A DNA stretch of 64,000 bases from Octopus bimaculoides (GCF_001194135.2 NC_068987.1:19343405-19407404); one strand, 5' to 3'. Shown: positions 1 through 64,000, counted from the stretch's first letter. A program made the numbers and translations. The notes: a model not told the origin generated them from the sequence alone.

Positions 1-568
1 AACCGAAACTGTCAAGCATGGACAAATATACACATTTTCTCCCACTGCCAACTATGAAGAGCACAGGGTTACATAATCAGGCTGTTACCTAATATCCTGT
101 TGAACCTCTAGTGCGAAACCAATTAGTTAAGTCAGTTGCAATGGATATATAGTACTGTAAACTTCAATTTATATATATATAACCTGTACTTCTAACAACG
201 TCATTTACTGCATTTCCTGCTCTTTCTGTCCTTCTCTGTACATTGGTCAAACTTGACTAACCGGTTTGTGGAGCACCTCCGAGACATTAGACTCAACAAT
301 GACATCCCGGTCTCGTGCCATTTCTGCTCTACCAGTCATTTATTACAACACCTGTCTGTTCGAATTGTCTTTGCACAGGGGCTATCTGGACTCCCGCTTT
401 TGCCATGAACAGGAATTAATCTTCTCTCTTCGCTCCTTTGTGCCACATGAGCTCAACTCCACTCTCCTCTTCATCTGACTCCCTCCTCTCCTCTCTTCAT
501 CTGACACCTACTTCCTCTCTTCACTCCTACCCACCTTCTCCCTCAATGACCAAAGGTGNNNNNNNNNN

Positions 569-617
<49 letters not shown>

Positions 618-810
618 TATATATATATAAGCCTGGTACTTATTCTATCATAGTCTTTTGCTGAGCTGCTAAGTTACGAGCATGTAAACAAACGGAAACT
701 GTTAAGCATGGACAAATACACACATTTTCTCCCACTGCCAACTATGAAGAGCACATGGTTACATAATCAGGCTGTTACCTAATATCCTGTTGAACCTCTA
801 GTGCGAAACC
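1..810. repeat. 120-bp direct duplication (1-120 and 691-810) on either side of a small N-gap
   Basis: The two copies differ at 4 of 120 positions and diverge after ...gtgcgaaacc; N-gap at 559-568 lies between them. Confidence 0.85.
182..478 (+). mobile_element. Penelope-like retroelement GIY-YIG endonuclease remnant (frameshifted)
   Basis: Manual translation across frameshifts: TCTSNNVIYCISCSFCPSLYIGQT / TNRFVEHLRDIRLNNDIPVSCHF / RFCHEQELIFSLRSFVPHELN. This matches the PLE GIY-YIG pattern C.S.NVIY.I.C..C..YIG.T...R..EH...E..LI..L...P..LN. Confidence 0.8.
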
Positions 811-1247
811 AGTTATGCATTAACATTAGGATTTGATTAGAGTTTCGTATTTTTTTCGATTAACGATGTAGAATATTGCAAATATTTTATCCTAATATTT
901 CCTTTTGTTAGCCAAATATTAATATCAAATAACAGGTTTGAAATCAGTATGATAGGGTTTACAAGAATGATCAAGATAGCAATATGTTATGAAATTAATA
1001 ACTTGAGAAATGAATGAAGTAACATTCCATAAAATGGGAAGTGAAGATGTCTAGCCTAGAGGATAGGGATGCTAAGCCCATGACCACGAGGTTGTAGGTT
1101 TCCATCATGGTTTGAACCAGTATACATGGAATGTCTGCTGTTGAAACATTTATCAAGCTATATCATGCCAATGTCGGATGGAATACCTTATAATATTTAT
1201 TCCCCCCCCTTGCCTTTTAAGTTCAAATCCTGCTACAGCCTACATTA

Positions 1248-1608
1248 TTGTTGTTGGCACTCCGTCGCTTACGACGTCAAAGGTTCCAATTGATCCGATC
1301 AACGGAACAGCCTGCTCGTGAAATTAACGTGCAAGTGGCTGAGCACTCCACAGACACATGTACCCTTAACGTAGTTCTCGGGGATATTCAGCATGACACA
1401 GTGTGACAAGGCTGACCCTTTGAGTTACAGGCACAACAGAAACAGGAAGTAAGAGTGAGAGAAAGTTGCGGTGAACCCCTGCCGAAGCCTCGTGGAGCTT
1501 TAAGTGTTTTCGCTCAATAAACATTCACAATGCCTGGTCTGGGAATCGAAACCGCGATCCTATGACCGCGAGTCTACTGCCCTAACCACTGGGCCATTGT
1601 GCCTCCAC
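1248..1608 (-). mobile_element. tRNA-headed SINE, family A (~370 bp, AAC tail)
   Basis: Minus-strand head with A-box-like TGGCCCAGTGG and B-box-like GGTTTCGATTCC; near-identical copies at 16771, 20932, 45440, 46803 and 58454. Confidence 0.85.
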
Positions 1609-2850
1609 AAGAGGAGTTAATTCATTGTCTGTTTTAACACCACTACCTAGCATCTTGGATGCCTACCTTTTAGATCATAATGTTTTTGAAAAAGCGAAAA
1701 CGAAACCTTCTGTAATTGTACAGGGTGCAGCAAAAAACCCATAGATTTTTTTGTCACTAATGATGTTAGGTAGGTAGTAACAGAATGGCACATTATATCC
1801 TTGAGCAAGGTACTTTATTTCTTATTGCTCCAGTCTACTCAGCTGTAATAAATACCAGTTGAGTGGTAACCCTGCCCACACAGACACACACACTCTCTCT
1901 TCAGCTATCTTTTCCTGGCTGTTCCAGTGCTGAAGCAGATGGGGCTGAGAGAGTGTCTATGTCTGCTTGCAACTACAAAGGCACCTAAAAGCAATTAATG
2001 AAAGCATGACATATGTTACTGATTTTTTTTTTTTTTTAGAATTGGCAGAGGTTTTAGAAAATAACATTTGTCCAAGATGACAAGTGACTGAAACTTCTGG
2101 CAATTTGCTGTGCTTGAGAAGATATGACAAGCTAAGTGTGACATCATAGTCATGGCCAGTACTGGCAACATGAAAAAGGCATCCGTGCCAGTGACATGTA
2201 GAAGACATCCAGTACAGTCTGTGGAGTGGTTGGCATTAGGAAGGGCATCCAGCCATAGAAACCAAGTCAAAACAGACTGGATCCTGGTGCAGCTCTCTGA
2301 CTTACCAGCTCCAGTCAATCTGTTGATCAAACCCAGAAGCTTATGGTTGCAAATTGAACCGTTTAAGTAATGCAGTTAAAGAGACAACAACAAAAGTGAT
2401 GCTAGCAGTGATACGAAGTTTACCATTGTTGTTGTTGGTGGTGGTGGTGGTGGTGATGGTAATGATGTTATGACAGTTCTTGTCAGTGACGTTTATAGTT
2501 GTGATTGCTTTGCTGATACTTAAATTTGTTGTTGATCAGAGAGACTGCAAGTGAAATGTTGTGAATAACACCAAGTAGTGGTGATAGTGGAGCAGTGTTG
2601 TTGACATGTGTATTTAGCAGTTAAAGAGCAATTTCGCTTGTTTATCATTATCCAAAGAAAATAAAAGGTGAAAAACACAAGAATTGGAAGACAAAAAAGA
2701 GAAGACAGAACAGTGGTACACAGTTTAATGTGTTTGTAACATGTTAACCTTGAAAGCTCTGAACTACTAACAACTTTATTCATTGTAAAAATAAAGGTCA
2801 ATACATTTAGGAATCAACAAATGTCAACAAAAGTATTTAATTTTATCAAT

Positions 2851-3252
2851 AGGTGCAGGCATGGCTGTGTAGTAAGAAGTTTGCCTCCCAATCTCATGGT
2901 TCGAGGTTCAGTCCCACTGCATGGCACCTTGAGCAAGTGTCTTCTACTATAGCCTCAGGCTGACCAAAGCCTTGTGAGTGGATTTGGAAGGCAGAAAATG
3001 AAAGAAGCCTGTTGTGTGTGTGTGTGTGTGTGCGTGTGTGACTCATTGTCCCCCTCCCACCCACCATTTGAGAACTGGTGTTGGTATGTTTACATCCCCA
3101 TAACTTAGCAGTGCAACATATGAAACTGATAGAATAAGTACCAGGCTTACAAAAAAGTACTGAGATTGATATGTTTGACTAAAATTCTTCAAAGCAATGC
3201 ACCAGCATGGCCACAGTCAAATGACTGAAACAAGTAAAAGAAGAAAAGAATA
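2851..3252 (+). mobile_element. tRNA-headed SINE, family B (internal TA/TG microsatellite), diverged copy
   Basis: ggctgtgtagtaag...caccttgagcaagtgtcttctactatagcc...(tg)n...gactgaaacaagtaaaag; matches more than ten other copies in the window. Confidence 0.8.
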
Positions 3253-3417
3253 AAAGAATGTCCAACATGAAGCAATAATGGTAAAAAAATTGTTATTTTT
3301 AATTTTAAAATATCCTGTAAAATATAATAGCATTGGTTCTGATTGGTCAAATCAGTACACCTTAAAGAATTGTTTGTTATCTCAACAAATGGAAATGAAG
3401 TTTATGAATCCATATAC

Positions 3418-3538
3418 CTAAATATGTGTCCCATTTCCTCTTCACTTTGTCTATACATGTCAAGCCAAATAGAATTTTTATTTGTACTGGAATCCAAAAG
3501 TATTCTAGTGATATGAATAGTATTGAAAGGTTTTGTAC
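3418..3538 (-). CDS. Candidate internal exon of an unidentified gene (TKPFNTIHITRILLDSSTNKNSIWLDMYRQSEEEMGHIF)
   Basis: Acceptor tttcactgtttcag|GT and donor AG|gtatat enclose an open 121-nt frame (phase 1 to 2); no family recognised. Confidence 0.3.
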
Positions 3539-3789
3539 CTGAAACAGTGAAAGTTTTCTATTAAGCATTGGGCTTCTCAGAACTGAAGGCATTCATCTGG
3601 ACAATTTTTGTCTGCATTCATTAAAATAATATATTGTATTTAACATGAAATAGTCTGTATGAACACCAGTAATCACACAGAGCTTGTAATCAGAACCAGA
3701 ATCCATATAAAGGTGCGAGTAGATAAGTATTATTTTTTTTCACAATTAAAGACAGGGACAGTGCCTATGATTTTTTTAATAAACCCCAC

Positions 3790-3829
3790 CAGACTGAGGA
3801 GATTGATGTGACATGTCCAGCTTGAACAT
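3790..3829 (-). CDS. Candidate 40-nt exon (MFKLDMSHQSPQS-G), phase-compatible with the 3418-3538 candidate
   Basis: Strong acceptor ttcttgctcatttttcttacag|, weak donor G|gtgggg. Confidence 0.2.
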
Positions 3830-4802
3830 CTGTAAGAAAAATGAGCAAGAAAGGAACCAGAATCCAGGTGCAGACACTTGTAAGAGTAAACTCTATTTGT
3901 TAAAGGTACTTGACCTGGTTTGATGTTAAATAACGAAGTGACTCTTCCAGTCCCAAATGAAATATTAAATTCAAACAAGCTGTTTGTTAAAGTGAAGGCA
4001 TGTGACCTGGTGATTAGGATGTTGCACTCACAATCATAAGGTTGTGGTTTCAATTGTCAGACCAGGTAGTGCACTGTGCTCTTGAGCAAAGCACTTATTT
4101 CATGTTACTCCAGTCTGCTTAGTTGTAAATGAGTTCCAGCAATAGCTGGGAAGTTAACCCTACAACAGACTAGCATCCTATCCAGTAGAGAATGCTGGAA
4201 TGTTAGTCACTTATACACTATAGAAACTGAGTTAGATTACAGCCTTATTAGGACTACAGCTCATGACAGACCTTAGCCCTATTTGTCAAATGAAAAACAA
4301 GAGAATTTGTATTTTTATTCCCTCTTCCATACCACTGACTAGTCTTTAGTTTCCAGTTGGACCCATTTTTCTTACACCACTGATGCATGTGGGAAATTCA
4401 TAGGCATTACAATAGTCAATCTTCTCTCCTAAATCTCAGACATCATGACTGAGAGTTGTTCAACTATGGGCAACAACTGGACAAATAAGGCTTGCCAGGC
4501 TCGGAAAATTTTAATTTAAACAAGAAGTGTGTATCATAGGGGTAGAGGTGGTTTCAGGCAAGATGGTATAAAAAGGGTCACCATCACCCATTTAGGGTTA
4601 TGGCCACAGATCTTATATACCTTTACTATAATGCTAAATGGGCATGGGACATATCTTTTCTTAGACGAGACTTTAGTCTTTTATAGATATGTTACTCAGA
4701 AACTTCTCTAGAAGAACTTCAAGCTTGAGGAAATGAAACTCCAAGCTGCATCACTAAGCTATTTCAATCTTCCACTCAGCAATCACACATTCCATTAGTT
4801 TA

Positions 4803-5193
4803 CAGGAGCAGCTGTGTGGTAAGTAGCTTGCTTACCAACCACATGGTCCCGGGTTCAGTCCCACTGCGTGGCACCTTGGGCAAGTGTCTTCTACTATAGC
4901 CTCGGGCCGACCAAAGCCTTGTGAGTGGATTAGGTAGACGGAAACTGGAAAAAGCCTGTCATATATGTATATATATGTATGTGTGTGTATATGTTTGTGT
5001 TTGTTTGTTCCCCCAGCATCGCTTGACAACCGATGCTGGTGTGTTTGTATCCCCATAATTTAGCGGTTCAGCAAAAGAGACCGATAGAATAAGTACTAGG
5101 CTTACGAAGAATAAGCTTTGGGGTTGATGCGCTCGGCTATAAAGGCGGTGCTCCAGCATGGCCGAAGTCAAATGACTGAAACAAGTAAAAGAG
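4803..5193 (+). mobile_element. SINE family B
   Basis: Full-length match to the family B consensus seen elsewhere in the window. Confidence 0.85.
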
Positions 5194-7440
5194 TAGCCAC
5201 CACCTTATTCTATTTGTTTAACTGTCTAGATTTTCAAGCTTATCAGGGACACTATTTTGCTATGAATTATTTTATTGGTGCTGTTATTGGTACATACTAT
5301 CATTCAACCTGTCAACTACCAGATAAAAAGAATGGATTTGGCCGCTTGTGTGTTTACTGCTCTTCCAACATAACCATAAATTTGTTCTCTAGAGACACTG
5401 ATCAAACTAAAAATGACACAGACTAACAAACTACGGTGTCGAAAAACTGTTATTGTTAATACAGCCTCAGATCATACATACCAATGATCACAAGCATTCC
5501 AGCTATGACAGTCTTATCTTTTTGTATATAAGAGTCTACTCCAATACTCACTTTCTTTAAGATGTTAGGATGTAAGTAGAGGTATATTTAGCTATTTCTA
5601 GTAGGTTGAGAAACAAAGGAAGACTACCTCATCAGGTTATAAAAAAAAATATAGAACATTTTATCACTTCATAAATTTGCACATCATCTTTACAATTTGG
5701 TGTTTAATACACACACAAGATACTTCTCAACTCCAGTTAAACTGATCTTTTATTTATCACAAAAGGATCTAATGATTAATTTAATCATGGCAAGATTTGA
5801 ACTTATTACCAACACATTTCATTTCTGGGGCTACTACTTCTATACCAACTCAAATCAGTTAAACTGACAGTTGTATCTTATTCATTTCTATGGTTGTTCC
5901 TTGTGTTATTATCATAGTCTATTCACCTTGCTGCTACTAAATGATTTAAATACTTCTAAACATCTTGTTGTGTACATGGACCAAATACAAACTGTGTTAC
6001 TAGTTCTCTGCAGTATTGTTATTGTTTAGACTCAGCTTAGCTCTGATTGAGAAGTCCCATGATCAAAGGCATTTCAACTGTAACCATCCCATTTTATTGA
6101 GCTGACTGTTATTTCTAGCTAGTTGTGCAATCATGTAAAGGCATCTTAGTTGACTCAGCACAAATCTATAAGCAATGTGTGAGAAAAACTAGACTGATAT
6201 AAAAAGCTCTGTAGTAGAAGCAAGAACGCTTGCGAACTTTAGCTGCCAACATTGTAGCTGTTTACTTTTGACTGCCCATTTTGCTTCATCATGTGATGGT
6301 CAGATCCATTTAGTTTTACTTGAACCGCCCACATCTTTAATGTGATGGACTAGCCTTGCATCTGTTTGTCAGTTATAAAATGGGAAGTTCTGGCTCATTA
6401 AGTCCCCAGGGAGGAGAGTTTTGCTATGAGCAACCAGGGACTTTGACGTGCAAACAATTTTGATTTCACTTGGCAGTTTTCAGTTTGAACAGATTTCAAG
6501 CCAGAATCTTCAAAGCTATGCTTAGCATTCTACCAATCTTTGAATAGAAGTAACCAGAATAATTGTGATACTGTATTTTAGGTTTTTCTTTAATCTCTAT
6601 TCTACAATTTGATAAACATTTAAATATATATTAAGTTTTAACAACTGAAATATCTTACCAATTTGCTTTATTATAAATTTTTGCAGTTGTAATAAAATGT
6701 TTCCTTGTGGTTTATTGTAATTTGTCTCTGAATTCATTTATTATTATCCATCTTGAATTCATTTAAACAGACCTTACTGCAATTCATACATCCACATACA
6801 TACTGCTTCAGTTCTTAGAACATCCTGTGAAGTAGTTAACACCAAGAAAGGCATCCAGCCATAGAGAGCATGGCAAAGCAGACATGTGAGCACAATGCTG
6901 TCCTCAGACCTGTCAAACAGTCCAACCCACCCCAGCATGGAAGACGGGAGTTAGCAGTTAGATGATGATGATGATATGAATTTGTAGATTTTTATGTTAT
7001 GCAGCATTTGAAAACTGGCCATAATGAAATACCCAAAGACCATCACAGGGGTTCCGGTGATAGAGAGACATGACATAATAGGCAATCCCTCTCTATTTTA
7101 GTTAAACAGAACATATATAATAATTTGTTGGTGGAATAATGTTTCATGGTCATCACTAATGTTGTTCAGAACCAGATCAAACAAATCTATGGTTAAAGAC
7201 ATTCTGTAATTTAAGAGATTTGGTTCCAAGTTCAAGCAGGTCGATCTACCATGTAAAGACATCCTTGTTGGCTTGAGGTAATTGTCATTAGATTTCAGAG
7301 GTTTAACTGAAGAAATGTGTTAGCATTTACAAAAGCAAATGATCAAAGTTACATGAAAAAGCAAATCAGCAGAATTCAAGTGGAGATGTCAAATGCCTAG
7401 TCCATCCAGAAAAAAAGGAAAGTGTTTGGGTTGGCCGGGA

Positions 7441-7947
7441 AATTTTTTTTCCACGAGAGTTCCGGACCCCAGTAACGAACTCATTTGTACACAGCCAATC
7501 AGAGCTCGCCTTGATCTTGTTGTCAAGTTAACAAACACACCCTTCCAAGTAAACCCAAGACGAAGAACTGTTGTAAGTCGACCGATCGCCAAGTTATGCC
7601 TGTTTTAGGAGACAAGTAATTAGATAAATTTGCATCTATACCTATTATAGGATTTTGTTATGGTAAAGATGTAGTGACGAAAACTGTAGGTAGAGGGTGA
7701 TGTGCTAGCAACCCTCTCCCTTTACAATTTTACAAAGTAAACAACACAAATAACTACGCTGAGGCAGACATGATTAAAACAAGAACAACAAGCATTCTTA
7801 AAAGAGAAAAGAAGCATGGTCATTCCTTATCCAAGTGACCTTATCTTATCGTCCATCACTTGTTATGCGCTGATTGGCTGTATGCAAATGAGTTCATAAC
7901 TGGGGTCCGGAACTCTCGTGGGAAAAAAATTCGTGGGCTGGCCTGTG
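7441..7947. mobile_element. ~500-bp non-autonomous DNA element with ~62-bp inverted arms
   Basis: 7441-7502 (aattttttttccacgagagttccggaccccagtaacgaactcatttgtacacagccaatcag) is a close reverse complement of 7870-7931; the right end reads CACAGGCC inward. Confidence 0.7.
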
Positions 7948-8479
7948 AATAGGAGTATAAGTTAGTATAACTTATACTACTTAGAGCATAAGTGGAGGGC
8001 AGGGTTGTAATTAAAAATTGGGACCAGTTTGGCTTTCATGCATTATCGAAATAAGTGATGGCTTCAAACGGGTAAGTCATGCATATACACCCCTTTATAT
8101 ATACATTTCTTATTTTATTATTTCCCCCTCCCCTAAAACAGTCTTCGTATTTATGTTTTGAACATCGGAGATTCCGATAATTCAGAAAAACCTAATTTTA
8201 ATTACATGGCTTTCTTCATTTAATAATTATACTACCACTAAGATACTGATCCTAGTGTATTCTTCGATATTTTATGAATATATTTTCACCAAATATCACA
8301 GAAAGATCATATTTAACAATAAAAGAAGTTTTGTATACAAATATTAGTCAATAAAAAAAAACAGTTTTAGGAAAAACAACAATAACAATAATGTAAACAA
8401 AAACTAATAATGATGAGCAGCGAAATTTAATACCTTTCCTTCTCTCATAAATTGTTTATAAATAATGGAATATGGGTGT

Positions 8480-9430
8480 TTATAAGAAGAATTTACGCCT
8501 ACTAGTTTCCATTTCATGTCTTTTATGGAACCATTCGTACTCTCCGTAACGAGAGTCAAAGACTCCTTTCTGAAGGGATCTCATCTTCAGAGTGAAGCGA
8601 GGCCCAAGTTCTGCAAGTCCAACTCGTTTCTCATTTCTGAACACATAACGATGGTGTCTGAAAAATATGAAGTCTCTCTGGTTGTGGAACGTAACCACAC
8701 GCCGTCCGCGAAACTGTGGATCGAGTGGGAACAATGCACCCAACATACGTCCAACGGTGTGTCCCAAACGGGTGTTGAAATTGTTAAGTATCAACTCGGG
8801 TCTGTGTTCCGTGGGAGAATCACATTTACGTATTTCGTTTCGTAGTTTTACGTTACTCACTTTAAAATGAATGGTCGGTCCCTCTGGCAGGTGAATCAGT
8901 AGCATTCCATTAGGCTTTTTGTTGTTCTCGTTTACAATAATGATGTCGGTGAATTCTTTCTCGATCGCTTGAGGCACGATCTTCTTTATGGGTAAGGTTC
9001 TCCGGTGATAATAAGTCGCATTTGGAAAGACAGTTGCAAGTTCTTTACAAAAATGGTAAGTCCGTAGTTTGGATCGGCATGAAGTCGTGATCAATATTTT
9101 GGGTATTGTCTCGCGTTTGAAATGGGCTGCCATTTCATCCACAGATTCGTCTATTTCAACTTCTTCATCCTTCTGTGAGATGAGTGTTTCATCGGCCACT
9201 CGCAGTTTCTCAATAGTTTTCGGTTCTTGCTTTGGGGGAACGGGCAAGCCTTTCTTTATCCTCATCTTCCGCTCTTTCCTTTTAGCCATTTCGATCTTCT
9301 TTTTCTCTTGAAGCATTTTTCTAAACATCTGAGACCGTAAGATCTTATTCTTAACCCGTTTGTAATTGGGTACAGGGAGAACAGCTTCATTTTTGACCTC
9401 CGAAGGACCAGGAGTAGCTTTATCCGCCAT
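8480..9430 (-). CDS. RPF1: Ribosome production factor 1 (Brix domain, 60S biogenesis), single coding exon, 316 aa
   Basis: Intact ORF from ATG 9430 (MADKATPG...) with Lys-rich N-terminus, PKILITTS, FHNQRDFIFFRHHRY, sigma70-like ELGPRFTLK, and C-terminal EYEW...METSRRKFFL, all typical of Rpf1. Confidence 0.95.
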   Translation of the reverse strand: MADKATPGPSEVKNEAVLPVPNYKRVKNKILRSQMFRKMLQEKKKIEMAKRKERKMRIKKGLPVPPKQEPKTIEKLRVADETLISQKDEEVEIDESVDEMAAHFKRETIPKILITTSCRSKLRTYHFCKELATVFPNATYYHRRTLPIKKIVPQAIEKEFTDIIIVNENNKKPNGMLLIHLPEGPTIHFKVSNVKLRNEIRKCDSPTEHRPELILNNFNTRLGHTVGRMLGALFPLDPQFRGRRVVTFHNQRDFIFFRHHRYVFRNEKRVGLAELGPRFTLKMRSLQKGVFDSRYGEYEWFHKRHEMETSRRKFFL

Positions 9431-9441
9431 TATTATTTCCG

Positions 9442-9447
9442 CACGTG
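9442..9447. promoter_or_regulatory. Canonical E-box CACGTG 12 bp upstream of the RPF1 ATG
   Basis: gCACGTGg at 9441-9448 in a CpG-rich 5' region. Confidence 0.45.
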
Positions 9448-9815
9448 GCTGAAATGAGCAAAACGCAAGGGAGATCACTCAGTTTAATTCCACAATTCAA
9501 TCGGTGCTTATAAATCTTATTCCGTTAGGGCGAAACGAAATTTGATGTTGAGGGTAAAATCTCTCCTAAGCGAGAAAAGATTTTAGAAGCAATATATTCT
9601 AAGTTAATTTCCATAATATTTGAAAGTACAGTTTTGATTAACTGGCAGGATTTCAAAAGAATTTTTGGTTAATATAAAGATTGACTTCCGTTAACGCACA
9701 CACACGCAAAAAAAACAAAAAAACCCCAGCCTGCTAAGTATTAAAAACTGTGTAGAAAACTAATATGGCAAAACATTTTGCACAAACGAACGTGGGGTGG
9801 GTGGTGAGAGTACTT

Positions 9816-10014
9816 TCGGAAAATTCACAAGATCCGATTTTTTCCCTCATAACTTTGAGGAAAATGGATATGTATTGATGAAATTTTATAGAAATACCGT
9901 TCAAATGGCACAAATTACGATTATAAGATATTTCTGGGGAAATTTTTTCGAAAGGGTGGGGAGAGGACTGTCGGAAAGTTCACATGATCCGTTTTTTTCC
10001 CCCCTCATAACTTT
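9816..10014. repeat. ~41-bp direct repeat pair upstream of RPF1 (probably a DNA-transposon subterminal repeat)
   Basis: tcggaaaattcacaagatccgattt..ccctcataacttt (9816-9856) versus tcggaaagttcacatgatccgttt..ccctcataacttt (9971-10014). Confidence 0.6.
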
Positions 10015-10689
10015 CAGGATCTAGTTTAGCGCCCAGTCACCGGATTCCTATATTTTCCATGACGGTAATTCCGAATATGTACAAAAAAAAACACGTTTCA
10101 AAATTTTTAATTCCATCCCCACCACCAAATTAAACATTTTTTTTTTCTCGGCATTTGTCAATCTACGTGGAAAAATACGGAGATTAAGAATATGGTGGGT
10201 GGGTGGGGGACATTTTAATTTCAAATTTTTAACGGAAAACTCCAAAATTGATCAACCCCTCCCACCTCGTCACCCCCATCCTGCTGCCTAAAAGTGAAAA
10301 TGAACGGCTGTTTTGTCCGTTTCTGTATGCCTAGATTTATAGTGAAACAGCAATAGTATCAGAGCATGTGAAGCCCTCGCCACGAAACCCGATATGCTAA
10401 AAATAGCAGCTAAATGCCTGGAGAACTTTCGTGTTTGTGTTTGCATGTATGCAACAATTTCTACAGCTTATTCGAATGAACAGTGAAAGAAGTACAAAAA
10501 ATATATTTTACATACCTGTCGTATACATTGGGTATTTTTTTTTTGCTTTAAAGATAAACGATTCTGATAGAAGCAATTACCTTATTGTCAATTCATTGGA
10601 GTAACCCCAGCAAAGTACTACAAGTTTAGTCACTGGCTCAGCACCCATGTCTGTCTTCTTCATTCCAAAATAATAAAAACTTAAACATA

Positions 10690-10850
10690 ATGGCTGTGTG
10701 GTAAGAAGCATGCTTCCCAACCACATGGTTCCGGGTTCAGTCCCACTGTGTGGCACCCTGGGCAAGTATCTTCCACTATAGCCTAGGGCTGACAAAAGCC
10801 TTGTGAGCAGATTTGGTAGACAGAAACTGAAAGAAGCCTGTTGTGTATAA
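10690..10850 (+). mobile_element. SINE family B, 5' half
   Basis: tggctgtgtggtaagaag...ggaaactgaaagaagcc-like segment, truncated at the microsatellite. Confidence 0.8.
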
Positions 10851-10884
10851 TTAATAGCCACCACTGATTTTTGGAAAGACTTTT

Positions 10885-11340
10885 AATATATGGGTTGGTA
10901 AAAAATGTCCTGAGTGTTTTTTAAGAAAAATTCACTTAGATAGTTGTACATACCTTTACTCAACCACATACTTTCCATCTTGTTCCACTACCTTTCACCA
11001 TCTTTGAGGCAGCTTCATGATTCCATCCTCCCAGAACTTGGTATCTTTCTGGGTCATGAACTCTTTCAAAGAATCAAAGTTCTTCCCATTAAGAGAATTT
11101 TGGAAGGATCAGAATAAATGATAATCCAAAGGTGAAGGTCAGGTGAGTACAGTGGGTGGGATAGGACATCCCACCCAAGCTGCAGCAATTTCTGTCTGGT
11201 CTGCAAAGAAATGTGTGGTCTAGCATTGTCCTGGTTTAAGACATCTTTTCAGTTGGCCAACTCTGGACATTTTTCATCAATTGCCTCCTTTAATCCGTCT
11301 ATAAACGATGGAGGCATGAAAAGGCATCACTTCGCAAGAA
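10885..11340 (-). mobile_element. Degenerate mariner (DD34D) transposase, 3' portion
   Basis: Translation QDNARPHISLQTRQKLLQLGWDVLSHPLYSPDL/APLDYHLF*SFQNSLNGKNF...WEDGIMKLPQRW*KVVEQDGKYVVE*; 34 residues between the last two Asp; stops and a frameshift. Confidence 0.9.
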
Positions 11341-13074
11341 TTCCAGCACTGCTTCGAATAGCGGAAAACGCACCTGGGCCAAGGCATTGCTTCAAAAGAA
11401 TACTCTGAAGGCGGTAAAAGTGAAAACATGTAAAACTAAGTGAATAAAAATATTATTGCAAAATTCCGGTTTCTTTTGGGTACCCCCTCATAGAACCAAG
11501 AAACATGTGCTTCTTAATCACACAGCAGTACCTATATATCATCATCATCATCAGTTAGCATCTGCTTTCCATGGTAGCATGGACTGGACGGTTCCACAGG
11601 GACTGGCAAGTCAGAAGACTGCACCAATTTCTGTTGACTGCTTTGGTATGGTTTCTATGAGTGGATACCTTTCCTAATGCCAACAACTTTATAGAGTGTA
11701 CTGAATGCTTTTTACACAACACCAGTAGCAGTGAGGTCACCAAGTAACTCACAACTACTCAAAGACAATAATGGTTTCAAATTTTGGTACAAGACCAAAC
11801 AATCTTATGGGGAGTGGGTAGTCAATTACATCAACTGGTACTTATTTTATTGAACCCCAAAGATGGAAGGCAAAGTCAACCTTGGTGGAATTTGAAACTC
11901 AAAGATAACAATGCTACCTGCCTTCTAAAGGGTTGAAGAAGCAAACACATAGCAAAAACAAAATGATCTTGGCAAGATTTGAACCCATGAACTGTAAGAT
12001 ATTTTTAAGCCTCTGTCTTATAAATGATGATAATGATACAACCAAAGAAAGAAAACAAACAAGATTTTACAAAAGATTTTAGCAAAATTATTTTTATTTG
12101 AAATCACATAGAAAATATAAAAATATCACGGAGAAAATACACACACACACGTGTGTGTATGCCTGTATATATATATGTATATATATATATATGTATATAT
12201 GTGTGTGTGTGTGAGTGCATGTATATAATTTAAGCATGACTAATTATTAGTTTCAATGATTTCATCTCAATTGAAAAAGGCACATTGTTTTTATTGCATT
12301 CAGGTTAAATAACGAGCCATGAAAGTTTTAAAGTTTTTCATTTTAGAAAGGATAGTTTCAATGCTTTTTTACCGTTTCCATTTTCCCACTCTTTTGCTTT
12401 CAAGAATAGGTTGTTATTGAAATTCTTCTTCATACAGAAAGATTCAAATGGTTATAGATGACATTGCTGTTTAGTCCTAAACCAGCCCTGATTGAGCTGT
12501 CCTGTCACCAAAAGCAATCCAGCCATGCCTATCCAATTTTATTTTATATTCTAGATAAATTAGCCAACGTATTTTTAATTTTTAAAAAGTTTTTAAGCTG
12601 GTAGGAGATGATTTGAGGAAAATTTGACTGCTATTTTTAGTAGGTAGAATAATTGCACAAAGTTTCTTTCAATGGCTTGAAATTAACATAATTCTGATTC
12701 TAGGTACAATCCACATTCAGAGTTCATAAAATGAATGAACAATATTTATCTTTACAAATCAGATCACACATAATGTCTATACTGGTAAAACCAGCTCCAG
12801 TTAATATTTTTTTTTACAAGGCTTCGTTGGCAAAAACAATTTTGTACATTGACTCTCTCTCTTTCATCTCACACACACACACACACATGAATTTTACACT
12901 GAATAGTGTATGAGTATAGACAATGCCAAACTTAAAACAGTTTGGATATTTGCATTAAATCAGTAATACTTTAACATCTAGATATTTGTAACAAGCAGGG
13001 ATTCAACACCGTTTTTTCATATACATTAGCTCAATACTGTGCTATGTTTGACAGGCAACAATCCATATTAATAA

Positions 13075-13080
13075 TTTATT
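13075..13080 (-). terminator. Candidate AATAAA polyadenylation signal of the SDR gene
   Basis: tttatt on the plus strand, 75 nt past the stop codon; another candidate lies near 12093-12098. Confidence 0.35.
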
Positions 13081-13154
13081 TAAACAGTGAAACTTGAGGG
13101 AAGTTCAACATCTTATTTTCCATTTCATAGATTTCAGTGACCGCAGTACTGTTA

Positions 13155-14109
13155 TCACAGTTCTTCTTTTACAAATGGGTAGTCAATACCGTAGACTGCT
13201 CTGAGTCCAGTCAGAACTTGTAATGGCCGTCTTGTCAAATGTTTTTGCATCATATGAATAACATCCCGTCTTGGAATCTCATATTTTTCCTCTTTGATGG
13301 CCTTTTCATAAAAGGCTATTATTTCTTTCAGAATTTTCTCCCAACTTGTTGGTTTCCAGTTCAGTTTTTCTTTAGCTTTAGATACATCGACAGGGCCTAA
13401 CTTCACTGATGGGAAGAGATAAATAGAGCTTGAAGTCAGAGGTTCAATGAAAATATTCAAATCTGTTAGGTTAAGGGAATCCTTTATATCACTAAGGACT
13501 TCATACAGTGTTGGGGTTTCGTCAATGGCTAAATTGTAAGCTTCATTGTTAATGTCTTCACTACCTGTTAGATACTGCACAATTATATCTGCCACATCTT
13601 CAACATAAACTAAACTCATCTCTTGTTTAACTAAATTTGCAGGAAGTGACACAGGTCTTTCAAGATATGTGCGTATTTTCATCCACAACTGATAAAGCCA
13701 CCACCGGTAAGTGTTATCCTTGGGACCAATAACATCGGGAAGACGATATATTAGAAATGGTATTTTATCTGCTTCTGGTTGTTGCTGAAGTTCTTCTTCA
13801 CACTGAAGTTTCAAATGACCATAGTTGTCATTTTTGGCATAGTCCTCTCTCATGGTTTCAGCAAATGGACGAACTGCATCTGTCTCTTTGCTAGGTGCTG
13901 TGTGATTTTTCATGCACACATCATATACTGAATCTGTACTAATTAAAACATATAGACCAACTTTGGAACGGAAAATCGCCAGAACTTCTCTGACTGCAAA
14001 AGGATGATAGGCACTAAAATCAATGATTGCATCAAAATATATGGATGAGCTTGTTTTGAAGAAGTCGACCAAGTCTTGACAATTGTAAAGTGACTGCATA
14101 CGATCACAT
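13155..14109 (-). CDS. Extended/atypical SDR (NAD(P)-dependent epimerase/dehydratase-like), exon 2 of 2, ending in KEEL
   Basis: Acceptor ttcctttacag|A; encodes K-CDRMQSL...VLISTDSVY...YGHLK (YxxxK)...RLPDVIGP...LVYVEDVA...FVKEEL* with TGA at 13157-13155. Confidence 0.9.
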
Positions 14110-14329
14110 CTGTAAAGGAAGGAAATAAAAATATACATATATATATATTTATATTAGTGAAAACTTTTTTCAATAATCAATTATATTGTTTTGAAAGAAT
14201 TTAGTTACTTATTTTAATTTTATTTAAATTTATTTACTTCCAATGAATCTAATTTTATGCCCTCTTGAAGTGTGCTTATGTCATAGGTACAAACTAAAGG
14301 CCTTTGAGGTTTGTAGTTATATTGAAGTA

Positions 14330-14700
14330 TACAGGCAAAAGACAGGCATATCTGTAAAAATGTGATTGTGTTGGAAAACAAAGATCCCTTTGTATCAGTT
14401 TAGAGTTGAGTCTGTAAGGTGAAGATGTTTTCATGTTTGGTCAGAGTTGTGATGGTATTGAAAGTCATGAGAATAAGAACTCAAAGAAACAGTTGAGAAA
14501 GTGATTGAGTAATGAGAAGCATGGGTTTGGTTGTGCAAACAAAGCGGATAGAGGGAGTTGTTGTAGACATGATGAAAATGGATGACATCTGTATGTAATA
14601 TTCTGAAAGTCATTGAGGACTTCAATGATGTCAAAAGTGATTCCATTGATGGAAAATGTTGGTGACATTAAGTAGAATCCAAAAGAAAATGTTTAATAAA
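14330..14700 (-). mobile_element. Possible highly decayed CR1/L2-like RT C-terminal fragment
   Basis: SPTFSINGITFDIIEVLND resembles the F.ING..L..V...DLG segment; many stops. Confidence 0.3.
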
Positions 14701-16770
14701 CATACTATGCTCAAATTAGGAATCCACATGTTTTTGATTCAATCATTTCCAAAGAATTTTTTTTTTTTTTGTCAATATGATGTAAATTGAAAAATCAGCA
14801 CTTCCTTGCCAAGCATCATATGCATGTCTCTAATTTCTCACTGACACTAAGCTACAAATTTGTAGGGAAAGGGTATATTTATTTGAATAAACCAGGGTAC
14901 ATTATTATTAATTAATTATGATAATGAAGTAATGAAAAGTAAAATCAACCTCAGTGGAATTGAAACACAATATAAACAAAAAAAAAACTAAATGCTGTAA
15001 TGCATCCAATCTAGCATTTAACATATCCGTCACTCTTTTGCTTTTATCTACTCTGTTGTTTAGACTAAGGCTGCTCTGATCAAACAAACTAATGATCAAA
15101 GGTGTCCCAACTGTGACCATCCTGTCATTGTTTAGACAGTACATCTAGAACTACATTTAATGTACTTTTTCTCCTTTAAAGATAGTAAGGTGCAATTTGA
15201 AGGGTATTTGGCTACTATTTCTAGTTGGTAGAATGACTGCATAGAGATCCCCACACTGGCCTGTTATTTAGGGTGAGGGTTAAAGCTACGAAATGAAAGA
15301 ACCAGAAATGGTTCTAACAACAATGAAAATACTACAGGACAAGTAGATAGCTAGAACAAACAATTCCTTCCCATATACTTGTCTACAACCCTGGTGTCCC
15401 AGTGACCACAACACATTTTCTCCCTCTCAGACAAATAACTAGGTTCTGCACTCTTCACAGCAACTGGATTTATCAAACTTTCCTGTAGGAGTAAACATCT
15501 ACTCCATTGGCATGCAGAAGAAGTAGGCAGTAACGTTTTCAAAAGGTACTTTTCTATTATTGACAGCCAATTTTTATTTTTATCTACTAAAGGATTAGTA
15601 AATAAATCATACTTCTGAGACGGGTATAATAGTTGATTGGTGAACTTTCACAATAGCTATCACTACATCTTGGAAATGGAAAACTATTACACCTATCTCA
15701 CAAGTGTATTAGTTTCTTTACTAATCCTACAGTAAATAAAAAGTTGGCTCTATATTATTATAGGAAAGTATCTTTAAAAATATATCTCCACTGAGACATA
15801 TTTTCAGAGAAAGGTCTTTCATGGACAAGTCCTGACCTCCAGTTTTTTGTCACAAAACTTATGTACTAAGGGACAAGAAGATAATAGCAGGTAATACAGG
15901 ACAATCTAAGGTGTAATACAGTACATTTTATCTATTTAGCACAATGGTAATTTAGAATACTAACACAAAACCATTTTTCTGCCATGGCCTGTGATATTTC
16001 TTGGTACCATCTGTAGCTCACCCACTGTCAACACTAAATATCAAAAATCAATATTCAAACATAAATTTAGTTCACGTTATAAGAAAATATTAAAAAAATA
16101 CAAATATTTGAAAGATACAAATATCAAAGAGAAAAAAAAACAAAAAAATTAAAGTGTGATTGTTATCGATATGCATACAATTTTTCCTAAATATACTTGT
16201 GTTAGTGACCTATAAAAATTGGTTCATGACCCACTTCTAGGACATATGGTCCAGCTTGTGTGTTTACAGGTTTAGAGAACAGGGAACAAGTTAATGTGTG
16301 ATATCTATGCTTAAAACAGAAAAAATTGTATCAATGGTTAAGTTTACTGACTTTGTTCAATTATATAAACTAAAACAAACCAAGAAAGTCTCTACATATT
16401 CATTCAATCTGTTGGAAATAGGAGCCAAATGTTCCCTGAATCACACCTTTCTGCCTGAAAAGGGGAGAGACATATTGGATGAAATACTTCTGGATATTCT
16501 AAGTCTGAGACGAAGAAAAGAAAGAAAAAAGAAAAAGAAAGACAGGATTTCACAGCTGGGAAATCTTTTATCATAAGATGAGAGATGGTGTTAAAGAACA
16601 GTTTAAACCAAAAGGGATGAAATAGGATTTAAATGAAATGTAAAATTATCATTCCAATTTCTTTTTTAACCAGTCAGTCAGGGAAGGGACAGTGCCCATA
16701 ACAAATGCAGAACCTCCCAGACGTGATACTACTCTGGTTGAGGGCCCTTATCTGTAAGTCAGCGTCTGAT

Positions 16771-17065
16771 GTTGTTGTTGTTGGCACTCCATCGCTTACG
16801 ACATCGAGGGTTCCAGTTGATCTGATCAACGGAACAGCCTGCTCGTGAAATTAACGTGCAAGTGGCTGAGCACTCCACAGACACGTGTACCCTTAACATA
16901 GTTCTCGGTGATATTCAGCGTGACACAGTGTGACAAGGCTGACCCTTTGAGTTACAGGCACAACAGAAACAGGAAGTAAGAGTGAGAGAAAGTTGTGGTG
17001 GAAGAGTACAGCAGGGTTCGCCACCATCCCCTGCCGGAGCTTCGTGGAGCTTTAGGTGTTTTCAC
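16771..17065 (-). mobile_element. SINE family A, cut by N-gap
   Basis: Matches the family A body and AAC tail. Confidence 0.85.
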
Positions 17066-17775
17066 NNNNNNNNNNNNNNNNNNNNNNNNNNNNNNNNNNN
17101 NNNNNNNNNNNNNNNNNNNNNNNNNNNNNNNNNNNNNNNNNNNNNNNNNNNNNNNNNNNNNNNNNNNNNNNNNNNNNNNNNNNNNNNNNNNNNNNNNNNN
17201 NNNNNNNNNNNNNNNNNNNNNNNNNNNNNNNNNNNNNNNNNNNNNNNNNNNNNNNNNNNNNNNNNNNNNNNNNNNNNNNNNNNNNNNNNNNNNNNNNNNN
17301 NNNNNNNNNNNNATATATATAGTGAGAGATGATGAAGAGCAGATGTTATTTCCTTTTTCTGGTATTTCCTGTCACTTCTTCCATCTTTCCTACACAACCC
17401 CACTTCCTGCCAGTGTACTTTCACAATCTCTGTTATAAAATTACTACTTGGCATTATTAGGGAGCCTTTTCACAGTCGCTCGACCTACTAGAAATAGCAG
17501 CCAAACATCCCTCAATTACACCTTATTGCAGTTGGGTCCCAACTTGGTTCCTTGGGCTTCTCTACTCAACTCCTAGGAGAAGTAATTTAGAATTAGAATG
17601 AGTTTAACAAGACGAAGAAGCATGATGGTGTGATGTTTGAAGGAGAATCTGAGAGTCGAGAGGCCACCCTTATTCTGGCTGACAGTGCACAGGGATTTTA
17701 CATCAATGGCATCAAAACTAGGCCTCAATTTTGCCAATTTATTTGTTGGCCATGCTGAAGCTCAAATTTTCAACC

Positions 17776-18100
17776 CAGGGCCAAACTAAGACCCACTGAT
17801 GCCCTAACCACTTAAAAGATTTTGGTGCCCTCATATGTATGTAATTCAAAATATAAACAATAATAAACTATAAAATAAATTTTTATTTTTCAAAATGAAA
17901 AAAAAACTAACAGTAAAATGGAAAATAATGTTTATTTTTGAATACTTCCACTTTATTTATATTTCAAAAGTCTTCTTCTGTTCTTTTTAATAGCAAAGTC
18001 TTTGATCAGATCCTCAGAATTAATCTTACACAATACATTTACTTTTATACTTAGTAGAGATAAGGCATCCCAAATATTAATTTAACAAGTTTAAAGTGAT
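17776..18100 (-). mobile_element. hAT transposon 3' end remnant
   Basis: Translation DALSLLSIKVNVLCKINSEDLIKDFAIKKNRRRLLK* resembles the tail of the hAT dimerisation domain; terminus reads CAGGGCC... at 17776. Confidence 0.7.
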
Positions 18101-19231
18101 TTCTTTTATGCTGTAAACCATTTACCATTTCTGTACCATTTCTTCCCCTAATGCCTTTGCTCAATGGTTAATCTGGCACATGGGTCAACCCTTGACCTAC
18201 ATGGTTGTTACATCAATGACTCTATGAATACCATCTTATATAAGAGAGAGCAACTGATACTTTTCATGTTCCCCATCAATAATCTTCATACACCACTTCA
18301 ATACTTCTATCAACTACTTTGTCATTTCTCTATCAGTTAATGACTCCTACCTCTCCACATTGATCTTCTATAAATCTACAGACTTTCCTAACCCAACTTT
18401 TTTTCCTAACATCACACTCACAGCAAGTCTACCATCCCCTTCTCACAATTCTTTCTTATCCATTTCATCTACAGCAGAAGTCTTGACTTCATTTCCAAGT
18501 CAAATGAATGCATAATTTTTCTTCTCGCATGGATCAAATGTTGTGGATACTGCTATCCACTGAACCCAATTTATCAGTTTTACTACTTCACTCACTCTCC
18601 AGGAATCCAGACCCTGCCCTATCACTTTCACTCTGTGACACAGCCATTTCTGTACGCTCTTCTTCCAATGTCCACTTCTTTCTGCTATCTGACCCTGAAA
18701 CCGCTTCTCTCATTTTTGAAAACTTCACTCTGACTCATCCTGGCATATCCATATACTCCCTGCTTCAATGTCTTATTGTCCCTTCAGCTCCCATACTCTA
18801 CTAGTATAATGTCAATATGATCAACCACTTTGACTACACCTCCCCTAACTTATACTGCATAAGAGAAACAGGTTGCTGTTCAGAAGATAGGTTCCATAAA
18901 CATTTGCTGGGGGTCTGTAACAATGACCAGGGAGTTGTCAAACTCAGAGCTTTCTAATTTGATTTGCCTGGTTACTCCTCTGACCATCTCTCAGTCTATA
19001 CACAAACACAGGGTACAACTTTCCTAAACCATAGCAATTGCTTTCCTACAGTTTTAATATACATCTCAACTTACTCTAATTCTGCTCTTTTAAACTGCTT
19101 ACATTGCTATGTGATGTCTATTTGCATACATTGTGGTTTGCTTATGCATGTCTGTATGTTTATGTATTGTCTAGTTATATATATTGCATATAACATGATG
19201 CACACACTGCTTCTATGACTGTACACATTAT

Positions 19232-19585
19232 TCTTTTACTCTTTTACTTGTTTCTGTCATTTGACTGTGGCCATGCTGGAGCACCGCCTTTAGTCGAGCA
19301 AATCGACCCCAGGACTTATTCTTTGTAAGCCTAGTACTTATTCTATCGGTCTCTTTTTGCCGAACAGCTAAGTTACGGGGACGTAAACACACTAGCATTG
19401 GTTGTCAGGCGATGGTGGGGGGACAAACACAGACACACAAACATATATATATATATACATATATACGACGGGCTTCTTTCAGTTTCCGTCTACCAAATCC
19501 ACTCACAAGGCTTTGGTCGGCCTGAGGCTATAGTAGAAGACACTTGCCCAAGGTGCCACGCAGTGGGACTGAACCCGGAACCTAT
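19232..19585 (-). mobile_element. SINE family B (5'-truncated)
   Basis: Reverse-complement match to family B. Confidence 0.85.
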
Positions 19586-19748
19586 GTGTAACATATTTGC
19601 AGTGCCTAGCATTATTGTACTCTTTATAATTTCCACTCTCTGCTCCCTTCCCACTTCTTGCCAACGACTACAATAGATTTCTGCCCTTCCTGTCTCTGGA
19701 CATTATTGCCTTAATAATTCAGACCATTCTTTATTATTATTAGGGTAG

Positions 19749-19780
<32 letters not shown>

Positions 19781-20282
19781 CTCTATTAGTCATACATAGG
19801 GCTCAATACATTTATATACAGAAGCCTACAAGCATGCATATATATTGGGCTGTACAATATACAATCAAACGGGACAGTACATTTTTCGAGGAGTATTTAA
19901 ATATTTAAATGGTAGTTTTCGTTTGTCTTTAACTAATTTATAGCCTCTCAGTTTTTTGAAACATTTCGAGAGAGTTGGACTGCTGCCAAGAAAGTTTGTG
20001 ACTTGGTTTGTGTCCCGCTATGTTGAAATACTAGACGATAGTCACCCCTAGTGTTATGTACAATTGAGGAAATATGCAAGCCTCTATTTTGTTTGTTTAT
20101 TTACTCACTGTTGTATTTTTTACACCCACGCTTTCTTTTCGCCATTTTTCTCTTGAAAATTGTCTTATTTTTTTCCCCGCTGAACTATCTGTTGTTCTTA
20201 GGAAATTTGATAATAATATTCTCAAATGTAACCCCCCCCCCCAATTTCTCTCTTCACGACAAAATTGAAACTAAAAACTTAC

Positions 20283-20536
20283 TTGAGATGTCGAACATAC
20301 GGTTTAATCAAAACATTTGAGTCCCAATACCAGTTGCCGCGGTTAATTATAGTGATGGAATGGTCGGTCTTCAAGAGCCGAGACACGGTAGCAGAACCGA
20401 TAAAACCGTTTCCACCGAACACCAAAATTGACAACCGTCTATTTTCATGAGAAGCAGAATCTACCAAGGTTGTGGACAGTACAAAAATAATACTGGGTAC
20501 TACGGTTAAAACGACAAATAATCTCAGAGAAGTCAT
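20283..20536 (-). CDS. SDR exon 1 of 2: signal-peptide-like leader plus Rossmann GGNGFIG motif
   Basis: ATG 20536: MTSLRLFVVLTVVPSIIFVLSTTLVDSASHENRRLSILVFGGNGFIGSATVSRLLK..INRG; donor AA|gtaagt (phase 2) joins exon 2; 254+955 nt = 402 aa + stop. Confidence 0.9.
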
Positions 20537-20931
20537 CGTTGCAACTTTTGCTGAGCTTTGTAAAAGATGTTGATGCTGTGTCAAGTATGAGGGGGGATAA
20601 CTCTATAGTTTGCCTTACCGTCGAGGGGAACAGCCAAATGGAAGAGTGGGGAAGACACAAGAATCTCAGCTATGTCAACAAAGATATAAAGTTATTTCTT
20701 CGGAAAATGGTCCTACTTAAGAAGTCAAAACTCATGTGGCTTCCAGACATGATAATTTATTCATCGTCATGAACGTCACAAAAAGATTTCAAAGAAGAAA
20801 CATTTAATTGTTCTTCAGCTTTACGCTTTTATACCTTTTTTAAAAATTTGTTATTGTTTCTTTTCATATTAATATATATTATATCGTTTTCAGTCTGTCA
20901 TGGCTTACCAGCTTTACAAGGACGCTTTAGA

Positions 20932-21304
20932 TTGTTGTTGGCACTCCGTCGCTAACGACGTCGAGGGTTCCAGTTGATCCGATCAACGGAACAGCCTGCT
21001 CGTGAAATTAACGTGCAAGTGGCTGAACATTTCACAGACACGTGTACCCATAACGTAGTTCTCGGGGGATGTTCAGCGTGACACAGTGTGACAAGGCTGA
21101 CCCTTTGAATTACAGGTACAACAGAAACAGGAAGTAACAGTGAGAGAAAGTTGTGGTGAAAGATTACAGCAGGGTTCGTCACCATCTTCTGCCGGAGCCT
21201 TGTGGAGCTTTAGGTGTTTTTGCTCAATAAACACTCACAACGCCCGGTTTGGGAATCGAAACCGCGAGTCCGCTGCCCTAACCACTGGGCCATTGCGCCT
21301 CCAC
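20932..21304 (-). mobile_element. SINE family A with 11-bp target-site duplication
   Basis: acgctttagat at 20922-20932 and 21306-21316. Confidence 0.9.
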
Positions 21305-21789
21305 AACGCTTTAGATATTAAATAAATAAATAAACAGCTATTTTAAAGGATTATATTACAAGGGAAATAACTTGTTAGAGACATGAAAAATGCTTAGTTT
21401 TAAAAGAAAGGAGAATTGCACTCCATCGGAAAAAGTTCTATGTGGTCGTTCGGCTTGGTAGAAATAACAACCAAATCTTCACCGGCTGAGTAAAAGAGAG
21501 AAAAAATAGTCACTCTTGGGATACACTAAAGACTGGGTGGTGACTTGATCTTTAATCAGCTTGGGTAATGGAACATCTCTCAAACCCATTCCCAGAAAGC
21601 AGGACATTGCGTATATTGTTATAATGTGCCATAGCAAAAATTTTCCATCGACATCTTGCAACCGTTACCTTGATGATTTTGTTCCAATAGTCTGCCAGGC
21701 ACCACTCTACAACAGATCTTATGTGGACGAGCCAACCAGCTCAACACAAATGAACAAGCAACTCCACAACAGATCTTTTCCAACGCAGC

Positions 21790-22290
21790 TTCCCACCATT
21801 TGTTGCTATCTTTTGTCATCTCCTTCATGATCTTGAGATCAGCTTTTACCACTTCTGCCCATGTCTTCTTTTTCCACATTTTCAATTCATTAGGACATCC
21901 TGGCACTTCTTTACCCATCTGTTCCATATGTTGTATGTCCATACCAAGGCAATATATCATCATCCTTAAACATCTGTTCTTCATACTGGCATGCGTTGGA
22001 CGGTTTGACAGGAGTTAGCCAGTTGGAGGATTGCCCTGGGCTCCATTCGTCTGTTTTGGCATGGTTTCTATGACTGGATGCCCTTCCTAATGCCAACCAC
22101 TTTATGGAATGTACTAGGGGCTTTTACCTGGTATCTGCACAGGCACTTTTACATGGCACCAGTATGCACAAGCCCGCAAGTCTAAGATCTTTAAGCTGAG
22201 ACAGGGATGTAGAGGACATGCTTGTATGCATGGACAGCCACGATTCTACTTAGCTTAGCATTTCTTCTCAAGCACAGCAAATGGCCAGAA
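21790..22290 (-). mobile_element. RTE-type LINE fragments (RT C-terminus plus a 3'-UTR/GAT-tail copy)
   Basis: PWYGH and KKTWAEVVKADL motifs; adjacent ggaagggcatccag...catcatc tail unit. Confidence 0.6.
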
Positions 22291-22595
22291 GTCTCAGTGT
22301 ATGCATATATATAGGTGTAGACGATCTTTAATCCAAAGTTGGTACAAATCCAATAAAGAATCTACAAACTGTTTCCAAGCCTAATTAATTCCAAAAACAA
22401 AACGAAAAAATTTATCCTTTCGAAATTAAAATTAGGCTTTTCTTCAGGAATTTGTTATTGGAGTGAATAGGTTCGACCAACAGGAAAAAAAAAAAGAAAG
22501 ACTTTTAATAGCCTAGACAAGAACAAACAATTAAATTCTGATAGAAGGAAATTACCCAAATTTAATTGTTTGTTCCTGTCTGAGCTATTAAAGGT

Positions 22596-22627
<32 letters not shown>

Positions 22628-22950
22628 NNNNNNNNNNNNNNNNNNNNNNNNNNNNNNNNNNNNNNNNNNNNNNNNNNNNNNNNNNNNNNNNNNNNNNNNN
22701 NNNNNNNNNNNNNNNNNNNNNNNNNNNNNNNNNNNNNNNNNNNNNNNNNNNNNNNNNNNNNNNNNNNNNNNNNNNNNNNNNNNNNNNNNNNNNNNNNNNN
22801 NNNNNNNNNNNNNNNNNNNNNNNNNNNNNNNNNNNNNNNNNNNNNNNNNNNNNNNNNNNNNNNNNNNNNNNNNNNNNNNNNNNNNNNNNNNNNNNNNNNN
22901 NNNNNNNNNNNNNATATATATATATATAAGTAGACAACCACCATATATAT

Positions 22951-23464
22951 TATGAAGTCACTTGGAATGGTTCCAGAAGATATAGAAACCCTCGCCTCAG
23001 ATCGAGTTGGATGGCGAACAAAAGTGTGGAATGGAATGAAAGCGTTTGAAGAGACCAGGATAACGCAAGCAAGACTCAAAAGATATTTAAGGAAGAATGT
23101 AAAGATCGAGAAGGTAAATGACAAGGACCTTTTTGTGTGCTCAGTCTGTGACAGACCATGCCTGTCCTCAAATCTCAGCTGCGAACCCATGGAAAACAAA
23201 CTTCAACCAATTATTCTGACTATATGTCTGTGCACACGTTTGAATGTGGTGTGTGCCAGAGGGCTTGCAAATCCAATGGGGGTCTTAAAAGACATGTTAG
23301 GATCCACAATGAGCAGAACTTACCTGCAAGTATTGGTAGTTCAAATCAGAGGTGCAATCTGTGTGGGTGTTTTTTTCAGAACATTGTCTGGTTTAAAAAG
23401 CCACATCAGATGCCATGAAAGGGCTAAGGTGTAGGTACAGGAGGTGGTCAAACTCTATGCAAGG
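22951..23464 (+). mobile_element. RTE-type LINE 3' end encoding three C-terminal C2H2 zinc fingers (frameshifted)
   Basis: LASDRVGWRTKVWNGMKAFEE (RTE ..DR..WR....G...FE), then FVCSVCDRPCLS/LKSQLRTH, FECGVCQRACKSNGGLKRHVRIH, QRCNLCGCF/FRTLSGLKSHIRCH. Confidence 0.8.
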
Positions 23465-24417
23465 AGTAGATAACCACCATATATATAAGTAAAAATAGTG
23501 AAGATGGAGAGCTTTTTACAATGTGAAAAGGAACATGTTTAATAACCTTTATATATTTCAGGTGCAAAGGCCCGTAATCAGAAGTAGACAATCAAGAAAT
23601 ATTAATCTACACTATACCAACCAACATGGAAAAGCTATTCTTGCCATTTAATAATGCACAAAACAGTTTAAATTCACTTTTAAATTATTTTACGAAGTGT
23701 TAAAATTTCACACACACAACTGTGGCCTGGACACTGACATAGTTCTGGAACTAGTTGTGCAATATAAAGTGTGACAGCTTGTGAAATAAATTTAAAGAAA
23801 AATTTAATAGTTTTGTGTGTTATTAATCAGCTGGAATGACTCTTCCGTTTCTATGTTGTAACTGCTGTTGTGAAAAATTTTTTTCAGGAAAGGTATAGCT
23901 ATTATTTATGTATCTCATGACTTCTACATAGAAAACAATGACGCCAGCTTTACATTTTTAAGACGCATTAAGTTAGCTAAGCTTGGGTGCTCACAGCAAA
24001 AAAAAAAAACACAGAAATAAAAACAAAAAATAATTCCACTTCTCTCAAGTTTTCTCTTGAGTTCAGCCATTAGTTTGAATAACAATGACTTGATTTCTTC
24101 TGCTCTATAGTCTTTGAGAATGTGTTGGAGCAAAAAGAAATAGGTATTTAACAATTTACAGGCATTTCCTTCGTCTACAAAGCACTTTCATAATTTCCTG
24201 TGGCCCTCCACCTTACCTAGACTGAGAATAACATTTTATCTACTATCTTTTACTTGTTTCAGTCACTAGACAGTGACCATACTGGAGCACCACTTTGAAG
24301 GGTGTAGCTGAAAAAAACAAATTGATTCCGGTACTCCTTTTTTCTAAGCCTGGTATCTTATTTCATCAATCTCGCTTTGCCAAACTGCTAAGTTATAAAG
24401 GTGTAAACAAACCAGCA

Positions 24418-24623
24418 CCTTTAAACTGGTCATATCTGGCCCAAATATTCTGTTTTATCTTGAAGCTGACCAGGTATGGCCTCTCACACCAACCCTACAA
24501 TGTCATTCTAAAAATATACAACCACATCATCAAAATCTCAGTTACAAAATGAGGATTAATTCAAAACAATGTGGCTAAATAAGTAATGTATTTGACAGAG
24601 TAATCTGAATGTTGAAGGGTTAA
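24418..24623. mobile_element. piggyBac-like MITE copy (partial)
   Basis: Reverse-complement match to 57137-57365; ends ...gaagggttaa. Confidence 0.65.
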
Positions 24624-24750
24624 ATACTCCCTCCAACACTCCAAAAAACAAACATTTTATTGACTAAAATCTTGCATCATCTTTCACATAATAATCTTTT
24701 CCAATATAGGTGCAAGTCAATTACATTGACTCCAATGCTCAACTGGTACT

Positions 24751-24944
24751 TACTCTTTTACTTGTTTCAGTCATTTGACTGCGGCCATGCTGGAGCACCG
24801 CCTTTAGTCGAGCAAATCGACCCCAGGACTTATTCTTTGGAAGCCTAGTACTTATTCTATCAGTCTCTTTTGCCGAACCGCCAAGTTACAGGGACATAAA
24901 CACACCAGCATCGGTTGTCAAGCGATGGTGTGGGGACAAACACA

Positions 24945-24979
<35 letters not shown>

Positions 24980-25136
24980 GACGGGTTTCTTTCAGTTTCC
25001 GTCTACCAAATCCACTCACAAGGCTTTGGTCGGCCCGAGGCTATAGTAGAAGACACTTGCCCAAGGTGCCACGCAGTGGGAATGAACCCGGAACCATGTG
25101 GTTGGTAAGCAAGCTACTTACCACACACCCACTCCT
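24751..25136 (-). mobile_element. SINE family B
   Basis: Full-length reverse-complement match. Confidence 0.9.
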
Positions 25137-25619
25137 AGATCCCGAAAGGACGAAAGGTAAAGTGAGCCTCAGAACTTAACGAATGAAACGCCACTAAGCA
25201 TTTTGTTTGGTGTACTAACAATTTTGCCGGTTCACAGGCTTCATCTTTTTATGTAATAATGAGCTTACAATTTTTAATATGAACAGCAATTAACCAGCAG
25301 TTGTTGCAGAACATCAATTGCATTGATTTTGCAGTCACAGAATGGCTTGTGAAGACCACAGGCACAGTTTTTTTTTCTACAGACAAAAGCATTATGAAAA
25401 TAGAAAAATTTCAACATTGACAGGTTCAAGCAGGTTTCAAACATTGGATGAAGGGTGGTATTTAATTATGTTGCTGTCAAGAAGGATAACATGAGGACAA
25501 TGTTTTAAAATCTTAACTATCAAAATAACATCATTGTAATACAGATGAGCCGAGAAGGGAGTCTCTGTGTAATTGTGTGACATGCTAGAAATAGTAACTA
25601 AATCTCTCTCAAATTATAA

Positions 25620-26011
25620 CTCTTTTACTTGTTTCAGTCATCTGACTGCGGCCATGCTAGAGCACTGCCTTTAGTCGAGCAAATCGACCCAAGGACTTAT
25701 TCTTTCGAAGCCCAGTACTTATTCTATCGGTCTCTTTTGCCGAACCGCTAAGTTATGGGGACGTAAACACACCACCATCGGTTGTCAAGCGATGGTGGGG
25801 GAACAAACACAGACACACAAACATATATATATATATACACACATATACGACGGGCTTCTTTCAGTTTCCGTCTACCAAATCCACTCACAAGGCTTTGGTC
25901 GGCCCGAGGCTATAGTAGAAGACACTTGCCCAAGGTGCCACGCAGTGAGACTGAACCCGGAACCATGTGGTTGGTAAGCAAGCTACTTACCACACAGCCA
26001 CTCCTGCGCCT
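25620..26011 (-). mobile_element. SINE family B
   Basis: Full-length reverse-complement match. Confidence 0.9.
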
Positions 26012-27556
26012 ATAAATTAAATTTTGGTTAATGTAAGTCTTAGAATCAATGTTTGAAAACAAGATGGGATGGCCATGGCGGAAATGCCATTGATTATAAG
26101 CCTGCTTGATTAGAGCTAAACCTGGAGTGAATAACAATGACAGTAACAGCAACTTCTAAAACAGCCAAAGCTAGAAGCATCATGTCTATGCTTCACATAA
26201 TTGATTTTTGTCATGATGATGACGATGAAGAAGGTGATGACGGTGATGATGATATTTATGTCAGGGTTTTAAAAGACAGCTACACTGTATCCCTGTATGT
26301 TGTAAGAGATAACAAAAGTGGTTGGCATTAGCAACAGTATATGGCTTAAAAAAAAAAAAAAAAAGTTTCATTTCATCCATGTCAGAAAGGAGAAGCAGAT
26401 GTAAAAATGATGAAAATGAGGAGGATGGTGATGCTACTGCTGCTGCTCTACATATATATTCAGTCAAAAACTAACAATAAATACAGGAAAGTTTGTACAC
26501 ATTAATACATTTAGTTGTGAGGAATTAAGAAATTTGAGGTTTTGGACTAAGATCTTTCAATGGAGATCACCATCACTTTTTACATCCACTTTCCATGCCG
26601 GCATGGGTTAGATGGGCTGTCATGGTCCTGAGTCATTGCTCCCATAGACTGGGGCTCAATGTGTTGTTTGGTTTAGTTTCTATGACTGGATGCCCTTCCA
26701 CTTGCCAACCACTTTAGTGTGTCAGGTGCATTTTCTCATGGCATCACAACACGAGGAAACTTGAAAAGTCCTTGGCAAGACAAGACTACAGGAGCCTCAC
26801 AACCCTATGGCTTCTCTGCTCATTTGTGGTCAAGAAATAATTACTTGACATCACAGTAATTACACCCATTACCACTTTTCAAACCCACCTGGATTTATTA
26901 TTCCTATTGTTTTACTGGCATTCCGTCGGTTACGACAAGGGTTCCAGTTGATCCGATCAACGGAACAGCCTGCTTGTGAAAGGGGCAGAATTTTCTTACT
27001 TGGTTGGTGACAACAAGGGCAATGTGCAAGTGAGTGAGCACCCCACAAACATGTGTACCCTTAACACAGTTCTTGGGGAAATTCAACATGACAAAGAGTG
27101 TGGCTAGGCTGGGTCCTTTGAAATAAAGTGTATTGCTCAAGGACACAATGTGTTGCTGGGAACTGAGCCCATGGCCTAATGATCATGAGCCAAATACCTT
27201 AACCACTGGGCAACATAGACACTCACCAATTTCCTTGTGTCTCAGATTTTTTACTTCCGCATATCCCAGGGCTTCCTTCAGTCAGGAATAATCGTAAGCT
27301 TCTACAATCGGAAAGTTTTTCTCCAAGATGCAAACCCAGGTAAAATTTTATTTTGTGGAAGACTAGTGACAGCTTGCATGCAAGTCTTTGGAAGACTAGC
27401 AACAGGTTGCATGTAAATAAGCAAGTTTTCTCTCTGCATGTCTAAGGGAAAAATCAAAAGCCAATACGGCTCAGCACCAGAATTGTTGTAGGGAATGCTA
27501 TCAGAACACAAACAGCTAGAAGAGATCCCACAAGGTATTCAGTTTGATACTCGTAA

Positions 27557-27985
27557 CATCATCATCATCATCGTTTAACGTCCGCTTTCCATGCTAGCAT
27601 GGGTTGGACGATTTGACTGAGGACTGGTGAACCAGATGGCTACACCAGGCTCCAATCTGATCTGGCAGAGTTTCTACAGCTGGATGCCCTTCCTAACGCC
27701 AACCACTCCGAGAGTGTAGTGGGTGCTTTTACGTGCCACCGGCACAAAGGCCAGTCAGGTGGTACTGGCAACGGCCATGCTCAAAATGGTGTATTTTATG
27801 TGCCATCTGCACAGGAGCCAGTCCAGCGGCACTGGCAACGATCTCGCTCGAATGTCTTTACACGTGCCAGGAAGGTGATACTGGCCACAGGTGCCATCAC
27901 GATTTCGCTTTCGCTTGCCCCAACAGGACTTCGGAAGCCGAGTTTTGTGTCCATTGAAGGAGACGACGTTGGCATGGGTGCCAGC
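27557..27985 (-). mobile_element. RTE LINE 3'-UTR unit with tandem subrepeats and (GAT)n tail
   Basis: Same tail sequence as follows the RTE ORF at 47895-48672. Confidence 0.8.
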
Positions 27986-28422
27986 AGTTTCACCAATTCA
28001 TGTTTGTTTTTTTTTTTATAAATTAACCCCCGAAAGGGTGGAAGGTAACATTGACCTCAGTGGGATTTGAACACAGAATGCAGAAAATCAGTATAAATAC
28101 CGCGAAACACTGTATCTGATGCTTTAAACAACATGCCACCACTACAAGAAAAGTTTGGAATCAATAACAGCTTTGGCTGAATCTGACACAAAGAATCTTG
28201 ACACTCCAACAAAAGCTGCTCACTAATGAGGTCAATTCAAAGCCAACTGACAACCTCAAAATAATTTACAAAATCAGAATATCTATTTATCAGGGAAATG
28301 CCGCCTGGGTAGGCAGTACCTACCCTGAATAAAACAGATCAATAGTAATATTTTCCTTTTATGGCAAAATATGCAGCTAATTCAATAAAATTATGAAGGT
28401 TACTCTGATTACTGTGCATAAA

Positions 28423-28786
28423 CTCTTTTACTTGTTTCAGTCATTAGACTGCGGCCATGCTGGAGCACCGCCTTTAGTCAAGCAAATTGACCCCGGAACT
28501 TATTCTTTGTAAGCCTAGTGCTTATTCTATTGGTCTCATTTGCCAAACTGCTAAGTTATGCAAACACTGACAAGTGGTGGTGGTGGTGGTGGTGGGAACA
28601 AATTCAGACACAAAGCAACACACACACAAGACAGGCATCTTTCAGTTTCCACCTACCAAATCCACTCACAAGGCTTTGGTCAGCTTGAGGCTATAGTAGA
28701 AGACACTTGCCCAAGGTGCTACACAGTGGGACTGAACCTAGAACCATGTGGTTGGGAAACAAGCTTCTTACCACACAACCACGCCT
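28423..28786 (-). mobile_element. SINE family B (diverged)
   Basis: Reverse-complement match. Confidence 0.8.
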
Positions 28787-29340
28787 AAATCTTTTTTTTT
28801 TTTTTAATGGGTTAGTCAGAGGAAGAAAAGCAGTGTCCCTGATATTAGCAGAAGCCCTGAGACAGTTGTGGAATATGGAGAGAGAGAGAGAGAAAGAAAC
28901 TACAATTCATGGGCTGCTGTAGTGGGAAGCAGTAATTACAAGATATTGAGTTAACCTCAGACTAGGGACCTCACCTGATCTCTGTCAAAAGCACCAAAGG
29001 ACCTCGTGGTAATGGTATCAGTGTTAAACTGGATCCAAATCCATGTTTAATGGGGGGTAAAAAAAATTACAAAAGTAAAATAAAGAATAAAAGCAAACAA
29101 CAGATTTGTTTTGTTTTGTTTTGTTTTTTTTTCTGTTCTTTCATGTTTTAATATGGAAGAATTAAGATTTGGTGGGTTGTAGGAGGTTGGGGGTGTTGTG
29201 TTATTAATGAAATAAAAGAATAATTGAAGGGCTTTATCAAAATTTTCATTTTCAATATAAAGCCATATTATTCTTTTAATGTACGTAAAAAAAAAAAATC
29301 CTAATGGAAATTAAAAAATAAGATAGGGATAAAAATAAAA

Positions 29341-30340
29341 TAGAATTATTCTGTACACTTTGGAAAAGAATTCTTTATTATATACAAACACACACACAGA
29401 CACACACATATACGCACATACACACACACACCTGCATATACACACAAACATACACAATACATATATATATATATATGTCCATATATGTATACATATACAC
29501 ATCTACACACATATACATACATGTATATGCACACACACACACACACATAAACATTCATACATGTACACACACACACACACATAAACATTCATACATGTAC
29601 ACACACACACACACACATAAACATTCATACATGTACACACACACACACACAGCTTTTTATTCTAATCTTAACCTCTGAATGTACAAAGGAAAGTTTAAAA
29701 AAAAAAAAAATTACATGAGAATTCTGTACAGTTTATAAAAGAATATAAGAATAAAAAAAAAAAAATTAAAAAAANNNNNNNNNNNNNNNNNNNNNNNNNN
29801 NNNNNNNNNNNNNNNNNNNNNNNNNNNNNNNNNNNNNNNNNNNNNNNNNNNNNNNNNNNNNNNNNNNNNNNNNNNNNNNNNNNNNNNNNNNNNNNNNNNN
29901 NNNNNNNNNNNNNNNNNNNNNNNNNNNNNNNNNNNNNNNNNNNNNNNNNNNNNNNNNNNNNNNNNNNNNNNNNNNNNNNNNNNNNNNNNNNNNNNNNNNN
30001 NNNNNNNNNNNNNNNNNNNNNNNNNNNNNNNNNNNNNNNNNNNNNNNNNNNNNNNNNNNNNNNNNNNNNNNNNNNNNNNNNNNNNNNNNNNNNNNNNNNN
30101 NNNNNNNNNNNNNNNNNNNNNNNNNNNNNNNNNNNNNNNNNNNNNNNNNNNNNNNNNNNNNNNNNNNNNNNNNNNNNNNNNNNNNNNNNNNNNNNNNNNN
30201 NATAGAATTATTCTGTACACTTTGGAAAAGAATTCTTTATTATATACAAACACACACACAGACACACACATATACGCACATACACACACACACCTGCATA
30301 TACACACAAACATACACAATACATATATATATATATATGT
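29341..30340. repeat. ~140-bp identical duplication (29341-29478 and 30201-30340) around an N-gap, with CA/TA minisatellite
   Basis: Identical tagaattattctgtacac...(ca)n segments on both sides of gap 29775-30200. Confidence 0.8.
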
Positions 30341-30498
30341 ATATATATATATGTAAAACCTATGAAAATATTTTACAAAAATATTGTGTAAAATTAAAAC
30401 AAGACCTGTGAAAGAAAATGAGAGACACAAAAAAAAAAAAAACGGAAACTGAGAAGAAGCCCTTTAAAATTATAATGTCATTTGTGGTTGTCGTTGAC

Positions 30499-30628
30499 TC
30501 AGCGACTTGGAGAGCCAAAAAGAGTTCTTCTGCTGCTGGGGTTACTAAGATGACTGTGTCGATGTGAAGGGGATAATGGTGACATTTCGTTTCTTGTAGT
30601 GTTGAAACATTTAACAGGACTTCGCCAA
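30499..30628 (-). CDS. ANKLE2: ANKLE2 terminal coding exon (S-WRSPVKCF...GSPSR*)
   Basis: Acceptor tttcaacag|T, phase 2; TGA at 30501-30499; the W-x-S-P motif follows the conserved C-terminal domain. Confidence 0.8.
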
Positions 30629-30679
30629 CTGTTGAAAGAAAGAAAAAGATACAATTTAACAGTATAATGGAAATGACAA

Positions 30680-31100
30680 TTATTATTATTATTATTATTA
30701 TTATTACTGAGTGAGAGAGTAGCACATGCCATCAAAGTGACACTGGGGTACAAATATACAAAGCCCAATATACCCATCATGACTACTCGTCTGATAAGGG
30801 TACACCAGGCACATGCATCACAACCATATGTGCGCGACATGGTGATCTCATATCAAGATAAACAGTGCATGACCTTGCAGTTGGGGCCCAGTTAGAATTT
30901 TCTTCAGGTTGAGTAGCCAATCCCACTCAAAAGATCCCTGAATGATGGTTGTTTAAGGATGATAAATGAAACATCCATGTTTCTAGAGGTGAATTATTCA
31001 AGCCCCAAAGAATTCCCCTCAACACATGGCTATGATGCTCCCCTACTACTCCTGCTTGTGGTCAGAGATGCACATACTGTCAGCCACTAAGGGACATGCC
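30680..31100 (-). mobile_element. Interspersed repeat (SINE-like, family D) with (AAT)n tail
   Basis: Unique-looking ~400-bp block abutting a (TTA)n tract; family assignment from recollection only. Confidence 0.4.
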
Positions 31101-31120
31101 CATATTATAATTGTTTCAAA

Positions 31121-31330
31121 TGGTGAGCAGGCAGAATCGTTAGCACATTGGGTAAAATGCTTTGAGGCATTTCGTCCAGCTTTGTGATTTGAGTTCAAAT
31201 TCTGCTGAGGTTGACTCTGCCCTTCATTCTTTCGGGGTCAATGAAATAAGTACTAGTTGAGCGCTGGGGTTAATGTAATCCACTTACCCCTCACCCTAAA
31301 TTGCTAGCCTTGTGTCAAAATTAGGAAAAG

Positions 31331-31362
<32 letters not shown>

Positions 31363-32202
31363 AAAGGGAAGCAACCTGGCAGAATTGTTAGCATGTTGGC
31401 CAAAATGCCTAGCAGCATTTCTTCTGGCTTTATATTTTGAGTTCAAATTCCACCAAGGTTGACTTTACCTTTCATCTTTTCGGGATTGATAAAACAAATA
31501 CCAGTCAAGTAAACCCCAACACCTCAAAATTTAGTGGGGGTGGGGGAGGGGGGGCAGTCAATTAGATCGACGCCAGTGTTGCACTGGCACTTAATTTCTT
31601 GACCCTGAAAGGATGAAAGGCAAAGTCAACCTTGACAGAATCTGAACTCAGAACGAAAAGATGGATAAAATACCACTAAGCATTTTGCCTGGCGTGCTAA
31701 TGGTTCTGCCAGCTCACCACCTTTATAATAATAATAATAATCCTTTCAACTAAAGGCACAAGGCTTGAACTTTGGGGGCAGGGGACTAGTTATTACATCA
31801 ACCCCAGTGTTTCACCGGTACTTAATTTATCAACTCCAAAAGGATGAAAGGCAAAGTCGACCTCGGAGGAATTCAAACTCAGAACATAGCAACAGGTGAA
31901 ATACTGCGAAGCATTTCACACGGTGTGCTAACAATTCTGCTAGCTTGTCACCTTAATAACAACAACAATAATGGTTTTCAAATTTTGGCACAAGGCCAGT
32001 AATTTCTGGGTGGGTGGGTAAATCAATTACATTGTCCTGAATGATCACCTAGTACTTATTTTATCAACTCTGAAAGGATGGAAGGCAAAGTTGACATCAG
32101 CAGAATTTGAACTCAGAACCCAAAAGATGGACCAAGTGCCACTAAGCACTTTGCCTGGTGTGCTAATGATTCTGGCAGCTTGTCACCTTAATAATAATAA
32201 GT
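31121..32202. mobile_element. Cluster of five SINE family C copies (two +, three -) in the last ANKLE2 intron
   Basis: Recurrent gagttcaaattc..ggttgactttgcctttcatcctttc core at 31121-31360(+), 31367-31515(+), 31557-31723(-), 31724-31953(-), 31954-32192(-), separated by AAT/AAC tails. Confidence 0.8.
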
Positions 32203-32269
32203 ATGATATATATTAGATGATGATGAATGACAACGGTATTGTTGATGAAGATATGAGGTCGGGGCTTAC

Positions 32270-32401
32270 CTGTGTTGCTCATCAGTTGTGAAAGATTTCA
32301 CTTTCTGAAACCACTTGTGTATGTAGGGATACGTTCGAGAGTCCAGCTCTACATCTTTAACACACCGGTAGACGTCCAGGTCCAACTTTGAGGGTTCAAA
32401 C
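32270..32401 (-). CDS. ANKLE2: ANKLE2 exon (G-FEPSKLDLDVYRCV...YPYIHKW)
   Basis: ttgtag| acceptor and AG|gtaagc donor, 132 nt; conserved G..PSKLD.DV...YP.I.KW C-terminal domain. Confidence 0.92.
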
Positions 32402-33708
32402 CTACAAACAAACACATTTTAGATCAACATTTTTCAAAAGCCACAGTATGGCCATTGGGCCTGGTAGAAATATTAACCGAATTCCCTTCCAATCATATCC
32501 TACTGTCTAATGTAAAGTAAAAATACACTGGATCATGTAGCCCTACATGTAGGTAGACTAATATCATTTAATATCTACCGAGACCTTTGGCAATATACCA
32601 TGTTTTGAGAAGACCTGTCAAGCCAAGTGAGATCGTAGTTATGGCCAATGCTGGTGTTTCATGACTGGCACCTACTACTCTCTTGGAGTGGTTGGCGTTA
32701 GGAAGGGTATTCAGCCATAGAAACTATGCCAAATCAGGCTGAAACCTGGTGCAGCTTCCCAGCTTACCATCGAACCCATGCCAGCATAGAAAACGGATGC
32801 TTTTCTGTGCTTGCATGGATTGGATGGAGTTTATTGACACATTTTCTACAGGCAGGTGTCCTGATGCCCTTCCTGTCACTAACTCTCATGTTTCCAAGCA
32901 AGGTTACTATTTCCCCTTCACCAGGCAGTTTTTAGCAGAATATTAGAAATGAATGACATTTATTTATATGTCAAGACATGAAGATACAAACATACTCACA
33001 GCCACACACATACATACGATAGGCTTCTTTCAGATTCTGCTTACCAAATCCACTCACAAGGCTTCGATCAACCTGGAGCTCTTGCAGGGCCCAATACACT
33101 TGCCCAAAGTGTCACACAGAGGGTCTGAACCTGGAACCATGTGGTTGAGAAGCAGATTTCTTTGCCACACACCCATACCTACACCTACTACCTGAAGTGG
33201 GCGAAACAAACAAAAAACCAGATGGAAAAGTTATGGTTAGAACACCTTTGATAATAAGTCTTCTGGTACAAAAGGTAAAGCTACCTTCTTGAGTCATAGC
33301 GGCTCATAAGGGCAGGTTTCCTAATTTCACTGGTCTGTTGCAGGATTATTCATTTTTGCCAGTTGAGTGGACTGGAGCAATGTGAAATGAAGTGTTTTGC
33401 TCAAGAACACAACGCGTTACTTGGTCCAGGAATTGAAACCACAATCTTACGATCATGAGTCCAACACCCCAACCACTAAGTCACATGCTTCCACTATAGG
33501 TCTTCTGGACACCATAGGGTAGATGTGGGGGTTAAACAAAGTCAGTAATGGAACACTGAGAGCAGTATAGGGAGATAAGTGGAAAATTTGTGTGTGTGAG
33601 AGAGAGAGAGATATAAGAGAAAGAAATGAGAAAGAAAAAGAGGAAGAGATAGATGGATAGATAAATAGATAGAGAGAGGTCAAAAGATCAAGCAGCAGAA
33701 TTACTTAC

Positions 33709-34572
33709 CCATTAAGGTATATATTTATGACAGATTTTGACTTTGGTGGTGAGCGAGCTGGTTTGGCTGGGACATCTATGTTGAGGCCAGTTGGTGAGGA
33801 GACATTTAAAAGGACGGTATCGGAGGGCAAGGTAACATTGTCTTTCGTTGGCGTTGATGGTGATAGGGGACAAGCACTGGTTTTAGCTAAAGACACAGTG
33901 ATAGGCTGTTTGTCGTGGACAGTGCCGAACACATCGCTAAGATTTGAAAATGTGGTGTAGATGGAATGATGGTGATCGTCTTTTGTGTCGACAACGTCCA
34001 TCCACGCAGTATTGCTAGTTACAGAACCATCAGTATCTTGGCTGCTGCCAACGATGACCAGTTTGGTGCCAAACTCTTTGGCAAGTGAGTCCATAATCTC
34101 ATTGAAGTCTTTCATGCCTGATATTTTTTTATGACTTTTAAAATGCTTGTTGATTGAGATGAACATTTTGCTTGTCTGGCCTTCTTTCACCTGCTCTTCC
34201 TCTTCTTTTTCCTTTTCGGTTACAACTGGCACAGAATTATTTTGATCAAAATTATCTTCCTGCTTTTTACTTTGCTGCTGACTTGTGGGGGAATCACTAG
34301 AAATTAGCGACTGGCCAAAACCAGAAACATTTTTGTTGCTGTCAACGGTAAACATGTTCTTGAGTGATTTTATTGACTCAATGGTTTTCTGTGAAGTGAT
34401 GTTTTCAGTTACATGAAGAGCCTCCAGACTGCGGTGAACATTGAATGTTAAGAACTGGTTTTGGAGGTAGGTCTCGAACTTCTCAAGCCCTTCAGGTTTA
34501 GAAATATCAGTGTAAATACCCAAAAAGTCCCAATATTCTCGCCACCCGAATTTGTATTTTTGAGCAAGTTGT
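33709..34572 (-). CDS. ANKLE2: ANKLE2 large exon (R-QLAQKYKFGWREYWDFLG...IYLNG)
   Basis: tttctttccacag| and GG|gtaagt, 864 nt open; conserved W.EYW.FL motif followed by a Ser/Thr-rich linker. Confidence 0.93.
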
Positions 34573-36708
34573 CTGTGGAAAGAAAAAGAATGACACAAAA
34601 ATTTTTTTTTTTTTAAAAGTGATTAAACACTTAAATTCATAATTATTATCAGAAAAATATAATTCAATAAACAAGAGTTATAGAAAAAATAAAATAATAC
34701 TAGTAAAGATAAACTGAACTACAAAACCTCATCTCTGCCACTCCATTCAATGCCAAATCATGCAAAGGGTATGTAAACGACCGTGTGAAGTGAGGTGACG
34801 AGAATGGCTCCTTTGCACATCACATGGTCGATACAATAAATATGAAAAGAATAAATGCCAGAAGGAAAAGAGAGACACAAACGGGGTACAATGTTTAAGA
34901 GAAGATTTTATTTATATGTCAACATGTGTGTGCATCATATATACATAATAATAGACAGGCCATCATGAGAACAAAGTGTGTGTGTACAATTTGAAAAATA
35001 GGGCAGATTCCCCCCCCCCCCCACTTATTTTGTGATTTAGGTGGGATTTTTGAAAAACAAGGAATTCACGGCAGTGTTCAGCGAACAAATTAAACACTAC
35101 CTGGCAGTGGCTAAAAGACAAACTGATCAAGTTTATGTATAAATTTTCTTTTTATATGTTCGTTTCCATTTACACAATATTAAAACAATGGCTAAAAATT
35201 TTCTGAAGCAGCACCCCCGCCACTAATTTTATCTACAAGCTGCCACTGCTCCTCAGTATAATAATTAAAAGGGTTGAAGCCAGATGAATATGGAGACTAT
35301 TGTGTCCAGTAACTTCTTATGCAAATCAATAAGAGAGCTTGTATGTGCTGGCCTAAATTGCAAGAAATAGCAGCCAAATCCTCAAACCACACTACTAAGA
35401 TTAAAAAGAAAAAAAAAACAAAAAACAAGACATATTGAATACTATAGTTCTGAACAAACAAAGACATGTTGGCCATGGTTAGAATGTCTTTGATCACAGA
35501 GCTGTTGAATTAGGATGTACTTGAGCTAACAACAATCACCAGCCGCAGTAGGACCACTACCACAACCGCCTTATAATTTTGTCTTTTGACAATTAAAATA
35601 ATAAAAACGTTTCATATGCTTTTGTCTAATGAATTATAATTACTGTATTTACATTGTTCAATGGTCAGTGTTCCCCTTTTGAAAGACAACAGTATTAATT
35701 GAAGGAAATCCGGCTGTTATTTCTAGCAAGTCAAGCAACCAAATAAATGCCCCCTCACTGGTTTGTGCAAAAACTCTGCGTATATTAAGAAGTGTTTGAG
35801 TGCACAAACTTCTCTATTAACCACTGAAATCATCGAAAGAGCATTACTAAAAACTTTCTGTTCATATAGTATCTATGTAACAAGATGGCACTGTGAAGCA
35901 TATTTCACTTCAAATAAGCTACACAAAACAAAGGATTTAAAATTACTGCTGCAAGCTAATTAATTAGTATTCTCTCCTACTGCTCACAGTGGTGAGCAGT
36001 ACCAAGCAATTTAATTAATTTACATCTAAGTAAGCTGAGCCATTTAAGAGTGCAGCGTCTTGACAACAGACAACATGACCTATCACATCAGTAATAACGA
36101 AAGAGGAATCCAACAATAGCATAATAGATAAGAATGTGGCTATGTGGTAAAGAAGCTACCCTTCGCATCTGTGGTGTTCCAGCTTTGGCATTTGCTCCCT
36201 AATCGAAACTTGATTCGTTCTTTGCCATAGCTTCATATTGCTTATGTGTTCAGACCATCTGATTTTAAGTATACTACGCAAGCACCTGTTGATGAATGAT
36301 TGTATTTGCTTATTTGACTCAACTGTTGTTCGCTATGTCTCAGCCCCATACAATAACACCACTTTTACGCTAGTCTTAAAAATTCTTATTTTGTTCTTTG
36401 TTGAAATTACACTTGCGCTCCATACTTTTTTCTAGTACTGTGGGAGGAAATATTACCTTACTTGGAAGCAGGTAAGGGTTGGCTGGAAGATAACTAGGGT
36501 GTAGCCAATTTGCCTCGATACACTGTCCAACCCACGCAAGCATTGGAAAGTGGACATTTAAAACAACAATGATGATATATATATATATATATACACACAC
36601 ACATACATACACACATTCATATAAGATATAAGTAGCAAGAAAGAGAGAGAGAGAGATAAGGAGAGGGAGAGTGAGAGACAGAAAAAGTAGATGAAAAAAG
36701 ATAGTTAC

Positions 36709-36806
36709 CGTCCAATACGCTCATATCCTTTCTCTTGGTCAGATCTCAGATCATCAATAGTCTCCTTATCTCGGGAAGGTTTCCAATTCCTTCTGAAGTC
36801 ATTAGC
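36709..36806 (-). CDS. ANKLE2: ANKLE2 exon (ANDFRRNWK...SDQEKGYERIG-R)
   Basis: ttttcattag| and CG|gtaact, 98 nt; conserved D.EKG.ER.GR motif. Confidence 0.92.
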
Positions 36807-36830
36807 CTAATGAAAAGAGAAACAGTGAAA

Positions 36831-36876
<46 letters not shown>

Positions 36877-37354
36877 GAGAGAGAGAGAGAGAAAAAGAGA
36901 GAGAGAGAGAGAAAAGAGAAAAGTGATGGTATCTCTCTTTCTTTCTAACAATCCTGCATGGCATTTACAAACTACATTTAATTCTTTTGTGACTGCATTT
37001 CTGTTGCAATACATTGCTTTCATTTCAATTGATTTTGAAAATAATGAAGAACTTAGTAAAATAACCATCAATATTAAATGGGTTTAAGGCAGCATGTGAA
37101 AAGTTTTCTTCCTACGTGTAAGGCTGAGAGGTAGACTGGAGCCTGGTACAGCCCTTCAGCTTACCAGTTCCGGACAAAGTGTCTAACCCAAGGGTTCTCA
37201 ACATACAGTATGTGCAGGACCAACTGGGTGTGTTTTATACGCATGTGATTCAAGTGTGTGGTAGTGTTCATTGGGAGAGGGAAAAAGAGGAATGGAAAAA
37301 CAAAAATTAAATCTAATAAAGTACAAGTACTGGAATAAAGGGAAATAATAATTG

Positions 37355-37762
37355 CATGATCGTTGCCAGAGCAACTGCCTGGCTTCCGTGCCAGTGGCAC
37401 GAAAATAGCACCATTTGAGCATGATCGTTACGAGCATCGCCTTCCTGGCACGCGAAAAGACATTCAAGTGAGATCGTTGCCAGTGCCGCTGGACTGGCTC
37501 CTGTGCAGGTAGCACGTAAAATACACCATTTTGAGCGTGGCTGTTGCCGGTACCGCCTGACTGACCTTTCGTGCTGGTGGCACGTAAAAGCACCCACTAC
37601 GCTCTCAGAGTGGTTGGCGTTAGGAAGGGCATCCAGCTGTAGAGACTCTGCCAAATCAGATTGGAGCCTGGTGTAGCCATCTGGTTCACCAGTCCTCAGT
37701 TAAATCGTCCAACCCATGCCAGCATGGAAAGCAGACGTCAAACAATGATGATGATGATGACG
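37355..37762 (+). mobile_element. RTE LINE 3'-UTR unit with four ~50-67-bp subrepeats and (GAT)n tail
   Basis: Matches 27557-27985 and 62448-62672. Confidence 0.8.
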
Positions 37763-37881
37763 AATAAGGCTGAGAGGCAAGCAAGGCTGAAGGAAAAGTA
37801 CAGAGTAAGGAGATGAGGAAAGAGAGAAAAACAGAAAAAAAAAGCAAGAGAGGCATCAAAGATAAAAATAGAATAAGTTAC

Positions 37882-38090
37882 TTGTTCAGGGGACATTGGC
37901 CCAGCATAAGCTTTGACAACACTGGACAACATACGAGAGCTCAGTGGTGACCCTTCGGGGGAGTCCACTGAAGGCACTTGATTGAAAGGTGGACTCTGAG
38001 CATCACAAGTATACACTGGACTGCAAGGTTGACCTATCCGAGGTGGACTTAGGTTATCTCCATCTCTATATAAAGGCACATAACAGCGTT
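37882..38090 (-). CDS. ANKLE2: ANKLE2 exon (E-RCYVPLYR...AYAGPMSPEQ)
   Basis: tttttcag| and CAA|gtaact, 209 nt; conserved YVPL.R and AGPMS motifs. Confidence 0.92.
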
Positions 38091-38398
38091 CTGAAAAATA
38101 GAAATAAAAATTCATATATATATATATAATAATACAAAGAATAAGTATGCATGTATACCCACATATATTTTTTTTCTCTTTTTTTTCTTCTTAAGTTTCA
38201 GCTTAGAGCTGCGGCCATGCTGATGCACACTTACATCTACATGTGTATATAGATGCATATCAGGGAACAGGACGTTAGCAAAATAAACTACAGACAACGG
38301 AACAAACACATAGGAAAACAGATAGCCACTTGGAATTATTCCTTCGTCAGCTGCCTCTATTCTAACTAGACGTTTCGAAGATAAGGCAGAACGTACAT

Positions 38399-38456
<58 letters not shown>

Positions 38457-38796
38457 CGAATGTATGTATGTTTGTCCTTTAATTGGAATTCTTCCCTTAG
38501 AATTCTAATGTCTTTTCTTCTTTGCTTGCAAATTTTTTAAAAAGGTCGTATAATTATGAAAGCTTGTATTGAAATAATCAGTATATGACTTAACTTATTA
38601 AACAAAGTTCAACAAATTCATTTATATTTATGAAATGAATGAGATTGGATGTTAAAACAAATTATAGATTTTTATTTTTCATATTCCAATACAGTTGTTT
38701 CATACAAACGGACCAAGATATTCATAAATAGAACATTGTAATAGTCAAATTTGTATTTTTCAGAAGGTAATATTTAAAGGAAAATAAAAAGATGTT

Positions 38797-38864
38797 GGTG
38801 CTAATATATCTAATATTTAATTTGATTTGAGGAAGTCAAATTAAATATTAGATATATTAGCACC
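38797..38864. other. Perfect 29-bp stem / 10-nt loop hairpin in an ANKLE2 intron
   Basis: ggtgctaatatatctaatatttaatttga [tttgaggaag] tcaaattaaatattagatatattagcacc. Confidence 0.9.
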
Positions 38865-38997
38865 TACGCTCTTAGTTATCAACAAAAACAAGAATACAAA
38901 TATAAATGCAACAAGAACAAAAAAATAATATAAAACAAATATAAAATTGACAGTAAAAACAGTGTAAGCGAAATATATATATACATGATGTAGGTAC

Positions 38998-39055
38998 CTT
39001 CTAAGAATCTCTCAATCTGTTTTCGTGAAGAAGCACTAATTGATTCTGGTATCAA
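38998..39055 (-). CDS. ANKLE2: ANKLE2 short exon (LIPESISASSRKQIERFLE)
   Basis: tttcattgcag| and G|gtacct, 58 nt; phases 0 and 1 fit both neighbours exactly. Confidence 0.8.
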
Positions 39056-39203
39056 CTGCAATGAAATAATACAAAAAGACTTTCCTAAAATATAGATTAC
39101 TAATGTACAAGTGTATGCAAGTTCATTCATTCATTCATGCACACACATATTGTGTTAACCACCATGGCTTGTTACTAGATACTTAAATAACACGAGTACT
39201 AAA

Positions 39204-39601
39204 TACTCTTTACTCTTTTACTGGTTTCAGTCATTTGACAGCGGCCATGCTGGAGCACCGCCTTTTAGTCAAGTAAATCAAACCCAGGACTTATTCTTTG
39301 GAAGCCTAGTACTTATTCTATCGGGACTCTTTTGCTGAAACGCTAAGTTACGGGGACGTAAACACACCACCATCGGTTGTCAAACGATGCTGGGGGGACA
39401 AACACAGACACAAACATATACATATATATACATATATACGACAGGCTTCTTTCAGTTTCCGTCTACTAAATCCACTCACAAGGCTTTGGTCGGCCCGAGG
39501 CTATAGTAGAAGACACTTGCTCAAGGTGCCACACAGTGGGAGTGAACCCGGAACCATGTGGTTGGTAAGCAAGCTACTTACCACACAGCCACTCCTAGGC
39601 C
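39204..39601 (-). mobile_element. SINE family B
   Basis: Full-length reverse-complement match. Confidence 0.9.
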
Positions 39602-39922
39602 TAAATATTAATGTTTAATTATGAAATATTGTAAAAATGCAAAAAAATTACATGATGCACTATCTGGTAAAGGAATTGAAACCATGATTTCGCAATGGTG
39701 AGTGCAACACCCTAACCACACAGTCCTGTGCCCTCATGTATACACACACACACACTAGCAACCCTTTCCACCCACCTACTAGTATGCTGCTAACAACATA
39801 CTACTATTGCAATTCCCACTACCTACTACACACATTCTTCTGCAAAAGAGAAAATCAATTCTATACGCAACAACTGTAACGCATTCAAAACAAAAGGTAC
39901 AAAAAAGCAGGAAGCAACTCAC

Positions 39923-40045
39923 ATCCAGTGGAGTTTTGTTAAATTTATTCCTTGCATTTATTTTGGTCAATGGATGGTTCACAAGGACTTCGATGACGCC
40001 TTTGTAGCCAGCCTTGCAAGCAAAGTGTAGTGGTGTTTCACATGA
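39923..40045 (-). CDS. ANKLE2: ANKLE2 ankyrin-repeat exon (SCETPLHFACKAG...NKFNKTPLD)
   Basis: ttttactacag| and GAT|gtgagt, 123 nt; ankyrin TPLH.A motif. Confidence 0.95.
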
Positions 40046-40682
40046 CTGTAGTAAAAGAAAGAAAGAAAATGGATGTAAAATAGGAAAAAAACAACCAAAC
40101 CAAACACAAATAAATAGCTACAAATAAACATATCAAACTGTCAATGCGTGAGGCCAGGTAATAAGGTAGCCCCTGTATGGTTGTTTGACCTGTTAAAAAT
40201 AGCAGTCAAATCAAACTACTGTTTTAAAAAAAAGAAATAAAAAATGGAGAGGGAAATATTGGATTATGTAGTTCTAAATACACTATATCTGAGAGGAAAA
40301 TGGCCAAAGACACATGGGGTGTTTCATAATAGGAATGCCTTTGATCGTGAAGCTGCAAGATTAGAACTGACCTGGAGTTTAACAAGTGAAAGTCAAGTAG
40401 ATAACCCTTGCACCACAGCTCTCCATGACCAGCACAGCGATGGGCTTATCCCGGTTCACTCGCTGTTACTGGTTGGTTTCTTTCCCTCCACTTACACTCC
40501 ATCCAAGATGGAGACAAGTACCAACATCTCATGCAGCAGGTTTGATAATTGCCGAGAATTCTTTATATGAAACCAATGGTAGCCTTGTTAACTCACAAAT
40601 AAAGATTCATCCACCAATGCAGTGTTAAGCACTCATTCTTGCTGTTTGTTATTAGAGTGTATGTATGTATGTATATGTCTCG

Positions 40683-40823
40683 TTCACAGGGGAGTTTTAT
40701 CAACAATTCTGGGGAGTGGCCATGGGAACGACAATGGGCCCCAACTATGCGAACCTGTTCGTTGGTTACGTTGAGGCCTAAATACCTTCAAGATTCACTG
40801 GTCCCACTCCCGAACTATACGGT
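40683..40823 (+). mobile_element. Penelope-like reverse transcriptase fragment
   Basis: FTGEFYQQFWGVAMGTTMGPNYANLFVGYVEA* matches the PLE RT motif Y.Q..G.AMG...P..A.LF...E. Confidence 0.85.
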
Positions 40824-41069
40824 CACAACGGGGTATGTGAGAAGCAATAAGATAGGGTGAGTCAAGACACTGAAGGCAATATCTGTCAATCATTGTGGAA
40901 AGGATTGAGAGGCCCCATCATATAACATCCCAAAGAAATACCAATGATGATCCATAGAACTGGAAGGACTTTGCAAGCCAACCCCTGGACACAGGGTGGG
41001 CACCTGGCTAGTAATGAGATTTGTATTTAGATATATAAGGAATATAAAGGGTAAACAGACAATACAAAC

Positions 41070-41255
41070 CCCTTTGTCTGGTGTGTTAAGGTAGTAATCT
41101 ATTAGACGCTCTGTTCTATCACATATACTATCATCATTGATACCATACAATTTGCAGAAGAAATTTGGATCCTGGATGACTTCGAGGATTATTTTGATAA
41201 TCTCAGGCTTATTCATTTTGGCAGCGATATGAAAAGCGTTGTAACGGGCACCCAC
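41070..41255 (-). CDS. ANKLE2: ANKLE2 exon (VGARYNAFHIAAK...YLNTPDKG)
   Basis: ctatttcag| and GGG|gtttgt, 186 nt; conserved G.RYN..H.AA and YLNTPDK motifs. Confidence 0.95.
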
Positions 41256-42896
41256 CTGAAATAGAGAAAAAAAAACAAGCAAGAATTACAATCAGATGAA
41301 TTATCTAGGGAATAAGGAGTTATTTAGTGCCTGATTTCAAGAGTTCTGACACAGTGGAGGGAGAAGAAGGGGGGAAACATTAATTGTAGATCCGTTTCTT
41401 CTTTATATGTTCACAACATTTCAATCAATATGTCCTTCATATGATATGAACAATGATGATATCCAAAGCATTTAATAACGATATCAACATTGATAATGAC
41501 AATGACATTTTTCATCATCATCATTTGCTATTCTTATACCTAGTCGGCAAGTGAAAATATCGGCAAGACATCTGCCCATTCCCTGCTCCCAAAACCACCC
41601 TTTCTTTAAATTTTTTTTTTTTCGGCACAAACCCCACTTTTCGGCTACAGGGAATACAAATCTACAAAAAAATTGACATTTCTAAATTACCCCCCACCCC
41701 CATTTCTTTCATTTTGAACTTTTTCAAAATATGCAGAAAAATACAGAGATTNNNNNNNNNNNNNNNNNNNNNNNNNNNNNNNNNNNNNNNNNNNNNNNNN
41801 NNNNNNNNNNNNNNNNNNNNNNNNNNNNNNNNNNNNNNNNNNNNNNNNNNNNNNNNNNNNNNNNNNNNNNNNNNNNNNNNNNNNNNNNNNNNNNNNNNNN
41901 NNNNNNNNNNNNNNNNNNNNNNNNNNNNNNNNNNNNNNNNNNNNNNNNNNNNNNNNNNNNNNNNNNNNNNNNNNNNNNNNNNNNNNNNNNNNNNNNNNNN
42001 NNNNNNNNNNNNNNNNNNNNNNNNNNNNNNNNNNNNNNNNNNNNNNNNNNNNNNNNNNNNNNNNNNNNNNNNNNNNNNNNNNNNNNNNNNNNNNNNNNNN
42101 NNNNNNNNNNNNNNNNNNNNNNNNNNNNNNNNNNNNNNNNNNNNNNNNNNNNNNNNNNNNNNNNNNNNNNNNNNNNNNNTCCAAAATATCTTCACAGAAA
42201 ACAGCTTCAGGAGTAGTGAAGAAAAAATTTGTATGTAGTCTGTTTCTGAGAACTATTCTATTGGACCTCTGTCTAATCACGTCTTTTAAGGTACACACAC
42301 ATACATAGTAAATGTGAGTTCATGGTAGAACATTTTTACAATAGTTGATTTATGGAAAAGATTATGTTAAATTTTTGAAATGCAAATCTGTGAATGAAAA
42401 TTAAGTTCAGACCTCTACATGGTAGGTAGACCTGGTAGAAATAGCAGCCAAATCTCCCTCAAAACACCCTACTGTATTAATGCGACAATTCTGCGTATTA
42501 TGTAGTTTAAATGAGAAACTGTAACTAAAGATGAAGATAATTAACCCCACAAAGAGGTGAAAGAAGAGAGAGACAGCATAGCAAAAGTTTTGGCTGACTG
42601 TCATCCTGTAGTCCCCTTGTTGCTGTGTGAGCAACTAGTTGTCTTAATGGCGGAACAAAGGAGGGAATTGCATTAGAAAAAGTTTTAATCGGTTTTCTCG
42701 GAAAAAAATAGAAGAGGCATTAAGAAGTTGACGTTAAGAATTGCTTTAANNNNNNNNNNNNNNNNNNNNNNNNNNNNNNNNNNNNNNNNNNNNNNNNNNN
42801 NNNNNNNNNNNNNNNNNNNNNNNNNNNNNNNNNNNNNNNNNNNNNNNNNAACCATGTGGTTGGTAAGCAAGCTACTTACCACACAGCCGCTCCTGC

Positions 42897-43084
42897 ACAT
42901 TATCCACATTGTTTTGAATTTATCCAGCATTATCTTGTAACCTTGGAGATTTCAATTGTGTGACTGTATAATTTTTAGACTAACATTGTAGGGTAGGTGT
43001 GAGAGGTTGGATCTGACCAATTTGAACACAAAGCAAGAAGAATATTTTGGCCAGATAGGGCCAGTTTAAAGGTTAAAGAGTTAA
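42897..43084. mobile_element. piggyBac-like MITE copy (partial)
   Basis: Matches the 3' two-thirds of 57137-57365. Confidence 0.6.
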
Positions 43085-43146
43085 GGAAACAACAACATGG
43101 AGAATTCGTTTCCAAAAAAAATAAATGAGTTGTAACTGCTGCTTAC

Positions 43147-43341
43147 GTGCAAAAGAGGTGGGGTGTCCCCACTGCTGACCAAGAAATAAGGATTGCAGGT
43201 AATGAGCTGTTTGAAATTTTTGTATTGGCCCGATTCAATTAGTTCTCTCATTTTCAGCAACTCGATGGTACGTGGCATCCTGTAATTTCCCTTTTCATTT
43301 AATCCTGCTAACTTCACTGCAACACTGTCATCAGCGATTGA
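43147..43341 (-). CDS. ANKLE2: ANKLE2 exon (SIADD...NPYFLVSSGDTPPLLH)
   Basis: tttctttccag| and CAC|gtaagc, 195 nt; conserved NP..L.SSGD.P motif. Confidence 0.93.
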
Positions 43342-43645
43342 CTGGAAAGAAAGAAAGTAAGTTAAATTAGTTAGTAGGCTAGTGGAGAGAATTATGAACA
43401 TAGATAGATAGATAGATAGATAGAGAGGCATAAAGACAGAATTAGGAGATACAGAGACTTATGTAGCTTCATTCCATCACACAATAGCAAACAACAGACC
43501 TGGTATTACCACACAAATTATTCTACAGTGCTCCCACTGCTTACAAGTATTAATTTGTTGTTGTCTGACCCAGGTCAGCTCTGATTGAACAGACCTGTGA
43601 TCAAATACACCCCAGCCATGACCTTCCTGTTTATATATATATATC

Positions 43646-43787
43646 CAAAATTTAAAATTTAAAAGAGAGTTTTGACGCTAATATCCATTATTATTGAAAT
43701 TTATTCCTATGTCAATGTTGACATAGGAATAAATTTCAATAATAATGGATATTAGCGTCAAAACTCTCTTTTAAATTTTAAATTTTG
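43646..43787. repeat. Perfect 70-bp-arm palindrome with 2-nt centre, between (TA)n tracts and abutting an N-gap
   Basis: Arms 43646-43715 and 43718-43787 are exact reverse complements. Confidence 0.9.
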
Positions 43788-44636
43788 NNNNNNNNNNNNN
43801 NNNNNNNNNNNNNNNNNNNNNNNNNNNNNNNNNNNNNNNNNNNNNNNNNNNNNNNNNNNNNNNNNNNNNNNNNNNNNNNNNNNNNNNNNNNNNNNNNNNN
43901 NNNNNNNNNNNNNNNNNNNNNNNNNNNNNNNNNNNNNNNNNNNNNNNNNNNNNNNNNNNNNNNNNNNNNNNNNNNNNNNNNNNNNNNNNNNNNNNNNNNN
44001 NNNNNNNNNNNNNNNNNNNNNNNNNNNNNNNNNNNNNNNNTATATATATATAATGTATACACAAACATACATACACATATACCCCAGATGCATGCAGATA
44101 CACAGGACTAAATTGTATGTGCCTTTCCTATTTAAAGGTGGTAAAGTATGATTTGTGAAAATTTGGCTGTTATTTTTAGCAATTTGAGTAGCAGTGTTTC
44201 ACTTTAAACCTACTCCCTGTGGTGGACTTAGCAACAGGATGCAAACCTTTGATCTCAGTGCTGGTTGTCTGCTTGCCAATCTACTTAATTGTACACCAGA
44301 ACTATTCATACTTTCTTGGATATCATTTCAAACCTGACAGTAAATTGGTCAGAAGTGAACTCAGGGCACATCAACACTATTCAATCCGAAGAACATTTGA
44401 AAAAAACAAAGAATGAGCTGCCTGAGAACCCCTCAGCCCTAGCAGGCATATCTATTCAGTCATATGATTTGAGGGAGATTTTGACTGCTATTTCTAGTAG
44501 GGCTATTGATTATATAGAAACTACTTTTGTAGAGCACCAAGCTAAAGTATCTAATTTTTGTGTCACCCCCAAGTCAGCCCTCATTCCAATTGTGCCTATT
44601 CTGCATTTTGTATAATTACAACTACATTGTCAGGAG

Positions 44637-44891
44637 CAGGGGTTTTCAAACTGTGGTCCGTGGACAGCAAATACTTTTTATGGGCAATTTGATTTTATAT
44701 GTTTTTTAATCGAAATCTTTTAATTGACAATAAAACTATTTGTTAAATACTGTTAAATAAATAAATGTAAAAATATATGTTATTTTAAGCAAATATTTAT
44801 GTATAAATTTCATAAGCGTTTATAAGGGGGTCCCTAAGGAAAAGCCTGAAATATAAAGGGGTCTGCAAGTCAAAAAGTTTGAAAACCCCTG
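44637..44891. mobile_element. hAT-type MITE, 255 bp
   Basis: Perfect 16-bp TIR caggggttttcaaact / agtttgaaaacccctg; 8-bp TSD gtcaggag / gtctggag. Confidence 0.9.
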
Positions 44892-45058
44892 GTCTGGAGT
44901 GTCTTTCCCTTTTCGAGACAGGGGCAGTATGAAACAGCACGATTTGAGGGAGATTTGACTGCTTGTTTTAGCAAGCCGAGTGATCATTAGAAGCTCCCTT
45001 GCTGGGGCATAAAGAGGAACACGACAAAACTATGAAGAAGTAAAAAAGTTTTACTTAC

Positions 45059-45186
45059 AGCTAGATTTGACTTAGTAAACTCTTCAGCTTCCTGGAGTGT
45101 TTGGAAAGACTTAAACCTGGCGTCTTTGTATTTCTTCATCTCTTTTAGAGCTTTTACCTTGTTGCTAAACACCAAACCGGAAGAAT
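45059..45186 (-). CDS. ANKLE2: ANKLE2, most 5' confidently placed exon (SSGLVFSNKVKALKEMKKYKDARFKSFQTLQEAEEF)
   Basis: ttttttaag|AT (phase 1) and GCT|gtaagt, 128 nt; matches the RNase-H1-N/viroplasmin-like K.A....K.ARFK.F....AE.F motif of ANKLE2. Confidence 0.9.
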
Positions 45187-45439
45187 CTTAAAAAATGAAA
45201 AGACAGAATACAAAAATATTTAATAAAATGATATACATCTCTGTTTGTCTGTTTATTTATCTACCTGTATCAAACACACCATCTTCACTATTTGCCTAAT
45301 GTCATCTGTTTGTCGAACACATACTTTGTCTGTCAAACACACGTTGTTATGTTTGTCAAACAAAATCTATTGACCATCTTGCATCTGACATCTATCTGCA
45401 AGTCTAACTGTCTATTTGTGCATCTGTCTGTTGTCTTAT

Positions 45440-45816
45440 CACTCCGTCGCTTACGACGTCGAGGGTTCCAGTTGATCCGATCAACGGAACAGCCTGCTCG
45501 TGAAATTAACGTGCAAGTGGCTGAGCACTCCACAGACACGTGTACGATTAACGTAGTTCTTGGGGATATTCAGCGTGACACAGTGTGACAAGGCTGGCCC
45601 CTTTGAATTACAGGTACAACAGAAACAGGAAGAAAGAGTGAGAGAAAGTTGTGGTGGAAGAGTACAGCAGGGTTCGCCACCATCCCCTGCCGGAGCCTCG
45701 TGGAGCTTTGGGTGTTTTCGCTCAATAAACACTCACAACGCCCGGTCTGGGAATCGAAACCGCGATCCTATGACCGCGAGTCCGCTGCCCTAACCACTGG
45801 GCCATTGCGCCTCCAC
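45440..45816 (-). mobile_element. SINE family A
   Basis: Near full length; atttgtgcatct repeated at 45414-45425 and 45817-45828. Confidence 0.9.
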
Positions 45817-46223
45817 ATTTGTGCATCTAATGATACCAATAAAAACAATAATTGAAATACAAGGGACTAGAATAGGGAGGGGAGGTAAGCAGGGATAGCT
45901 AGATCAGTTTGCAACGCCCTATGTTGCTTTTCAGTATTTAATGTGTGGCTTGTAGAAGTATGGAAGCTGGACTCCTTCTTATATCACAGTATATAAAAGG
46001 TAATGAAGAATTTTCAAGCTTTTTGGGTGCATGAGTGAAAGTATGTGTATGTAAAAAATGGAAATGTGAGAGAGGAAGAGTCCACCAGAAACTGAGGGTG
46101 TGCAATGGACAGAAAGAAAGAGGAAGAGTGAGAGAGAAAGAGAGACGTCTGTTCATGCACCAACTCATACCTGAAGTTTATCAGGTGATTCTTTGAGTAA
46201 TCTTAGCCACCTCTGATCCTCAC

Positions 46224-46394
46224 CACACTGCAATGTAGTGGCTGTCCCTGTAAGGCTGAGTGTTAAGGTAAGCTGTATATATTTTGATGAACACTTCAGT
46301 AGTAACCAGCAATGCATCCCGGCGTTGCACGTGTGTTCTGACCTACAACCACATTGCATTATTTGTTCCTTTCTTATGGGCAGAATTGGCACAG
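46224..46394 (-). CDS. Candidate symmetric (phase 1-1) upstream ANKLE2 exon
   Basis: ctatatatcag|CT and TGT G|gtgagg, 171 nt open and in phase with the 45186 exon; the Cys-rich peptide is not recognisably ANKLE2. Confidence 0.25.
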
Positions 46395-46802
46395 CTGATA
46401 TATAGTGAATGGATTACTGGCATAATGGAAGTTATTGTTTGTTTAAAAGTGAGGTAGAGGGCACAATTTGCATGAGTTTGCATGAAAGTGCTTTCTGTAC
46501 TCAAGAAGGATCACACTCTATGTACTGTTTCATCATATAAAAAGGGGGGTTAATACGATTTTACCCAGAAGTTTTAATCTACCCACACGTCCTCACCGCA
46601 ATTTCTTAATTTGTGACTTTTTTTTATTATTCACATAGAAAAATACAGAGATTACAAATCTGGGAAATATATATTTTTTTTCAAAGTTTAATTTTTCTTA
46701 AAGAAACCCTCAATGTCCCTTCCCCCACCCACTTCCAAAAAGCTAAAACCTCCCAATGTTTCACTTTTGTCTGATGTTTCACGCATATGTAGAATTGTAC
46801 TA

Positions 46803-47131
46803 TGGAGGTGCAATGGCCCAGTGGTTAGGGCAGTGGACTTGCGGTCATAGGTTCGCGGTTTCGATTCCCAGACCAGGCGTTGTGACGAATTCTGCTGTAC
46901 TCTTCCACCACAACTTTCTCTCACTCTTACTTCCTGTTTCTGTTGTGCCTGTAATTCAAAGGGCTAACCTTGTCACACTGTGTCACGCTGAATATCCCCG
47001 AGAACTACGTTAAGGGTACACGTGCCTGTGGAGTGCTCAGCCACTTGCACATTAATTTCACGAGCTGGCTGTTCCGTTGATCGGATCAACTGGAACCCTC
47101 GACATCATAAGTGACGGAGTGCCAACAATAA
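46803..47131 (+). mobile_element. SINE family A (internal deletion) with 11-bp TSD
   Basis: agaattgtact at 46791-46801 and 47133-47143. Confidence 0.9.
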
Positions 47132-47894
47132 CAGAATTGTACTGAAACAGTAAACAAAAAATACCAGACCACCACCAGAAAATCCAATATGCGAGAAACA
47201 ACAGGTAAACGACATTATTTCTGAAGAAACTTCCCTGCTTTCAAAAATACTAAAAGTGAAACATTGAGAGTTTGTAGCTTTTATAAAGTGGTGAGGTGAT
47301 GGGTGGATGTCTGGGAAGGAAATCTTAGTGTTTCTTTAAGAAAAAAGAAAGAAGAAAATTCTTAAAGATTCATACTGTTTTTTTGTCCGTGGATTATGAA
47401 GAAAAAATTTGCAAAAAAGTAAAAATGAAGAAATTGGGGTAGAGAGAGAGAAAATTAAAATATTGAGAATGTGTTCTTTGGGTGAAATCCTAATCTGTAT
47501 CATAAACATAGGAATCAGAAGAAATCTAAGAAAAAAATGGGAGGTAGGGAGGGGCTCAAATGTCACCTTGGACATGCTAGAAACAACAGCTAGAGGACAG
47601 GATTTCTGGGAAAACTTCCTTTTAAGTTTATATCAAAGACCAGGTTTTTAAATACGCTCATCACAAACAAATTACAGAATAGAAAAAGGTAATTTCAATT
47701 GGATTTGAGCGGTAATTTTGCATGTGCACACAGCAAGAAATAACATAATTCATACAGAAGTTTTACCTTGAGTGTGTGAGTGTCTGTGTGCATGTGTGTG
47801 CCAAAGGAAGTTATTTTATTGCATTCTTTCGTTTGAAGCAGTAAAATTGTCAACTAGATAATATGGTTGTTCGTTAATTCCAGTAAAATTTTTT

Positions 47895-48672
47895 TATGCT
47901 GTACGAACAGCCATGCTACATGGCAGTGAAACATGGGCTGTAACTGCTGAGGACATACGTAAGCTCGCAAGGAATGAAGCCAGTATGCTCCGTTGGATGT
48001 GTAATGTCAATGTGAATACCCGTCAGAGTGTAAGTATCTTGAGAGAAAAGCTGAACATTAGAAGCATCAGTTGTGGTGTGCAAGAGAGACGATTGCGCTG
48101 GTATGGACATGTGGTGAGAATGGATGAGGATAGTTGCGTGAAAAAGTGCCACACCCTAACAGTTGAGGGAACCCGTGGAAGAGGTAGGCCCAGGAAGACC
48201 TGGGCTGAGGTGGTGAGGCAAGACCTTCGTACATTGGGCCTCACCGAGGCGATGACTACTGACCGNNNNNNNNNNNNNNNNNNNNNNNNNNNNNNNNNNN
48301 NNNNNNNNNNNNNNNNNNNNNNNNNNNNNNNNNNNNNNNNNNNNNNNNNNNNNNNNNNNNNNNNNNNNNNNNNNNNNNNNNNNNNNNNNNNNNNNNNNNN
48401 NNNNNNNNNNNNNNNNNNNNNNNNNNNNNNNNNNNNNNNNNNNNNNNNNNNNNNNNNNNNNNNNNNNNNNNNNNNNNNNNNNNNNNNNNNNNNNNNNNNN
48501 NNNNNNNNNNNNNNNNNNNNNNNNNNNNNNNNNNNNNNNNNNAGAAACTCTGCCAAATTAGATTGGAGCCTGGTGTTGCCATCCGGTTTCACCAGTCCTC
48601 AGTCAAATCGTCCAACCCATGCTAGCATGGAAAGCGGACGCTAAACGATGATGATGATGATGATGATGATGA
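47895..48672 (+). mobile_element. RTE-clade LINE 3' end (RT C-terminus, gap, 3'-UTR with (GAT)n tail)
   Basis: MLHGSETW...RLRWYGHVVRM...GRGRPRKTW..D, open up to the gap at 48266-48542. Confidence 0.92.
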
Positions 48673-48788
48673 AGAACAGAAATTGAGAGGAGAAAGTGAA
48701 AAGGTGACATTTGCTTTGAAGTGAAAGCAGAAAGTGAAAGATGAATGTAGTGTATATGAAATGAACATGTGTATGTGTGTGTGTGTGT

Positions 48789-48831
<43 letters not shown>

Positions 48832-49900
48832 AGTGAAGGTGTGTGTTGTATTACATTTTATTTCACCATATTATTGTACATCTGAGTAAGGCAGGTAACT
48901 CTGCTTGTTTCAGTTTGCTTAAGTTTTACATCCATTTTCCATGCTGACATGGGTTGGCTGAGTCATCACAGTCTGAGGGGATAGTTCTTGATGTGGAGTG
49001 ACTGCCCCTCTTAGACAAAACGAAGGACCATGTCTCCCTCATCTATTTTGTTTTCTACCACCAACCACATGGGTACATTTTATTGCACCACCAGCACAAG
49101 AGGATGTCATGTCTTCAACAAGAATTTAGGGAGTCTTTTGTAGTCCATGTCTTCGTTCATTTACCAAACACTTTACAGAGTGTACTAGGTGCATTTCAAC
49201 ACAGCACCAGTACAAGTAGCGGTGCCTTGTACCCATTATTTATACTTCAGATAAGGCTAGGGCAGAGAGAGAGTGAAGTATCCAGGTATGGTAAAAAAAA
49301 AAAAAAAAAAAAAAAACCCAAAAACCTACTTTACTAAATAAAACCATTCCCTCAATGCAAATCTGAAAAAAGTGAGTTAACTTGTATAACCCCCACCCCC
49401 ACCACCACACAAAAAAAAAAAGATTCTAAATTACCCTATGTGCTCTTTGTTTTTTCGAAATGGTAAAGGGAAAAACGGAAAAGATTTTGCTGCTGTTTCT
49501 AGCAAGTTGAGTGAGTATGTAGCAGATCCCTGACTATGCTATTATTTATGTTGTTAATTAAATANNNNNNNNNNNNNNNNNNNNNNNNNNNNNNNNNNNN
49601 NNNNNNNNNNNNNNNNNNNNNNNNNNNNNNNNNNNNNNNNNNNNNNNNNNNNNNNNNNNNNNNNNNNNNNNNNNNNNNNNNNNNNNNNNNNNNNNNNNNN
49701 NNNNNNNNNNNNNNNNNNNNNNNNNNNNNNNNNNNNNNNNNNNNNNNNNNNNNNNNNNNNNNNNNNNNNNNNNNNNNNNNNNNNNNNNNNNNNNNNNNNN
49801 NNNNNNNNNNNNNNNNNNNNNNNNNNNNNNNNNNNNNNNNNNNNNNNNNNNNNNNNNNNNNNNNNNNNNNNNNNNNNNNNATCATCTTAGCAAAAAAAAA

Positions 49901-50055
49901 GAGTGGCTGTGTGGTAAGTAGCATGTTTACCAATCACATGGTTCCGGGTTCAGTCCCACTGCGTGGCATCTTGGGCAAGTGTCTTCTACTATAGCCTCAG
50001 GCCGACCAAAGCCTTGTGAGTGGATTTGGTAGACAGAAGCTGAAAGAAGCCTGTC

Positions 50056-50103
<48 letters not shown>

Positions 50104-50304
50104 TTGTGTGTCTGTGTTTGTCCCCTTAGCATTGCTTGACAACCGATGCTGGTGTGTTCATGTCCCCGTAACGTAGCGGTTCGGCAAAAGATCCCAACAG
50201 AATAAGTACTAGGCTTACAAAGAATAAGTCCTGGGGTCGATTTGCTCGACTAAAGGCGGTGCTCCAGCATGGCCACAGTCAAATGACTGAAACAAGTAAA
50301 AGAG
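49901..50304 (+). mobile_element. SINE family B
   Basis: Full-length match. Confidence 0.9.
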
Positions 50305-51399
50305 AGATGGTTATGACTGGGATGACTGATCAAAGATTAGCACAATCTAAGTTGACTTGGGAAGTTAATGATAAACATCCAATACTATCATCAAGACTTA
50401 CACTGCCAAGAAGATACCTGGGACCAATGAGAGAGAGCTTCAATGTGGGTCAGTGAACTTGCTAGAAATAGCAGCCAGATCTCACTCAGATCATGGAAGA
50501 ACACAGGTCAGATCAGACACGGGTAATCTTTTCCACAAAGTGGGCCACATAACAGACAACTCATCATCTTATAACGTCCATTTTGCATGCTGGCATGGGT
50601 TGGACAGTTTGATCAGAGCTGTCAAGCCAGAGAGCTGCACCAAGTTCCAGTCTGATTCGGTTTGGTTTCCATAGCTGGATACCCTTTCTAACATCAACCA
50701 CTTTACAGTGTGTTGGGTGCTTTTCAACATGACACTGGACGGACATGGCATGAATTCAAGGTAATTTTTTTTCATTTAGGTGCACCATTCAGAAAGTCCC
50801 ATAGGCCATCGTTTGCCCTTGATTACATTAAGTGATGTAGTCCTAGGTAACCCTAAAAAGTAGAAATAATGAGTGTGGCCTGATTACTTTTGATTACTGA
50901 TCTTTCCATTTATGACCAACAAGGAGCTAAGCAGCAACAACAACAACAACCATTACACCGCCACTGCCACTCTACATCATGTCTTCAGACAAACCTATCA
51001 AACATACATTCTTGAAATTTTCTCTGCTTCTCCAAACGTTTTTTTCTTCTTCTACGCACACCATTTTCTCCCCTATTTCTTTCTGCCCCCTATCCAATGC
51101 TTGCTACCACTTGTTCTTTTTATCCCTTGCGCTTCCTTCATCTCTTGCAGCCACTAAACAAAAAAGGGGGGAAAGAGAGGAGACTCTCCCAATTTCCCTC
51201 TTTTCCTTATATAGCTTTTTTTCTCATTTAATTTCCACTTCACAACTCCCTCTTGTTTTCTATCCTATCCTCTCACACACTCTCTTTCTTTCTCTCACCT
51301 AGCCTCTATTTTGTCTTTCTTCCTTTCTCCATCTCTCTTGTGTCATGGCATATTCATACTTTTGACAAATCATGGCCTGTTCCTCCTCCATTTATTTCT

Positions 51400-52100
51400 G
51401 CCTCTCGCAACATTACCCAGGTCTTTCTCGCTCTGCACATTCAATCTCTTTATCCAGTCGAACATCTTCATTCTTTGCCTTCCTCTCGCTCACCTTTCCA
51501 CCAGTTCAGTCTCCACCTTGTAACATTCCATTCCGTCATCTTCTCTGAGAAAATGACCAACAAATCTCCACTGTCTCTCTCTCTGATAGTAGCCATCAAC
51601 TGTCTCTTCACTTTCATCCTCTTCAACACTTCCACATTCGTCATCCTCTGTATCCACCAGATTCTAAGCATTTTCTATAAAACCACATTTCTGCAGCTTT
51701 GAGTCTCTTCTCCATGACTTTACTTGTCATCCAAGACTCACATCCATACGTTAGCACCAACCAGATGTAGCACTTTAATAGTCTTTTCTTGACTTCTAGT
51801 CCATTTCTCTTTGCACAAAAAATGCTCCTCATATCCACAAAAGCCTTCTTTGCTAATCCAACTCTGCCCTTGATGTCCTTATCTGACCTTCCATCTGATG
51901 TTATCCAACTTCCCAGATATATGAAACTGTCCTTCTGCTCTATCCCAGTTCCATTCACCGTCAAGCAATATGTGGGTACCTGTGCTTTTTTGGTACAGAC
52001 CAATGAGAAGGTTTTCTGGCAGTTAATCATCAACCTTTCTCCATACAGCTCTCATTTCCAATCACTCTTTTTCTTGATAGGCCCTAAAGTTCTTCTCTGT
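51400..52100 (-). mobile_element. Degenerate RTE-clade LINE RT fragment
   Basis: F.YLGSWITSDG...AF...LTYGCESW...LKAAEMWFYR / MLRIWW..RMTN.EVL motifs with a frameshift. Confidence 0.88.
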
Positions 52101-54195
52101 CGCACCACATAACCCTTACATTTTCTTGAGCACTATGGCTTTTGAGTAGTGACAATGCTGACTGGGTGGTAGTAGTAGTAGTAGTAGTGGCAGTGGTGGT
52201 TGAGTGGCAGCACTAGTTGTTGTAGTTAATGCTGTGGACATCTTTGATGGAAACAGGGTTTCAGCTTCTGAGCACACCACATTTTTTATTGAAACATTGT
52301 AGCTAAGATAGTACATGTTGAACAAATTGATTGACCACAGAGAGAATCCTCATTAACTCAAATTAGTAAGATGATATCCAGGCAATTAATTAATATCCAG
52401 GTAAAAAAAAAAAAAAACAATAAAAATAAGGTGGTGGGGTGGGATAGAAAACCAATGTAATTAATACTTGTGGCAGAAAGGAGACTGAAGTTTAATTGGA
52501 ATGGCCTTATTTTTCTAAGTAAACAATCATGTTGTGCAAAAGGCATTTCAACCTTAGAAAAGCACTGGTGCAATTGTGTGCACCAATAAGCTTTTTGACA
52601 CCTTGTGAAATAAAATGTGAATTTAGCACCTTTTGCAAGTTTCTAAATGGTCAGAATAGCTCTGTAACAGTGTAATTTCTTCATTTTCAAGGTAACTTTT
52701 ATCTTTTACTTAGTTTTAGACATAAGGCTGCAGACAGGCTGTTGCATTGCTATGAAGGGCTTAGTCAAACAAACTGATCCCCGGTAATTTTTTTGTTTCC
52801 TGAGCCAGATACTTATTCTATCAGTTCCTTTTTTGCTGAACTGCTATGTTATGGGAACATAAACAAACTAACACCAGTTGTCAAAGGGTGGTGGGATAAT
52901 GCAAAATTAATTCAAAGAATGTGAATAAATAAGCATTACATTTCACAGAGTAATCTGAATGCTAAGGGTTAAAACAGAATTTTTATTATACAATCAGGAA
53001 TAGGCTCAGATAAGTTAGCATCAAAAAGGGTTAAGCAAACTATGATGATGATAACGATGAAAATTACATGGTATGTTAATCTTCCTAGTAATATGATATA
53101 CAAAAGGCCAAACTTAAAATTGAACAATTGCCATCCAGTTCTCACTACAAGTGGCATGGAATTGGCTGCTATAGCAAAACCTGTTACACAACAATACCAC
53201 TCCATACATTGTCGTCCACCCCTACAGTTAATATCTGAATGCAACTAACAGCTGATAATGTGAAATCGGACCGTATCATAATTATATCAAATAACAAGAC
53301 CCACTATCACTACCTCTTATATAAGTACAACATCAGTGAGGAAGTATATAAAATGATCGCATGTAAGTTATAAAAATATAACCTAAATTTTCTACAAACT
53401 GCACCAAAGTTCCAAGAATGGCCATAGCTGGAATGCCTTTCATCAGAGGTTTGCTGAACTAGGACTAAACAACAATCACAACTCAATAATGTACTACCGC
53501 CTGCTTCTCTTAAAACTGTTATAATACTTCTCATGTATCCATACCACCAAAACCTATCTACTTCTCCAGATACTATATATATATATATATATATATNNNN
53601 NNNNNNNNNNNNNNNNNNNNNNNNNNNNNNNNNNNNNNNNNNNNNNNNNNNNNNNNNNNNNNNNNNNNNNNNNNNNNNNNNNNNNNNNNNNNNNNNNNNN
53701 NNNNNNNNNNNNNNNNNNNNNNNNNNNNNNNNNNNNNNNNNNNNNNNNNNNNNNNNNNNNNNNNNNNNNNNNNNNNNNNNNNNNNNNNNNNNNNNNNNNN
53801 NNNNNNNNNNNNNNNNNNNNNNNNNNNNNNNNNNNNNNNNNNNNNNNNNNNNNNNNNNNNNNNNNNNNNNNNNNNNNNNNNNNNNNNNCACAATGAAATT
53901 TTATTCATCAGCAGATAAATGTATCTTTTTTTTGGCAAGCAAATTGCATTCCGGATGTGACATGCAAAAGTCTATTTTTTGATATTGAGCATGTTTCAAA
54001 GTAAAGTTCTCGGAAAATATTGTTCTCCAGACACTGGTTTAAATTAAAAAAACAAATGCTACATTTGTAAAAATGAAATTGTGAAAGTATACAAACTCAA
54101 ACTGTAATTTGAGCTATCATTGGCCATAATTCCTCACGGCATAGTGTTCTGGATGTAACACTAAACAAAAAATGTGAAAGATGCCCTGATATTCT

Positions 54196-54395
54196 TAACC
54201 CTTTTAAACCGGCCCAAATATTCTACCTGAAACTGGTTGGATCCAGCCTCTTACATCTACCCTACAATGTCATTCTAAAAATAAACAATCACATCTTCAA
54301 AATGTTGAAGCTACAAGATACTTCATGATTAATTTTTTTTTAATGCTAATAAATAAGCATTACATTTGATGAATTAATATGAATGCTAAAAGTTT
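54196..54395. mobile_element. piggyBac-like MITE copy (internally deleted)
   Basis: Starts ttaaccctt; reverse-complement match to 57137-57365. Confidence 0.6.
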
Positions 54396-54479
54396 TCTCT
54401 AATTTGTTCAGTTGACATGAAAATATAACACAGAATGTTAATCACAACAAATTTGATTTAAATAAACACCAAAATAAAA

Positions 54480-55300
54480 GTCATCAAATTTAACCCACAG
54501 CATAATGTAAGTCTAAAGTTCTTAGTAAATCTTAATTTTCCGTGATGTGTCATATCAGGGAAAGGTAAAAGTTCAACTATTTGATCTTCAGGTATCCATG
54601 ATTTGTTCATGTCAATGGTGTAAATATTTCCATCTGGTATTTGTCTTAAAAATACAAATATGTTCCCCTCCCAGATCATTCTTTTCACATATTGCCCATA
54701 GCAGTTTGGTCTTTGTACTGCCCTTTCCACAATCAAATGTGTACTTTACCAAATAGAATTTACCACACACTGATTTGATACAACCATTTTGAACTCTATG
54801 CATATGACATAGACAAGGAAATGACAATAAATTCCCAACAATAGTTCCATTATCTACTTCAATTTGATGAAACTGTCTTGTTCCTCATAATGGTCCTTGA
54901 ACAGGTTACCATTCCTTTCTTTGAAAAACTTGAGTTGGTTCTAATTTGCTCTGACAGACAAGCAGCAACAACAAACGATAAAAACTTCCATTTTTGCAAC
55001 AACAATAAATTCATCCAGATTTGTAATAACCACCTTCATCTGCAAGGTTTTTCCACCAGACAGCATTTTTCACATCACCCATTCCACCATTCCCCCCTTT
55101 TCCGTGTGATGCAGCCAAAAAATTCCCAGTCAGCTGAAACACCACAATCTCTTTGATGAAATAATAAATTTGTGAATGTATACTGGTTTTTGGAATTGGC
55201 TGGAAGGTTCATCTGACCAGTAATACCACCTTATCAATAACGATCCTTTTACTGCTCAGATCATTGTAGAAAAAAGATGCTATCACTCACCATATACTAA
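54480..55300 (-). mobile_element. Degenerate DDE transposase, Sola-like
   Basis: Reconstructed across frameshifts: WSDEPSSQF/KNQYTF...ADWEFF/AASHGKG...DVKNAVW/KTLQ...ITNLDEF, plus C-terminal SWIPEDQIVELLPFP. Confidence 0.65.
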
Positions 55301-55390
55301 ATCACTCAGAGTAAGAAAATAAGATACGACAAAAAGATATTTTTCCTTTAAAAATTGTAATAACTTGAAAATCATAAAAGTTATTCTATA

Positions 55391-55800
55391 GGCGTAGGAG
55401 TGGCTGTGTGGTAAGTAGCTTGCTTACCAACCACATGGTTCCAGGGTCATTCCCACTGCGTGGCACCTTGGGCAAGTGTCTTCTACTATAGCCTCGGGCC
55501 GACCAAAGCCTTTTGAGTGGATTTGGTAGACGGAAACTAAAAGAAGCCCGTCATATATATGTATATATATGTATGTGTGTGGATATGTTTGTGTGTCTGT
55601 GTTTGTCCCCCCAACATCGCTTGACAACCGATGCTGGTGTGTTTACGTTCCCGTAACTTAGCAGTTAGGCAAAAAGAGACCGATAGAATAAGTACTAGGC
55701 TTACAATGAATAAGTTCTGGGGTTGATTTGCTCGACTAAAGGCGGTGCTCCAGCATGGCCGCAGTCAAAGGACTGAAACAAGTAAAAGAGAGAAAAGAGA
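55391..55800 (+). mobile_element. SINE family B
   Basis: Full-length match. Confidence 0.9.
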
Positions 55801-56483
55801 GTGACATCCAGAATGTTCTGGACATAACCAAATTCACTTGGAAACTAGAAACTGAAAGATTAAGTATGGCAAATGAAAAGGTTTCTGTGGGTACAGTTTA
55901 TCAGGTCATCATTATTGGAAAGTGGAAGGTAGGAAGATTCTACTAAATTGGTAGAGATTCTTTTGGCAAAGGATCAGAAGAATCAGAAGCAGTTTGGGAA
56001 TTAGGAAAGCTACCGAGTTGTGCCATGAACAATGGTATGTTTTAACTTTCAGACAACAACCTTGCAAGACTTGCGGTAATGAATAACAACTGTTAACAGA
56101 GGCAGGGAATTTTTTAATAAGCATTAATAAGCTAAAACTGCTATGTTGTACAGCTATGAGTCAATCATTTAAAGAGATTTGGGGCCCCGTGTACTTTTGA
56201 GAAGTGTGAGAAATGTAGAAGGATTTCAGTCATCAACAGAATTAGTGCCAGACTGATGGAGCTTCAACCAATCAGCTAACATGAAGAGCCAAAGGGTTTG
56301 CAAAGTGGGTGTTGCATACATAGCATGCTTACTTGGTAGCTATGATTAGGAGTGGCTGCATGATCTGATAGGGGCAGTGATGATGATGGCTCCGTAGAGG
56401 ATGGGTTTATTGGGTAGGAAAAGAGCTCAAAGACGTTTGTAGAGTATGTGTGTCAGTCAGGAAAACACACAAGTAAAGTTAAG

Positions 56484-56653
56484 GGGTAGGAGTGGCTGTG
56501 TGGTAAGTAGCTTGCTTACCAACCACATGGTTCCGGGTTCAGTCCCACTGCATGGTACCTTGGGCAAGTGTCTTCTACTATAGCCTCGGGCCGACCAAAG
56601 CCTTGTGAGTGGATTTGGTAGACGGAAACTGAAAGAAGCCCGTCGTATATATG

Positions 56654-56687
<34 letters not shown>

Positions 56688-56906
56688 CGTATATGTTTGT
56701 GTGCCTGTGTTTGTCCCCCCAACATCGCTTGACAACCGATGCTGGTGTGTTTACGTCCACGTAACTAAGCGGTTCGTCAAAAGAGACCGATAGAATAAGT
56801 ACTAGGCTTACAAAGAATAAGTCCTGGGGTCGATTTGCTTGACTATAAGGCGGTGCTCCAGCATGGCCACAATCAAATGACTGTAACAAGTAAAAGAGTA
56901 AAAGAG
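56484..56906 (+). mobile_element. SINE family B
   Basis: Full-length match. Confidence 0.9.
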
Positions 56907-57136
56907 GGTTGTCACATGTTGAAAATAGCAAAAAAAGTGTGCTTTTATATTTCTATGAGTGTGGGATGTGTGTGAAAACCATGAGTTCTATAGCACCGAA
57001 ATTATAGAGGATGATGACTTCAGAATCGGGGTGAAGTGAGGTAGTTGTCCTTTATGAGTGACAGGAGATAATTAAAAGGATATTGATAATTAGACGAGTT
57101 CAAGGAGTGGCAGCAAGAGAGACCTTGAACAAGAAC

Positions 57137-57365
57137 TTAACCCCTTAACATTCAGATTACTCTGTCAAATGTAGTACTTATCTATTCACATTGCTTAAAA
57201 ATTAATCATATATTATCTCATAGCTTTGAAATTTTGATAATGTGGTTGTATAGTTTTAGAATGATATTGTAGGGTAGGTGCGAGAGGCCAGATCTTGGTG
57301 GTTTGAACATAAAACAGGTAGAGTATTTGTGTTGGATATGGCCAGTTTAAGTGCTAAAGGGTTAA
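57137..57365. mobile_element. piggyBac-like MITE, complete copy
   Basis: TTAA-cccctta...ctaaaggg-TTAA ends; several related copies in the window. Confidence 0.75.
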
Positions 57366-57596
57366 AGCTTTGTTGCAGTGTAGCGAGTAGTGGAAAGAAC
57401 AGATCTAATATATTGAAAAGATACTTCTTCTGAGAGTGAAACTTGGATATATAGAGTATGCAGAGAAGACACGTTTCTTTCAGTAAGGAAAAGAAAAAAA
57501 ATTAACCCCTCTACCTCTCTGCTGTTCATTTATCTCTTGACATTGTGAAGAAACTAATAGAAGAAAGAGCGAGACAGAAATAATGAGGAAGAATGA

Positions 57597-57641
<45 letters not shown>

Positions 57642-57866
57642 ATTAAAAAAAAAAAGGAAATTTCAAAAGCTAACAATAAAATGAAGACAGACTGCACCAG
57701 CCACCACCAGGCAGTTTACTGTAGTCTGTCTGTGTGTCTGGCTATCAGCTGAGAGACTGATGATATACCAATATGTACCTAACCCATCAAGGCACCTACC
57801 CATAATATGTTCGTGGTAGGGGTGAGAGTAAGTGATCAAATGAGAGTGAGAGAGAGAATTAGTGAT

Positions 57867-57907
<41 letters not shown>

Positions 57908-58453
57908 ACACAAATAGGTACAGATTAATTGCACTGGCCAGCTGATAAAATTACTTAGGTGCTTTTCTCTCCACCTCTGGTTTATTTTATATTCTGACAT
58001 GTCAGAAAAATATAGGATGGAGATCAGAAGAAAGAGGAGAGTACAATGAGAGTACAAAATTAGAGAAAAAAAAAAGAAAAAGACAAAAAAAAATTACAGA
58101 TATGAAGAAAAAGAAAATGAAGCTAAAAAACAAACAAAAAACAATGCTGCCCATCCTTTAGCAAAAAATTAAATTTGTCACTCCTGCAGCATAAATGATC
58201 AAACATATTTTGAAGTTGTTGAAGTAGATTCCTAGAGTTATCAATCTGCTCAAGAGGTTCTCATAATCTAGGTGCTTCAGAGGTACATATATGAAACACT
58301 ACTCACACTTCATCACACCTACACAAAGCCTAAACAAAGCCAACAAAGGCTGTACATGACTGCTTGACCCACTAGAAAGAGTAAAACAGTAGCCAGATGT
58401 CTATCTCTTCTCATATTACATCTTACCATCTCGAAAAGTGAGAACACATAAGA

Positions 58454-58820
58454 TTGTTGTTGGCACTCCGGCGCTTACGACGTCGAGGGTTCCAGTTGAT
58501 CCGATCAACGGAACAGCCTGCTCGTGAAATTAACATGCAAGTGGCTGAGCACTCCACAGACATGTGTACCCTTAACGTAGTTCTCAGGGATATTCAGCGT
58601 GACACAGTGTGACAAGGCTGACCCTTTGAATTACAGGCACAACAGAATCAGGAAGTAAGAGTGAGAGAAAGTTGTGGTGAAAGAGTACAGCAGGGTTCGC
58701 CACCATCCCCTGCCGGAGCCTCGTGGAGCTTTGAGGTGTTTTCGCTCAATAAACACTCACAACGCCCGGTCTGGGAATCGAAACCGCGATCCTATGACCG
58801 CGAGTCCGCTGTGCCTCCAC
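58454..58820 (-). mobile_element. SINE family A with 10-bp TSD
   Basis: acacataaga at 58444-58453 and 58821-58830. Confidence 0.9.
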
Positions 58821-59566
58821 ACACATAAGATAGTGCCAATCTAAATACAGAGTGCTCTGGAGAAAGGCAGGACGGTCATGGCCAGAATACTTTTGATCAT
58901 ACATTTGTTCAGTTAAGGCCGACCTAGGGCTAAATAACAAAACAACAATGACTTGCCCATATAACAACCAAATGTTTTAAGCCCAAATACATGTGCAAGT
59001 GGCTCTCCAGCAGATGCTTACCATCAGACACTACAGGGATCCACTTTGTAACATTTCAAGAAGCTGCCCCATTTGCTGCTATGCCACATCCATAGTTACT
59101 GACTTCTATTTGAACTACTTAGAGTAGTGTTTTTCAGCCATGTTTCCCTTACTGACCCCTATGGATTCCTATTTTACTCAGATGAACCCTCATAGCTATT
59201 TGATGTTTAAAATAATCATATATGCTTATAATATTAGTGTTGGCGTTAAGAAGGGCATCCATAGAAACCATGCCAAAACAGACATGGAACCTGAAGCCAG
59301 TCGTCTGCCATTACGTTCTGAGTTCAAATTCCGCCGAGGTCGTCTTTGCCTTTCATGGTCGATAAATTAAGTACCAGTTATGCACTGGGGGTTAATGTAA
59401 TCGACTTAATCCCTTTGTTTGTCTCCTCTATGTTTAGCCCCTTGTGGGCAATAAAGAAATAAGAATCATTAGCATGCCACGCAAAATGCTCAGGGGCGTT
59501 TTGTCCATCTTTACATTCTGAGTTCAAATTCCACCAAGGTTGACTTTGCATTTCATCCTTTCAGGG

Positions 59567-59971
59567 TACTCTTTTACTCTTTTATTTGTTTCAGTCATTT
59601 GACCATGGCCATGCTGGAGCACCGCCTTTAGTCGAGCAAATCGACCCCCAGAACTTATTCTTTGTAAGCCTAGTACTTATTCTATTGGTCTCTTTTGCCG
59701 AACCGCTAAGTTACGGGGACGTAAACACACCAGCATCGGTTGTCGAGCGATGTCAGGGGGACAAACACAGACATACAAGCATATACACGCACATACATAT
59801 ATATATACGACAGGCTTCTTTCAGTTTCCGTCTACCAAATCCACTCACAAGTCTTTGGTCGGCCCGAGGCTATAGTAGAAGACACTTGCCCAAGGTGCCA
59901 CGCAGTGGGACTGAACCCGGAACCATGTGGTTGGTAAGCAAGCTACTTACCACACAGCCACTCCTATGCCT
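59567..59971 (-). mobile_element. SINE family B inserted among family C fragments
   Basis: Full-length reverse-complement match. Confidence 0.88.
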
Positions 59972-61169
59972 AGATAAAATATGTACTAGTTGAGCACTGG
60001 GGGTCAATGTGAACAACTTTATTCCTTCCCCAAACTTGCTGGTTTTGTGCCAAAATTTGAAACCATTATCCTGCAAAAGTCTCAATCACAGATACACTTT
60101 TCTATACTGCTAATATACAGAATATTTTCAACCAGTAGATGCCACCCATCACCACAGGGATCATAGATTCTTAATAGGATTAACTCAATATGTATGTAAG
60201 CAGTTGTGGTGATAAGTGATGGTATTAAACTATCGCAGACTTCAAATCCTGTAACAAACCTAGAAAAAGGATTATAATTCCACTCTGGTATTTAGTAGCT
60301 TTGACCTAGAATCTTTGGCTATATTTGTCATTTCTTGCAATTTGATAAGGATCCTAGATCTGATAACAGACACCATGAAATGGATACTATAAAACACCTG
60401 CTAATCTATTTCTCTATCACACATGAAATTAAATCTAATGTAGAGTCAATTCAATTAGAAACATTTGACAGATTCTCTGCAGCATTTGCTTTCGTATTTT
60501 GTTTTGGTGGAACATTTACCAGCCTTTCCTTACGGAATCATAGAGATTCTTTGGAAACAGCTACAGCAACAGCGGGTATTATGACTGCTGACATCCCATG
60601 GTTTTGAGTGAAACAGTGATATGATGTTTACATTTCATGCTGACATTATGACTGGCTATCCTTCACTTCTGAAGACCTGTGGAATAAATCTGATCCCTTA
60701 TTTGTGCCACATGAAAAAAAGCACTCATGCTGGCATCACATAAAGAAGCAATCGTACAAATATCACATAAAAAGCATCCAGCCATAGAAGCCATGTCAAA
60801 CAAGATAAATGGAGCCTGGGCAGCTCCTGTCAAACTGTCCAACCCATGCCAGCATGGAAAACAGACATCAAATGATGATGATGATGAAGTAAGAGCATCT
60901 GGCCAGTGCAGGATGGCTGTGTGGTAAGTAGAGAAAAAAATAGCATGTGTCACCATACACTTACTGCAAGATATTTTAAAGTTCTTCTGTAGTAGAAAAT
61001 GTATGATTCTGTGCAAATAATTATAACAATAATTCTTTCTGCTCAAGCCACAAGGACTGAAATTTTGGGGAAGGGGTCTAGTCGGTTGGTTACATCAACC
61101 CCAGTGTTTCACTGGTACTTAATTTATCAACCCCAAAAGTATGAAAGGCAAAGTCAACCTTGGTGGAAT

Positions 61170-61200
<31 letters not shown>

Positions 61201-62040
61201 TTGTTTCTAATTTAGACACAACAATTTTGAAGCTAAGTGGTTAGTTAATTACACTGACCCCAGTACTAGACTGGTTAGTTTATTGACCCCAAATGGATGA
61301 AAAGCAAAGTTGACCTTGGTGGGATTTGAACTAGAACAAATACTCGAAGGTATTGTGTCCAAATGGTCTGACAATTTCGCTATTCCACTGCCCATAAATT
61401 CTTTTCNNNNNNNNNNNNNNNNNNNNNNNNNNNNNNNNNNNNNNNNNNNNNNNNNNNNNNNNNNNNNNNNNNNNNNNNNNNNNNNNNNNNNNNNNNNNNN
61501 NNNNNNNNNNNNNNNNNNNNNNNNNNNNNNNNNNNNNNNNNNNNNNNNNNNNNNNNNNNNNNNNNNNNNNNNNNNNNNNNNNNNNNNNNNNNNNNNNNNN
61601 NNNNNNNNNNNNNNNNNNNNNNNNNNNNNNNNNNNNNNNNNNNNNNNNNNNNNNNNNNNNNNNNNNNNNNNNNNNNNNNNNNNNNNNNNNNNNNNNNNNN
61701 NNNNNNNNNNNNNNNNNNNNNNNNNNNNNNNNNNNNNNNNNNNNNNNNNNNNNNNNNNNNNNNNNNNNNNNNNNNNNNNNNNNNNNNNNNNNNNNNNGGG
61801 GGGGGGGGGTAGTAGATTACATCGACCTCAGTGCTTGACAGGTACTCATTTCATCAACCCCAAAAGGGTGAATGGGAAGGTCAACATTTGAACTCACAAC
61901 ACCATAGGTTGCTACAAATTTTGCCCAGCATGCTAATGATTCTACAAGCTTGCCACTTTAATAACAACAACAACAATAATAATGGTTTCAAATTTTGCCA
62001 CAAGGGCAGCTATTTTGGGAGCAGAATTTAAATAATAATA

Positions 62041-62212
62041 AAGCACCCACTACACTTTCGGAGTGGTTGGCATTAGGAAGGGCATCCAGCTGTAGAAACT
62101 CTGTCAGATCAGATTGGAGCCTGATGCAGCCTTCTGGCTTCTCAGTCTTCAGTCAAATCGTCCAACCCATGCTAGCATGGAAAGCGGACATTAAACGATG
62201 ATGCTGATGATG
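62041..62212 (+). mobile_element. RTE 3'-UTR tail unit (truncated)
   Basis: Matches the tail consensus, ends in (GAT)n. Confidence 0.8.
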
Positions 62213-62400
62213 AATAGGAAGAATTTGGAGCATGTGAAGAGTAAAGGTCATGTCTATAATACTTGGCATGTTGGGAACAGTAAGCAAAGATATAGACAAA
62301 TGGCTGAAGGATTATCAGGAGAGTTGTAGCACTTGAAAGTCTGCTGAAAACTTGTGGATACCTAAGGCTACAGGTAGTAGCCTGATACCCACATAAATCC
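62213..62400 (+). mobile_element. 3' fragment of an RLE-endonuclease (R2/R4/NeSL-type) non-LTR element
   Basis: IGRIWSM*RVKVMSIILGMLGTVSKDIDKWLK resembles the EI.RLW....V.P.IIGALG.V.K.L..WL C-terminal motif. Confidence 0.55.
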
Positions 62401-62447
62401 TACCAGGAATAAGACCGAACTTGAGCCAAACCAAAATAATAACAGTC

Positions 62448-62672
62448 GCCAGTACCGCCTGACTGGCCTTCGTGCCGGTGGCACGTAAAAGCACCCACTA
62501 CACTCTTGGAGTGGTTGGCGTTAGGAAGGGCATCCAGCTGTAGAAACTCTGCCAAATCAGATTGGAGCCTGGTGTCGCCTCCTGGTCCACCAGTCCTCAG
62601 TCAAATCGTCAACCCATGCTAGCATGGAAAGCGGACGTTAAACGACTATGATGATGATGATGATGATGATGA
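62448..62672 (+). mobile_element. RTE 3'-UTR tail unit
   Basis: Matches the tail consensus, ends in (GAT)n. Confidence 0.85.
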
Positions 62673-63855
62673 ATAGTTTCAAACTTTGACCACGGTGCTT
62701 GACTAGTACTTATTTCAATGATTCTGAGAGGATGAAAGGTAAAGTTGACCTCAGTGATATATGAACTCAGAACATAAAGAGCCAGAAGAGATGTCATTAA
62801 GCATTTTGTCCATTGCACTAACACATCTATCAGTAGCAGCAGCAGGCAGTAGTCCTTTCTACTTTAGGCACAAGGCCTGAACTTTTAGGCAAGCGGAGTA
62901 AGTCGATTACATTGAGCCCCTCTATCTTATTGACCTTGAAAGAGTGAGAGATACAGTCAACCCTGGCAGAATTTGAACCCAGAACATGAAAATGGATGAA
63001 ATGCTGCTGAACATTTCATCCAACATTCTAATGACTGCCAATAGCAATAAGATCAACAGTAATGACAAATAGTCTGTATCTCATCCGTTTGGTAAACAAA
63101 GAGTCATGGGGAAATGTTTTACAGGATTTGTATTTCCTGCTCTCTGAAACTGAGTTAATTGTATCAGTTAAACGAGTGCATGGGTAATGATTCAACTAGC
63201 TCTGGCCAGTCTTATCTAAACACACACACACACACACACATATAATTACACTAACTACACACACAAACCGTTATTAATATTCAAAGAGCTTGACACAACA
63301 CAAAATTTACAATTGCACACATGTAAACCATCACAGAGACCCTACTAGAACCAACACTTGCGATATGACTGTGTATATATACATATATGGTAGCATGCAT
63401 GCGTACAGAGTCGTTCTACCAGCACAGAATCAATTGTACATACAATTACTCAACTGCTTGAATGGACACTAATGCCTACTAATAACACAGTTATACAGTA
63501 TAACATGAGTATATGCACTAAGAAAACACATGAATGCACACACACACACAAATATGTATGCATGTATACACACACACACACACACATAAATATGTATATA
63601 CAGACATACACAAGCAAATATCTTTTATCTTTTTCTTGTTTCGGTCGTTAGACTGCAACCATGCTGGTACATCACCTTGAAGAATTTTCATTGAATGAAT
63701 GGACACTATTACTTATTTTAAACACACACACACATATAAAGAACAAATTATAAAGCAATAGAGACAATCCTATACAGGAACCGTCTCAGTGCATGTTTGC
63801 TATTCACACATACAGAGATAATTGAGTAAATACAATGAAAACACCAACATACACA

Positions 63856-63862
63856 CAAATAT

Positions 63863-63893
<31 letters not shown>

Positions 63894-63934
63894 TACATAT
63901 ATGTATATATATACATATATATATACATATATGG

Positions 63935-63979
<45 letters not shown>

Positions 63980-64000
63980 TGGATATATATACATATATAT
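63856..64000. repeat. Compound (TA)n/(CATA) microsatellite
   Basis: Directly visible. Confidence 0.95.

What the first reader, a model, noticed from the sequence alone, without database searches (positions are those of the whole stretch)
13155..20536. Probable ER-lumenal extended SDR: signal peptide plus KEEL on an epimerase/CSP41-like fold
Seen: splicing two ORFs that the track lists separately gives a 402-aa protein. It has a ~28-aa hydrophobic leader, GGNGFIG, INRG after beta-2, ISTDSVY, YGHLK, two N-glycosylation sequons (NHT, NLT) and terminal KEEL followed by double stops. Established: extended SDRs (nucleotide-sugar epimerases/dehydratases and the atypical subgroup that includes chloroplast CSP41) are mostly cytosolic or plastidial. 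KEEL is a recognised KDEL-type retrieval variant, and a basic residue after beta-2 usually indicates NADP(H). Inference: this is a soluble ER-resident oxidoreductase drawing on the lumenal NADP(H) pool, with unknown substrate (nucleotide sugar, glycan or steroid/xenobiotic). I know of no characterised animal counterpart.
Basis: partly seen in the sequence, partly recalled or inferred. Interest (0 to 1): 0.72.

Follow-up and report, generated by a model that had tools for sequence, protein, structure and literature searches.

The report
ER-retained SDR oxidoreductase gene, octopus
A two-exon octopus gene encodes an enzyme of the sugar-epimerase fold with a secretion leader and an ER-retention tail; relatives from a diatom and corals to amphioxus keep both, which points to an unstudied redox enzyme inside the endoplasmic reticulum that did not turn up in vertebrates, insects or nematodes.

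Summary
Exon 1 (20536-20283) and exon 2 (14109-13155), on the minus strand, splice GT..AG in frame to a 402-aa protein ending KEEL, then TGA and TAA. Three RNA assemblies and 21 raw reads join 14109 directly to 20283. The N gap (17066-17312) lies in the intron, next to a SINE-like repeat.

The protein is an extended SDR: Pfam Epimerase E 1.7e-16, AlphaFold pLDDT 91, best folds GalE and RmlB. It keeps an intact Ser142/Tyr181/Lys185 triad, and Asn65-Arg66 replaces the NAD-specifying Asp.

In the main orthologue clade, 119 of 134 proteins end in [KRHQSA][DENQ]EL and 118 have a hydrophobic leader (median h-region 12 aa). The clade spans molluscs, annelids, brachiopods, hemichordates, amphioxus, cnidarians and arthropods; a diatom clade has both features too. 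Leaderless paralogues in annelids and rotifers have no such tail (0 of 41) and have lost the Cys86/Cys95 pair. That pair is present in 172 of 176 tail-bearing sequences, which suggests a lumenal disulfide.

No curated family or paper describes the protein. The database names "UDP-glucose 4-epimerase" and "CSP41b" fail their defining tests. It is most likely a soluble ER-lumenal NADP(H)-dependent oxidoreductase. The substrate is unknown and is probably not a classical nucleotide sugar.

The parts
20283..20536 (-). Exon 1 coding part: Met1 to the first two bases of codon 85. It encodes the leader, beta1-GGNGFIG and beta2-NRG.
   Evidence: RNA contigs of X1, X7 and X8 cover it and join it to 14109.
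20450..20536 (-). Signal-peptide-like leader, residues 1-29. It has an n-region with Arg5, a hydrophobic core Leu6-Leu20 containing Pro14, and a polar c-region ending Ser27-Ala28-Ser29.
   Evidence: Hydropathy profile. AlphaFold pLDDT is below 50 for residues 1-29. Leaders are present in 118 of 134 orthologues with a median h-region of 12 aa.
20396..20416 (-). Gly-rich dinucleotide-binding motif GGNGFIG (residues 41-47).
   Evidence: G41, G42, N43 and G47 are invariant in 67 of 67 sequences.
20336..20344 (-). Asn65-Arg66-Gly67 at the end of beta-2. This is the position where NAD-dependent GalE enzymes carry Asp.
   Evidence: Arg66 is invariant in all clades. In the profile alignment, 'tivNRG' lies opposite 'VIVVD' of structure 4zrm. 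The cofactor rule is from PMC2792337.
14110..20282 (-). Single intron of 6173 nt, GT..AG. It contains the assembly gap and repeats that are heavily represented in RNA.
17066..17312 (.). Assembly gap (N run), intronic. It abuts a SINE-like repeat copy at 16775-17062.
   Evidence: The spliced RNA skips it.
13155..14109 (-). Exon 2 coding part: the third base of codon 85 through Leu402 plus the TGA stop.
   Evidence: Raw-read loose ends at 14109 read into exon 1.
14079..14108 (-). Cys86...Cys95 loop (CDRMQSLYNC), a candidate lumenal disulfide. Asp87 and Arg88 belong to the conserved CDR motif.
   Evidence: The pair is present in 172 of 176 sequences with an ER-type tail and absent from 55 of 66 without one. 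Cys86 is replaced in the leaderless annelid-like and rotifer clades.
13809..13940 (-). Catalytic triad region: Ser142 (13940-13938), Tyr181 (13823-13821), Lys185 (13811-13809).
   Evidence: These residues are invariant or nearly so in every clade. They align with the Y-x-x-x-K of GalE structures.
13158..13169 (-). C-terminal KEEL (residues 399-402), a KDEL-type ER-retrieval signal.
   Evidence: 119 of 134 orthologues match [KRHQSA][DENQ]EL. The last residues have low pLDDT, so the tail is probably exposed. A KEEL protein was shown to be ER-localised in PMC2140024.
13152..13157 (-). Tandem stop codons TGA TAA.
12800..13154 (-). The part of the 3' UTR that was examined. Transcript contigs run on past 12800.
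   Evidence: section 8: contig pieces reach 12800 and the records extend 35 to about 616 nt further.
20537..20800 (-). The part of the 5' UTR that was examined. The X1 contig continues 161 nt past 20800; the X7 and X8 contigs end at 20582 and 20572.
   Evidence: section 8. An in-frame stop lies 24 codons upstream of the ATG.

Best explanation
The gene encodes a soluble, ER-lumen-resident enzyme of the extended short-chain dehydrogenase/reductase (SDR) fold.

Proposed mechanism:
1. The N-terminal leader takes the nascent chain into the ER and is probably cleaved between residues 23 and 29.
2. The roughly 370-residue two-domain body folds in the lumen, probably with a Cys86-Cys95 disulfide.
3. 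The flexible C-terminal KEEL is read by the KDEL receptor, which returns escaped molecules from the Golgi.
4. Chemistry is the usual SDR hydride transfer, with Tyr181 as acid/base, Lys185 lowering its pKa and Ser142 holding the substrate oxygen. The cofactor is exchangeable NADP(H) (Asn65-Arg66 in place of the NAD-binding Asp).
5. The enzyme therefore acts as a ketoreductase or dehydrogenase on a lumenal carbonyl or hydroxyl compound.

Shown here: the gene structure, its expression, the fold, the conserved triad, and the conservation and co-variation of leader, tail and Cys pair.

Inferred: leader cleavage, the disulfide, ER residence, NADP(H) preference and catalytic activity.

Unknown: the substrate. 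It is probably not a classical NDP-sugar, because the NDP-clamping residues of GalE are not matched.
For: - Gene model and splicing.
- Fold: Pfam Epimerase at 60.8 bits against a cut-off of 20.9. AlphaFold mean pLDDT 91.1, pTM 0.87. Foldseek top hits are GalE and RmlB, with TM 0.6-0.8.
- Catalytic residues: S142, Y181 and K185 are invariant or nearly so, and R66 invariant, in all clades.
- Cofactor: Asp is replaced by Asn-Arg after beta-2; the rule is in PMC2792337.
- ER signals: 112 of the 120 best hits end in [DE]EL. 119 of 134 main-clade sequences match the PROSITE-type pattern, against 0 of 41 in the leaderless clades.
- Named species: tail and leader are present in amphioxus, hemichordates, Limulus, a scorpion, crustaceans, myriapods, a nemertean, a brachiopod, anthozoans, hydrozoans and a diatom.
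- Leader type: median h-region 12 aa, typical of cleaved signal peptides.
- Oxidising compartment: the Cys86/Cys95 pair tracks the ER tail (172/4 against 11/55). ER-type proteins have about 4 Cys on average, leaderless ones 8-18.
- KEEL is a working ER signal in human FOXRED2 (PMC2140024).
Against: - No dedicated signal-peptide predictor was available. In the octopus protein the uncharged stretch is 20 residues long, so an uncleaved signal anchor (a type II membrane protein with a lumenal body) is not excluded for this species.
- Localisation, cofactor binding and activity are untested.
- The two N-glycosylation sequons are not conserved.
- No ERSE-type stress element lies upstream of the gene.
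- Some SDR-fold proteins with an intact triad have no demonstrated catalytic activity (CC3/TIP30; PMC2792337).
Confidence: 0.65

Rival explanations
1. It is a lumenal nucleotide-sugar 4-epimerase or 4,6-dehydratase, for example a UDP-glucose 4-epimerase that makes UDP-Gal inside the ER, as the automatic names of the Acropora and Elysia orthologues imply.
For: The best sequence and fold matches are GalE and RmlB enzymes. The S/Y/K triad is intact. Two orthologues are named 'UDP-glucose 4-epimerase' by their sources.
Against: - The NCBIfam GalE equivalog scores 27.6 bits against a cut-off of 262.3, and no member of the family passes any equivalog cut-off.
- The Asp that holds tightly bound NAD+ is replaced by Asn-Arg.
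- The Asn of the R-Y-x-N-V-Y-G-P motif is an invariant Asp210.
- In the profile alignment to 4zrm, the positions of the two Arg residues that clamp the diphosphate in GalE-type enzymes are variable or fall in an insertion. The mapping of those Arg residues rests on my knowledge of E. coli GalE, not on a test here.
- Identity to any solved NDP-sugar enzyme is 14-21%.
Confidence: 0.12
2. It is a type II membrane protein. The leader is an uncleaved signal anchor, the catalytic body faces the lumen, and KEEL adds retrieval.
For: In the octopus protein the uncharged run is 20 residues. 13 of 126 orthologues have runs of 20 residues or more. Some human transmembrane proteins carry lumenal KDEL variants (PMC2140024).
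Against: - The median h-region is 12 aa, and leaders vary freely in sequence and length.
- A polar c-region with small residues follows the hydrophobic core.
- The core contains a proline at position 14.
Confidence: 0.12
3. It is a non-catalytic NADP(H)-binding protein, that is, a lumenal redox sensor, chaperone or RNA/ligand binder in the manner of CSP41, NmrA, HSCARG or TIP30.
For: NCBI names the Aplysia and Centruroides orthologues after CSP41b. SDR scaffolds with sensor roles exist, and TIP30 keeps the triad without known activity (PMC2792337).
Against: Besides the triad, a whole set of pocket residues is invariant from the outgroup to octopus: D210, D216, R220, S250, N277, P318 and G323. 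This is the pattern expected of a conserved active site. CSP41 is described as lacking the classical active-site residues. No RNA substrate is expected in the ER lumen.
Confidence: 0.08
4. It is an annotation or assembly artefact, or algal or bacterial contamination misread as an octopus gene.
For: Some orthologues are named 'chloroplastic', and the region holds an assembly gap.
Against: - The gene has a spliceosomal intron and is transcribed and spliced in many octopus RNA runs.
- Orthologues of 95% and 78% identity lie on chromosome-scale contigs of Octopus sinensis and Argonauta hians.
- The scan of 185,579 prokaryotic genomes found no close relative.
Confidence: 0.01

Closest known systems
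UDP-glucose 4-epimerase (GalE) and dTDP-glucose 4,6-dehydratase (RmlB): extended SDRs, Pfam PF01370
   Same: Both have the two-domain extended SDR fold, a Gly-rich motif, the S...YxxxK triad and an R-x-x-[ND]-V-x-G-P-R segment. These enzymes are the best sequence and structure matches.
   Different: - Identity is only 14-21%.
- Asn-Arg replaces the NAD-binding Asp, and Asp210 replaces the conserved Asn.
- The NDP-clamping Arg positions are not matched.
- This family has an extra, confidently modelled C-terminal helical extension of about 50 residues (helices at 341-391).
- It has a signal peptide and a KDEL-type tail, whereas GalE and RmlB are cytosolic.
CSP41a/b (chloroplast stem-loop binding protein of 41 kDa; atypical SDR)
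   Same: It belongs to the same epimerase-like superfamily. NCBI's pipeline names two orthologues after it. From memory, not tested here, CSP41 shares the 'NRG' motif after beta-2.
   Different: CSP41 is plastidial, binds and cleaves RNA, and is described as lacking the classical SDR active-site residues (PMC2792337). This family is in animals and a diatom, carries ER signals and keeps the full triad.
11beta-HSD1 with H6PD (the known NADPH-linked redox pair of the vertebrate ER lumen)
   Same: The concept is the same: an SDR whose active site faces the ER lumen and would depend on the lumenal pyridine-nucleotide pool.
   Different: From my own knowledge, 11beta-HSD1 is a classical (not extended) SDR held by an N-terminal membrane anchor and is a vertebrate enzyme. 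This protein is an extended SDR, is predicted to be soluble and retrieved through KDEL, and was not found in vertebrates.
FOXRED2 (ER-lumenal flavoprotein ending in KEEL)
   Same: It is a soluble oxidoreductase-fold protein kept in the ER by the same KEEL tetrapeptide (PMC2140024).
   Different: It has an FAD-dependent fold and is unrelated in sequence.
UXS1 (UDP-glucuronate decarboxylase)
   Same: It is an extended SDR whose catalytic domain lies in the lumen of the secretory pathway. It gives weak N-terminal sequence matches.
   Different: From my own knowledge, UXS1 is a type II membrane protein of the Golgi that uses NAD+ and has no KDEL signal. The matches here are restricted to the Rossmann N-terminus.

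Membership tests
Extended SDR (Pfam PF01370, NAD-dependent epimerase/dehydratase) | The profile match exceeds Pfam's gathering score. | tested here: met
   60.8 bits against a cut-off of 20.9, residues 37-279 against model positions 1-240 of 240.
Extended SDR (Pfam PF01370, NAD-dependent epimerase/dehydratase) | N-terminal Gly-rich dinucleotide-binding motif (GxxGxxG). | tested here: met
   GGNGFIG at 41-47. G41, G42 and G47 are invariant in 67 of 67 sequences.
Extended SDR (Pfam PF01370, NAD-dependent epimerase/dehydratase) | Catalytic Ser/Thr ... Tyr-x-x-x-Lys. | tested here: met
   S142, Y181 and K185 are conserved in every clade and align with the YxxxK of GalE structures.
Extended SDR (Pfam PF01370, NAD-dependent epimerase/dehydratase) | Two-domain fold: a Rossmann domain plus a C-terminal substrate domain. 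| tested here: met
   AlphaFold pLDDT 91.1. Foldseek TM 0.6-0.8 to GalE and RmlB over 340-390 columns.
UDP-glucose 4-epimerase GalE (the name given to the Acropora and Elysia orthologues) | NCBIfam equivalog TIGR01179 at or above its cut-off. | tested here: not met
   27.6 bits against 262.3 for the octopus protein. 57 of 67 members match, but only weakly (best E 1.9e-11).
UDP-glucose 4-epimerase GalE (the name given to the Acropora and Elysia orthologues) | An acidic residue after beta-2 that holds non-exchanging NAD+. | tested here: not met
   Asn65-Arg66 lies opposite the Asp of 'VIVVD' in 4zrm, and Arg66 is invariant.
UDP-glucose 4-epimerase GalE (the name given to the Acropora and Elysia orthologues) | UDP-binding residues (Asn179, Arg231 and Arg292 in E. 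coli numbering; recalled from memory). | tested here: inconclusive
   In the profile alignment to 4zrm, the Asn is an invariant Asp210 and the two Arg positions fall on variable or inserted residues. No ligand-bound model was made.
CSP41 (the name given to the Aplysia and Centruroides orthologues) | Plastid targeting and plastid residence. | tested here: not met
   The hosts are animals. The N-terminus is a signal-peptide-like leader and the C-terminus is KEEL/KDEL.
CSP41 (the name given to the Aplysia and Centruroides orthologues) | Loss of the classical SDR active-site residues (PMC2792337). | tested here: not met
   The triad is fully conserved. The literature statement was read.
CSP41 (the name given to the Aplysia and Centruroides orthologues) | Closest sequence relationship to plant or cyanobacterial CSP41. 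| not tested
Soluble ER residents retrieved by the KDEL receptor | C-terminal tetrapeptide of the type [KRHQSA][DENQ]EL (PROSITE-type pattern, recalled from memory). | tested here: met
   KEEL in octopus. 119 of 134 main-clade orthologues match. KEEL is ER-localising in PMC2140024.
Soluble ER residents retrieved by the KDEL receptor | A cleavable N-terminal signal peptide. | tested here: inconclusive
   Only heuristics were available. The hydrophobic core is Leu6-Leu20, and Ser27-Ala28-Ser29 fits the -3/-1 rule. The median h-region is 12 aa across 126 orthologues. SignalP was not available.
Soluble ER residents retrieved by the KDEL receptor | The signals are conserved in orthologues and absent from non-ER paralogues. 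| tested here: met
   The pattern is matched by 119 of 134 main-clade sequences against 0 of 41 in the leaderless clades. The Cys86/Cys95 pair co-varies with the tail.
Soluble ER residents retrieved by the KDEL receptor | Experimental ER localisation that depends on the tail. | not testable with these tools
   This needs a tagged protein expressed with and without KEEL.

The most novel reading that the evidence does not exclude
The family is an ancient eukaryotic, soluble, ER-lumenal, NADPH-consuming reductase, shared by a diatom, cnidarians, lophotrochozoans, non-insect arthropods, hemichordates and amphioxus. It acts on a substrate that is not a nucleotide sugar. Vertebrates, insects and nematodes have lost it, which would explain why cell biology built on model organisms has never met it. 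If so, the lumenal NADPH pool has a widespread, conserved client other than 11beta-HSD1, and there is an ER-lumenal redox step still to be discovered.
Probability: 0.35. Interest if true: 0.7.

Novelty: new variant of a known kind. Interest (0 to 1): 0.55.

Why it matters
Very few enzymes are known to use pyridine nucleotides inside the ER lumen. In vertebrates the field rests essentially on H6PD feeding 11beta-HSD1. This family is a soluble, KDEL-retrieved, extended SDR that has probably switched to NADP(H) and is conserved across most animal phyla sampled and in a diatom. It would be a second, much older type of lumenal redox enzyme, and its substrate would define an unknown ER pathway (glycan, lipid/sterol or xenobiotic).

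The family also offers a clean natural experiment. Leaderless paralogues in annelids and rotifers have lost the tail and the Cys pair together.

On the practical side, the work corrects misleading database names ('UDP-glucose 4-epimerase', 'chloroplast stem-loop binding protein 41 kDa b, chloroplastic') that are now attached to animal proteins.

Tried and rejected
- Missing exon or frame break at the N gap: rejected. Spliced RNA joins 14109 to 20283 directly.
- Membership of a curated bacterial or archaeal enzyme family: no NCBIfam model is near its cut-off, either for the octopus protein or for 67 family members.
- Bacterial origin or operon context as a clue to the substrate: the pattern scan of GTDB genomes gave only generic matches of 28% identity or less. 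The one 53% exon-like piece lies on a 4.4-kb 'Metamycoplasmataceae' MAG contig and is probably host contamination. This gave no usable context.
- Literature: five full-text searches, including orthologue identifiers, found no description of the family.
- Conserved N-glycosylation as support for lumenal exposure: rejected. The sequons at 153 and 298 are present in only 39 and 31 of 134 orthologues, and the number of sequons does not differ between ER-type and leaderless clades.
- ER-stress element (CCAAT-N9-CCACG) upstream of the gene: none found. The single window match lies at 1286 and is within chance expectation.
- Structured RNA or tRNA in the intron to explain the very high RNA depth: no Rfam or ARAGORN hit. 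The depth comes from dispersed repeats.
- Taxon of the unnamed hits: two look-ups of encoding contigs and the third cluster look-up yielded no organism names. An earlier cluster look-up named only a Ridgeia member of the leaderless clade and a diatom.

Full report
**1. The observation**

On the minus strand an ATG at 20536 opens a 254-nt exon that ends ...CGA CAT CTC AA|gtaagt (donor GT at 20282-20281). An acceptor ...cctttacag| precedes 14109, from where an open frame runs to CTG TGA TAA (Leu402; stops at 13157-13155 and 13154-13152).

Joining the two exons gives 1209 nt, which is 402 aa plus a stop. The ATG is the first in frame after a stop 24 codons upstream.

**2. The gap and the junction**

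The N run at 17066-17312 lies inside the 6.17-kb intron. It directly follows a repeat copy (16775-17062) that recurs at 20932-21220 with 92-93% identity. It is therefore an ordinary repeat-induced gap.

Assembled transcripts from three RNA runs of three different studies contain 12800-14109 joined without any intervening base to 20283-20800 (X1; the X7 and X8 contigs end at 20582 and 20572), with 0 mismatches (section 8). In the raw reads of three further runs, 4, 8 and 9 reads that end at 14109 continue with TTGAGATGTCGAACATACGGTTTAATCAAA. This is the reverse complement of the last 30 bases of exon 1. Depth falls to about 0.3 beyond 14109.

The Octopus sinensis gene model LOC115213970 is also 402 aa and is 95% identical over its full length. 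The two-exon model is therefore established.

**3. What the protein is**

- Pfam Epimerase (PF01370) matches end to end at E 1.7e-16.
- A model built with a 67-sequence alignment has mean pLDDT 91.1. Only residues 1-29 and the last residues are of low confidence.
- Its best structural neighbours are UDP-glucose 4-epimerases and dTDP-glucose 4,6-dehydratases, with TM 0.6-0.8 and 14-21% identity.
- Ser142, Tyr181 and Lys185 align with the catalytic residues of those enzymes. They are invariant or nearly so in all the sequences I compared.
- At the end of beta-2, where GalE has the Asp that binds the adenosine ribose of NAD+, the family has Asn65-Arg66, and the Arg is invariant.
- The published rule is that an acidic residue there specifies NAD(H) and a basic residue in that loop specifies NADP(H) (PMC2792337).

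The protein therefore looks like an active, NADP(H)-using SDR rather than an epimerase or dehydratase with a captive NAD+.

**4. The ER signals are conserved**

Of the 120 best database hits, 100 end in DEL and 12 in EEL. The residue at position -4 is mostly K, R, H or, in corals, S.

I clustered 242 near-full-length relatives.

| Clade | Members | Leader | C-terminal tail |
|---|---|---|---|
| Main clade (molluscs, annelids, brachiopod, hemichordates, amphioxus, anthozoans) | 134 | 118 have one | 119 match [KRHQSA][DENQ]EL |
| Hydrozoan clade, and a clade that includes the diatom Extubocellulus spinifer | 6 + 20 | almost all | almost all have a DEL/EEL-type tail; 19 of 26 match the strict pattern |
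| Leaderless clades (one with a Ridgeia protein, another of unknown taxon, plus an outgroup) | 41 | none | 0 match |

Named species that carry both signals include Branchiostoma, Saccoglossus, Ptychodera, Limulus, Centruroides, Artemia, Amphibalanus, Strigamia, Lineus, Lingula, Nematostella, Hydractinia, Hydra and Acropora. The uncharged, hydrophobic core of the leaders has a median length of 12 residues (interquartile range 10-15). That is the length of a signal peptide, not of a membrane anchor. KEEL itself keeps human FOXRED2 in the ER (PMC2140024).

**5. An independent line of evidence: cysteines**

Cys86 and Cys95 close a ten-residue loop (CDRMQSLYNC) between beta-3 and the next helix. 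Both are present in 172 of 176 sequences with an ER-type tail and are missing in 55 of 66 without one.

They have been replaced in the leaderless annelid-like clade and, separately, in the leaderless rotifer proteins, where the positions hold Ile and Val/Ala/Leu. ER-type members have about 4 cysteines in total, whereas leaderless ones have 8-18.

This is the pattern expected if the pair forms a disulfide in an oxidising compartment. The count is not corrected for shared ancestry, and I could not measure the distance in the model.

**6. What it probably does not do**

No NCBIfam equivalog is approached. GalE scores 27.6 bits against a cut-off of 262.3, and the result is the same for 67 family members.

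In the profile alignment to Thermotoga GalE, three things differ:
- The Asn of R-Y-x-N-V-Y-G-P is an invariant Asp210.
- The Arg of the G-D-G-x-x-x-R-D-Y motif falls on a variable residue next to an invariant Ser250.
- The R-x-G-D segment is replaced by a family-specific insertion (Y-L-Y-P-S-V-x-x-G-P).

From my knowledge of E. coli GalE, those are the residues that hold the UDP diphosphate. A classical NDP-sugar substrate is therefore less likely, though not excluded.

CSP41, after which NCBI names two orthologues, is plastidial and is described as lacking the SDR active-site residues. This family differs on both counts.

**7. Distribution and novelty**

In the best 120 hits of each of three searches (queries: octopus, a leaderless paralogue, Saccoglossus), amphioxus is the only chordate. 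No vertebrate, insect, nematode, echinoderm or tunicate name appears. Weaker unlisted hits cannot be excluded.

An exhaustive search of 1.84 billion representatives found 165 clusters at E of 1e-30 or better. A pattern-based scan of prokaryotic genomes found no close relative. Every named member is 'uncharacterized', 'hypothetical' or carries a transferred name, and no paper in the library mentions the family or its identifiers.

The fold and the retrieval signal are both well known. The combination is not described: a soluble, KDEL-retrieved, probably NADP(H)-dependent extended SDR conserved from a diatom to amphioxus. I rate it a new variant of a known kind.

**8. Verdict**

Open points:
- cleavage of the leader (a signal anchor is possible for the octopus protein, whose uncharged run is 20 residues);
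- actual localisation;
- cofactor;
- above all, the substrate.

Interest is moderate to good (0.55). The finding is a coherent, testable prediction of an unstudied ER-lumenal redox enzyme that model organisms seem to lack, but it gives no functional handle yet.

Noticed in passing
window 16775-17062 and 20932-21220: Two direct copies (92-93% identical) of a SINE-like element. One abuts the intronic N gap and the other lies just upstream of the gene's 5' end. RNA depth over the intronic copy is enormous (up to about 2.8e5 in contig word depth), which reflects dispersed copies elsewhere in the genome. ARAGORN and Rfam find nothing.
   Followed up: partly
window 19208-20008: A second intronic repeat has very high RNA depth (up to about 3.8e5) and many variant positions. 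ORF text sharing '...GDKHRHTNIY...' recurs at 56578-56931 and 59586-59993, so it is another dispersed, transcribed repeat family.
   Followed up: no
window 8480-9478 (-): An uninterrupted 332-aa ORF has a Brix domain (PF04427, E 1e-32). It is probably a single-exon gene for an RPF1/IMP4-type ribosome-biogenesis factor, next to the SDR gene on the same strand.
   Followed up: partly
window 33705-34598, 40890-41282, 43081-43431 (-): Three long minus-strand ORFs look like exons of a larger gene. One has a weak ankyrin-repeat hit (Ank_3, E 0.0017, below the cut-off); the others have no Pfam match.
   Followed up: partly
window 21619-21984, 22952-23434, 47913-48644, 51641-52033: These ORFs resemble the C-terminal parts of retrotransposon ORF2 proteins (my reading of the sequence). 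Pfam gave no hit for the two that were tested. Several are interrupted by N gaps.
   Followed up: partly
L003 2987-3214 (CBDHHR010000198.1, 'Metamycoplasmataceae bacterium' MAG, 4.4-kb contig): An exon-sized stretch is 53% identical to residues 39-116 of the octopus protein. It is far closer than any true prokaryotic match, so it is most likely animal host DNA binned into a bacterial MAG.
   Followed up: no
Proteins P0432/P0217 (Ridgeia and relatives), P0220-type cluster; L001 6001-7098, L002 6001-7113: These leaderless paralogues without a KDEL tail are encoded as single uninterrupted ORFs in eukaryote-like contigs, with retrotransposon genes nearby. Ridgeia has both this type and the ER type (P0083). 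They could be retrogene-derived cytosolic copies.
   Followed up: partly
Proteins P0345, P0347-P0350 (Rotaria, Adineta): The rotifer members lack the leader and both Cys86 and Cys95. They end in KHNEM, HNDEI or KHSDM, which look like decayed [KH][DN]EL tails. This suggests a secondary move out of the ER.
   Followed up: no
Proteins P0092 and P0190 (Lingula anatina LOC106173432 / LOC106173431): The two paralogues have consecutive locus numbers and the same longest-contig length (343,943), so they are probably a tandem pair. One has a leader and KDEL. The other has no leader and ends ...APQDE, which may be a truncated model.
   Followed up: no
Database names of orthologues (P0135 Acropora cervicornis, P0055 Elysia marginata, P0019 Aplysia, P0461 Centruroides): The automatically transferred names 'UDP-glucose 4-epimerase' and 'chloroplast stem-loop binding protein of 41 kDa b, chloroplastic' are not supported by the defining features tested here.
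   Followed up: yes
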